Part shown: positions 1-64,000 of the stretch, piece by piece | How positions within the stretch are numbered: the stretch's first letter is position 1 | Layout: every line of letters begins with the position of its first letter | The notes under the pieces: generated by a model | Told to the model about the DNA's origin: nothing | The model's database searches: none | What the model saw: the letters and a program-made list of their open reading frames with translations, nothing else | Assembly (NCBI RefSeq): GCF_040938485.1 | Contig: NW_027271682.1 | Span: 3,658,001 to 3,722,000 of the forward strand | DNA from: Diadema antillarum | Lineage: Eukaryota | Reading direction: 5' to 3' | DNA: 64,000 nucleotides | Translations under genes and position numbers: made by a program

Positions 1-66
1 TATTGGACGAGAGGAAATTGAGTGGGAGAGGTGTGTGGGAGGGGTGGATGATTTTTGACAAGGGAA

Positions 67-97
67 GACTGACTGACTGACTGACTGTCTGACTGAC
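67..97. repeat. (GACT)n microsatellite
   Basis: gactgactgactgactgactgtctgactgac. Confidence 0.9.
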
Positions 98-2629
98 CGG
101 ACAGAAGATCCATTCTCGTTGGGAAATATTGCAACAGTAAAAATCACTATGTTCAAACTTTTCATTTGAATTGCAGCAACCAAAAAATTCAGCTATGGTA
201 CTTTAGAAATATTGCAAGTTTTTATGGCAGGAAATACATCTGTGGCCGAAAAAAAAAAGGAATGAAGAAATACTAAAATTGTATATTTTTTATTCATTTT
301 TTTATTTGCAAGTCATGCCTTGCTAAGTGGAACTGAGAGGGGAAAAATAGAAGTGATATTAAGAGCCTTTCTGGTTTTGTAATGTCATTGTTTGATGACT
401 GCCCCTGGAAGATATGGTTTGGGCAAGGGCCATCTTTATTCCCGACCCCCTCCCTCTCCGAAATTTCTTTTTTTCCAAATAGGATTCTGTCCCATGAAAC
501 TACAATGTCACTTAACACACATAAAGGTCATTGCTTCTTTGTTCAATTCCCTTCTAGTTTCTATGTCTACTAGGTAAGATATGGAAGGAAGGTTAGTAGG
601 AGGCTTTGGAGGAGTAGAGATATCTTGGAATCAAAACAAGAAATATTTCTATTTCTGCCTGTCATTTCCAGTGGAAGTTTGTGTGCTGGGTGTCAGTAGA
701 CTTGCTGTGATGTAGGCAAAACTATGGGGGGGGGGGGGGATGTACACTTGTATGTCACACATTCTTGATCTTATGTGAGCAAATGACAATGTGTAGGAAA
801 CGATTCAAGCAAATGGAAAGGGATTTTACATGATGACATTCTTTGGTCGAACTTATGAAAAAATTGAGGATGATGGTAGTGTGGCCAAAGAAATGAGCTC
901 ATGAAAAGCTATAATCACTGCTACGGGGCATCATTGAGCTTGTTGTGATGGTCGTTTGTTAGCGTAGTGTATGTTTAGCCAGGAAATAATGCCATGGAAA
1001 CAACACAACAAATGTAGACACATGAACATTAAAATCCAAGGTAACTAGTCGACTGTGAGCAACACTACTGTTAAAGCAATTAGCGAGAGTAATAATGTAA
1101 ATGTACTGACATAGTCAAGGTCAGTTGAGTTTATCTGGCAAGCACGTTTTTGGCATAGCCTCCTTTTTGGTCATAAATGCATGGATACTGCAGTGTTGTC
1201 ACACACACCTGGGTGCTCGTGTCTGTCAAAAATAAAAAAAGCTCATTTTACCCGTTCCTAGCTAGCTGTGAAAATTTACAGCTCTTGGCAACTTGCAAGG
1301 GAGACTTGAGCATAAATCATAAATGTAAGTCACAGACTTTCTTTGACATGTTCTTTATATATCCTTATATTCGGAGATATGCCACTGATCAATATCTTCA
1401 ACATGCTGTAACACTTTCAGCTTTTGGTGTCTGCTTTCATTAAAAAAAAAAAAACTATGTTTAGTGGATATATTTTGCAAGAAAGCATTATCATTTTCAC
1501 TAATATGATCTACATTATTTTTGACGAGATCAATGCCCGATACCCTATGAGACCTCAGGAAACACAAATAATAATCAAGGAGAAGGAGATGGATTGAGAG
1601 TAAAGGATAACGATCATGCATATATTTTTGCTTATTTCATGTTATGAGCTCCACTTTTTAGTACATGCTATGATAGTATATTGTCATATGACTCTTGATT
1701 GTGCCTGTGTGATCTGATAGGCTTGTGTGAAAATAAAAAAACCCATTATATTCCTTTTGTATGTATGGCCTATATTACATTTATTTGGATCCAGGCATGG
1801 CGTCTATTGAAGCTAAATTGGAATGAGAGATACAGAAGAAAGAGACAGATAGAAAGATAGAGATAGAGAGAGAGAGAGATTAAGTGAAAACAATAATATC
1901 TATTTGTGCTAGCAAGATTAGTGCAAGAGCAGAACACGATGATTGTCACTTGTGTGTGACCTACAATATGTGAAATTGGATCCATGCATGATATTCATCA
2001 AAATAAAAAAATGAAAATGAAGTGCAGGGAGAGATTGTGGGTAAGTGAGAACAGTGATATATATTTATTCATCTCATGAACCTCTGTTTTCAGTACAGTG
2101 AGCCAAAAGTACAGCATGACTCATTTAATTCTACTGGTATTGCTTTCCTTAGAAGGTTGGTGCACTCTAGTCATTATGGCTTGTTGATGATCAGGTCTGC
2201 CTTGTGGTATCATAGACCTCATTAGACTGGGAAGGACGAGAGAATAGAAATGAGTTAAGTCTAGTAAAACCCTTCGCTACTGTAGGTCTAGGCATTGCAT
2301 TTTTGTGGGCAAGAGCCAAAAAATACAAAGCAAATTATCAAATTCAGTGATATTATGCCCGTCTATCCAAGTGATAGGATTAAAGAGCCTATGTCATGAT
2401 TTCTTAGGATCATGTTGCATTTGACACCTCATTCATACACACAGCTGGGCCCATAAGCGCTTCTGAAGCACGTCGACTTATGCCCCTCTGTTCTGTTCAT
2501 ACAGAGCTTCACCGCTCGCAATGACCACTACACGAAGTGGCTGAGAGGGGCATAACTGTCATGGTAACCTTTGTATGCATGGGAACTTTGAATATGTAAA
2601 CTGTATGCGAAGCGTGTGCTGCATACCAC

Positions 2630-3330
2630 AAAACAAATCAATAGATGTGCTTGACTCTCTTAAAACAAATCAATAGATGTGCTTGACTCTCTTAAAACAA
2701 ATCAATAGATGTGCTTGACTCTCTTAAAACAAATCAATAGATGTACTTGACTCTCTTTAAACAAATCAATAGATGTGCTTGACTCTCTTAAAACAAATCA
2801 ATAGATGTGCTTGACTCTCTTAAAACAAATCAATAGATGTGCTTGACTCTCTTAAAACAAATCAATAGATGTGCTTGACTCTCTTTAAAACAAATCAATA
2901 GATGTGCTTGACTCTCTTAAAACAAATCAATAGATGTGCTTGATTCTCTTTAAAACAAATCAATAGATGTGCTTGACTCTCTTAAAACAAATCAACAGAT
3001 GTGCTTGATTCTCTTTAAAACAAATCAATAGATGTGTTTGACTCTCTTAAAACAAGTCAAGAGATGTGCTTGACTCTCTTAAAACAAATCAATAGATTCG
3101 CTTGATTCTCTTTAAAACAGATCAATAGATGTGCCTAATTCTCTTAAAACAAATCAATAGATGTGCTTTACTTTCTTAAAACAAATTAATAGATGTATTT
3201 GACTCTCTTAAAACAAATCAATAGATGTGCTTGACTCTCTTAAAAACAAATCAATAGATGTGCTTGACTCTCTTAAAACAAATCAATAGATGTGCTTGAC
3301 TCTCTTTAAAACAAATCGATAGATGTCCTT
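2630..3330. repeat. Minisatellite, 32-33 bp unit AAAACAAATCAATAGATGTGCTTGACTCTCTT, about 21-22 head-to-tail copies
   Basis: Directly visible tandem array with few substitutions and no spacers. Confidence 0.97.
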
Positions 3331-4329
3331 ACACAATGACCTGGGTCAGACGTTAAATATGCCACCATTGCTGTTGGTCAAAGGTCACTTTGCCTGTCCA
3401 GCATTTCGGAAATGAGACCCCTGACCCCAACCACCATAAGGCATCCCAGGGATCCACTTCTCATGGGGCTGTATAGATTGGTTATCAAATAAATGCTCAG
3501 AATAAAAAGGGATATATCCTGGTCAAATTCTTTGAGGCCATTATTTTCGGGAAGCGCTCATCACAGGGGTCCAGTTGTCCATCGTCCATTAAGTGGCCTG
3601 AAGTGGACATCGGATACACAGCCCAATATGTGCACCACATGGCTGCTGGTATTGACGTTCCTCTCAATTTAGGAAAACTTTTTGCTAATTCTGCAGGAAG
3701 TATATCTTTTTAACTGGGCCTTGTGGTTTTCCAGCAACTCTACTGAGCCAAACGGTTGTGTGCGATGGAAGACGTATTGTAGTATATATGGGTATATGCA
3801 ACAGTAAAAATTTGGAACTTATCATTTCATTCGATTTTTTCTTAAATTATGTGAATTCGTAGGTCGTCTTCCAGTATGCCCACACAAGCATGCTTTCTTT
3901 TCTTGGGAATTTTTGCTTTGTTTCTTGAGGTTGTGTGTGTATGCTTTGGTGCTACTCCCTGGTCAGGGATATATGTTTACATTTTTTATTTGACTTCTAA
4001 TACATTATGGAGGAATTCCCTACACATGACAGGTTAGTATCCCCCCCCCCCTTCGCCCCCCCCCCCCCAAAAAAAAAAAAAAAAAAAAAAGAATCCTGTC
4101 TAGTGGAAGAGACTGTAATGATTAAAGAGTAGAGAATGTATAGCTGAAATATTGACAACAGAATCATAGAATGTGTCACTAGTCAATAAGAGTGATTGTC
4201 TGAATTGAATGGGACACCCGTTGTGTCACTTCCACATTGGATACGATGAGCAGACGGATTGGGTGAATCATGCTGAATGACACATCTCTTTGAGATCAAG
4301 TCACAACTCCATCAAAAGTGAAGTCACAC

Positions 4330-4422
4330 TTAACCCTTTGAGGATGGACTGATTTTGCTACAACATGCATTTCCCATAGACACCTGCCCAAGTATACTCC
4401 GGACTCATCCTCAACGGGTTAA
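4330..4422 (+). mobile_element. 85-bp piggyBac-like MITE, copy 1
   Basis: TTAA|CCC...GGG|TTAA; TIR consensus CCCGTTGAGGACG; TTAA target site on both sides. Confidence 0.85.
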
Positions 4423-7336
4423 CAAAGTTTAACAGAGACCCATGGTAGTGTACCACTCATCTACTAGGTGTCCAAAAATCATCAAGCCAAGTGTATAGTC
4501 ACTCAAACATTCCACAAGCTAGGCAAGGTTCACTCAATCTCCATCAAACATTTGGGGCAAAGGAGAGGCAGAAGAAGGGGGTCCTCTCTCAATGAGTTCC
4601 TTTGGTAGACTGATTCTTTATTCAGAACCTACTGGGTTCTTTTAATTTTAATTCTAAATCATAGACTAACACAAACCAATCAAAATGCTATTTAGAAAAG
4701 AGTGTGACCTGAGGTCAAATAAAAGAACCAATGGAAAGTAAAGATGAGGTTATGATCATGAGATTAAGTAGAACATGAATGGAAACAGAACAAAGGAATC
4801 ATGAAGTGTGGCGGTGAGTGGAAAATAAAGAAGTTACTGGAAAGTATAGACACAAGGAAGGGGAAAGAAATAGGGATGTATGGGAGGCTAAGTGTGAGAA
4901 GAAATTATCTGGAGCATGTATGGAAAATAAACTATATGGAAAGCTAAATGGAAAGTGAATTTATACAAATATATTTTTGGATCAATTTAACACTCTTACA
5001 GTGGGTAGACCTTGGTTGTGTCCTCCTCGCTGTTGCCCAAGATGGAGACTGCTTACATGAAGGGCGGCACTCACTTTGTGTCTGGATGAGCTGATACCAT
5101 TGTTTCCATTCCCCTCTGGGCTGTAAATTGTATATCTTGTATCTCGAGATTCGAGGAGTTTGATTTTTCCGTAGCAGGATCTCCAACGGCCACCCAATCG
5201 ACCGCTGAGAGGGGATGTTTTTCCTGCTTGCAAGTCAATGAACTCTAGCTTAAAAATAAATGTCTCCCGGTCAAACCAAACATATGCGGGATCAAAGGGA
5301 TGGAGATGGAGGATGCTGGTATCGGGGTGGATGAGGCGTCCTCAGCGCCCGTCTCATGCCCCCCTTCGAGTGGGAGAAATCTCAGCCGAGCCAGCCCTGG
5401 AGATGTTGACAATGACATGGCTCCACTTAAGACAGGGTCATTCTTTTAGAGCAACTTAACCCCCTGAATACTGAGACAAAGCCATGCTCTACAATTTGTT
5501 TAGCAAGGAACATATGTTCTTAATGTACCAGTATTTAAAAAAACCAAAAAACTATTCTTTCGTAGGTGTGAAACCGCTCCATATCACCGTGCCATGCATT
5601 TCACAATATATATAAAAATAAATAAAAGTTATGTTTCCAGTATCTGATCTCTTGCACTGCACTCTAAGATTGAACAAAGAAAATAAATGTATAGGACTAG
5701 GTACTTCATGTCAGTACAATTGCATGGATGGCATTTCTTGGCATGAAACCGGTTATTTTCTGTACATACGCATGACCTTTATCACAGTCCTGGAAGTTAC
5801 TGTGATAGATTTATGGATCCAGTAACCTGAACCTCAACTAATTGGAGTGTTTCGTAGGGTTCCACTAGGGTAGTCTTGTTGTTGCAACACTTCCACTGGA
5901 CTAACAAGCAAGAAAAACATCTGATCTGGACTCCGTGCTCCTCAGCTGACCTGGACATGACCTTGGTGTAATTGGGTTGAAATGTCGGGGAGATCCAACG
6001 CTGACTGACGTTCTTACACTTTTCAGCATGGGCCAGATTACCGTTCAAAAAAAGAGAAAATAAGCGGGAGATTGTGAGCCTTAATTTGGTTTACTTACGG
6101 GAGGAGAGGAGTGGGACTGTGCAGCTTGAATTTGTGCGATGATAAGTTCGAAATTAGATTTCTAATCTAGCCATGTCTCGTGTGCCCACTCATCTTCTTT
6201 GTTGACAAATATTTGCCGATAGTGTTGAAAAGGGTTACATGGTTACGGGCCAGACATTTCTCACTCCTTGCCTATTTGAGGAATATAAACCAAGATGTAT
6301 TGATAGAATTGATAGTTCTCAATCAGTCAGAATTATATTCTTGTCTGAAGATAATTTCTAAGTTTCAAGGTTCTAATTGGTATATCAGCTGTGAAGAGAG
6401 TTGAGTATTTCTTTACAGGTCAGATATTTCGTATGCTGAAATATATTTAAAACTATGGTTTTGAACTATTTTAACAGGGAACTTTAAACTGCAATTGAAT
6501 CCAACTGGGTCAAAGCAGAACATCAATACAGGCAAAACAGAATATAAATGTCTGCTGAATGTATTGTTTTTACTAAAACGGGAAAGCAATCAAAAATATG
6601 ATTTTTGTTTGGCGCTCTCCATTTAAAACAGCCCACCTGGTATCTAATTATCCATCATTTGATACAATGTACGCGTGTAAGTTAATGCTGTATGATGTAG
6701 TTAAAATTTTACTACCTTTACCACATAATTCACATAAAGATGTAAATATTTTCAATATTTTGCAGTCAGATTGTAATGGTGTATGTATACATTTTTTTTG
6801 TTGGAAATTGAAAAATAAATGAAATCAAATCAAATCAAGTTAACTTTTCTCCAATGAAATGTATGATGGGGTTGCAAGGGTTCACACAAAAAAGCAAAGC
6901 TTGAAAGCGTGATAATCCTGAAAAAAAAAATCTGTATTTTCTCACTCATCCAATGAAAAAGTTACTGTGAAGGAGTATACATGCATTTTACCCAATACCC
7001 AAAATGAGCAGGTTGTCATGGTAACATGTGTGGAATTTCATTGCAGGTGTATTGGAGAATTTCATGGATTCAGATAACATGCTTCTTTGATCCTTTGTTG
7101 TAGGGTTTTAACACATGTGTTGACAGGTTCATGGTCAGAATCAAGCCACTAAATTTCTCTGATATGTTGCAGAAGTCATTCTCATCAACAGCAGCACTGA
7201 GTTTGCACAGCCAGGAAAGAGGGTGTATAGTGAGGGGGGGGGGGGATGGGAGTCTTGCCATTCTCCCAAAGTTCACTAATGTTTGATTCATGATCATTGC
7301 TAACCTCCTTTTCCCCTTCTCCTCTGTGATCAACAG

Positions 7337-7578
7337 GTCTCCGCAATGTGATGGAGATACCGGCGGGTAGTAGGACCATCAAAGTGACCAGTAAAGACCT
7401 GGGCAGTTCGCTGGGTCTCCACAGCAAGGGGGAAACCAAGGGGCTCAACCAGTTACCCCTGCCGGCGGAGGAAGGCCGGTATTCCTTTGCTGGTAGCATG
7501 GTCTACTACCGGACGTTCAGGAGCGGGAGGGAGCAGATCACAATCGAGGGACCAACGACCAAAGATATCGTGATTACG
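7337..7578 (+). CDS. ADAMTSL1/3: Internal exon of an ADAMTS-like (punctin-type) gene: ADAMTS spacer domain, phase 1 to phase 0
   Basis: Translates (G)LRNVMEIPAGSRTIKVTSKDLGSSLGLHSKGETKGLNQLPLPAEEGRYSFAGSMVYYRTFRSGREQITIEGPTTKDIVIT, containing the spacer hallmarks IPAG..I.V, G.Y..AG...Y and E.I.I.GPT. Branch-like TGCTAAC at 7298-7304, pyrimidine tract, CAG acceptor ending at 7336, donor ACG|GTGAGT at 7579. Confidence 0.93.
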
Positions 7579-8211
7579 GTGAGTGATGGCATTTGTTGTC
7601 AGGTCATAAGTAAAATAAACAAAACAAAACTAAACTAAACTAAAAAAACAAGAAAACAAGGAAGTAAATTACAGGACTCGACCATTGTGGACATGTGGAT
7701 ATGTGGACATGTGGATTCCAAGGGGAGTGCGTGCACATGAGTCATAATCCAGTTGCTTTGAGACATGGCAGTTCACCATAGATTTCTGTGCCTCGGAGAC
7801 AACATTGTTGTCCATAATCAACAAGTTAATCTATTTGCCTGCATCGTTTTCATTTAGTCTAGATTTAATTCCAACATTTATGTGATTATTGTGCATGATG
7901 CCAGTATGGACATAATCAATATTAATGTCTCACACACACACTCACACACATTAATGTATGATTTATAGCTGTGCTCATTGTGTTGTCTTTCTATGAAAGA
8001 GTTATTTTGGTAGTGTTTCAAAGGAACTGCAAAAAGGAAAAAAAATGCCCACGTTTTTGTGATATTATAGCTAATCCTTAATTTCACACAATAAAATATT
8101 TATGACACTAATTGTGCTAGCTTATCGTGAAGGAAAATAAGCTAGCTCCAGGAATTTAGATTATTAATTATGACATGACCGATTTAGGTGCATTAAATGC
8201 CCTCCATCACA

Positions 8212-8777
8212 AGGGCTTTTTACACTTGTGTTTCTTAACCCCGGACTTTCTCTGACCCAGGACTATCGTTAGTCCCGTACCAATTTTTTCAGCTTTTTAC
8301 ACTCGCCAATTAGTCCCATACTATCTCTTGTCCGGGGCTAAGGAGAAAACTGACCTTTTTACACTCGTATTTCTTAGCCCCGGATTTTCCAAACCACATG
8401 AATATTCATAATTACGCTGTGTACTGTACACGTACACGCACGCACCGGCAGCACTTGATTACCTCGTTTCTGATTGGTCAGTGAGGGTCGGACTTCGTCT
8501 CTGTCGCTTAGCCCAGGATTATTTTTTCGTTCTGTTTACACTCACTTGCTTGGCACCGCAATTGCGGTGCTAGCACCGCAATTGCGGTGCTAACCCCTGC
8601 TATTTTGCAGGGCCAGATAGTACCGTACTATCAGTGGGGCTAGCCCACTTTGGCAAAAACGAGTGTAAACAGAAAGTGGGCTAAGGATAGTCCCGTACCA
8701 ACGGTGGGGCTAAGGCCCCCCCTTAGCCCCACCGTTGGTCCGGGGCTAAGCAAAAATTTACAAGTGTAAAAAGCCCC
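8212..8777. mobile_element. About 565-bp MITE, PIF/Harbinger-like
   Basis: TIRs GGGCTTTTTACACTTGT / ACAAGTGTAAAAAGCCC, apparent 3-bp target duplication ACA, many internal TTAGCCCC/GGGGCTAA and TTTACACT subrepeats, CpG retained. Confidence 0.75.
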
Positions 8778-11546
8778 ACATACTTTTTTGGGGTCATAAT
8801 CAGTCCATAGACTATAAACATTGATGATGTAGGTATGACATTCATTGGGACAGAAGACGGTAATGACATCTGTCCCGTCGCCCACTGATCTGGTATAAGT
8901 GGAATGCATCACTGCATTTTTCATCATTTGGTGGAAGCACTTCATTGTCTGGTGTCGGGATCCAGTATTTGATCCATAACTGCATTTTGACTGCTACAGC
9001 TGCTCTTGTCATTTGTTTCACTCCACGAGCCAAAAACTCTTCTTCTTCCAGCTCCTCTCCCTCCTCCACCCCCCCCCCCCCCACCACCATCCTCCCTCCT
9101 TGTTCATCCTGGCTCCATCTTCACCTCCCCCACCTCCGTAATGTCTCCCATGCCCTTGTTCCACATCCTGGTAGCCAAGAGATGTGGAAATATTTGCATG
9201 ACGCGCAGAATGTGGTTGGGTGGGACTGGGAGGTGCGGGCAATTTGTCAATTCCTGAATGCCGCCACTGCGCTCCATCGATGAAGCATCCCAGCGATTGG
9301 TTCTGGCAATAATGGAATCCTGTAGTGGGTATGGGTAAATGCTTCTGGAATGCTTGACATGATGCAGGACCACAGAGATGATGGTGGAATGTTAAATAGG
9401 GAAAGGACTTTAATACTATTAGTGATTTAAAAAAAGGAAGATGTCTCATAAATATTGGTTCTCTACACCATTGAGACACATGAAATATAGATAAACATCA
9501 ATGTAGTATATCCTATTATAGATATTAGTTCCCTTCTGGTCAATGTTTTCTCAGAAACAGCTATCCTAAAAGAGGAACAGTCCTATTTGCAAGGAAATCA
9601 TTCCAAAGATTTACAAGGCATTCAACTGGATTTAAGATGCTCCAGAATACACATGTATGACCATCGCATTGCATAATGCAGGTTTATAAAGATATTTCCC
9701 TCGCTCCCCATTTGTGTTACATCTGTATTCTAATGTGTCAGGACCGTGCTGGGAAGGCAAGCTAATTAACATAAGGAAAGATGAACTGACTTTGTTAAAA
9801 AATTAGAATAAGTCTGCAACCCAGTTTCAGGAGACCTACATTCAAGCAAAGGCTTGACTTGTATTAACGTGTGTTTGGACTTCAGATTTATCAAGCAAAT
9901 CTAGTCTCGGCTTGGTCTCCTAAAATCATCTTGGTGATGACAGGACTGACTAATTCCCCCAGACTGAAGGTTACAAGGAGGAAGACACGGACTTAGCGTT
10001 ATGGCGAAACGATTATGAACTCCCGGAGAAATTGCTTTTGCAGGAAGAGCCCCACTTTATGTTTTGTGTATGGACAAGAAATTTGTCAACTTGTTAAGGT
10101 GGAGAAGTTCTTGACACCTCGTTATCTCACGTATGCATACCGCTGGGAGACGCAAAGCTTTGACCAGAAAAAAAAAGTGTCTGTTGCTCTCACTTGGGAA
10201 ATATTTGTCTTCCTTGAGTTCGAATAGGTAAAGAGCAAGTGTTTCACAGTTGCAAAATTCCAACTTTGAACTGTTTAGATATTTTTAACCCATTGCATAC
10301 AGGCAACTGAAAGATCTGTGTAAACATGGAAGCGGTTTTAGAGTGCAAACATAAAAGTGGTTCCAGAATCTGGTATGGAATGAGTTAATTTCTGTGAAAC
10401 TTTTTTTGTGTGTATGCCTATGTATGTTATAAGCTCTTATGCAGATTCTGATAAAAGTTGAAAATCCTGAAATGAAATAGTTTGATGATAATGCATGTAT
10501 GAGATGGAAAAATGCCAGACTAAGACATATTCCCATCATATAGACATGGCTTGTAGACTTGAGATGTTGGTTATGTACAGGTGAAGTTGACAATACATTA
10601 ATTGTTTCAATGATATTTGTCCGAGTTCCTTTTCATATCAGTCTGGGAGAGACATTAGGAAGTGATGTGAAACTTCCTCTGTGGAAATCATTTCTCTCAT
10701 CTCACGAACTTTCCAAGAGTATGGTGACCCTTTGTTTGTGACAGTGAAATAGACACCCATTAATGTTCCTCATTGTCTACATTTTATGATTTGTTAATGT
10801 AGCATTTGTCTTGATTTGAGTCCAAACAGTGGGATGATGAAAAGTATTAGAAAACAGAGGGAAGAGAAGATGTACGCAACAGAGACATGAGACAGGAGTA
10901 AAAAAAAAATTGATTGCAGATCACCTGCATCACTCCGTTTTCTTTTTGAGTGAAATCCAAGTTTGAAATGTATGCCAACAAAATGGGATATAATATCATG
11001 AATGTGGAGGAATCATCTTTCAACCCCTTTATGTCTTCTTCCTCTCCAACTCATCAACATTTTTCTCCCTTTTCAAACTACACCAGATAAGATAAATGAT
11101 TGTTCATGTTTTGGTATTTGAGCAGACCCAGCTTGGGGCCAGACCCCCCTTTTCCCATCCTATCTCGCCCATTGTCTGGGTTAGAAGGCTCACCTGTCCG
11201 CACCTCAACCCATTTTGTCCTCCAGTTTGTCCTAGGAGGAACATATAGTCATCCCACTCCTCCCATACGTACCCCATCCTCCCTCAGGGATATAGGTCCT
11301 AATCCATCCACTTCTTCAACATTGCTACCTGTCCTCATCCTTCTAGTTCACTCCTCATCTCTCATGTTTACTATCTCTCTATCCCCTCTTTGTCTGTTTC
11401 TTTTTTTTCTCTCTCTTTTCCTCACTCTCCATCTGTTTCATCCCCCTCTCCTCTGTTTCTCTCTTGTCTCTTTATTTCTCCTCCTCTCTCAATTTCTCTC
11501 TCACCCTCTCTCTCCCTGTCTTTCTCCCTTTTTGTTTCTATGTTTG

Positions 11547-11562
11547 TCTCTCTCTCTCTCTG

Positions 11563-11610
<48 letters not shown>
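11547..11610. repeat. (CT)n microsatellite within a roughly 270-bp pyrimidine tract
   Basis: Directly visible. Confidence 0.95.
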
Positions 11611-11613
<3 letters not shown>

Positions 11614-12604
11614 AGCATACTCTGGGTGCATTCATCAACTCACTTCTGGTGTAGAATTAAGGTTTCCAAACAACTTTCAAGGAGTTTTAGGCAGTTGATA
11701 AATGCAAAGCTGTTGTGATTATGGGGTTAGAAACATGTTTCTGAAATGCCCAGAAAAAATGTATTTCAGCCAGAAAACTGTTACTGTAGAGTTGATAAAC
11801 ATGAAGTCGTTTTATCCCTTTCTCCCTTTATTTCCACTCTTGTGCGAAGTAGTACACGTAATGTATATGTTCTCTTGTTTCTGTCTGTAATCATTTTTAG
11901 CTCTTCTTTGAATATTTCTCTCTCATTCACCTTCATCCATTTTCTCTCTTTATCTATCTATCTGTCTCTCTTGCTTTCTCTATCTCTTGCACATACGGAT
12001 GCTCACTACCTTTCTTTCTTTCTTTTCTCAGTGAGACCTACTTGTTGCAAATGTGATGAAAATTAGCTTTGACTTTGATGTGATTGTTTTGAGCCTCCCG
12101 GAGTTCGTTGGATTCTCTCCGAGATGTCGTTTCTGCCCGGGTAATGCCGTAAATCGGGGCTGGTGGACTTTGGGATACATGATCCTTCCAGAGCCCACAC
12201 TCTCTCCTGCAACCTCCTGGCAAGGGACGAATGCACCCATCGGTAGGGGGTTCTGTAAAGATTGCTCCTCTCTCCTGCCAACCATGGGGACATACTTTTT
12301 TTTTTGGGGGGGGGGGCTGTTAGGATGCTCTCATCGGAGACAAGAAGGGCGAATGTTTCTACCTGTGAAATACTACTTAAGGATCCAAAAATGTGAAACA
12401 AATGGCAAGTTGTTTCAAAGCCAACTCTGTTCCGACTGAAAAAAAAAGGAGGTTTGCTGATGTTGAAATGTAAGGAATTCTTAAATGAATGTTGTACACC
12501 TCAATAATATGGAAAGGAAAGTTCAAGCTTCAGAGATTAGCCTTGTCAACAGTCAACTATTTCATCTCATATACCACATTATGATGATCGTGCTGATTGG
12601 CAAG

Positions 12605-12798
12605 TACTGTAAAACGAGGAATGTTCGCGTGCATTTTAATTTCGCGAATTTCGCGAGTGCCAAGATTCGCGAAATTTCTTGTCTACACTATATGCATTGA
12701 ACGCCAGTGGCAATTCGCGAAAATTTCATGCCACGAAAAAGGCCGTCGGCTCCAATTCACAAAAATTTCGTGCCGCGAATATATCATGTTTTACAGTA
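12605..12798 (+). mobile_element. About 200-bp TA-target (Tc1/mariner-type) MITE, copy 1, CpG intact
   Basis: TA|CTGTAAAAC...GTTTTACAG|TA with repeated TTCGCGAA motifs. Confidence 0.85.
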
Positions 12799-13803
12799 AA
12801 TGTCTCCTCTAGTTTCATTTACCTTATATCACTTTCCTGTAGATTTTCTTGAGATTGTGTACCTGACAAATGAAACTTCAAAATTTGTGATGCCCTGTGA
12901 GCAGACTTCACTTTCAGTAGGGATCGTCTCTGCCTGTTGTGAAAGTCACTTTCTACTCTTTTGGTCAATCACAAAAGGTGTGCTCCTCTCTGGGCATTCT
13001 TAAAAAGTTCTTCACTTTGATTTTGACAGTCAAGACTCTTACAATGACAGTCTAACGAGAAATTTATTTGTTCCCGTGCTCTGAAGTGATTTCCCCGAAG
13101 ATAGCAAGGTTTTGGGGATCCTAGCAGTAATTATATTCTTTGAAAGCTGCTCAAGGAGCAGAGAGAAAAGCAAAACTGGAGGAGCATTGGCACTCAGAGA
13201 AAGCGTGCACTTGAAATCTAGCAAGGCCAGAGTCAAAAAGTCAAATCCATTTTAAGTGCCAAGCAATCCTGGAGACAGACAATTGCAGGTCAAAGGCACA
13301 AAAAGGCATTCTTAGACAGGAACCCCCCTCGAAATCTGTCTCCAGCAAGAAATTCCAGAGGCCAATCAAACTATTTGTGTTGCTGCTTTTTTTCTGAAGA
13401 AAAGAAAAAAAAATTGAGGAGAAGAAGGAAAGAAATGCCATGGACTGAGAATCAAATGAAGCATAGAGAGTTACAAAGAAGAGTGGAGTTTGTTGGGGTG
13501 GAACAGAGGAGGCAGGATTTTGGGGGTCTATTGAAGAGTTAAGATGTTCAAGTTCTCTCGGTCCGCGATCCCATTACAAGAGAGATCTCTGACCCAGGAG
13601 ATGCTGTTTCAGAAACAATTTCACTGGCCAACCTGCTTATACTCCCCCACTCTCTTTTTCTCTCTTACTTGCTCTCTTCCACTTTTATAATTTGTGTGTT
13701 TTGCTCTACTCTCACTCTCTCTTCATTCTTATGTCTCTCTCAGGGTGTTCAGATGCAAAAAATTTATACTAGAACAGTATTCTGTAGCTATACCAAAACG
13801 GTA

Positions 13804-14018
13804 TACTGTAAAAGTGGTTTCTTTCGCGGTGGTTTTATTTTCGCACTTTTCTCGCTTTGAGGGTGAATCGTGAATTTAACATCACGCGAAAATGTTTTGA
13901 ACTCGTCACTTGTTAAAACGCTATCATTACCAACCGCGAATTTAAACACACGTGAAAAAGTCAGTGCCGGTGGAAACCGCGAAAGTTTCTTTACGCGAAC
14001 AAAACCACTTTTACAGTA
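13804..14018. mobile_element. Related TA-target MITE (different subfamily)
   Basis: TIRs TACTGTAAAAGTGGTTT / AAACCACTTTTACAGTA, CGCG-rich interior. Confidence 0.82.
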
Positions 14019-15890
14019 GCTATATGATGAATTTATACGTCTGAACGCTGACTAACGAAATGACATATAACGAAACGACGTATAGCGAAACGACGGTCAG
14101 AGCATCGTTTTGAACTAGAACTCGATGACGAATCAGCGTTCCATCATGTCCATTATGTATTTGAACGTATGGTGACCATAGATCGGTGTAACTGGGTGGG
14201 GCTTAAAGGGAGCGCGCACGAACTGGTGACCCCACAGCTGTCACTCATGACCATAACAGCACGCGCAGTGGGAAACTGCACATCTATACAACATTTTCCG
14301 GCACAGTCGAGATTAGCGTCTGAACGGTCTATCGGGTATACGATGATTCTTTATACGTCATTTCCTTATCAAGTTTTGGTATAAACTGGCTTGCGTCTGA
14401 ACAGGGTGTCTTTCTCTCATCTCTGTCTCTCCTTCTCTTTCTCTATTTTCATCTCTCCCTCTATTTCTCTTCTGTGATATGAATATGATCACTTGATCTC
14501 CGGGAATGATGAAAATATGGGTGGTGCAAAGTGATGGCTGGCATTCACTTGTCATTCTGAGGGCAAACAATTCGTCCGCAGACCATCCCCCCTCCCCCCC
14601 CCCCCCCCCCTCCCCCCAGCGCTCATCCCATATATTTTCCTGGTAATGAAAGCGTGCAATCTGTACAGGTTCATCTAAAGTTTCTTCCATGCACCCATCT
14701 ACTTGGAAAGACTGTGGATATGATATGGTATTATTGATTGTGCAGAAGCACTATGTTCAAGCAGATACTTCGAAATCCTATATTTGTTGGTATTAAAGCC
14801 AAATATCTTATTTGTTTGTTTATTTGTTATTTTGTTTATTTAGTTTATTTTTTAAGCCATTAATGCCCCATGACAAGCTCTTCCAATTTTGCCAAATTGA
14901 TGCTGGGTATTTGGGCAACGTCAGCCACGTACCTGTGTGTAAACCAGGGGAAAATGAAAGTACTTTTTGAAATTCCTCTGACCATTTTCGAACATTTGTG
15001 GCATCTTCAAGTTGCTTTCAAGTGAAAGTTCATTCCAGTGCAAGTTGACTTCATTATCAACTACTTAGTCAAATGGATGGAACAGTGAAAGTTTCATTAA
15101 AACTGTACAAAACTGACAGAGTAATCTAATTTTGAAATTTAGCATATTTTCATAATGCAGAATTATTATGTGTGCAAATTAGACATGATATTGTCACCTC
15201 AAAACTTCTGTCTGCTTGTGCAATAAAAAAAGACGAAAATCATTCTTTTCATCAATAATTCAGCAATTACAATATACTTATGATTCCATCTTAAAATGAC
15301 TGATGCATGAACCATGGTTTCACACTACCACAAACCATGTACCATGATGTTTTCCAAACTGAGCCACGATCTTTTCCCATCCTCACAATTCAATTCAAGC
15401 ATGGTTCTTTTTTTTTTTGTAGACTGGACTAGGCTTTTCTTTATAGTCAACTCAGAAGTCCTTGTCAAAGGAAACAAGGCAGAGAGAGAAAAGTGTTTCA
15501 GCGTCCCGACCTGACACAGAGTTACCTCCTTTTGAGTTCTCTCTGTCAATATTTGGTATGTTTCCACTCAGAAAGGATTATAGCAGTCCTCATTTCAAAA
15601 GGATTATCATGTCTCTACAGAAAAAGACTATACATTTCTTCAAATAAGAATTCAGCCAGGTAAATGTGACAGAATTGCCAATCTGGGGTAAAAATGTTAC
15701 ATTTACTTAACTATCTAAATATGACAGAAAAAGAGGCAATTATGGGGATGATGGACAATGTAAAGAAGAAAAAGTGTTCCAGAAGGTTTCAAGCATAATG
15801 AATATATTCCAGGATTTAAAGACAAGCCATGTAGCAAACAAAGTTTCCAATTTCTGATTCACTGTGACACTGAAGCAGTTAGATGATGAA

Positions 15891-15950
15891 AGTGTACCAC
15901 TACCGGGCTAGCAATCCGGAGGTCTAGGGTCGGAATCCCGATGGAATCCC
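15891..15950 (+). mobile_element. Possible tRNA-derived SINE head fragment
   Basis: accgggctagcaatccggaggtctagggtcggaatccc resembles a tRNA anticodon arm plus B box; no cloverleaf ends. Confidence 0.35.
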
Positions 15951-17652
15951 ATTTTCTTTGCTCATTTTTCCACTAATGAAATACAGAGGTGACGGCAGGA
16001 CACTTTGCAGGTATCCAGAGGATTCCTGAAGAATTCTTTTATTTTCTTGCAGTAAACACACCTTTGCGACATGAGCTGTTACTGCCACATGTTCTTGATA
16101 AGATATCAAGCAGAAGGCGATTCCAGAAATAGAAGTGTGATAAATGTAAACACTGTTGAATCATTTTGTCAGTAGTCATTTGAGGGCATTGTCTATGACA
16201 CAGTGCTTCTTCTTCAAATGTTACCTCTGAAGGGCTGTGCAATAATGACAGCCAATCAAAGGAAATGAGGGCAATGTACAAATATAATTATTCAGTCAAG
16301 CAACTATACGTGACGGAAGGATAATGTTGTATACTAACAGGAGGAAAGAGACAGAGTCACAGAGGAAAGAAAGAGTTAAGGGCCATTTCCTCTTACCGAT
16401 ACAAATGCTATAAAGAAATGAATTTTTTTTAAATAAAAAATTTGCAGTGGATTTTAGGGCCATTCATATTGCAATAATTTCAAAATTTTGGTCCTGATCA
16501 TGACCCAAAATAACAGGCTATTTTATATGCAATGAGAATGGTACTAAAACTATCCAACTGTTCCCAAACTCTCAGGAAAATGCTTCAGAAAAAACAAAAC
16601 AAAAACTTACTTCCTTCGGGCAGAATGGGGTTTTTCAGAAACTCTGCTTGAAACTCCAAAGGGTTGGGTAACAAGCTTGGCATTTTCACTGCAAAATGAT
16701 TGTAATTTTTTTGGTCATATGACTTTTGGCACTGCTTGATTGTAACCCTAGTCTCCCTTGCTAATTTTTTTGTCGCATGACAGACGATTGTTCCACCAGT
16801 GGTGTGAAGGGTATGAGCATGTGCATCAATTTTTGTGTTGCGCAGACTGCATTTTTGTTCTTTTTTTTTTTCAGGGTCATTAGCTGACTAAAAGTACACT
16901 GCTTGTTTACAAAATCTCTTACCTGCATCTGACACTTCTCTTGTGGAAGTCGGAATGTGGAGCACACTTACTTTTTTTTTTTTTACTTGCTCCCCAAATT
17001 AGTGCCCTCAGGGAAATACAAAGTGGTCATAATTTGCATGTGCCACACTCCAAATTAGCAACACATTGTCTGGGAGACTCCGGGGGATGACTAGTTCTTC
17101 CTTAGTGAAAGTGCAGGGCAGAAAGTAGATGTTAGCGATTTATTTTATTTTTTTCTCCTCAGTCTTTCGTAGTTCTCGTTGCGCGCAGTATGATTCATAC
17201 AGGGCATTTACACTTATATAGTACAGGAAACATGATCTCAGATTAACTCTTGGCTGTTTTGTGTTGTTAGTTTACGCAGGGATCTTCTCACGTTTCTTGT
17301 TCTGCAGCTGAAAATATCGCAAACAGATGTTGCTTGTACTATATCTACCATATGTGAGAGATAGCTTACCTGTGGGGTCTTTTCAACTAATCACAAAAAG
17401 TGTGTGGAATGTGTCAAAACTTGTCTGTTTGCCCTTTTTTGACAGTAACCATTCATTTATTTCCGTATCAATCAGTAATAACGGACACTGGAGGACTATT
17501 GCTGCTGCAGAGATATCAGCCGCCCTTCTGTACAATGTATCTGTGCATAACCATGAGATTGATGGAACATCAATGTTACAAACCAGCAGTGTGTGATGTG
17601 TGTGTGTGTGCCATAAGAAGTGAGAGAATTCCCTGCATTTCCTTGTATCATT

Positions 17653-18660
17653 TTTAGCTCACTTGAGCCGAAGGCTCAAGTGAGCTATTGCGATCGCTCT
17701 TTGTCCGGCGTCCGTCGTGTGTCGTCCGGCGTCCGTTGTCTGTAAACTTTTTACATTTTCATCTTCTTCTTGAGAACCCCATGACCGATTTTCACCAAAC
17801 TTGGCAGGTAGCATCCCTAGAGGAAAAGGATCTCAATTTGTTCGAATAGGTGCCATGCCCCACCTGGGGGGCCCCCCAGAGGGGCCCACCCCCCCCCCCA
17901 AATTAAGGAATCTTAAAAAATCTTCTTCTCTAGAACCAGAAGTGATAGAGCTAAGTTAATACTCTGAGTTAGTACATTGATGACTGTAGTTTCATGTTTG
18001 TTCATGGCGGGATCAGGGGTGCCCCCCCCCCCCCCCCCCCCTTGGGACCCAGGGGAAGGGGTGGGGAGGGGTCCTTATGGGGCCCAAATTGTACATTTTC
18101 ATCTATTTCTTGAAAATGCCACAATGAATTTTCACCAAACTTGGCAGGTAGCATCCCTAGGGGGATTGAATCTCATTCTCATCAAGTGGGCCCACCTGGG
18201 GGCCCCAGGTGGCCTAAATTGGAGCCTAAATTATAAATATCCCTCTTTTTCTTGAAAACCCCATAATGAATTTTCACCAAACTTGGCAGGGGCAGGGGGC
18301 CCAACCCACCCCACCCCTAAGTAAGGAATCTTTCTCTAGAACCAGAAATGATTGAGCTAAGTTAATAAAATGAGTCAGTATATTGATGACTGTTGTTTCA
18401 AACCTCCTAAATTAAGGAATATTCAATAATATTCTTCTCTAGAATCAGAAGTGCAAACTGCATAGTCCAACATTCTATAAAGTACAGTGTACTTGGCAGG
18501 TATAAATGTGATGGAATATGCAAATGGACACCATTCCCTCAGCTCTCAAAGCTACCCCCACCACAAGTTTCCATGTTCTCAGGTATTAGAGTCTGCAAGA
18601 ATGCATGGAAGGTGAACTTGCGATACTCAGGTGAGCACGAGACCCCCCGGGTCTCTTGTC
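17653..18660 (+). mobile_element. Helentron-associated non-autonomous element (HINE / DINE-1 / Tsp-Pearl type)
   Basis: Starts in a T run with the hairpin agctcacttgagc-cgaag-gctcaagtgagct, then a (CGTC)-type microsatellite and three internal repeats (ttttcaccaaacttggcagg at about 17789, 18129 and 18271). 3' subTIR ctcaggtgagc at 18626-18636, hairpin gagaccc-ccc-gggtctc, ends next to T-rich sequence. Confidence 0.72.
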
Positions 18661-19845
18661 TTCTTCTTCTTTTTTTTTTTTTGCAAAGGGCAAATGTATC
18701 TTTCAGTTGTTTTGGAGAAGGAGATTTCTATGAATCAGATGTTCAATATGATTGGACTGTGATATATTTTACTTGTGTGATTTTATAGCATAGATATGTC
18801 CATGTTTAGTATCAGATGTACATAGGCCTCCTGAACGATCTTCAGTTCATGATCAAGGTGATGTTTTGCAGATGAGGGGTCTACCATCCTTGGAGAAAGC
18901 CCTAGTCCTTGGAGAATACAAAGGCATTTTATTTAGATACTCCCTCCCCCATCCCATGATTGATGTTTGAATTGTGACCAAAATTGCTCGAATTCTTACA
19001 CGTTCATGTTTCACTCAATGAGGCGGGGCCTGTCAGTTAAGCCAAGTTTATTAGATTTTGGTGGCGGAAACCAGGTAACATCCTGCCCATGTCTCAATTA
19101 CACCAATGCGATGTTAAAGATGAAAGAGGGGCATAGAGAGGGTTTCACACCTGCAGAAGAGTTCGTTTGCAATCGCATTGCTGAAATGTCGTTCGATCTA
19201 AACTTGTTTAGAGTGAGAGACGGTTCAGACGCTGAAACGAGTCCTCCTCCACAGACTGCTAACTGCCAGTGACAGTCCGTATAGCAGCTGCAACACGAAC
19301 TCTATGACCGGTCAACCAAACGAGTAACTGTCAATATGTTTTAGTACATGCAAGAATATGCATCAATGGTGCATGTACCAAGTCAGAAGTAAACACACAT
19401 GGTTGAACTATAAGGTCCATCCTGTATATTCAAGCAAATCTGGAATGGAAATTACCTCTTGATCACCGAGTAAATGTAGAAAAGAAATATGTTTTTTTGA
19501 GGGAAAGTGTGATTCAATTATAGTTGCATTCAAACTTGCAAAATATCAGTCGATTGGTTAGAAAGATGTTTCCTGACACATTTACAATGAAGTTCCCTGC
19601 TGATGTGAAAGGGCTCAAAGAGAGACAGGGGAATCCGAGAATCATACAGAAAAAGGTAGACAAATAAAAAGAGAGGGGGAGGGAAGGGGAGGGAGAGAGG
19701 AAGAAAGGGTAGGTTTAGGAGAAGGAGAAAAGGGAACAAGACCTCAAGAATGAGATGTCACTATTGTCGGAGTGAGAAGGAGAAAAGCATCTTAAGTAAA
19801 AGAAGTAGAACTCCATAGTAACTGCCATAGCAACTGCCAAGAAGG

Positions 19846-19905
19846 AGGAGGAGGAGGAGGAGAAGGAAGATGAGGAAGTAGTAGTAGCAGCAGCAGAGGA
19901 GCATA
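19846..19905. repeat. Compound trinucleotide microsatellite (GAG/GAA/GTA/GCA)
   Basis: gaggaggaggaggaggagaaggaagatgaggaagtagtagtagcagcagcagagg. Confidence 0.85.
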
Positions 19906-19928
19906 GCAGCATCGATACTAATATTACA

Positions 19929-20320
19929 TTAAAGGGTGTGTACAGTTCTGGTTGAGGTGAGGATTTAGCTTTTAATGTTTTGCAAGATATTCAGAAACCA
20001 CTCTATTAGATGTCAAAGAGCATGCAATTCCATGGCGTATCAAAAGTTTATTCGATGAAAATTGGTTTTGAAATGGCTGAGATATCCAAAAACAAGGTGA
20101 AACAAAGAGATCCTAATAAAGTTGTGGCATGTCGCCTTTTATTATTATCACTTTTTTTGGATATCTCAGCCATTTGAAAACCAATTTTCATTAAATAAAC
20201 GTTGAACCCTTCTTAAAATTACAGGCTCTTTCATATTTCATAAGAGGTTTCTCATTATCTCACTTAGGAATGTGCAAAACATTAATCCCCACCTCAACCA
20301 GTACTGTACAGTCCCTTTAA
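19929..20320 (+). mobile_element. About 384-bp TTAA-target MITE, Kolobok-like, copy 1
   Basis: TTAA|AGGG..TACAGT.CTGGTTGAGGTG ... CACCTCAACCAG.ACTGTACA.TCCCT|TTAA; 5'-AG..CT-3' ends; internal inverted repeat aaaattggttttgaaatggctgagatatcc. Confidence 0.82.
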
Positions 20321-21621
20321 GTAACAGCATTGCTGCAGTATTATATTACTTTTTACTACTGCTGCTGCTGCTACTGGGACTACTACTGATAATGTATACC
20401 AGTACTTTGTAAGTAAAAGTTTTAATAGCATTAATGTGAATATAGTTGACCAGCATTTTGATTTGTTCCTCACATGACCTTTCACTCCATGTATAAGGAT
20501 ACATTTATTATGTGTTGTCTTGTTCATGTCTTGTTAATATCCAAAATTACAACCTGGGATTACACTGTACATGCTCATATAGGCTTACTTACCAGCCACA
20601 CCTGCACCAACATTTATACATTTCATCTAAATCTATTTGAGTGTGTGTGAAGCTCCTGTCCCAATTTTGAGAGGAGTATTATTTTTAAAGAACAAACATT
20701 TAAAATCGTCTATTCCAACCCATTCTTTTGACCATTTAAATCAGACTGTGCCCAGATGTCTGCCTTTAATACCATTGGACTTGTACCAACCATCACAAAT
20801 GCAGATTTCCACTTCTTTCACATTTTGTCATACACACATAAATGACAACTGATGGTACCTTTAACCAGGTATCAGCAGAAATGATTGAGGAGCTTTTAAG
20901 ATCTGGGATGAAGTACCGCATCTTAGGGGTTGTCACCTTGGATAGATGGGTTTTGAGCTCCTAGATCCAGACATTGGTAGATGGATGCTGGACAGCTGGG
21001 CAGAAGGCAGAGGAATGATTACAAGCAAAGTGGTTTCCACTCAACTGCTCTCGAAACTCCACGGCGACAGTGGCACGCGTCCGCAAGCTGTGCTATTATA
21101 ATCCCATCAAAGATGTAGAGTGCTTTACGGCACTGACCTCAACAAAAGTCCATCCCACTTGTTAGAGATGACATATGAGCATGGGTTGATGGAGGTCTCA
21201 ATGTCATTCAAAAAAAAGAATGTGTGTTGAATACAAAAACTTTTGTGGCCTCCAGGCTTGTTTAAAACACATAAAGAAGCCTAAAAAACATTCAGTGTTA
21301 ATCCAATGTAACATTATACTTTCGAGATTGTTTACAACTATTCTTTTCCACCCTCATGAAGTGTTTTTAGAAGGTAAAAGCCTTACAAAAAAGGACCTGT
21401 CTACAGTTCAAGAGCTAGTGAACATTTTCTGTGAGGGCAAGTACTTTTGATTTAATGTCTAACATTGTAGGCCAATAATGGGTTGGACGCTAAGTTTTTA
21501 AAATATCCTAGGGGGGAAAATGGCTTATGAAAGTGTAAAGAAAACAGAATCATGGATATGATTTCATAGCATTCAGACATCTTGTGACCTCCCAGTAGGT
21601 GGCATCTTTCAAAAATCTGAA

Positions 21622-21713
21622 TTAACCTGTTGAAGACGGGCTGATTTCGGTACAACATGCATTTCCCATAGACCCCTGCCCGTATTTCTCAGGACTTGTC
21701 CTCAATGAGTTAA
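21622..21713 (+). mobile_element. 85-bp piggyBac-like MITE, copy 2
   Basis: Same internal sequence (gattt..tacaacatgcatttcccatagac), TTAA on both sides, diverged TIRs. Confidence 0.8.
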
Positions 21714-22141
21714 TTAAAGTGTAAATCCTCCTAACGTCCAGGTTGACTCTTTTGAAGTAAGTAAAACCAGAAAGAACAAAAAAATAATTTTCAGTGTTTC
21801 ATTATATAACACCTAGGAAGTGAAATAAGAAAGTCATTGATTGTCCCAATATCTTTCAAATGCTGAGACAATGCAATTTTAAGTCTCATTGTGATAAGAA
21901 GAAATATAATGGTGCATATATCATAATTGTGCAGTTTTCTAGTTGAGAATGGCAGTGGGAATGGTCAAGACACACTACTCAGAGAAGGCACACTAATCAC
22001 AATCCGTCATGTATTGGACACTGCAATAATGGTTTCGTACAATACGTGTATATTGATTCTCACGGTACCGCGTCGAGTAAAACTAACGGCTCGTTCGAAT
22101 TTTTCAGTTGTACCCGTGGACAGTATTCATTTTAAAGATAA

Positions 22142-22836
22142 TATGTGACAGTGCACCTCAAAACGAACATAAAGTCGCACACACTGATTTTGCGTGAGAA
22201 CTGAAAATAAGTGAAATGGGTCAACCTAGCCGAACTTGACTTTTTCATATTTTCTAAAAGAGCGGGTCTTCTTTTACATTATGCTAAAATTTGGTATCAT
22301 AAAACGGGCAGGAAAGTGTGTTTTTTTAGCAGTTTATGTCGACCATTATTGGTAGAATAGTGTGATTAGGTGTGTCTTTAGAATTCCTTTTTCATTTCTG
22401 AAAAACCTTGTCCACACTCTTCACTTTCAACTCTAATAACTTTTGTAAAGATAGTGTTGCTGCTTTGAAAGTTAGCATTAATTATGGACAGAATGTGTTA
22501 ATGAGGCATGCTTAATTTCAGTTTAATCTGATAATCCCTTCATTGTTGTTACTCTGGTGGTTTACTTCCTGTTTTTTGTCCCATTCATCGCACAGCCAGC
22601 ACGGTTTGGTAAAGATTAAGCGCTTGAATAGACACTGTACTTCAGAGCCTCTTTTCTCAGTACACACTTTTCCTGAGTTTGTGCTTTCTTTCCAATATTT
22701 AGATAGGTTAGGAGAGTCCATTTGATTTGAGTTATACATCATTTTAAAGCTTAAAGTCTGCTCTTTCAGAATATGGTCTTAACTAAAAATTCATGTCTGG
22801 CGACTTTTTGTTTGTTTTGAGGTGCAGGGTCACATA
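22142..22836. mobile_element. About 690-bp TA-target MITE nested in the left arm of the foldback element
   Basis: TIRs TGTGAC..TGCACCTCAAAAC.AACA.AAAGTCGC and their reverse complement; TA on both sides; removing it restores the host arm. Confidence 0.8.
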
Positions 22837-22933
22837 TAAAGTTTTGGTACCTCAAAAGTTTCCCTGATTTTCCTTGTCTTAGTTTGTGTTTCAGGTTAAA
22901 GAACCTTTCATATAACTAACACTGTGAGACTTA

Positions 22934-23305
22934 TACCCCTTTCATGAACTCATCCTCCAATTATCCGCCTAAGAATAATGCGGACATTTCAATAAAAAAT
23001 GCGTTCACAAACTCTGAAAATTATCCGCATTATTTTTACGAGCGCCTGTCCTGAAAAAGGCGGATGATCGTCATGGTGACTGCACACGTCCCTCCTGCGG
23101 GAAAGACAGGTGACGTTTGACCGCACCCCGGCAATTATCTGCGTTATTTGGGTTTGCGTTCATAAACTCCAAATCTGGTCCCGATGCTGCTATTATGCGG
23201 ATAATAGAAGGGTTGGAAAAAAAAGCGGATTATTCTTCCCCTGCTCCGATTTTACGACCAAATGATGCGGATATTATCCGCATTATTGAGTTTATGAAAG
23301 GGGTA
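22934..23305. mobile_element. About 370-bp CpG-rich MITE nested in the same arm
   Basis: TIRs TACCCCTTTCAT(G/A)AACTC, repeated ATTATCCGC/GCGGATAAT motifs, flanked by TTA/TAA. Confidence 0.78.
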
Positions 23306-24117
23306 TAACACGCCCCAAAGTGCTCTCATGTCTTAGAAAGAGAATCATGCAATAATGGTTTCGTACCAGAGCAGAGCGGGCTCTGAAAAATTCGAACGAG
23401 CCGTTAGTTTTACTCGACGCGGTACCGTGAGAATCAATATACACATATCGTACGAAACCATTATTGCATGATTACTAAGACATGAGAGCACTTTGGGGCG
23501 AGTAAGTCTCACAGTGTTAGTTATATGAAAGGTACTTTTCCTGAAACACAAACTAAGACAAGGAAACTCAGGGAAACTTTTGAGGTACCAAAACTTTACA
23601 TTATCTTTAAAACATTCTTATGTGATGGCCAAGGACTTGAATGGAACCCCAAAGGCCATTGTGGTTCTTTTTTTGTTTTGTTTTGTTTCGTTTGTTTGTT
23701 TGTTTGTTTGTTTGTTTTTGTTTGGCTGATTTTGTGTGTGTGTGTGTTTCCCTATAGCCTCTGTCTTTAAAATGAATCTTTCTGTGTGGGCTGGTGTAAT
23801 GACTTTACTGTAGTTTTTTTCAGTATATGAGTGTGTGCATATGTTAGAGTAAATGGTTGCTTTTAGTTACATATTGCTCTTTTCATACATGACATGAGCC
23901 ATGAATTGAACCTCAACAAAACAAAACTGCACAGAGAGACGGCTCTGGCATGTGGCTCATTGCCTGGGACTTGGTGGTTGTTAGTTATTCACACATGCTC
24001 AGAAGAGGGCAGCATTCGTCATATGGCTGTGATGCCCCATGTACACAGCAGTCTGTCAAACCAAAAAGTCTTTCATAGAAGTGGGGTTTTTCTTAGGTAC
24101 ACCACACTGCCTTGACT

Positions 24118-24210
24118 TTAACCCGTTGAGGACGAGTCCTGAGTATACTCGGGCAGGTGTCTATGGGAAATGCCTGTTGTAGCAAAATCAGTCTGTCCTC
24201 AACAGGTTAA
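24118..24210 (-). mobile_element. 85-bp piggyBac-like MITE, copy 3 (reverse orientation)
   Basis: TTAA CCCGTTGAGGACGAGTCC...GTCCTCAACAGG TTAA. Confidence 0.85.
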
Positions 24211-24345
24211 ACATCATTGTATGGATGCAAGAACACTCACATATTTGTTTGTTTTTTGTCACTGTCTTATATTTAAAAACAACAACAAAAAGTTGAGCAG
24301 TTTTTGTATATTTAGTGCCTTTGTTGGTTTCTTACGTCATTTAAT

Positions 24346-24386
24346 ACACACACACACACACGCACACACACACACACACACACACA
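24346..24386. repeat. (CA)n microsatellite
   Basis: Directly visible between two piggyBac-like MITEs. Confidence 0.95.
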
Positions 24387-24392
24387 AACAAC

Positions 24393-24485
24393 TTAACCTG
24401 TTGAGGACGATTTGATTTTGCTACAACACGCATTTCCCTTAGACGCTTGCCCGAGTATACTCGGGACTCGTCCTCAATGGGTTAA
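24393..24485 (+). mobile_element. 85-bp piggyBac-like MITE, copy 4
   Basis: TTAA CCTGTTGAGGACG...CGTCCTCAATGGG TTAA. Confidence 0.85.
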
Positions 24486-24841
24486 GTGCATGTTCTGCCT
24501 TGCATTGATTAATTTACATATATACACTGTAGGCTTATATGGCAGTACTGTTTCAGCGTATAATAACCTTATTCACCCTTTTCCATGCAAGGGAATTTGA
24601 AAAGTGTGTATAAGGCTTTGGGATGTTCTGTGCCAATAGGCACCCAAATTACCTTAAGATATAAAGAAAGCATGCAAGTTCTCTATAGTTATCTCACAGT
24701 ATTCAAACATCCAAGAGATGTTTCGAAGAGAATGTAGCCTATTTGAATATACCATTCTTCTCTGGTGCGTGAGATGAGATGTGACTGCGTTGCTAACGAT
24801 GTCATCTATGCAAATTCTCTTCCCTCATCACACACACACAG

Positions 24842-24959
24842 GTCTTCCTGTTTGACAGCAGGGTCTCCAGGGAGAAGGTGCACTACCAGTACCTCGCCCC
24901 GCTCTCCCACGGCTGGAAGACCAGAGGATGGAGCAGGTGTTCCGCTTCCTGTGGAGGAG
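24842..24959 (+). CDS. ADAMTSL1/3: Internal exon: end of spacer plus first half of a TSR, phase 0 to phase 1
   Basis: Translates VFLFDSRVSREKVHYQYLAPLSHGWKTRGWSRCSASCGGG (WxxxxWSxCSxSCGGG). In frame with the previous exon. TGCTAAC at 24791-24797, acceptor CAG|G at 24839-24842, donor G|GTAAGA at 24960. Confidence 0.93.
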
Positions 24960-25063
24960 GTAAGAATCACAGGGTTCATCTCATCACAGGCACAACTGTG
25001 CCAACTTTTGAAAAAGTGCGGTCACCATGGCAACAACCAAACCCATATTCCAGCATCCAACCC

Positions 25064-25090
25064 TGTATGTGTGTGTGTGTGTGTGTGTGT
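25064..25090. repeat. (TG)n microsatellite about 105 bp downstream of the 24842 exon
   Basis: Directly visible. Confidence 0.92.
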
Positions 25091-25500
25091 ATGCCCGTGC
25101 AGGTGGCTATAGCTCGCTCTACTACATGTCGACATCTGACTTATTACCCCTAAACTTGGCTATAATCTCAAGTCAGGCACGCTCACCAGGGAGCAGTGCA
25201 ATGGAACAATCTCATACAAAGGCTATTGTGATGCAATAGTAATCATTGACAAGTGCCCCCTTTCATATCATTTAGCATTCAGTTTAACCATTTCTGTGCT
25301 AGGGACTTTGGACAATGTGTACAATGCTATTGGATCTCCTGAACCCATCGGCACCCAGAACATACAAAAGGGTTAAGGGCATCTGTTCTGATTGATGAAG
25401 TAAGAATGCGTGTAGATGTGCCAAACAATGAACAAACCACACAGTGAAAGCTGAGCATTTTACTTGCCTTTGTGTGGCACTAGTTGATGTTTAGAATATT

Positions 25501-25587
25501 TTAATGTTGTGGACCAAGTATGGTCATATCTTCAGAGCTGTGGGAAATGCGTGCTGTAGCAAAATCAGTCCGTCCTCAACGGGTGAA
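25501..25587 (-). mobile_element. 85-bp piggyBac-like MITE, copy 5 (left half degraded)
   Basis: tgggaaatgcgtgctgtagcaaaatcagtccgtcctcaacggg matches the family in reverse orientation. Confidence 0.7.
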
Positions 25588-28500
25588 CTAAACAATCATA
25601 TCGTTAAAATACGAGGACCAAGCTTCTTTTCAGCAGCGGCAGCAGCAGCAGTGTTCACAAGTGCAAACAAGACAACTGTAGAAAATTTGAATACTGCCCT
25701 CTTGTGTTGTGGTGTGTCAGTCGTCTTCCCTGGGCTCCCTCTCAACTTGTTCAGTTTGCCTAAGTGGAGTCAAAGTGTTAGGAAATGCCAGGTCCAGCAA
25801 ATGAAGATTCAGCCTTCAGAGGACCTCTCTGGGGGTAAAAGAGGGATGACTGCAACTTTGGTTGATGATCTATTAAACCTCTGCTCTAGTTCCAGTGCTG
25901 ATAGAGCCAAGTTTGTGCAGTTTTGTTGCAGTTATGCTGAGTGAAAAAAACAAAAAAACAAACAAAAACAAAGCATTGTTCATGGATGATTCTAGATGGT
26001 CCTGCTCCATCTCTGCAAATGGTGCCAAAAGTAAGATTTTTTAAAACTCAATTTTCCCACCTCCCCTCCCCCCTTCATTTAAAAGAGGGGGGGAACATTA
26101 AAAGGAAATTCTGGCAAATTGTATAGAGTTAGAGGATGTCAAAATGCCTCAGATTTGAAAAGAAATTGAAATAGGAAGAAGAAAAAGCAAATAATGCAGA
26201 TTTGAACCAAGTGTAACAAAATGTAACCAGACCCATAAACTTATTCAAGACTCAATTGTGGCTAGGTGAGTTCATTTGTTTGATATGATATCCTCAGTTA
26301 CTGTTCAAAAACCATGTGACCGTTACATCATTTTGCATTAAACTTTTCAATTTTTTTTTTTTTGCCTTTCTTGAGGTATCTCAAAGTTCTCTTTAGGGTG
26401 TATGGTGTAAGTCATCTTTTGAGAAATTGATTGAATTAGATAAGAGACTCTTTCATCTGGAATTTGATGATTCAAACTGTTGGTTTTCCAGTATGAATAG
26501 TAGAAATAAGGAGTATCATTTAAAAGATATACGTGGACAAGCCACCAACTTGCCCATTTGCAGGTGCGTATAGAATGTAATTTAAAATCGTTTACTGTTG
26601 TTCAGTCTTGAATCTTATTTCTTGCATCAAAGTTTTATCTTTCCAGACACTGCCATCAATCAAAGCATTCTAAATGTTGTAAATCATCCACTAAGCAACA
26701 ACGGTGACAGTAGCATTGATCAATTCTGCTCTTCGGTTGTCACCTTTTCCAAGGTGATGTGATATCTTTAGGTGACATGGATGTTTAGGCCATGGACTAA
26801 GAGCCAAGACTGTCATTAACTGAATTTCTTTCTTTTTCTCTTTCTCTTTTTTTTTCCCTCTCAATATGATGCCAGAAACAGCTTGACAAATCAAATTTGA
26901 ATCTTGCGCTGGGGTCAGACCATGTCTTGAAAATTGATTTGATAAAGGAGCTGGCATTGGCTAGCTAATTCAATTTACATACTTTCATGCTCAATATAAA
27001 GTGAAAAATGTTGCATTGTCACAGTTTTTGGGCAGGAATCTAGGGCTCCAAACTTTTTTTTTCCATTTTAACAGAATGCAAAGACAAAAAACAAAAACAA
27101 AACAACTTAATAATTTTGACATAAGAAGAGAGCAGAGATGCTTAAATATGGAAATGTAGAAGAAAGTTATGATATTGCTTTAATCGGCATTACAAGTTTT
27201 TACAGCATTAGAAAATTACTTTGGAAACACAGCTGGTACAAACAAATTGTGTGAGTATGCATTTTGAGGCAAAATATCTGTTTTTCACAAAATTAAATTT
27301 AAAGTCACACTGTATATTTTGACTTGCAATAGTTCTGTTGTGTAGTCTTCAGTATGCACTTTCCAACACAAGGGAGGCTGATCATGGCATTGATTTCTAC
27401 AAATGGTTCAATCCTTGTGAAGCAGAATTTTTAGTTTGCAGAGTCTGCTAATGATGTACCTGTGATCCTGTGAGAAAGTCGTTCTGTCGACAAAAATACT
27501 GAATCAAGGACTGGAAAACAGAATGGGAATTTCATGTAGACAGAAGAGTATAAAGATTCCCTTTGAAAGTTCAAGTGAGTTCATGCATACCTTGTGGATT
27601 TTCCCATTGAGTTTGGAAAGTAATACATTCCTAGGATATTCTGTGAAATGTGTGCAAAATCAACATGGGACATTCTGAGCCGATTTGACATTTCTAATAC
27701 TTCCGCACAATGCATCTTTGTCCGGGCATGAGGGAGAGATGGTCCGAGTTCGTCCGACCGACTGCATCAGAGATGGGTGTAGACAGCCCGGGAGTTGGAG
27801 GAGACAGTGCCTAGACTGTTGGGGTAGATTTTTGATCCTCACTCAAGTGGCGCCCCAGTTACAGGTGCCCATCTTTCTTCATTAGAAGAGGTGTGGAATG
27901 ATGAGGGGCTGAAAGATAGGGAGGGGGTGATGCTTAGGGGGGCAAGCAAGAGGGGGCGTGTGGAAGAGTAAAGTAGGGGGTGGCCCACAATGGCTTGCAT
28001 GTCTGTGGTATCTCCTGCGAAGCGCTTCGTGTAGGCCTCCTTTTTGAATCATTATGGTCATTAAGGGGAGTGGGGGGAACGTGTGGTGGTTGGGAGTGAA
28101 GGTTTCTTGTGAAAAAATTAGGTCAGGCCCCATTAAGGATTAAATGTAAGGGGCTCATCTACCTTGCTTTCTCAGGATTTAATCCTCTTCCAGGTGATGT
28201 TTTGAGGCTTTGAGTGGGTTGCAGAGGTGTATAATCAAGTTTAGAAGCCAGGGGGCTGTCACGGAATATATGTGACAGTCTCTCCTGAAGCCTGGGAAGA
28301 TAAGTATTAGCCAGCCCTCTGTGGCAAATCCACTTTAATGTCCAGGAAATGACAGCCAGTGTGAATGAAATTTGGCAACATTGCCAAATACGTTTGGACA
28401 GAATCATGTCTGTGTCAACTGGCAAAATTCTTTCTTTCTTTGTTATAGTGTTCAAATGTCCATTTTCTATCATGGGGTGTCACCATTACAGCGAAATAGA

Positions 28501-29315
28501 GTCACCAATATGATTTTCAGATTTCAATACTATGAAGTTTTTCAGACTCTAAACTTTTCCAGTGATGTGTAACACGTTCCACTTTATTTTTCAAAATGTA
28601 CTATTGAAACAGCAAGAAAGCACCTCACAAGATTAGCACACTTTTGAGAAAAGGAGATTATAAGTTTAGATGAATGCAGTCAAGCATACAGAAGATTAGT
28701 GTGTTGTAACAATGATTCAATTCATAACACAGTTAGGAAAATATTTCATTGAAAACAAAACATTTCACTTATCAAAGTTATCATAGATTCTACATTTCAG
28801 ACTGGAGATAGTTATTTTCATATCAAACTTTTTACTCGATTCACTAGAGGACAAGTGCCAAATTTCTTTATGTGTCAGTGAGATCACCTTTTTTTTACCT
28901 TTTTTTAAAAACAGATTTGTGAGGTTTATGTGTCTGTCACTCTATTCATCCAGAGTACATGTATACACTGGCCTGAGTAACCACCAAACCTACAAAAGAT
29001 TACTTTATAGATTTTTATTTGTGTGTGTGTGTGTGTAACACACAATATTCTGTCTGTCTCTGTGTGTCCACAATTTTTCATGACTGAAAGGGTTGGCTGC
29101 TCCAGAAATGATAGGGTGTACCCTCTTCAAGAAACCTGCTGGTTATGCTTCCGTTCAATATTTTCTACCCTACGGGATGAGAAATTGGGGGAAAAAGAGT
29201 AATGAGTCACCCATTAATTAAGGGAATATGTGTTTGGCTTGGAGTGGATGACAAGACTGCTAGCATAGGCCCATTCTCATTGTAAAATATACTTAAGTTA
29301 ATAATGCACATTGCC

Positions 29316-29408
29316 TTAACCTGTAAAGGACAGGCTGATTTTGTTACAATACGCATTTCCCATAGACACCTGCTCGAGTATACTCAGGACTTGTCTTCAA
29401 CGGGTTAT
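29316..29408 (+). mobile_element. 85-bp piggyBac-like MITE, copy 6
   Basis: TTAA cctgtaaaggac...gtcttcaacggg TTAT; family core present. Confidence 0.8.
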
Positions 29409-30773
29409 GGGGGGGGGGGGGGGGAGGGTCACATGATAAAAATCATGATTTATATTTTTTGTTTTATTTTTTTCAGTGAGCATTCTCATTCTTGTTGTAC
29501 ATTATGACAGCAAACTTCCACGAACCAAAAGTGGAAAAATCACACTCCAGTTTTTCAGATGCCTTTTGACCCAGTTTCTCATTTGATATCGCAATATTCT
29601 TCTGGGAACATGTATGGCTCTCTGGATAGACTGATGTTGTTGAGGTCTCTTTGGGGGGATAAACGGAAATCGGACATTTGTGTCTGAAGGAAACAAATGC
29701 TTTTCCTCTTTGCATTGTTTTTATCAGCAGGGGACTGGGCATCCATGCTCAGATCAGGTTATTTGTATACAATATTAACACTTTGTTCACCAAACAACTT
29801 ACATGTAAGATGAAAAGAGTGGGTACCTTTTTACCTTCTTGACATAATCATTAATATTGATCAGAAGAAGATTTTCTGCAATCTCACAGAGGCACCCCTC
29901 AAGAAAGGTGTACTAGAAAGTTGATAAAGTGGATAATTAGCCTGTGAAAGCCTACCAAGTTAAAGTGAATCCTTTTTAGCTGCACTGTGAAGTGAAAGAG
30001 GAGATTCCAGTCAACAGTAGCCTAGTAGCCTGAACCAAGTGAGAGTGAATGACTTAGTCAAGAACATCGCATTTGTCAAGGTTTTGGCTTCTTGTATTCA
30101 TTTCCATTATGATCCCTATCTAGTCTACCAACTTCACTGATATCCCATCATGCTTTGCACATCGCCAAAACTCCATCCCCATCTTTGTTTTTCTTCCTCA
30201 CTTGTAAATATCGCGATTCCTGACGTTAATTGCTTCAGCTAGCTCGGGCACGGAGAGGTCGAGTGGATAAAGGTACCCAGTCGAGAACCTGCCAGCACCC
30301 CCAAAAAAGTAATTAGAAAGCGAGAGTTGGTGAAAATTTGTGCAGCTAACATGCTGGAATGTTTTGGGATTTTGTTGCTCGCAGTTCAACTTCCAGGTAC
30401 AAACCTGAATTCTCTATAAAACGAGAAGGAAAAAAAAAAGGAATGAGAGAAAGAGAAGGAGAAGGAGAGAAAAAGGGAGGAGTAAGAGATGGAAAGGTAG
30501 GGAGGGACGGGAGAGAATTCTGCCTCATTAGCAAGCTGTCACCATCAACCAGTATCACTGGAACATTTGGTTTGTATTTTGCCGGAAATACGAAAAGGTC
30601 AGTTGCACTGTACTTTCACTTCAAAGCTGACCTGATGAAGCCACATAGCACCAAATTTTGAATTTTTTAATGCAAGATTTTCTACTAGTGGACTGAAACA
30701 AGCAGGAATATATCAACATCCGATGGGGAAAAAGTATACAATCATATGAGTTAAGTACACTCATATGAAGATG

Positions 30774-30866
30774 TTAACCCGTTGAGGACGGTTTGATTTT
30801 GCTACAACGCGCATTTCCCATAGACACCTGCCCGAGTATACTTGGGACTCGTCCTCAACGGGTTAA
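30774..30866 (+). mobile_element. 85-bp piggyBac-like MITE, copy 7 (near consensus)
   Basis: Perfect 13-bp TIRs CCCGTTGAGGACG / CGTCCTCAACGGG with TTAA target site duplication. Confidence 0.9.
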
Positions 30867-30957
30867 ACTACTGAAAAGTCATTCCTACAAATACAAACAC
30901 ACACACAAAGTAATACTCTATGCTAGGATCACTGACAACTAGGATAAAGTTTCAAAC

Positions 30958-31196
30958 GGCCTGACGGGTCTAGGGCAATTACCCCCTGGGCAATTACCCC
31001 GGACCCTTCCCCTGGCCCTAATCCTAATCCTAATCCTGAACCTAATCCTAATGCTAACCCAAACTCCTAACCCTAACCCTAACCCTAACCCTAACCCTAA
31101 TCTTTACTCTAACATTACCACTAACCAGTATTTAGCGGGGGGGGGGGGGGGGGGGTAATTGCCCTCTGGGGGTAATTGCCCGGATACGGGCCTGAC
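30958..31196. mobile_element. About 225-bp MITE carrying telomere-like (CCCTAA)n repeats
   Basis: Subterminal inverted repeats GGGCAATTACCCC (twice) and GGGGTAATTGCCC (twice); degenerate ATCCTA/CCCTAA array with perfect (CCCTAA)5 at 31071-31100; direct flanking repeat GGCCTGA(C) at 30958 and 31189. Confidence 0.8.
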
Positions 31197-33359
31197 CTAT
31201 GGCTTGTTCTACATAGCAACAGCTGATTCATATGGATTGGAGTGCAGATATTGAATGAAAAGCTCATTACTTGGTCCTCTCAGTAGAAGGGACAAAAAAT
31301 TCTATAGAGTTAAGTATACCAGTAAACCAGGCTTTACTATGACTGTACTTGTTTTCTGTGTCATGAGGATGTGTATGAGCATTTTGAAAAACCATTCGGT
31401 GCCAGGGAAATTGGACAATGTATGCAACGCTATGGACTTTTCTGTTTCAGTTGGCACTCAAAGCACCCAAAGAGTTGAAATTGTGACAACAAAGGCAAGG
31501 ATAAACCCTGCCCTTGATCAAGAGCTAGATGTTTTCATTTTATAGGTATATGGAAGCTGATGGCTCAAGTAATTCAGACATGCTTGTGTCATTCCACAGA
31601 ACAAAGCATCAATGCACTATGCTGTTATGATATGTATCTGATGATTTATATAAACTTTTGTCATTCGAGTTCAACTTAGCAAATCATTAAATAACTCCCT
31701 AAGCTGGTAGAGTGTTTGTATTAGTCTTCTTACCATGATGACTGATTGCAAATTATTGTCGATAATGATGACAAGTTTTAATATATGGTAATAATGTATT
31801 TTACTGTATCATTTGTCTTCACTGTATGTTTATAAATGTAATCATGTTCAGCAAGTCATGGCTTCTAACAGAAAAAAAAAATGTTGTTTATCATTCAGTT
31901 GCTTTTGTGAGATTGGAACTTATTTGCTGGATGTCCTGATGTAGACCTATAACATTGAAATGGTAATCAAGCTTTACACGCAAGATTCCATGTGTTCAGA
32001 CTTTTAGGTAACTGCTTTATACCAAATACAATGTGACTTATTGTGGAAGTAGGAGGACTCAAGGAGTACCCCTTCCATTGCTCTGAAACTCACCAGCGAT
32101 GATGAGGAGAAGGTGTTTTGTGTTACATCCTCTCCTCCAAGTATAAGGGGAAGGGGTTCAGCATGGTGGGATTAGGTGAGGACAGAGAAGCCCATACAAG
32201 GCAGTGACCCTGGATGGAAGAAGAGACGGGTCGCTCCCAATCAGGGCAGCTGTACATTTCAGTTCCACGGCAACGCATCTTTGATGCAACCATGTGATGG
32301 AAACTAGTCTCTACATCAGGGAAAATGCATGACTACCTTTTTTTTTGCAAGAGTTGTGCTTTGTTTTGGCCTTCTCTCTCTGTGAGCATGCATGTATACA
32401 CAGTTTTCTCCAGTCTAGGTATCCACACATTTAGCTGTGAATTTATTTATTCATCTATTCAATTATCTATCCATCTACATATTTGTATATCTATCTTTCT
32501 ATCTATCTACTTATCTACCTATCTATTTGTTTATTGTTGTTCCTGTCAATCTATTACTTGTTTGTATATAGTTGTAGTATCATTATTAATGTTATTATTA
32601 GAATTATTTATTTGGTAAAAACTTGCAAAATTGTAGCCCAAAGGCTGAAATACTGCATAAGTGAGTGAAATACATAAATAAAATACATACAAATGAAAAA
32701 AATCTCCCTACCTACCTACCTGCTGACCCAGTGGTAGTCTATCTGTATTCCCACTTTTTGTGTTTTTCTAACCATATCATTACTAAATACTATCTCTTTG
32801 CAATACATATTCAGGAGAAGATTATTTGTATCTATGTAACTCTCCATCTCTGTTTGATATAGAATACAACAGAATCATTTTCGTCTTTTCTGCTGTCTGT
32901 CTCAGACCAAAGATTATCAAATGCTTTTATTTTTTCCCATTGTTCTGTTTTTCTACTTAAGTCAAAGTTAGCAGTCCTGAGTTGTCAATAAGATGCTTTT
33001 TTTTCCAACTTTCCCATGTGAATGAGTAGCTTCTTTGGAAGAAAATCATTAAGCCTGAGTATAGACTAGCCGTTCCTGACAGATCACTTATTCCAAGAAG
33101 GTCTAATAATTCATATCTCCCCTGAGGTAGGACCCTGAATGCAAGCAATGATTATGTTACTGTAGCTCAACAAGATGATTTCACACTCATCCATCAATCA
33201 GAGTTTTCACTGTTTATTTGGAAGAAGTGAGGCCTGGTGTGATATCCTTTAATCTCAATATACATTGTGCCATTTGTATTTATATCCATGAAGGATCTAC
33301 CTCCCCCTCCCTCTCTTTCTCTCTCTCTCTATTACCCCAACTCTTTTTTTCTCTCGCTA

Positions 33360-33369
<10 letters not shown>

Positions 33370-33404
<35 letters not shown>
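33370..33404. repeat. (CT)n microsatellite
   Basis: Directly visible. Confidence 0.92.
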
Positions 33405-33410
<6 letters not shown>

Positions 33411-33583
33411 ATATATCTATCTCTCTTTTCATTTGTCTATTCATTTATCTGGCACTCAGTTAAATTGATATGCAGAAATGTTTTTACTTTATTTCTTTAT
33501 CCTATTTAGTTACTTCTATTTCAGTATGTTTTTGCAGTGCCCATTGAGGTCTGTAGGAACGTGTATTAGAAAGTATATTAAAG

Positions 33584-33794
33584 TACTGTAAAACGAGTAA
33601 TTTTCGCGTGCACTTTAATTTCACGAATTTCGTGAGCGCCAAGATTCGCGAAATTAAGATGCACGCGAAAGTCCTTGTTTACGCTATTTGCATTGAACGC
33701 CAGTGGCACTTCGCGAAAATTTCGTGCCACGAAAAAGGCTGTCGGTTCCAATTCGCGAAAAATTCATGCCGCGAATATATCATGTTTTACAGTA
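33584..33794 (+). mobile_element. TA-target MITE, copy 2
   Basis: Colinear with 12605-12798; same TIRs. Confidence 0.85.
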
Positions 33795-36700
33795 TGGTGC
33801 ATGAAATAAGCGGGGGGAAAAAATGAATATGCTTATTCAAACACTTCTTCATTGGCAATTATCAACCCCCGAGCAGTGACGGCAAATGCTGTTCTGAGAG
33901 TGGTCACTTTTTAGTCAGGGAACTTGCTCTTTGTTTGGTCAGATTATCATTTATTATAAAAGTCTACAAATATTTTGGCATGATAAACTTCATTCTGTGG
34001 TGGTCAGCTGTTTCTATGTTGATCCCGCCTGTCATAAAAGCTTAGAGCTTTGATTGATATAAAAATACTTTGTTTACATCTCTTTATTGCTCACATAACA
34101 AGATTCTGTCCATCCTCTTTCTTTCTCTCTTTACTATCTTTATGGGGATGACAGCGGGCATCATGTCATATCTATAAATGACTTGTGATGTCAGCTGCTA
34201 AATATCTCTAAGCCTTTGTTTATCCAATGAGTTAAATGTTTCCAATGCCAAATATTCTTATTCCCCAAAGCCACTGTTTTCTGAAGTTGCAGCAAGTGAG
34301 AAAGAGATTATTTCCCACTCACCGACATTTCAGTCCCTTGCATTATCATTCGCCAAAGTGAGAAAAAAAAGTACTCAGCCAGTAATGGGCTGATTTGTTC
34401 ATACAATCTAATCAATTATGAACAGTGAGAATAAATGTGAGTATTCACAAACATTGTATCTAAAGTTTTCAATTGTGATTGTAACATGTTAAAGACTAGA
34501 AGACTTCAGGGTTTTTTTCAGTATTTAAAACATACTTCTGCATAGACTTTCTGCTAAATAGGTCACTTCTAGTTCTATCCAATGTTACTTCAGTTTTAGC
34601 GAATGGAGTCGATGTCTGTCAGGCATAGCAGAGATGAGATGCAAGACAATACTGTACAGGAGAATGATAGTGAAATCAGTTACACATGTCCTGCAAGAAA
34701 GATACTGTGTTGGAGTCCTAAGGGAGAAGTGATCACTTTTTCATTAGAACAGAGTGCTTGTTTTGATAAATATTATGAGCCAGTGATGAGGGGGTAATTG
34801 AAAAAAAAAAAAACCAAATCAGACAATACTTACTGGAAAGAACAAAATTACACTCATACTGTTCTAGGTAAAAGTCTTCAGGCCAATTTCATAAATAAGA
34901 ACATACTAGTTGACTGTTGATAGTATTTCTTACTCTAAATGTGCACAGAGCAAATCACCCCCATTTTGAAATGTTAGTAGCCCAAACAGGCAAGCGAGAT
35001 GATTGGATGGAGCTTTTCTTGTTTATGAATAGTCATGAGGAGGCTCCCTTTCATGCTTATTTTGCAAAATGTGGTTGGTGGAATGACTCATGAATAATTC
35101 ATGACAAAGTGGTGCCAAGTCGTTGTCCTGTGACTGCTTCTCATTGCTCTGTGATTGAACTTTGTACTGTGGTGCATGCTCTTGTTACTGGTCACGTTGT
35201 TTGAAATGCTTCTTTAGCACACATCAAACTTGGATTAGTTCCATTATGGGCTGTGGGGGTACTCACAAATATGAAATATACAATGACCAAGTTACCTTCT
35301 GCTTCTTTTCTTTCCTCGTGGAGTTTCAGAGGGGAAAATCATTTGTATCTGCCAAGTACTTCTTGGCACCACCCCAAGAAAATTGAGCAAATATGCCAAT
35401 AACACTAGCTGAGAGCAAAGTGTATTTGCAGCTCAAGATTTCTTTGTGTTCTTGTGAGGTTGTATAAATTGGGTCTTTGAGCACATGTGAATCTTATTTA
35501 AATGTAGGCTCCTTCTTCTTATCATCATCAAATTTTTTCAGCTGTCCGGCCAGGGAAGCATTATCTTTAATTCAGTGACTTCTCTCGCTCTTTTTTCTTC
35601 TTCTTCTTCTTCTTCATCTCCTGCTTACTGGCAGTGACACTGGTATTGTGTGAAGATGAAAACTTTTTCATTTACCGTTGTAGTATCACCCAGAGCATAT
35701 ATTTGCTTTCTCATGGGACGGGCTCTGCCAGTTCGAAGCTGAACTTGTTTGCTTGCAGGCAAGTCATGGAGTCCTTGAGCTAGCATGCTAGCACTAGCAC
35801 TGGCTGTTTAGCGTCTCAGTAGCGACTTGGTGGCGATGTTTCACTGGTGGTAGATGCTCCGGACACCTCACAGGGCAGTAAGAGGAGACAGATGTGGGCA
35901 GGATCTCTGTTGTTCATCTCAGTAGAGCATCTATAGGTTCCTGCTGTGACTCCAGAGCCTGTATTCTTGTCGCTAACAGAGAGCTTGGCTCCACTAGGAG
36001 CGGTGGCAGCATCCGAGGGTTGACTCGTGAGCAACTGGTCCCTCATCTCCATCTCCCCTCTCTCACTTTACTCTAACCCTGTCTCTCTCATTTTCTCCTC
36101 TTCCTCTCACCCTTACCTTCCTTCCTTGCCCTCTCATCCTCCATCTCGTCACTCGACCCCATCACATCTGCCGGACCGTGTTCTCTTCGAGTTTTGCTCC
36201 TCCCACCCGGGAGTGGATGTTGAAGTGAGGACAGAGAGGTTATGTTGGATGTTGTTCATTTAAGAGGAAATTGAAATCCGCCCTACTCACCATTTCCTCT
36301 GCAGTGGCAAGAGTATATTAGGCATTGAAGACGCAATGAGTATGGCTCTTGGGTCCTGCCAAGACCCCTGATTAAACGCTCCTAAGCAAAAAATTTTTGG
36401 TCTTGCTAATCAGGAGGTCTCGTGTGTACTCGGAACAGCCACGAGGAATGTCGGTGGAATTAGTGTTTGAAGATTCCATGGAAGAAACCTCTTATGAACT
36501 TTTCAAGACTTTCAGTGTGGCATCAACATTAATCCTCCTCAAGTCAAGCCTTGAATTACTGAAGACACCAAGGGTGATACCTACACTTTGGAGCAATAAG
36601 TGTTAGGTGGAAATCAGGTGGCATTGCCAGTTACAACGTGCTAGAGCCTCACATCTTTCTTTCTGCCACACAAAAAACAACAACGACAATTTGAGTTACC

Positions 36701-36857
36701 ATGGCAATTGTGATGAGTAGGAGGAGAGTGATTTTGCTAGCCTGCATCTACCTCTTGTTGGACTTCTCCCCGGCAGAAGGTAGTGGGAATAGAATGACCC
36801 TTCCAAGGTGGATGAGGAACATGATTCCTCAGTACAGATCTCCAAAAGCAGACAGAC
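36701..36857 (+). CDS. Candidate alternative first coding exon with signal peptide (short isoform), or first exon of a nested secreted-protein gene
   Basis: Kozak ACCATGG. MAIVMSRRRVILLACIYLLLDFSPAEG has a basic n-region, hydrophobic h-region and an A-x-G cleavage motif, followed by SGNRMTLPRWMRNMIPQYRSPKADR. Ends with the donor AC|GTAAGT at 36858 in phase 1 (157 nt = 52 codons + 1). Confidence 0.65.
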
Positions 36858-36927
36858 GTAAGTTGGATTTCGCTTTGCTTTTATTTTCATAAATAATCTT
36901 TGTGTGGTAAGTGTGATAATAGTATTT

Positions 36928-37288
36928 TGTTGTTGTTGTTGTTGTTGTTCATTTTCCATCTGTGAAGATGGCTGGATAGCCCATATTCAGCTACACTAAG
37001 CTGGTCTTCCATGGGGTCCAGTTTGATGTGGGGTGGGACCACTTCACCGGGTTAGACACCCTGCTCTTTGCGATGAATGAATGAAGCGGGATCTTTTACG
37101 TGCATGAGCTGTGACTCTCTCATACACGGGACCTCCATTTTATGTCCTATCCGAGGGACAGAGTGTTTTGCCTCTTGCTAGAGGGGATGGTATGTTTACA
37201 CACAACATTGCTCAGTCCAGACTCGGGTTCGAACGCGGGCCGCGTGATCGTGAGGCAGACGCACTACCGACTGAGCCAACTCACCGCC
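36928..37288 (-). mobile_element. Full-length tRNA-derived SINE with Nin/Deu core domain and (AAC)n tail
   Basis: Minus strand: GGCGGTGAGT, A box TGGCTCAGTCGG, B box GTTCGAACCC, core CTCGGATAGGACATAAAATGGAGGTCCC...AAAAGATCCC...CGCAAAGAGCAGGGTGTCTAACCCGGTG resembling the Deu/Nin consensus as recalled, tail (CAA)n. Confidence 0.85.
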
Positions 37289-40200
37289 CTTAATAATTAT
37301 TAAGCTTTTCCCTGTGTTTGGTGGTGCTATTTGGCATTTGCAAATCAGTACTGGGTATTTCGAGTAAGAATGAGTACTATTTATCATAAGAGCTTATGTT
37401 TATCATTCCTGAACTCAGTATCTAACATTTTGTAAATGTGATTGCATGTATAACTTTATGCTCTCTTTTATCCTTTGGACTTTGAGAAGCTGCCTTAACA
37501 ACACGTAGAACTCAAAGAAAATGCAAGGTAGTTGTATGACCAATGCCACTTACACTTCATCTCTTCTTTTTCATATTTTTTTGAAGATGAAGTTGCACAA
37601 ACATTAGATGGGTGAGCAAAGTTCAAGGACCAGCAACTTCCGTATCACAACTCCATGAATCAATGAGAGGTTTATCAGAAAGCATCTCAACAAGTGTGCT
37701 CGCTAGACACCCACGAGGTGCTACTATACAGAGCACTGCGTACTACCACTACCAGGTGCCAAGTTGTGTTTTGCCCTATTTATTTACTTACAGTGAAAGA
37801 GCAGACGCGTTAATATGAAATCACCTGCTATTGCCAATGTTGCAGAATGTTATCATGATTATCGCTGCGTCAATGGACTTTGAATGTCATTCATGGAAGC
37901 TGTAAACATGCTTGAAGACCAATCTTCCATGTTTGCCAATGATCACAGATATACTAAGTATTGTATGCTACTAGTCGGGGAGTTTGGATGGTGTTGGACA
38001 TGAGTGTGTACAAAATGCATTCTTGTATTTACTTGTGATCTTAGGAGTGCTTTTCAAGAGGTGCTTATAACTCCTCTGCTCTGTCCGTATTGTCAATTCC
38101 TATTCATTCAAGTTGCAAAATAGTGAGAATTCATGATGCCCATAGTTGCACACACATGCTCGCATATACACGAACACACACACATGCATGCAAATAACAA
38201 CAATTAAACAAATTGTGCTGGTTATATGCTATGTCAATTCAAGACAATTCCACTCTGCGAAAGAAGGAACAGTTCAGAAAATGTTTTAGAGATTTTAGTG
38301 TGATTCCTTTCCTGGTGATTTCTGAAGGTTTTCTATGGCTTATCTTTCATAGCTTTGAAATCTGGGACAGAGATGTAAGTTGTTTGGGAAGATGAAGCAT
38401 CACTAATGACTGTAGACATTGTCATTCGATTGGTATTGCTTCACATCGGTTTGGGAGACTCAGCTTCATTTGGTGAAGTAGAGTTTGTATTTTGGTTGCC
38501 CCGAAGTATCACCCCCAAGTTGAAATGGAGGGCCATTTACACTGCTGTTTTCAATATTGCGACAGTTTGGTGAAAGTTGCCAGTGTAACCAAGCCTGGAA
38601 ACCACTCAGAACAGCACCATATAAATCTTTTGCTGGAGGGCAATTTATCATACTTGACATCAAGTTTGCTGTCACAATTTGCAACATGAATCCTAACCAC
38701 TGAACACTCATGATTTTTTTTTCATGTTAATGTTTAGACTACTCCCGTGGCCACATTCTAAATATAGCTTGAACCGACCGTGCTATTGTTGGATCAGTTG
38801 CATGCTGCAGACTACGAAACCAAATGTGAATGCACTATGTTAAGATTCATGATTTTTCTCCGGTGACTTGATGCTGCAATTGTTTGTTGAGGTGTAAATG
38901 ATTTTTTTTTTCTTTTAATGTTATGATGTTTCACAATGGATTTACCCTTATACTAGAATGTGATCATATATCACACAGACCTGCTGTAGCAGCAGTAGCA
39001 GGAACCAACAAGTTTTGAAAGAGTTCAGCGGATAAGGCCTGCAAAACAGCACTAACAACATTCATCTGGCAAAAAGAGAAATTGTATTCTTCTCTCTGAT
39101 GTGAAATTCTCTGTATGCACAGTATAAACAGAGAAGAAATGATAGTAAGAACAAGGAATAAAACAAGGGACTCTTTTAGAGATATGTTTTTTTGAAGTAC
39201 AGTTGTAGTGGCAGTCACACACCCACCACTGACATACTGTCCAAATATGCTCTCAAGCATAGAACGATTGCATTGTTCAACTCACGAATGTCCTTCTGCT
39301 GCTTGCAATAACAGAAACTAGCAGGGGAAGAAGAAAAGAAGAGATAATATTTAAGAATTTGCTCATCGAGCTCCTATTGAGGTAAAAGTATCATCAAAGC
39401 TCTACCAAAGACATGCAAGTGCAGACATCCAGGTTTGACTTTTCATTTAAAGGGGCTACTTACTAATGGGAGAATTTGTTTATGCTTAGGTTTCTGCAAC
39501 ATATTTTTTAAGTGAGTGTTCTCTATCAACTGGAAACTGAAATTGACATCCATACACTGGCCACAGTCTATATCACTCAAGTATGCAGTTCCTGATATTG
39601 ACCTGATTTAAGGTCAAGCTATAATACAAAGTGAGCTCTATGCCTCTATGATTGTGCAAAACTAGACTGCAAAGCGCCCCTGGACCATAGTGGCCAAACA
39701 CTGCAATTTGGAGCAACTTGGAGCGACATACATCACGAAGACATTTCTCAATTATGAGAAGCATTTCTTAATCTGTTTGCAAATGCATTATTTGCATTTT
39801 GAAATGACCCTTAGGCAAGGCAAGGAAAAGTCAACGAGTGTATAATGAACAGGTGATTTTTGACCCAAACACCAATGGAGTCTGCAATTCAAGGGACAAT
39901 AATGCCATTGCCGAGTTCACACAGGGCTGCCTTTCACAGAAATAGATAAGTCTGGTATTCAAATATTTGTTTTCTAAAAGTCATAATTTCCTGTAATAAG
40001 AGTCGATGCTGTTCTTGTAGTTGTTTATGACATTGAAATGCACACTTAATCATTACCAAGAATCAGGACCTGTGTTGACAAATACATGTCTCATTGTGTA
40101 GCAAATCAGTTATTCAGTCTGGCTTTGATTACCTCAATACAGTTTTAATATTGGGCCTATGCTTGTAGATTGATATGGATCCTAGTCAGTTACATGTACA

Positions 40201-40363
40201 CTAGACGAAAACATCATGTTTTAACAAATGTACAAATGTACAACAAATGTAATCCATCTTTAGGTCTCCATGATGTTTATTGGTACAGTGTAGTCATTGC
40301 ACATGGATCAGAACAGTTGACTTGCACTATTTTCTTGTTAACACTTTCCAGTTATCCATGAGG

Positions 40364-40578
40364 TACTGTAAAACAACAAAAATTTGTTAGCATGCATTTT
40401 AGTTTCACAAATTTTGCAAGAGCCAAGAATTATGAAATTGAAGTGCATGTGAAAGTTCTCATACACTATGTATGCAGTGAATACCAGTGGCAATTTGTGA
40501 AAACTTCAAGCCATGAAAAAGACCATCGGCTCCAATTCGGAAAAATTTCATGCTGCAAAAATATCTTGCTTTACAGTA
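40364..40578 (+). mobile_element. TA-target MITE, copy 3, heavily CpG-decayed
   Basis: Colinear with 33584-33794, but CG is mostly replaced by TG or CA. Confidence 0.8.
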
Positions 40579-43369
40579 GTTTATCTGTGTTTTGAGATAG
40601 GCCTGCTACTTTTGGAAGAAGATCTGTAGAAACCAAAAATTAAAATCAACCAATGGAAACTGACTTTAACGTTGAGGTATAGTGGGATAAGATGTTGAAT
40701 GATGAAGATTGCTTTAGAGATAACATTCATTGATATTTTCAAACATCAGCCTTAGGACAAGATTAAGATAGATGCCAAGATGCCAAGATATGTAGTATTC
40801 ATTCTTGTAGTCACCAGGGGGAAACAAAGTACTTGACCCCACCCCCCCCCAAAAAAAAAATGTTTCTCATCCTTCGTCAAGCCATGTATCACATACCATG
40901 TTAGAATCCATTCACTTTTTATGGAAGATAACCCCTAAGCATGGATCATTTCCCTAAAGCCCACAGGAAGTGTTCTATCTCATCATCTTGAGTAAGAGAT
41001 ATGATAAAGAGATATAAATTCTTCTTCAGTGCGTGCCAGTGGGAACAACGAACTCGTTTGCCGACAACTTTGAGACTGGTCGGGACATCACAACAGACTT
41101 TATGTCTCCACATGTCCTGAGTCAAATGTCAAGTACATTTCCTGTGTCTGTTTCTAGGATTTTATTTCCAAATGATAAAAGGATGAGCAAAAGACAAAAA
41201 CAAAAACAAACAAAAAAAATGAACAAAATACAAAAAACAAAGTAGTGAGTAAGTAGGTTTAAAATCATCATGGACTTTGGCCCTCAAAGTTGGCAACCTC
41301 AAGTCCATTTCAAATTTCATTTCTGGATGCAATCTATTTAGTGCAGCAAAGCCTGGAAAAGATGAATCAACAATTTGAGTGATATCTTATATTTTGTTCA
41401 TTTTCTCTCACTTCTTTTGCACCCCCCCCCCCCCTCTTTATCATCACAATTTCCCTGGATTTGGCTTCATTTGAGAAAATTAATGTGGGTATAGAGAGTG
41501 CCAAGTGTTTAGTAATGGACACACAAGAGGTATATTCCCGAAAGATGTGAGGCACAAGTGTGAGGTCCATGAACAAGAGAAATCTTGTAATGCCTTCAAC
41601 AACAACAAAAATGAAACTACAGCACAACAATTTTGACAGAATGACCAGACCTTGTGAAAGCAGTATCTATATATAAGTACACGTGTATGCAAAAGATGAT
41701 TGATATTTCTGTTGAGTTTCATTTTTCAAACAATGAATTAGAATTTCACTATTGAAATAAAAGCAAGAACAATTTTAACAAATGATGAAAGACCAATGCA
41801 CCTTTTTTTTTTGGTCAAATTTGGGATTGTTTTCATTAAATGCTTGACAGATGCATATGTGGGCCTTTAAAGAAAAATTTCATTTCTTGTTCAAGTTGTC
41901 ATTTAGGACCAGAGGACTAGAAGTATAATGAAAAAGTTGACAGAAAGTAAAACAGCTGTGGGTGTAGAAATTTTCATATCTTTTACAAGCTACACTGCAA
42001 GCAGCTTTTTGCTTAGCTTCATTTTTGGAAATGAATTTAGTAGAAAAAAAAATATTTCACTCACAACAAAACCTTCTGAAGTTGCAATGAAGATGCAAAG
42101 ATGATTCTAAAGGGAGAGTTTGAGTTGCCAAATTATTGGTCAAAAGTATGATGTTTAGATATAATGTACAGATCAATGGCAGACTTGAAATGACATCATC
42201 ACTTCATTAATTTGCATATGTGCTTGTGACCAATTTATATTCATTTTTTTATTCAAAAAAATCATTAAAACCTTTAAATGCTTTCACTCTCTCATTTAAT
42301 TTCTTATTTGATTCTATTTATTTGACTTTATCTGTCAAAGGCACAATGAACATGGTGCTCCCCTTTAAGACTCCTTCATAGTTTTGCATTGTTTGTTTCT
42401 TATTCGACTTTAAGCTGCTACTTTAACCTCCACAGGACGCCATGTGTATGTCTGTAGACATTTTTGGTTCTTCTCTTTGTCCTGTGGTTACTAATGACGG
42501 TCTCTACTGCAGCATCAATACTTCTTGCAGTCTTGATCCTCATTGGCTCCTCCCAGCATTCTCTCCTGCACAGTTTGTCCAGTAAAAAGAATTTCTGGGG
42601 GGAAATCTTGCTAGATTGGCCCCTCGGTGAGATCACAGCAACGCTTGTCAGAATCCTCCTCACAGGGACAATAATTACCAATTACGGGCGAAATAATAGT
42701 CTCTTCCTTCCGGACGGAAATCGGCTCACCGCTTTCATGTGAGGTGCCAAGTGTGGAGATTACGGCATGGATGATGTCTAGAGACACCCCTCTACGTCAT
42801 GAAGATTCTCTTAAAAATTGCGCTGTAAACTTGCATTTGAACTATGTGTCACTATCAAAGCACATTCATTTTTTTGTGTGTTAAGAACAAAACAAAAACA
42901 AAAACAAACAATACTATGACAGTTCACATAAAAGTCTCTTTTTACGTCCCTCTATCTCTAAAAAACAAAATAATTAAAAAAAAGCAATACCAACATGGTA
43001 ATACAAACATATTTACGACTTGACAAGAGTAAATATTCCATGTGAATTAAAATGAAATGATTGAATTGATATGCAACACTTCAGTCTATGGTAAGTTATA
43101 AGGAGCACATAAATCATGGTGATATTAATCTTTAGTGTTTGTGGTACTTCATTTTATGGGGGAACTGTAGGCTTTGCTGGGTCATGCATGTCCTAGAGTC
43201 GTGTCACTTTTTAGTATCTTATCTCCAAAGAAGAATGGGATATGTTCCCCCAAAAAGCACTGACACAAAGAAATTTCCAGGGGTTTTGGCCTGAGATTCT
43301 TCTCCTGTAAAGGGGAGAGGGGATGCCTGTAGCCCCTTGACCCTACCATGAGCAATTGCTAAAAAGTCA

Positions 43370-43547
43370 TACTGTAAAATGAGGAATGTCCGATTTTGCG
43401 AGAGCCGAGATTTGCGAAATCAAAATGCATGTGAAAGTTCTTGTCTACACTGTATGCATTGAATGTTAGAGGCAACTCGCAAAAAAAAAGGCTGTTGGCT
43501 CCAATTTGCCAAAATTTCATGCCGCGAAAATATCATGTTTTAATGTA
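43370..43547 (+). mobile_element. TA-target MITE, copy 4, with internal deletions
   Basis: tactgtaaaatgaggaatg...gccgcgaaaatatcatgttttaatgta. Confidence 0.75.
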
Positions 43548-46500
43548 CATGTTGTGCCATGTTCACTTCATGCATTGATTTTTGAGCCTGAGTTACATGG
43601 GAAGTCTCTTTCCTGAAATCCTCTCAATAACCTAACTCTTCCCGAGAATGGATCTTTATGAATAAATCAAGATCTTACTAACACAATTCTGGACAACTAA
43701 TGATAGATGATTCCTTGTATGGTCAAAAAAAAAGAAAAGAAAAACAATCATCTGGACTCTATTTGATACACCCCAGCCTCTCGCAGCCTTTCTAGAACTT
43801 GTCCAGGTGAGATGCCCGTTAGATTAGAAATCAAATTTTTTAGTCCAAGATGGAACCAATGGATCTCATGGTGAGAGTTAATGAAGTCACCGGACTAACC
43901 CCAGCAAGCGCTGCATGAGCTTTGAATTCTGCCTGAATATTCAGGAAGCCACCCCCAAAATAATGCAGTATGATGCTCTTCTCTCGTACCCATATCAAAT
44001 CATCCAGACTTGAAGTTTGGGATGCCGTTGAAAAACAAAAAGAAAAAAATGACTTACAAAATTAAGAAAAATAGTTCTTCTGTGAAAGAATGATGTTATG
44101 AAGGAAATGTTGAAAATATGTGCATAAATTAAGTTTGTTTTTTTATAGCAAAATTCATCAAAACCAAACAGCTGCTGACAAACACGTTTTCCACTTTCCT
44201 CATTTTCTTGTACTAAAATATCCAAAGTGTACTGTCCTACCAGGGAGGTGGGAAGCGATTTCTTCCCACCTCCCTGGTCCAACAGATCAACTTCTGAGCA
44301 CATACTTTTCTCGTTAGGCAGATTATTGAAATGCATTTCAAATGTATTAAATATCACAATTAGCGACTGTGTCTTGAGATTGTGTGAGCTTATATCAAGC
44401 CTTTACAAGTTCTGAGTCTTTTTTTTTTTCATGTGCAAAAAAAGAATTTGAGATCAGATTAAGATAAAATGGTGCATGGATTTGGTAAGCCTTTCACAGG
44501 GGGATCCCATCAAGACGTACCAAACTGGTAGAAACTTTATAAGTAGAAATGATAGATTTCTATCTTTAAGTCATTCTGGTTGAAAAGTCGTTGCTTGTAA
44601 GAAGTGTATGCACGCAAGCTGTAGGCCTATATGAGACAGAATTAAAATACTATGCTATCAAGGAAAGGAGTTTCACCATTTCATTGCCAAAAAGTTATTT
44701 TATATGGTGGTCTGTAGGCATGTCAATTTGTCAGGATTCAACTTTTCATGGGCAAACAGTTTGACAGTCGTTACTGAAATATGATGCATACATTTCATGT
44801 ATTATTGATGCCATCCTAATCTTGTTGGTTGCCAAAATGATTGTCACTTTTGTTGCCAAGATGATTGTTACTTTTGTGATAAGCTATTCTGCACACTTTT
44901 TGGGGGGGTATTAGAATTTTTTAGTGTTTCACCACTATTTAGCATCAAGGCAGATTATTTGGGCATTAGCTACTCCCTTTTGTCTAACAAGTTGCAGTTG
45001 TGAAGGCTATACATGCAGTGAAAGGAGCATTCCAAGTAGGATGTATATTACCCTTGACATTATCACCTGGTCCAACTTACTGTTTTTATGGACTCCCATG
45101 GTTGATAATTGCATCTTGACCGGAGTCAGAGTCTGCGATTAATTTTCTTATGCCGATTTTTCCGTTCTTTGCTGATTAACTCTCACTGTGCACTCACCGA
45201 AGATAGTTCCTGTTGAAAGTCATAACTGCGTTTCTCCAATAAGATCAATGCACTTTTGGGTGTTCTTTGATGATCAGCAAGGGTAGGCCAGATATGAGCA
45301 TCGCTGTGAGTTGTTTGATGCCTCTTTTTCTTTGAAGTCTCTCTTTCTTTGAAGTAAAGTCACATGATATGCAGAAGGTAATAGAAAGTTTTATTTAAGG
45401 TAAGCATACTGTGTGTTTCGGGATGGATGGAAGTTGTATGCATACCAATAGGAGCCTTTGTATCAGTAGCGAAAAGCCATGGGGTTTTTCACATGTCTTA
45501 AACAAAAGCGGAAAAAAGGAAAAGAAAAAGAAAATATTGCCAAGGCCAATTGCCATGTAGGATGTGACATAGCTTTGGTATGAAACATTTGAATTTGGCA
45601 GTCAGCAGGGAGACACATTTTAATGTCTTACCACTCATTAACTCATAGCACATTTAAAAAACACATTTCAGACAGGATTAATGTCGAGTTTAATTCTAAG
45701 TGTGTGAAACCCCTTAGTTTTTTTTTCCCCCCTCCCAGTTCTTAGAAGTGTTCATGTGTGTATGTGTGTGTGTGCGGGTATGATATGTATGCGAGTCTGA
45801 TATTGTGTATATTTGTGTGTATCTGTATGTGTGTATGTATGTAATTCCATTTAGTAGGGTAAGTTGGATATTTATTGACCCAGGGCATAGAACATAATTC
45901 ATGCATGCTGATGCTACATGTTGGCATTCGCTGGCTCTTTTTTTTTTTTTTTTTTTGACATTACTTCAGACAGAATATGTTTTGACAGCAGCCATCTGAC
46001 AAGCTCCAGCTTTTACAAAGGAAGTTTATTGTCAGTTTTTTTTTTTTTTTGGAGTATGCAATAGCAACTGCAACAACAACAACAAAAACAACAAATGTTG
46101 ATCATGTGGTCATGCCAGAACATAAAATTGTTATTGGCAATTTCATATCCTAATCAGCCATCTGTCAGACAGTGATTTTTGTTTTATTTTGAGAAATAGA
46201 TGTCAAAAGTATTTTTCTTTTCTAAATGGAATACATGTTGACTTGTTTGTATTTCATGTTCTACTTACGGTGGAGCTCTTTTATAATCTATGTTTGTGGT
46301 ATTGTTTCTTCATATCATTATCTAACTGGGCTATTTTTCAGTGCCATTTTCCCCAAGTACCATCCTCATCACCATTATCATTGTTATCATCATTATTATT
46401 AATGTTATTACTGATTTTTAACAAAATAGATTTTTTTTGGCATAATGTGAAAAAGTCTTTGACCCACGTAAGCTGTGCTTTTAATAATGCGGTAACAGTG

Positions 46501-46561
46501 TCTTTAGTAGTCTCTTTATTTTTTGTTAAAACAAAATAAAAAAAAAATAAAAAGAAAAAAA

Positions 46562-46633
46562 ATGGAGGGCGTGCACCCCCCTTTAATTTTGTAAAGTCGC
46601 CTCCCCTTTACGGAATTTTTGGATCTGCCCCAG
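46562..46633. mobile_element. Probable terminal fragment of a hAT-like MITE
   Basis: Reverse complement begins CTGGGGCAGATCCAAAAATTCCGTAAAGGGG, a common invertebrate (C/A)GGGGCGGATCC-type end; no partner end found. Confidence 0.3.
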
Positions 46634-47369
46634 CAGTGTTGTATGATGACGCAAGAATCATGTTATGGTATTGTTTAGAAAGTTTGTTTCACAACTGATT
46701 TGACCATGTGACAACAGAAAGTTGTTTTTTGTTTTGTTTGTGTGTTTGTTTTTTAGATCAAAGGACATGTCATTCGATTGCAGTCAAAGTTCAGCATTTT
46801 ACTTTTCAAATAATATACTTGGCAGTCATTCCACAAATTACATTCCACCTTGCTGCAAGGATAAAGCCAGGCTGTAATAATTACTTACATGTATTACACT
46901 AGGTATGTAAAAGTCAAAAGCCTAGGATAAACTCTAAATTTGCTGCATGTCTGCCATAAATCAAGAAATTTTCAACAAAATTCTGATGGCCTTTATACAA
47001 TTTGGACCTGTGATAGAAAATTTCTTTGGCATGATTTAGTGCAAAAATCTGATCTAGTTCAGAGTCAAAAGGTATGAAGTTGATAAATTTCATAAACCAT
47101 AATTTCATTAAGTTTCGGAAGTATTATTCATAATTGATAACATTTTGTACATTGAAGTACAATCAAATTGCCAGTACGTGAATTACGAATGGGATGCAGA
47201 AATATGTCGACTGAACTAATGATGTGGATGAGTCATAGCGATACAGCTGACTATCTTTGCCAGTGAGGAAACATGAAGCTCAGTACTGATGTCTTTCATG
47301 TAATTAAACACACCTGAACTCTAGAAGATATGATTTGTGTGGAAATGTCCAAATTGCTTTCTAAAGTTT

Positions 47370-47462
47370 TTAGCCCATTGAAGACTAGTCCCGAGTATAC
47401 TCGGGCAGGTGTCTATGTAAAATGCATGCTATAGCAAAACCAGCCCATCCTCAACCGGCTAA
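47370..47462 (-). mobile_element. 85-bp piggyBac-like MITE, copy 8 (diverged)
   Basis: cccattgaagactagtcccgagtatactcgggcaggtgtctat...ccatcctcaaccgg; flanks TTAG/CTAA. Confidence 0.75.
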
Positions 47463-47651
47463 CTTTATGCTTTGGTGTGACACCTACATGATCATCTCTC
47501 ACCAATGGTATCTACTTAGAAGAGATTTGATGGGAATAGAGTTATGTATGAAAGAAAATCGAAGCCTACTACAGTTAACTTATTTACCTCCTGGAAATGA
47601 ATGAGCCTCAAAAGAAATCCTTGCCCATTCAGCCATGCAGGAATCAGGGGG

Positions 47652-48041
47652 TTAAAGGGATGGTACAGTATTGGTGGAGATGAGAACTGGGCTTTTACCT
47701 TTTTTGTGAGATACCAAGAAAATACTTATGAAATAGTACGAGGCATACCATTTTAAGAGGAATTCAAAGTTGATTTGATGAAAATCGGGTTTGGAATGAC
47801 GAAACCTCCAAAAACAAAGTAAAACAAAGCGATCGTAATAAAAGGTGGGTCCCACACTTTATTAGAATCGCTCTGTTTCAGATATCTCAGCCATTTCAAA
47901 ACCAATTTTCATCAAATAAACGTTGAATTCTCATGCAATTACATGCTCTTTCATATTTCATAAGATGATTCTCATTATTTGACCAAAAAAATGTTAGAAA
48001 CCTGAAATTAGGTCTCAACCAAAACTATATGATCCCTTTAA
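47652..48041 (+). mobile_element. About 382-bp Kolobok-like MITE, related subfamily
   Basis: TTAA|AGGGAT...ATCCCT|TTAA; shares gatatctcagccatttcaaaaccaattttcatcaaataaacgttgaa with the other copies. Confidence 0.78.
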
Positions 48042-49025
48042 GCTTGGGAGGTCCATGCACTGAGCAACAGTGGGGGTGACTCCCTGTGGCCATCACTAAG
48101 CCAAAACAATCAATGCTATAAACATCTCAACATTCTTAGATGCCTAGGACATAATCTTCATGGTTGTAATTTCTCCCTCTGTGATTATTTATTTACAGAA
48201 ATGTTTTAGAGAGGAGTAGAACAAGACGTTGTTCTTGTCATCTGATGTGGCGAGACTTATGTGAGGCCAACTTTCCGAAGTTGGCATGCATGCTCAACTT
48301 TTTTCCCTCTCATTTCCTGGTATTTTATTTTACGTTGGTGTGGCTGAAGTGATAATTCAGTCATCCTGTGAATATGAATTCATGAATACCGTACATTTGT
48401 GACTTGTCATCCCAGTTTAACACAGGTTTACAAAGTTAAAGACATAATAAAGGGGGAGCAAAATATAGTGATTTGAAGGAAAAAAGAACAATTTCCAAAG
48501 TCATTCAAAACTTTGAAGGTTCGATATCTTGTTTTAATATGAAAGAATATTGAATGTGCTGAAATACCATGATCTTTAGTTGAATCAGAAGTGTTCAACC
48601 TGTAATTCTACAGTGTTCTAAACAACCTTGCCTTGCATCCAACATACATGTACATTGCACTCCTGCATCTACACTTTAAGAATGACTTTTTGGTTGTTGT
48701 TGGTATGTGTGTTTTTTTCCAACTCAAAGCTGTACTTGTTGCCAGCCGCCTGGCAAAAACAGCAGAATTCCATGCAGTTGTTGCAGTAGAATTAAAGTAT
48801 ATGTAAAAGTGTTGACAGCATTTGTTGACATCTATAGTATGTAACATATTCTTGCTGTGGCCTGCAACAATGCACTAGCCCCTAGTTGTCACAGAGGTAG
48901 ATTGTCTTTGTATTTTTTATGTATCTCTTTGATTTGTTTTATCTTTTTTTTTTTCATTTTGGCTTTTCGCCCAATGCAACTTTGCCATCTCAGATACATA
49001 ATCATACTACTCCATGCATTGAATA

Positions 49026-50243
49026 ACTAGAGAGGGGCCGTCAAAGGCGGCAGACCCACGCCTTGTACAAAGTCGGGGTAAACATAATGTGCATTCGGTC
49101 ATCTACCAGAATTCGGTCACTTAATTGCCAGTGTGCTTCCAGCCAGTGAGTTCTACCAAAGATCGTACACTGAAGTGTACGATCTTTGGGTCTACAGTCA
49201 CATCACACGCAAATCACATCATTTCACATGTTTCACATACGGTAACACTCATTCACAACAGGAAAGTCCTTTAGTCTCCTCCAAAAGTCCATCGAAAATC
49301 CCAAATACCATCGTCAAAAGTGCAGAATCAGAACTTTTCCAAGCGCGCGCGAATTAAGTCCAGTTTTAAGAGTATTGTCTACGCGACGGGTCGCCGAAAA
49401 AGCGCTAAAAATTGAGAAATACGCCGTTTTCTTGCGGGATATTTTGCTCATGGCAAGCCGAGAGTGTGATGATATCAAAGGTCGTATGAGTGTACGATCT
49501 TTGATGGTATCCACAAAAGCGCAAAAGAAAAACAAAATTTACGTACTCCCTAGGCAATTACCCCTATGATTAGTGTCTACGGAAATTATTCAATGCAAGG
49601 GTTGAATGCAAATGTCTACTGCACCAGTATTCGGTCACCAACGAGCGCCGCAACGTCCCCGATGCAATTTTGCACCAACAGTGTAGAGCGCGATGCATTT
49701 TCAGCGGCCTTGCACACGCATTGACATTGAGCGCGCATATAGTGCGTGCAGTGTGACTGACCGAGCAAATGCTCCTCCAACGAAAAAAACAATCAATGTT
49801 AATTTGAAAAATCATCAAAATACGGGCCAGTTTGTGACGACGGAGAACGAACTTTCATAAATCTAGAAGGACATAGTCCCTCAAATAGGCCTAAACGTAA
49901 ATTTCGGAATTCTTACGAACATTTGAGCAGCGAAGTCCGATCGTTTGGGAGTTTACGTGTTCGTATGGTAGCGGAAAATCGCAAAGTGAGAAACGGGAAA
50001 TTTTCGGAGTGGTCACTATACCATGGGGTCAAAATTTCAAGGTCACACAGAATTTGCAAGGGTCAACCGATTATCACCAAAATCTAATCGATTCTTTCCT
50101 GCCATTATCCAAACATCCCCTGAACATTTCGTGCAAATCCGTTTACCCGTTCTCTTGTTATCTTGTACACAAACAAACAAACAAACAAACAAACATACGG
50201 AACCCTTTATATAACCCCCTGCCGATTTTCATCGGCGTGGGTA
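49026..50243 (-). mobile_element. About 1.2-kb Helentron-associated non-autonomous element (HINE/DINE-1-like), CpG-rich
   Basis: Minus strand: T run, subTIR ACCCACGCC, hairpin GCCGAT-gaaa-ATCGGC, (GTTT)n microsatellite, conserved-type core (ggatttgcacgaaatgttcagg...gattagattttggtgat), inverted subTIR at + 49054-49062, 3' hairpin GCCG-cctttga-CGGC, ends CTAGTT. Confidence 0.78.
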
Positions 50244-51269
50244 AAAAAGAATCTGAAATGAAATTCGTGTTGATGAGAGATAGAGATGCAGTTTGCTGCA
50301 CAAAAACACCCTTGTGTTTGGATAGCAGTTTTTGCTTGCATATCGTTTAGTGGCAGCTGACAGACAACTGTTCCAACAGCATTGTATGGGGGAGATCATA
50401 AAGGCGTTGACTCTCCAAATTACAGTGTTTATTGTTGGAAAGCCCCCGACAGGTGACTGACTGCTCCGCCAGCCCAAACAGCCCGGGTAACAATTCCTCA
50501 ATCCACGAAAGCTGGTTAAGGAGAAATTGCGCTGTGTGCCTGAGCTAATTTTCGTAAAAGCGTGTAAAGCCAAGTGATTGTCAGCAATGAAAGTTTGAGG
50601 ATTATTCTGCTTGTCAAAAATTTTACTAAAATATGATATCTTCTCTTTGAATTCATTTCTTCAAAGCAAAGATATTGATGATTTGTAAATGAATAACTTA
50701 TGAGATGATAAATAAGGTGATTAAATCATCACCCTTTATATATTGCACTTGTGATTTTGGATTATCACTGCAATTTTTTCATTTACACACCTCAAACTTG
50801 AAAGTTCCAAACTTGCATTATTTTTCTTGGAGTCTGATGAAGCTTTCAATGTTTTGCTCTCTTGATTTTATCACTTTTATCAAGAAATTTAATGGCAATG
50901 TGAAGATTGGCATGTCCCTTTAATACTTTGTAGGCCCACAGCATAAAATTATTGCATGAATTTCTGGTGTGAAAATGCGAGGGGAAGGTGTTGGCGCCCT
51001 GCAGTTCCACTTTGTTTTCATTCGTCGATTCGATCCAGCATGCTCGGTTGGGTGCTAAGTGCCTCTCTCCGGGCCCAGGGAAGGATAAACAGTCGACGTT
51101 GTAGTCCACTGGAGACATTAAGCCCTGGAACGTAATATGTCTTCGTGGATGCCATGTTTTATCAAGCAATGTTGATATACCCTTCTTAGGGCATATCGCT
51201 CCTGACTGTTCTAGAGAAACATCTGTATTCTAAAGTCATTAGTTTGCTCTCTTCTTAATCTGAATGATA

Positions 51270-51664
51270 TTGGATAATAAAGCTGGTTGCCTGTTGAGAA
51301 AAGAAATTCATACAAGGTTGCAATGATTATCTGTAAGGGTTTAGGCTTACATAAATTGGCACCTGAATATTTGAATAGTTTACTGTCCCCACCACACAGG
51401 CCATAATTACAGACTGCACTTACATGTGAAGGCACTTCAATTTTACATATTCCAAGAGCTGTTTCAAAAAGAGCAGAGGTTAGCTTTGATATTTGTGAAA
51501 TAGTTTGCCAGCACATTTATGGCTTTGTTCATCAACAGAATCTTTAAGAGAAACTTAAAGACACACTTATTTTCATTGTAATGTAACAATATTGGAGAGC
51601 TGTATGTAAAGCGCGTAGAGCAGTTTTTCATTGATTATGCGCTGTGCCAGTTATTATCATTATC
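51270..51664 (+). mobile_element. 3' fragment of an L2/CR1-clade LINE (C-terminal tail of ORF2, 3' UTR and tail)
   Basis: Degenerate translation SWLPVEKRNSYKVAMI..K.L..LAPEYLNSLL...LHIPR...SF, then FKRNLKTHLF, followed by tgtaaagcgcgtagag...tatgcgct...(ttatca)n, typical of L2 ends. Confidence 0.8.
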
Positions 51665-52568
51665 AAAGCTACTAGAGTGAACAAGATCTCAGTCAATTTT
51701 AGGTTCAGGTATATCAAACGATCCGATCGACCAAGATTATCCATAACAAATACCATGAGACTTATTCAGGCTTTGTCTGACTTATAGCAACAACGTATCA
51801 GGGCCAGTAATGCCAGCCTCAAATTGGAATGGGTGCAAAAAGGTAGAACGGTCTGTTCATCATGAGGAATTCAGGCCAAATGCATTCATATAACATGGAG
51901 TATGTGGCAACCTGAACCATTTTGCAAGCAAAGTTAAGAGTTGGTACAGTTTTCAAGTATCGCTTTTCACCATTTGGGGCCATAGATATATAACACACGC
52001 TTGTTTAGTTCCAGCGGGCATGAAATTAACATGCGTGCCATATTACATACACAGTTCGCCATTGGGCATTAGTGCTACATCATTGAGAAGGTGTACCACC
52101 GAGTATCAACTTCTCAGTCTAGCCAAAAACTGTTTCTCAGACTTCTTTGTGTAAGTGCTGAGCTCAAATTGGCTTGAACTGCTTTAGAAACCACCTCCCA
52201 CCAGCAGAGAAAAAAACATAGCTGTGCTGATTCAAGTCTGTTTTTCAATATTTACAGCACACGACTTTATGGAAATTACTCGTTACAGCTAGAGGAACAA
52301 ATAATATGCTAGATCTTTGATAAGTAATACAAGGAGATATTAAGATAAACATTAATCTCTAACAGTAACTGTTAACTTATAATTTGGCGAGTTTGACACC
52401 AGTGCAATGGTGATAAATATTAACGCAGTTTCTTCTTCCGATTGTTAATTGTTCAATTTGTTATTCCTCAAGTGGTTTATTTCAAAGTTAATGGAACTTC
52501 CTGTTGAAAAAGGCAATAAAAGCTTCAGAAACAAAAGTGGCCCCTGTGTATTAAAGTTATGGTGATCA

Positions 52569-52687
52569 GGGCCCTGTTTTATGAAGAGTTATAATCGATT
52601 ATATAGTTGATTTCTATCATAAGTCTATGGCAGCCTGTGTGGTAAGAAAATCTATAATCGATTTTATCTTTCGATAAAGATGGGCCC
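52569..52687. mobile_element. 119-bp MITE with GGGCCC ends (Harbinger-like)
   Basis: Imperfect TIRs of about 35 bp: GGGCCC..TTTAT.GAA.G.TA.AATCGATTATA. Confidence 0.6.
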
Positions 52688-55600
52688 GTGTCATCCAATT
52701 TGCATTTATGCTGGTCATATATACGCCATTGATCATAGCAGCAAGGTGGGACACTGATTTTGTGAATACCTGGAAGTATGGACCAGAGCGGGAGTATACA
52801 CCTGCTCTAGGTGAACACTCACACCTGCTATGGATGTCCGTGATCACAAAACAGTGTCTTACGGGAGGTGGCAGATCTCACAAGGGGGTCATGTGTGGCA
52901 AGTGACATGAATGCACAAATGCTTTTCACATGCAAGAGCATTCACATTAGAAGGGCTTTGTGAGTGTGACTGCGCATTTGTATGTCTGTTTGTTGTTGTC
53001 TTTCGGTTTGTTCTTGCTTCTGTGTTGGAAGTCACAGCTGCAATGGTCCATGGAGTTCATAGTAGAAACAGAGAGGTGCTCACCTCCCTGGTAGAAAGGA
53101 TGATAAACAGTGAAGGCATTCATTTTGATGGAATTCCTTCTTAAAGAATCAAGGCCATGTAAACTGTCTTCCTGTTTTTTCCTCCACAAGAATTGTCCAG
53201 ATTTTATCTCTGTTGTCCATTGTTTTCCTTTGTTTATCTCCAGTGGGGGATGGGGGTTTCATCATCCTGAGGTAAGAGGGGTTGGTGTGCCTCCTTAGGA
53301 CCACCTCCAGCCATTCATCCTCCTCTTGATGGCTCTTGAAGGCTCTTGAAGAGGACCTCCAGAACCATCCCCCCCCCCTCCCTGACATATTTGATGGGCC
53401 ATGTCAATTGGCTATTAACCTCCGCTTTACTCCCTCGGACCCAGTTTTTCATTCGCCACCCCTCCGCCCCCATGTTCCGGCTTCAAGCTTTAGATTCACG
53501 ATGGGGATTGACATTCTACCCATAATGCCTTGGGTATTTTAATCTGCTCTCCACAATCTTTTTTTTTTTCTTCCTCCATCTCCTTTCCCTGTGCAATACA
53601 CACTGGTCTGCTATCACTGCTATCAAGGAGCTTGAATATTATCCCGAAGCAGCACTTGATCTTTGGTTGTCTTGACGAGAAGTTTATCCTCCCAGCTTGA
53701 GGAGTTCCAGTTTCCAAGACACCTCTAATGTAACGCATTCCACCTTTTAAAAGTAAACTGAATTTGTTACACTGTGAAATTCTTTGAAATCAAAAAGGCA
53801 AAGTGGGTGGTAATTTAGTCATGTTTCTTTTTCCTTTTTCTAACATATTCACACAGCCCCCCCCCCAAAAAAAAAAATGGAAACTTTTTCAGCGAAATTT
53901 CAATTTATAGAACATATCCATATCAATCCAAAGGCACTTTTCCTCAGAGGAAAAAAAAAAGCATTTGCAGAATTCCAAATTAGGGAAATTTGAGATCTTT
54001 AGCAAAAAAAAAAAAAAAAAGAGTGCATAGGTGACATTCATTTAAAGCATTGGAAGAATATTTCAAAGCCCTGAATAAATAGAGTGTTTCATGAATGAAT
54101 GTTTGAAACCTCAACAGAACTACAAGCAAACATATTTCATTTTCGTTTTTAGTAAGGGGGGGGGGGATTTCCGAGGTGAATTCAAGGTTGAGTTTCAAAA
54201 AGTCTTTGTAAGATAAGAGAGACTTATACTCCTGAATATTGAAAGAAGGGGCAAAGGTTAAAGTTTTGTTTATATTGAAATCAAGTGGTTGTTTAGTCAC
54301 TGGAAAGACTTCTGTGATGATTGTTTACTTTATAGTGTCATTGTACATTTTAGGTTAGGAATGCCAGGATTCAATATTTGCAGGTTATTGCTTTGTACAT
54401 TATTCATTTCCTGTGTGTCCGGTAAAAGACTGCTGCATTTCTCCAAGATGAACTCGCATACTACTTAGAGCAAACATACCAGTGATTTTGAAAAGGGTTT
54501 GTGATAAGAAAACTGTGTTTGTTGTAGCTTATGATATATTGTCGCATTTTAAACTAGTGCGGCGTTTGTATTTGAATCGTTTTTATTCTGAGTCACACAT
54601 TTATTCCTTTCCTATGATTGTAAGTAGTATTTGTGCATACTTTGTGATATACGTGTAGCATTGGTTGATCAGTGTGTAGTGACAATAGTCAGCTAGATTT
54701 CAACTACATTTGCCAGAAATTGTCTACTTTTATGCACCTGCTAATGGCATGATAGTAGTTAGTGGAATATGCACATGGGTTTTTCAGCCAATTATGTTTC
54801 TGTCACCCTTGTGCAGTCATTTTAATTCAATTGTACTCAGTTTACAGCCAAAAAAGAAGAAGATTAAAACAAAGAACCAATATGGTCAATACAGTATAAG
54901 GAACATTCTCATTAAGATCAATACAAATTATAGGTACACTGCTTTTTTTCTGGTGAGAGTTTACAAAGAAAACTCTCATCCATTTACTAAAAGCATCGCC
55001 AAAGACTCATACATTGCATGTGTGCTTGTTTGAGTGTGTTCATGATTGGATATCTGTTAGCACACACCATGTGTCATCACATGTTTTTGCATTCAAATTT
55101 TTCCCAATCCATGGATTAGACTTAAACTTGTTTTATAACTTTTGGCTTGTGTGTTTCACATGGACACAATGTACATACCTTGAGACTGAAGGTGTTAGAC
55201 ATTGATCTGTCATAACAATAAAAAGCAACCTTGTAGCTTTAAAATTGCCTCATATAACAAAAACAATGCCCACTTTTTTTCACTCCCACAATCCTTTGCA
55301 GCAGGTAATGTGCCACTGTAGCATTATAATTGGTCAGTTAGACAGTATGAACCTTGTCATAAGTTCCTTTCAACCGGTCAGTGAATCTACAGTCTTGAAT
55401 GAAGCAACAGCTATCTGTGCATTATGCCAACAGTACATCGCATTGCTACCACACATCTCAGCTGAAGATGGCCCCGTGGGAGTAATTATCATGCCATTCT
55501 GCTGTATATATACACACATACAGACATCTTGTAGTGGGTTAGGTTTCAAAGTGAGTGAATATGATCAATTAGAAGCGGCTACATGCTGATACAAGTGTAC

Positions 55601-56539
55601 ATGAACTGCTGCTATATCAGGAGCATCTGCAACTAGTGGATCACTGTATACTCACTCTTAATCAAGCCGTGTGTAACAATTGAAAGCTTTCAAAATCCTG
55701 TGCATATTTTTCAATGTTTAATGTTGATAAATGACTTTTCATCCTCATGATGAAGTAGATATTCCCTGATGTACATATGCGATATTATCACTAACCAAGT
55801 TAAAAAGTGAATAATTCTCTTTTTTTAAAAGGGTTACCAGTGGTTTAAGTGGCCATAATGATGTTGAAGCAGAAATTGTCCATAGCCACCACTTTTGTTA
55901 CATGCTTTCCAACTTGTAAGTCCTGAAAAATTATGAAGATTAAATAGTTTCCCTTTAATATGCTCTGTCCTTAACCCTTCTTGTCAAGATATTTTCCTAT
56001 CATCAGAAGATATGAAAACATCCACAGGAAACTGGACACCCCTGTGACCGATGTCCAGTCAGGATTGAGGATGAGAGTTGATGACGATGTGAGAAGTTTC
56101 TTATCTTCTGGAATGCTTGGAGGCATTAAATACCATTTGAATTTCACAGAATTCTGCAATATTCCCCTGAACATGTTGATGCATCATGAGCGCTCGGCTG
56201 TGATCGGATGGAGGCAGTGCAACAATAGACCCAGTCCTCCAGTTGGGATGGTATTTTCACTCCACAGTTTATTAGCCTTGGGGGTCGTAAACCTGATTAA
56301 AGGCGACATGGTCTGACATGATTGCTGTTGGCATATCGAGTGTTTCATCTTGTGGGGTGAAGCAGTTCAGCTTCTCCCCCTCCATTTCTTTTTCCCTATC
56401 TCCCACCACCACCACCATCACCAGGGAAGAAAAAAGCCTTAACTGACTTAGCTGATACTGTTACCAATAGGCTACTAGCATGATGGATGGTTGGTGAAAG
56501 TCATCCATGCTATGTGGACTATGTTGAATTACTCTCAGC

Positions 56540-56745
56540 TCCCTTTCCACGTATTCTCTCTCTCCATCTTCTCTTCTCTTCTCTTCTCTTTCTCTCCCTT
56601 TCTTTTCTCATCTCTCCATCTCCCCTCCTCTTTCAGTATTACCCTTTCTTTCTATTTTTGTATATCTTTCTCTTTCTCTCAATCTATATCTCTCCCCCCT
56701 CTCTATCTCTTCTCTCAATATATGTCTCTGTCTCTCACACACTGC
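56540..56745. repeat. Low-complexity pyrimidine (CT/CTT) tract
   Basis: Directly visible. Confidence 0.85.
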
Positions 56746-57152
56746 ATTGAACTTTTCCCCTGGGACTGTTGGTACATGGTTGACGGTGATAGAACACGTG
56801 TACAAAGTGTAATTGTTGATCAAAGGAAGGGAGTCAAAAGAGCTAGGTCAGAGGGCTCCAGAAAGCATCCCCGTTATAATTTTGACAGACAGAGATATGA
56901 CTGTGAGATATAGTGAGGATGTAATAGATGCAATATGTTTGGGAGGTGGGTTGTTAACTGTAAGCAAAAAGAGAAAGATGTTCAAAATGCTGGTACAAAT
57001 CTTGTTAGAGTTGACTGTCATCAATAGAGTTAAATCGAATAGACAGTATGAGGGGGATTCTATCAAAACTGGACTGGGAATTATGAAGGAAAAGAATATT
57101 GGAAGTTTCAGTGAACCCAGCGTAGAAGTGGTGTGAATAATCATAGTCTCAT

Positions 57153-57306
57153 TTTAATAAAGAGGTAAAAACTCTCTGTTCCTTGGATAGGATGTTAAAT
57201 GTAGGTCCCATGCATGAGGAACTCATGGTACATGCACATAAAAGGTCCCATAAAAGAGCAGGGTGTAAAACCAGTGAAGTGGTCTGCCCCACATACCCAC
57301 ACTAGA
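57153..57306 (+). mobile_element. Decayed second copy of the Nin/Deu SINE core
   Basis: ctctgttccttggataggatgttaaatgtaggtccc...aaaagagcagggtgtaaaaccagtgaagtggtc aligns with the 36928-37288 element, with CpG loss. Confidence 0.75.
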
Positions 57307-58694
57307 CAACGGGTGACTGATGCTGACCCCCATTCACCCCAGGTGATTGGCAATAGTCAGCAAACAGTGTCAAACTCAGGTTATTGTGCCATTATACACG
57401 TAAGGGAAGATGGAACTGTTTTCCATTTGGGTTATTCTCAATGCCTGGTAAGATAGATAGATAGCAAGCCATCAAATATTCGCAAGACAGTGAGTCGAGG
57501 GGAGCTGAATCTAAAGTGAAATCAGCCAACATTCCTTATTTCAGAGCATGTTGTACTTTTACCCCATCTTGACCTCATTGGTAATCATGCTTTACTGTCT
57601 TCATGTCTGACAGACTAAAGGTCACATGTTTGACTTGAGGTCAAATGCAGGGGTCAGACGTAGGATTTTCTGGTCGCCTATCCAACGAGGGATGACAGGG
57701 TTAGCTTTTATCTGAGCTATGAATTATGCCTTGACAGTCAGATTATTGTGAATTGTCATGGTTCTCTTGAAATGAATTGGCAATGAGCTGGAACCTTCTC
57801 ATCAGCGTAACAATGACTCCATAGAGAAACAGTGCAAGAACAGTCAAATCATTGAAAGAAAATTATGTGTATTAGTCTTCTATGTGTCTCTGAGTTTGTG
57901 TTTAATTTACTGATTCAGCAATGTTGCAAGTAGAAAATACAGAATTAAAATGGCGTTCATTAGTGTGCAGGGAAATTTTGCCTGGACTCTTTGATAAATC
58001 TCACATGATTTCGGTATTTCGGGAAATGGAATATCAAAAACAAGAGGGATCACCATGTGGGTATGCCAGTTACGTCGGGAATGTATCAAACGCGAGAAGC
58101 GGATATTGTGGCTCTCCTTGAGTGACCAAGAACGAAGGAATCTCTCTTTATGACCCACACGTGGGGATCACTTAACTGTGACATGTGTATGGATGACAGT
58201 GTAATGAGGCAAGTGCTATGTTTGGTGCGATGGTGAAGTCAATTGCAGATGTCCGCTTAACTCGCAACTGACCAACGGCACACTGGTCATCTGTCGGTCA
58301 TTACTGATACACCCCGCATCACATGCCACTGATGCTTGAATTGCCACAAATATCCTGGAGGTGGGAATCCCTTAAAATGCAGGCAGAGAAAGAAAGGTGT
58401 GGTGTGTGTGTGTGTGTGGGGGGGGGAGGGGGTTCTTTATAAAGTGGTCAATTTGGGGGGCACACATTTTCTAGTGAAAATTGAAACAAACCATTTTGAT
58501 GCTGGTTAGAATAACTGGGAAATTGAGGTGTGAGTTTCCTTCAATCTGTCTCCCTCTACAAATGATATTTATAAGATCGCAACTGCTGATCTATGATTTT
58601 TAACAAACATGTCGGAAAAAAAGGCACCAGCAGGATTCAGACCTGTCATCTACAATAGATGACAGGTTGCTTTTCATAGTTTGATTGCATATCT

Positions 58695-59085
58695 TTAAAT
58701 GGACTGTAAAGTACTGGTTGAGGTAGGGATTCATGTTTTGAACATTCCTAAGTGAGATAATGAAAAGCCTCTTATGAAATATGAAAGAGCATGTAATTTT
58801 AAGAAGGATTCAACGTTTATTTGATGAAAATTGGTTTTCAAATGGCTGAGATATCCAAAAAAGTGCTAATGATAAAAGGCGACATGCCCCAACTTTATTA
58901 CTATCCTTTTGTTTCACCTTGTTTTTGGATATCTCAGCCATTTCAAAACCGATTTTCATCGAATAAACTTTTGACACCCCTTACAACTGCATGCTCTTTG
59001 ACATCTCATAGAGTGGTTTCTGAATATCTCACAAAACGTTAAAAGCTAAATCTTTACCTCGACCAGAACTGTACACATCCTTTAA
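58695..59085 (-). mobile_element. About 383-bp Kolobok-like MITE, inverted relative to the 19929 copy, about 105 bp upstream of the 59192 exon
   Basis: Reverse complement of 19933-20316 over its full length; TTAA on both sides. Confidence 0.82.
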
Positions 59086-59191
59086 GCCTTTCATAGCTTG
59101 ATTACGTATATCTTGAATGTCACAATATTTTTTTTTCAACAATAATTATTTCAATCCCCTCCCCTCAATCTTTTTACTCTACCCTCTGCAG

Positions 59192-59318
59192 GCCAGCAGA
59201 CTAGTGTTTTGGAGTGCACTGATCTGGCTACAGGGGAGACGGTGGCCGACACAAGATGTGAGGGTCGCAAACCCGAGATCGCAACGAGGAACTGCAACAA
59301 CATCAATTGTCCCCCACG
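59192..59318 (+). CDS. ADAMTSL1/3: Internal exon: second half of the TSR, phase 1 to phase 2
   Basis: Translates (G)QQTSVLECTDLATGETVADTRCEGRKPEIATRNCNNINCPP(R) and completes the TSR begun at 24842. Resembles, from recall, the ADAMTSL1 segment GYQLTSAECYDL...VVAD..C...KP....CN..PCP. Strong pyrimidine tract plus TGCAG acceptor, donor CG|GTGAGT at 59319. Confidence 0.92.
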
Positions 59319-62300
59319 GTGAGTTGCTAGCAAGTTCAGTGCTGTTGTTGTGTCGTTTTGTTGCAGTGTGATCCAACTTTAACTTGGGGGGGGGGGACAC
59401 TTTGGGACAAATTTCATCTCATGAAAAAGTGTTCTCAATTCTTTCAAATGATGTGTGCATTCGTATATTATGTGGTTTCAATTGTGGATGCAAATGTTTC
59501 ACAACTGATTGTATGACAGCATCAAACTAGTGAATATGTACGATGTCATTGAGGGATGTTTTTTTTTTTCTGTGACTCTTTCAGCTGTTAGCTCTTTATG
59601 TGCCATCGTGGAAACCCCCTGTGTGCCACGTTATTCTGAGACAGGAAGGTAGTCATGCTCTGAGAAAGAATTCTGTTCTTCCAATTTGTATAACTCCTAC
59701 AAATTTCTGCTAAGATGGGCATGCTAGTTGGCAAAGTTAAAGAGGAATGCCAAGCTTTGTTTCGATATAAATTGTATGACGAATCTATTTTCAATTTTTC
59801 TTTTGAATGACCAGTTGCTACATTACTGTAAAGGCATGACTTTTGCACATAAAACCATAACAAAAACTTATAATAATACGAGCAAATCTAGTTGGGAACG
59901 CCGCTTGATAGTCAATCACCACATAGAATGCAAGCCATATATGAGAGGAACAAAAGCACGAGAGACGCTTTCATTGTGCCGCGGGATTAGTGGTGATTAG
60001 TGATTTATCGATCGGTTTGGGCGGCTTTGTTTGTTGAGCAGAATATGCGTAGTTGGCACGCCGTCGACTGAGTCGGACGTGCGAACTTGGCACATAAAGA
60101 GTTAAAGTATAAATTGACAAGTGGCAATATGCTCCTGCTGCCTTATGTTCATCTCAGGTTCAAGAAGTGTTTTTTTTTTCTTCTCTCAAGATGTTCACGC
60201 TTCCAGGCATTGTGGCATTTGTCATCTGATGGAGGTTACACTTCAGATCCAAAAGTGGATTCCCATCAAAAGATTGGGCTCCTACTATCCCTTGAGGTGC
60301 TAATGGCATTAAGGTCCTTTTTGAATGGAAGCTTTTTATGCACTTCGATGAAAGTTGAAACATGAATCCCTTTGCTTTCTTTCGGCATGAAGATTTTTTG
60401 CGAGACACCCTTTATTGCACAGAACAAGACCACACATACGATAGGTCCTGTGGATCCTTGGATCACCCCTAAGGAAGTATAGGCTGTGCTTTAAGTGGGA
60501 TCACTGGGTCAAAGGTGAAGGGTCATTCACACATGTCTCCAGGAGGCATTGTCAATGTCTGCAGGTTGCACCTGATGGATAGGGGGATGGGAGGTGGCAA
60601 GTGATATGCAGGAGATAATGCACCTGCCAGTGAACTGATCAAAACATTGCAATGTCACACAATAACAGCGAAATGGGGGGGGGGGGTGATTTTTAAAAAA
60701 AAATTGGTGATGAGATATATACACTAACATGTTTAGTACTACAACCACAGTGTACAGTATTTCTCTTGTTTGTGTAAAGAGAAATCATACGGTGATGGCA
60801 TGTTGTCTAGAAGTCTCATTCTGGCTAATTAAAATACAAAACTTACTGAGGTACCGTACACTGTGGTGCTTATGAAACTGCTCCCTTCCATTTTATTCCT
60901 GGAGCACTTACTTTGTGAATAGTGTGATGAATATGAACATGAAATGAGACTAGTACTCTATCCTCTGGCAATGATGGAAATTGAATATTGCAAATGAAAA
61001 CTGATGTATTGTGCATAGAAATGGAAATGGCATGTCTACAATGTTTTCTTAATAGAAGCCATATTCAGACGTATTTCTAGTCGGAGTAAAAATTTATGGC
61101 ACGGCAATTAAAATTCAAATTAATGCATATCTTACCACGACCCTTGTGTCCACATGACGGTCGTGGGAAGAAACTCCGACCAATTTATGTGCGAGGGTCG
61201 GTGTAACTTCCGGAAGTGGTAGCGCTGCGCACATCGACCATGCAATTGTTTTTTTTTTTTACCAGTCACATTTGTCTTTTCCATTCTTGTTGAATTTCAT
61301 CAGACATGTTGCATGAGATTGATTGTTGACTGAATCTTTTACCATGTGAAGAAAAATTTAAACGTTTCGCACTCTTGGGTAGGTATCTAGCTAGAATGAC
61401 TTTGGTATTAACATGAATTACATGTATTCTGCTACTACTGAAGCTGATGCATTTCCAAACTACTTTTTTCCCAATCTTAAAGTTTAACCACTTCAAGAGA
61501 AATTCACAATTCAATATTTCTTTAGGACTGTGTTCTGTTGCTTCTCAGAATACTGCCATGGTCGGTACTGTATGTCATAATTGTATTTGTTCTTAATTAC
61601 ACACACGCACACACTTATGCCCAAGTACACAAAGACTTGAACTCTCAAACCAAGTAAATATGACAGACTATAGAAGCACAGGTCAAACTTGGGTTGAAAG
61701 GCCATCGAGTAGCCTGCTGTGCAAATCTATCTATTACAAGGAACAACTGCTGTGAGAATTGTAGTCCAGTCAAGGGGGGGGGGGGGGGGGGTGGGGATGG
61801 GGGAGAGAGAGCATGGATTAACTAGCCAGTGTGGTCCTAGATAGAAACTTATTACTACTCCATTTGTCAGGGTTTCAACAACGACATGCATTGCTTTAAT
61901 ATCTAAATACACCTTTAACTGGACATGAAAATTAGGTGATTCATTCAATTTGTGATTGGGGTGAATGGCCATGCAATCTTTAAGGTGTTCGATCATCAGA
62001 GGACAGTGATTCTCATTTGACATTGTGGGGACTACAAGCTACAGGGCACGAAATCTCCGTAAATTGAAGCCAAAGTTTCAAATTCACCTGCATTTTCCCA
62101 ACTACATCTTCAAACAGAGCAGTAAGAATAAGAGTTTATACACTCCATTCACATTTGGTATGGTTGGATAGGCGAGGAATAGCTTCAAGTTGTCTGCCCT
62201 GTAGTTCAACTCTTCATTCCAACTAGATAGATATTCAGGGGGAAATGATTAGTTTATGATGGGAGGAAGCAGATGAAACTTATCATGAAGTGTGTGTGTG

Positions 62301-64000
62301 ATTTATGGAGGTTAGGGTGATGGATTTCTGGAGAGAGTCACGACTTGTGTCGGAGATGAGTGCAGATCCTGATGGAACATGGAAATAAGGTTTGATTGAT
62401 TGGAATCATGAAAACAAATCAAGAAGATTCTTGTTTGCCAGAACTTCAGGAATACCTTTGAGATACAGGAACACTGTTTCACTCTTCTCTGATGTACTGT
62501 CACTTTTTTTTTTTTGAAGAAGAAAATATATTTCTTTAATTTGTCTCTTACTTGATCTAGGAGAAAAAAAAACAACTAAGCACATCAAAAGTTTGCCAGC
62601 AAGTAACATTTTTACATTTTGAAAGTACCACCCCAAAAAGGGTCTTTGACTTACACTTGATTGATTCATTGAAAACATCTGTTTAGAAAGACAGATTATT
62701 AGTGACAGCCCACATATTACCCTGACTCAGAAATTAAAGCGAAGAAAAAATCTCTTCTGAACAGTAAATATAAACTTTGGTTGTACCATCGAGTGAAAAA
62801 TGTTTACAGTATACTTTGTGAATACATATTGATACTTATCTTGACCTTATTATGTACCTGTACATTTTTTAGATAGCTGGAAAAGTCTGTATTATATGGC
62901 TTTTCTTCTTTTAGAAGTAATCAGTATCATAACATCTAAAGCCTCATCCTACTTTGACCTTTGAACTGTTGCTTGGAATTTCTAGTTAAGTCATCAGACA
63001 CCGACTTTCTGGCTGTTTTTTTTTCCAATCTCTTCAGACTTTATACTTTTAAAGGAATGTGAAATATCCATGACTTTCTTCAGAACATACTACAAAAAAG
63101 AAAAATGGTTGGAAAGCCATATGGAAATTGGATATACATACTATAAAGAAAAACCAGTTTTGAGCATTTAGGATGTGGTAAAAAAAAGGTAATGGCAGAT
63201 TAGGCATTTAAGCACAAACGGTCATCTTAAAGCACCTTATAACTGTGTTATGTATCTTCTGTAGTAAATTTTGTATAATTTTAAAGCTTCATTTTTATGT
63301 AACTGATAGCTTCATTTAGACTGTAACTGATAATGATAATAGCAATAATCACAGTCAGAAGGACAGATTTTTGTGATATTCAAAGTTTGCCCTTGTTTAG
63401 AATCATTGTTTAGAATTGCAATTACATTATTGTGGGTGGCCAGCCCCACACTGTAAAAGTTTCCTCGAAGTTCTACTATGAATAATACTATTACACTATG
63501 TAGTAACAGGGGATGCTCAGTTGGCCATTCATTAGAATCCAAATGCAATAAGGGTAATCATTTAAAGATCCCCCAGGGGGTGCGTTGACTCCCCTCTGCC
63601 AAAGACATGATCATTGGCAGGTCAGCGTCGGGCCAAGAACCTTCTTCAACCTGGCATTTGAATGAGGAGTGTTTGGAGTGTGCAGTTCATGCAGGAGGCA
63701 CAGATCCACCCTGCTATCTCATAGATTGGTGTGGAGAAGGGGGGGGGGGAGGAGGGAGGGATGCAGCACAGATAATAATCTTTCTCTCTCAAGACAGAGT
63801 GAGGTTTTTCATACTTTGTAGCATTTTTTTTTATTAATAGGATAGGGCATTTCCTGTGAACTAACTTTAAAGTTTAAACCCAAAAGCTTCATGTTATATA
63901 TATGCACCGTAGCATGTGAACAGTTGTGATCTCGATAGGTTTACACTGATCAGAATTATCACAACAACAAAAAAGGATGATACATTGTATTTATTTCACA

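What the first reader, a model, noticed from the sequence alone, without database searches (positions are those of the whole stretch)
36701..36863. Signal-peptide exon deep inside a punctin-gene intron: candidate short-isoform first exon
Seen: about 11.7 kb into the 34-kb intron there is ACCATGG, a signal-peptide-like sequence (MAIVMSRRRVILLACIYLLLDFSPAEG), a 25-residue tail and the donor GTAAGT in phase 1, the same phase as the host intron. Splicing to 59192 reads through in frame (…KADR-R-QQTSVLEC…). Established: C. elegans madd-4/Punctin makes long and short secreted isoforms from alternative promoters, and these direct cholinergic versus GABAergic postsynaptic identity. Inference: this deuterostome punctin gene may have an analogous internal-promoter short isoform lacking the cysteine-rich and spacer domains. 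Caveat: joining to 59192 starts the protein at half a TSR, so the true acceptor may be another exon, or this may be a nested gene.
Basis: partly seen in the sequence, partly recalled or inferred. Interest (0 to 1): 0.82.

Follow-up and report, generated by a model that had tools for sequence, protein, structure and literature searches.

The report
Conserved short-isoform first exon of punctin
A small exon hidden in a 34-kb intron of a sea-urchin (Diadema) punctin/ADAMTS-like gene is a real coding exon kept for hundreds of millions of years in sea urchins and starfish; it most likely starts a shorter secreted form of the protein, like the short punctin that organises synapses in nematodes.

Summary
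The window has ACCATGG, a 52-codon ORF with a signal-peptide-like start, and a GTAAGT donor in phase 1 at 36701-36863. It lies inside the 24960-59191 intron, which splits one thrombospondin repeat of the Diadema antillarum ADAMTS-like 1/3 (punctin) gene.

- The S. purpuratus RefSeq model XP_030833073.1 (997 aa) begins with the orthologous exon.
- The exon is intact in the same intron, on the same strand, in six species: Diadema, S. purpuratus, L. pictus, Patiria, Asterias and Acanthaster.
- All six keep the ATG with A at -3, a hydrophobic core, a shared RLSLPxWMR motif, a strong donor and phase 1.
- For the mature tail, S. purpuratus versus L. pictus gives dN 0.017 and dS 0.93. The flanking intron does not align with Diadema.
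- No second conserved coding block lies between this exon and 59192.
- I did not detect the exon in two crinoids.

No RNA data were reachable, so transcription, the internal promoter and secretion in Diadema are inferred. The exon is unannotated in every species except S. purpuratus. This is a new member of a known kind, the MADD-4B/PunctinS-type short isoform. An earlier scan note reports the same exon on another piece of this genome.

The parts
36701..36857 (+). Alternative first coding exon of the punctin/ADAMTS-like gene (157 nt, phase 1). It encodes 52 residues plus the first base of the junction codon.
   Evidence: Sequence and translation. phmmer hit to the N-terminus of S. purpuratus XP_030833073.1, E 3.5e-8. 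Orthologous exons found in 5 other echinoderm loci.
36701..36781 (+). Predicted signal peptide. n-region MAIVMSRRR, h-region VILLACIYLLL, c-region DFSPAEG. Predicted cleavage after A-E-G, which satisfies the -3/-1 rule.
   Evidence: Heuristic scoring. The sequence diverges but the hydrophobic core is kept in all six species. The orthologous segment is predicted helical in the AF2 model of the S. purpuratus protein. SignalP was not available.
36782..36857 (+). Conserved 25-residue N-terminal tail of the mature short isoform (SGNRMTLPRWMRNMIPQYRSPKADR). Its core motif R[LM][ST]LPxWMR is shared with starfish.
   Evidence: 19 of 25 residues identical to S. purpuratus with synonymous sites saturated (pS 0.91, pN 0.14). 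S. purpuratus versus L. pictus gives dN 0.017, dS 0.93. The segment is predicted disordered with one helical turn at RWMR.
36858..36863 (+). Splice donor GTAAGT, phase 1.
   Evidence: GTAAGT in 5 of 6 species, GTGAGT in L. pictus, phase 1 in all six.
36695..36704 (+). Start-codon context gttaccATGG (A at -3, G at +4), preceded by an in-frame stop at 36692-36694.
   Evidence: A at -3 in all six species.
24842..24959 (+). Host exon of the long isoform. It holds the end of the spacer and the first half of the second TSR (..GWKTRGWSRCSASCGGG), with a phase-1 donor. The short isoform skips it.
   Evidence: tblastn of D. antillarum P0006.
24960..59191 (+). 34.2-kb phase-1 intron of the long isoform. 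It contains the alternative first exon and, presumably, its promoter.
59192..59318 (+). Shared exon holding the second half of the TSR. It is the acceptor for both the long-isoform donor (24959) and the short-isoform donor (36857).
   Evidence: P0006 and P0001 both map here. It is the only other conserved coding block in the interval.
7333..7581 (+). Host exon encoding part of the ADAMTS spacer (long isoform only). Boundaries are approximate, taken from tblastn.
   Evidence: 100% identity to P0006 residues 214-296. Pfam ADAMTS_spacer1 covers P0006 residues 211-315.

Best explanation
Window 36701-36857 is the isoform-specific first coding exon of a short form of the Diadema antillarum punctin gene (ADAMTS-like 1/3, MADD-4 family).

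Proposed mechanism:
- A transcript starts inside the 34-kb intron.
- It is translated from the ATG at 36701.
- It splices from the phase-1 donor at 36857/36858 to the phase-1 acceptor at 59192.
- It then continues through all downstream exons.

The predicted product has about 993 residues. It carries its own signal peptide, cleaved after about residue 27, and a conserved disordered 25-residue N-terminal tail with the motif RLSLPxWMR. After the tail come the second half of TSR2, the remaining thrombospondin repeats, the Ig domain and the PLAC domain. It lacks TSR1, the cysteine-rich module and the spacer of the 1275-residue long form.

Shown here: the exon, its frame, donor and phase; its orthologues; purifying selection on it; and the same join in a RefSeq model of S. 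purpuratus.

Inferred: transcription from an internal promoter in Diadema, actual secretion, and any division of labour between long and short forms like that of C. elegans PunctinL and PunctinS.
For: 1. Sequence features are confirmed.

2. Searching the 52-residue peptide against 1.84 billion representatives gave one biologically meaningful hit. It is the N-terminus of XP_030833073.1, 'ADAMTS-like protein 1' of S. purpuratus (997 aa, E 3.5e-8). Its next residues are the orthologue of the 59192 exon. The three other hits were repetitive proteins.

3. In the S. purpuratus locus the exon is at L001:10001-10166 with donor GTAAGT in phase 1. It lies 8.4 kb downstream of the gene model that ends in the first half-TSR, and 21 kb upstream of the second half-TSR exon.

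4. Intact orthologous exons occur in the same intron and on the same strand in L. pictus, Patiria, Asterias and Acanthaster. Each has an ATG with A at -3, a hydrophobic core, RLSLPxWMR, a GTAAGT or GTGAGT donor, and a length equal to 1 mod 3.

5. Non-circular profile tests agree. An urchin-only profile ranks the Patiria exon (E 2.6e-4) and the Acanthaster exon (E 2.4e-3) as top foreign hits. A starfish-only profile ranks the L. pictus exon (E 1.6e-3) and the S. purpuratus exon (E 8.6e-3) top.

6. Selection on the tail is strong. S. purpuratus versus L. pictus gives dN 0.017, dS 0.93. Diadema versus S. purpuratus gives pN 0.14, pS 0.91. The signal-peptide part evolves faster, as signal peptides usually do.

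7. Between Diadema and the camarodont urchins, only this exon and the 59192 exon are conserved in the interval.

8. Pfam confirms that the short model lacks ADAMTS_CR_3 and the spacer but keeps the TSRs, Ig and PLAC.

9. C. elegans Punctin makes long and short isoforms from alternative promoters. Only the long one has the cysteine-rich and spacer modules, and the short one has its own signal peptide (PMC13142758; PMC11385328).
Against: - No RNA evidence could be obtained for Diadema. The one public run found is a low-depth genomic skim whose contig is colinear with the genome.
- The evidence behind the S. purpuratus RefSeq model could not be inspected, so the model may be partly ab initio.
- No transcript-derived protein fragment with the junction is in the protein collection.
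- No Diadema, Lytechinus or starfish annotation contains the exon. The L. pictus model skips it and starts in an exon 460 nt upstream.
- There is no CpG island at the presumed promoter; CpG o/e is 0.3-0.5.
- The product starts with half a TSR, which leaves two cysteines without their usual partners. AF2 does not show the tail completing the fold; tail pLDDT is about 50.
- The donor has C at -1, which gives a modest PWM score of 3.2 bits against about 6 for the host donors.
Confidence: 0.85

Rival explanations
1. First exon of an independent secreted-protein gene nested in the punctin intron. It would splice to exons other than 59192.
For: Many nested genes lie in long introns. No RNA data for Diadema link the donor to 59192.
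Against: The S. purpuratus model joins the exon directly to the half-TSR exon. blastn and tblastx find no other conserved coding block between the exon and the acceptor in Diadema versus S. purpuratus or L. pictus. The donor phase matches the host acceptor in all six species although exon lengths differ: 127, 145, 145, 157, 166 and 166 nt. In starfish the exon sits only 2.3-2.8 kb from the acceptor.
Confidence: 0.05
2. A cassette or 'poison' exon included in transcripts from the long-isoform promoter, not a first exon with its own promoter.
For: An AG lies 5-7 nt upstream of the ATG in several species. In Diadema an acceptor at 36694/36695 would by coincidence keep the long-isoform frame (reading). 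L. pictus has an annotated exon 460 nt upstream, so the ATG exon may not be the very first exon of the transcript.
Against: In S. purpuratus the same reading hits a stop after 6 codons. Conservation starts at the ATG, and Diadema has an in-frame TGA three codons upstream. There is no polypyrimidine tract before the Diadema AG. Inserting a hydrophobic signal sequence in the middle of a TSR makes no structural sense. RefSeq in two camarodonts starts separate models inside this intron, with separate upstream models.
Confidence: 0.05
3. Chance ORF or decayed relic that is no longer used in Diadema.
For: Signal-peptide-like ORFs are common in AT-rich introns, about 6.5 per 64 kb. There is no promoter-like CpG signal. 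The Diadema annotation lacks the exon.
Against: The ATG, frame, hydrophobic core, motif, donor and phase are all intact after a Diadema-camarodont split that saturated synonymous sites (pS 0.91), while pN is 0.14 in the tail. The same holds in three starfish. An unused exon would not keep this.
Confidence: 0.03

Closest known systems
C. elegans MADD-4B / PunctinS (short isoform of madd-4/Punctin)
   Same: Both come from the same gene family (ADAMTSL1/3 orthologues). In both, a short isoform starts from a first exon internal to the long-isoform gene and has its own signal peptide. Both lack the cysteine-rich and spacer modules and share the C-terminal TSR-Ig-PLAC part with the long form (PMC13142758; PMC11385328; PMC8258370).
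   Different: In C. elegans the alternative promoter, secretion and synaptic functions are demonstrated experimentally. Here they are inferred. I could not establish whether the two start points are positionally homologous. The echinoderm form begins inside a TSR and carries a conserved RLSLPxWMR tail, which I could not compare with MADD-4B.
S. purpuratus RefSeq model XP_030833073.1 (ADAMTS-like protein 1, 997 aa)
   Same: It is the orthologous isoform: same exon, same intron, same phase-1 join to the half-TSR exon, and the same downstream domains.
   Different: It is an automatic gene model in another species, with 60% identity over the 45 aligned residues of this exon. There the locus is annotated as two genes, one of 330/331 aa and one of 997 aa, whereas the Diadema annotation has only the 1275-aa long form.
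Vertebrate ADAMTSL1 (punctin-1) and ADAMTSL3 (punctin-2)
   Same: They are homologues with the long-form domain order TSR1, Cys-rich, spacer, TSRs, Ig, PLAC (PMC13142758).
   Different: The literature I read describes them as sharing PunctinL organisation and reports cleavage products, not an internal-promoter short isoform with its own signal peptide. The shorter vertebrate, hemichordate and insect models I inspected start at internal methionines or differ elsewhere, and none has a unique signal-peptide exon.

Membership tests
ADAMTS-like 1/3 (punctin, MADD-4) gene: the host | Domain order TSR1, ADAMTS cysteine-rich, spacer, multiple TSRs, Ig, PLAC, with no protease domain | tested here: met
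   Window exons are 100% identical to D. antillarum P0006. Pfam on P0006 finds TSP_1 at 52-95, ADAMTS_CR_3 at 100-200, spacer at 211-315, TSP1_ADAMTS repeats, Ig_3 at 965-1028 and PLAC at 1242-1271. The best homologues are ADAMTSL1/3 and madd-4.
PunctinS/MADD-4B-type short isoform | Isoform-specific first coding exon located inside the long-isoform gene | tested here: met
   The exon at 36701-36857 lies in intron 24960-59191. Orthologous exons are present in six species. It is used as the first coding exon in XP_030833073.1.
PunctinS/MADD-4B-type short isoform | Own signal peptide | tested here: inconclusive
   The heuristic n/h/c regions and the -3/-1 rule are satisfied, and a hydrophobic core is conserved in six species. 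The segment is helical in the AF2 model. No SignalP run and no secretion assay were possible.
PunctinS/MADD-4B-type short isoform | Lacks the Cys-rich and spacer modules but shares the C-terminal TSR-Ig-PLAC part with the long form | tested here: met
   The in-frame phase-1 join to 59192 is confirmed. Pfam on the orthologous short model P0001 shows no CR or spacer, with TSRs, Ig and PLAC present.
PunctinS/MADD-4B-type short isoform | Transcribed from an alternative internal promoter | not testable with these tools
   No RNA run was available for this genome. Indirect support: RefSeq models in S. purpuratus and L. pictus start inside the intron. About 600 bp upstream of the exon is conserved between those two species. 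There is no CpG island in Diadema.
PunctinS/MADD-4B-type short isoform | Distinct function from the long isoform (in C. elegans, GABA-A receptor clustering versus acetylcholine receptor clustering) | not tested
   This rests only on analogy with the C. elegans literature.

The most novel reading that the evidence does not exclude
The two-promoter long/short punctin architecture, with a short form that has its own signal peptide and lacks the Cys-rich and spacer modules, may be an ancestral bilaterian feature shared by nematodes and echinoderms rather than a nematode peculiarity. In that case the conserved RLSLPxWMR tail would be a previously unrecognised short-isoform-specific linear motif, for example a binding site. 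Deuterostomes might then also use a long/short punctin code at synapses or in the matrix.
Probability: 0.2. Interest if true: 0.8.

Novelty: new member of a known kind. Interest (0 to 1): 0.6.

Why it matters
Punctin/MADD-4 is a synapse organiser in C. elegans. There, the choice between long and short isoforms sets cholinergic versus GABAergic postsynaptic identity.

In the papers I read, the deuterostome orthologues ADAMTSL1 and ADAMTSL3 are described only as resembling the long form.

A short-isoform first exon with its own signal peptide, conserved from sea urchins to starfish, shows that at least one deuterostome phylum has kept an equivalent architecture under strong selection. From general knowledge, that split is roughly 450-500 million years old.

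This gives three things.
- A concrete test: isoform-specific probes, knock-downs and reporters in sea-urchin embryos and larvae.
- A new conserved motif to study.
- A correction for genome annotation. The exon is missing from the Diadema, Lytechinus, Patiria, Asterias and Acanthaster models I inspected, and the S. purpuratus and L. pictus loci are annotated as two genes.

Tried and rejected
- **RNA evidence.** The look-up of sequencing runs returned one run of unknown kind. Read laying showed it is a low-depth genomic skim. Its contig 36601-36774 is colinear with the genome, so it carries no splice or expression information.
- **CpG-island test for a promoter.** None at 35-37 kb.
- **Word-indexed searches for other proteins with the exon.** P0001 region 1-60 found only P0001. 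P0001:1-170, tried in order to catch short transcript-derived fragments, found only a genomic read-through ORF of the next exon.
- **Shorter annotated isoforms.** I inspected those of Asterias amurensis, Ptychodera, cichlids and locusts. None has a unique signal-peptide exon.
- **Crinoids.** There was no significant match in the orthologous intron of Anneissia or Antedon by tblastn, motif or profile. The exon is absent there or diverged beyond detection.
- **Loci I could not fetch.** D. setosum, L. variegatus and the second D. antillarum contig have gene ranges over 100 kb. Isoform X2 of L. variegatus and of Ptychodera are not on record.
- **AF2 model of the S. purpuratus N-terminus.** I built it to see whether the tail completes the half TSR. 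The tail has low confidence and is not packed, so there is no support for complementation.
- **Cassette-exon reading.** Rejected because the frame is not conserved in S. purpuratus.
- **Nested-gene reading.** Disfavoured because no other conserved coding block exists in the intron.
- **Other searches.** tRNA and Rfam scans of the window found nothing. A literature search for the RefSeq accessions found nothing.

Full report
**Observation**

- The start context is gttACCATGG, with the ATG at 36701.
- The ORF runs 52 codons plus one base. It has a basic n-region (MAIVMSRRR), an 11-residue hydrophobic core, a c-region ending A-E-G, and then a 25-residue tail.
- GTAAGT lies at 36858-36863. The exon is 157 nt, so the donor is in phase 1.
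- An in-frame TGA lies three codons upstream of the ATG.

The host intron is real. Exon 24842-24959 ends ..WSRCSASCGGG with a phase-1 donor. Exon 59192-59318 begins QQTSVLEC and ends NCPPR. Together they form one thrombospondin type-1 repeat, split by a 34.2-kb intron. Joining 36857 to 59192 is in frame.

**Identity of the host**

The window's exons are 100% identical to D. antillarum XP_071506076.1 (P0006, 1275 aa, named 'ADAMTS-like protein 3'). They are slightly less similar to the D. setosum orthologue.

Pfam on P0006 gives TSR1, ADAMTS cysteine-rich, spacer, many ADAMTS-type TSRs, an Ig domain and PLAC. This is the ADAMTSL1/3-MADD-4 (punctin) architecture. That long model uses the 24959-to-59192 splice.

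**Chance**

My signal-peptide heuristic plus a donor weight matrix, run on Markov-3 simulated 64-kb sequences, gave the following per window on both strands.
- 6.5 signal-peptide-like ATG ORFs.
- 0.54 with a usable donor.
- 0.07 with a Kozak context as well.
- 0 of 200 simulations with Kozak plus GTAAGT.

The candidate has the most hydrophobic core among the + strand candidates in the real window. This is suggestive, but it is not decisive for a scan of many windows.

**Decisive evidence: orthologues**

*The S. purpuratus model.* I ran phmmer with the 52-residue peptide against 1.84 billion cluster representatives. One hit was biologically meaningful: the N-terminus of P0001 (E 3.5e-8). The other three hits were repetitive proteins.
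- P0001 is XP_030833073.1, 'ADAMTS-like protein 1 [Strongylocentrotus purpuratus]', 997 aa.
- Its sequence reads: a signal peptide, then SENRLSLPRWMRNMLPQYRSPKQHR, then SQQTSVLDC...

*Its locus (L001).*
- The exon is at 10001-10166 with donor GTAAGT in phase 1.
- The next exon is 21 kb downstream.
- A separate 330/331-aa gene model (TSR1, Cys-rich, spacer, first half-TSR, then read-through of the donor) ends 8.4 kb upstream.
- An older S. purpuratus model, XP_785459.4 (1265 aa), joined both parts.

*Other species.* I then looked in the orthologous intron of every echinoderm locus I could fetch.

| Species (locus) | Exon coordinates |
|---|---|
| L. pictus (L002) | 10553-10718 |
| Patiria miniata (L003) | 8536-8680 |
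| Asterias rubens (L004) | 57340-57466 |
| Acanthaster planci (L006) | 69408-69552 |

All six species, including Diadema and S. purpuratus, share these features.
- An ATG with A at -3.
- A hydrophobic core with a 10-residue Kyte-Doolittle mean of 2.3-3.1.
- The motif R[LM][ST]LPxWMR.
- A GTAAGT donor (GTGAGT in L. pictus).
- A length equal to 1 mod 3, although lengths vary from 127 to 166 nt.

*Non-circular profile tests.* An urchin-only profile ranks the Patiria exon (E 2.6e-4) and the Acanthaster exon (E 2.4e-3) as best foreign hits among all six-frame fragments. A starfish-only profile ranks the L. pictus exon (1.6e-3) and the S. purpuratus exon (8.6e-3) first.

*Crinoids.* Anneissia and Antedon gave no significant match in the orthologous intron.

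**Selection**

For the 25-codon mature tail:
- S. purpuratus versus L. pictus gives dN 0.017 and dS 0.93.
- Diadema versus S. purpuratus gives pN 0.14, with synonymous sites saturated at pS 0.91.

The signal-peptide part evolves faster (dN 0.17, dS 0.71 between the two camarodonts), which is usual for signal peptides.

The three-species DNA alignment shows conservation with Diadema only from the exon's coding part to the donor.

blastn of the whole Diadema intron against the L. pictus sequence returns the exon as the only significant collinear hit (E 5e-9). Against S. purpuratus the other hits are repeats. With tblastx, only the exon and the 59192 exon are strong conserved coding blocks. This argues against a nested gene with further exons.

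**What it most likely is**

It is an alternative first coding exon giving a short punctin isoform of about 993 residues (52 + 1 + 940). That isoform carries its own signal peptide and lacks TSR1, the Cys-rich module, the spacer and the first half of TSR2.

Pfam on the orthologous short model confirms that CR and spacer are lost while the TSRs, Ig and PLAC are kept.

This is the conserved state in all lineages, not a sign of a wrong acceptor.

I built an AF2 model of S. purpuratus residues 1-170 with a 62-row alignment. It predicts:
- a helical signal peptide;
- a low-confidence, disordered tail with one helical turn at RWMR;
- a moderately confident two-stranded remnant of the half TSR (pLDDT about 65-81);
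- a confident next TSR.

The tail is not predicted to complete the fold. Its spacing from the junction also differs between starfish and urchins. I therefore read it as an autonomous short linear motif. This is an inference.

**Promoter**

An internal promoter is inferred, not shown.
- RefSeq models in S. purpuratus and L. pictus start within the intron, and separate upstream models exist.
- The roughly 600 bp upstream of the exon is well conserved between those two species.
- The L. pictus model starts in an exon 460 nt upstream of the ATG exon and skips it. The S. purpuratus equivalent of that upstream exon has neither the ATG nor the GT.
- In Diadema the upstream region does not align with the camarodonts. 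It shows a GC bump (0.50-0.53 at 35.8-36.4 kb) but no CpG island.

**RNA evidence**

No RNA evidence was reachable. The only public run found is a genomic skim.

**Comparison with what is known**

C. elegans Punctin/MADD-4 produces long and short isoforms from alternative promoters. Only the long form has the cysteine-rich and spacer modules. The short form has its own signal peptide. The two forms have distinct roles at cholinergic and GABAergic neuromuscular junctions (PMC13142758; PMC11385328; PMC6920096; PMC8258370).

The same papers describe mammalian ADAMTSL1 and ADAMTSL3 as sharing the long-form organisation.

I found no paper on an echinoderm short isoform. No annotated protein other than the S. 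purpuratus model carries the exon.

So this is a new, unannotated member of a known kind of isoform, and one automatic model in a related species already captures it. I could not test whether the echinoderm and nematode short forms are homologous or convergent.

**Earlier scan note**

Note s1-217878 reports a 157-letter signal-peptide first exon inside an ADAMTSL/punctin gene on another piece of the same genome. D. antillarum has a second contig with this gene (P0132 and P0133). I could not fetch that DNA, so it is not independent support.

**Verdict**

- Transcription, secretion and function remain to be shown.
- My confidence in the short-isoform first-exon reading is 0.85.
- Interest is 0.6.

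Noticed in passing
window 49000-50200: A CpG-rich island of about 1.2 kb (CpG o/e 1.1-1.45, against a window mean of 0.42) lies deep in the same punctin intron, 12 kb downstream of the new exon. It could be an unmethylated regulatory element or a young repeat.
   Followed up: no
window 36900-37300: A high-copy repeat sits immediately 3' of the exon. Depth exceeds 100 in the genomic skim. Loose ends contain GGGAATCGAACC, which looks like a reverse-complemented tRNA T-arm, suggesting a tRNA-derived SINE on the minus strand. ARAGORN and Rfam find no intact RNA gene.
   Followed up: partly
L001:1-1571 and L001:10001-55997 (S. purpuratus); L002 (L. pictus): Current RefSeq splits the punctin locus into two gene models in S. 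purpuratus (330/331 aa plus 997 aa) and in L. pictus (199 aa plus 970 aa). The S. purpuratus N-terminal model ends by reading through the phase-1 donor (..CSASCGGGKHYRYL stop). An older S. purpuratus model and the L. variegatus and Diadema models join both halves. This is either an annotation artefact or a hint of an N-terminal-only product.
   Followed up: partly
L002:10001-10093 versus L001:9452-9540: The L. pictus model P0128 starts in an exon 460 nt upstream of the intact signal-peptide exon and skips it, giving a protein with no signal peptide. The S. purpuratus equivalent has GTG instead of ATG and CTGAG instead of GTGAG. The L. pictus CDS start is therefore probably a 5'UTR exon that has been misread or variably spliced.
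   Followed up: partly
L006:33354-34442 (Acanthaster planci): A 362-residue rhodopsin-type GPCR gene (7tm_1) is called inside an upstream intron of the Acanthaster punctin gene, on the same strand. It is a genuine nested gene, but it is unrelated to the exon studied here.
   Followed up: no
window 35800-36400: Local GC rises to 0.50-0.53, against 0.39 for the window, just upstream of the exon. CpG is not enriched. The region contains proline/serine-rich ORFs on the + strand.
   Followed up: no
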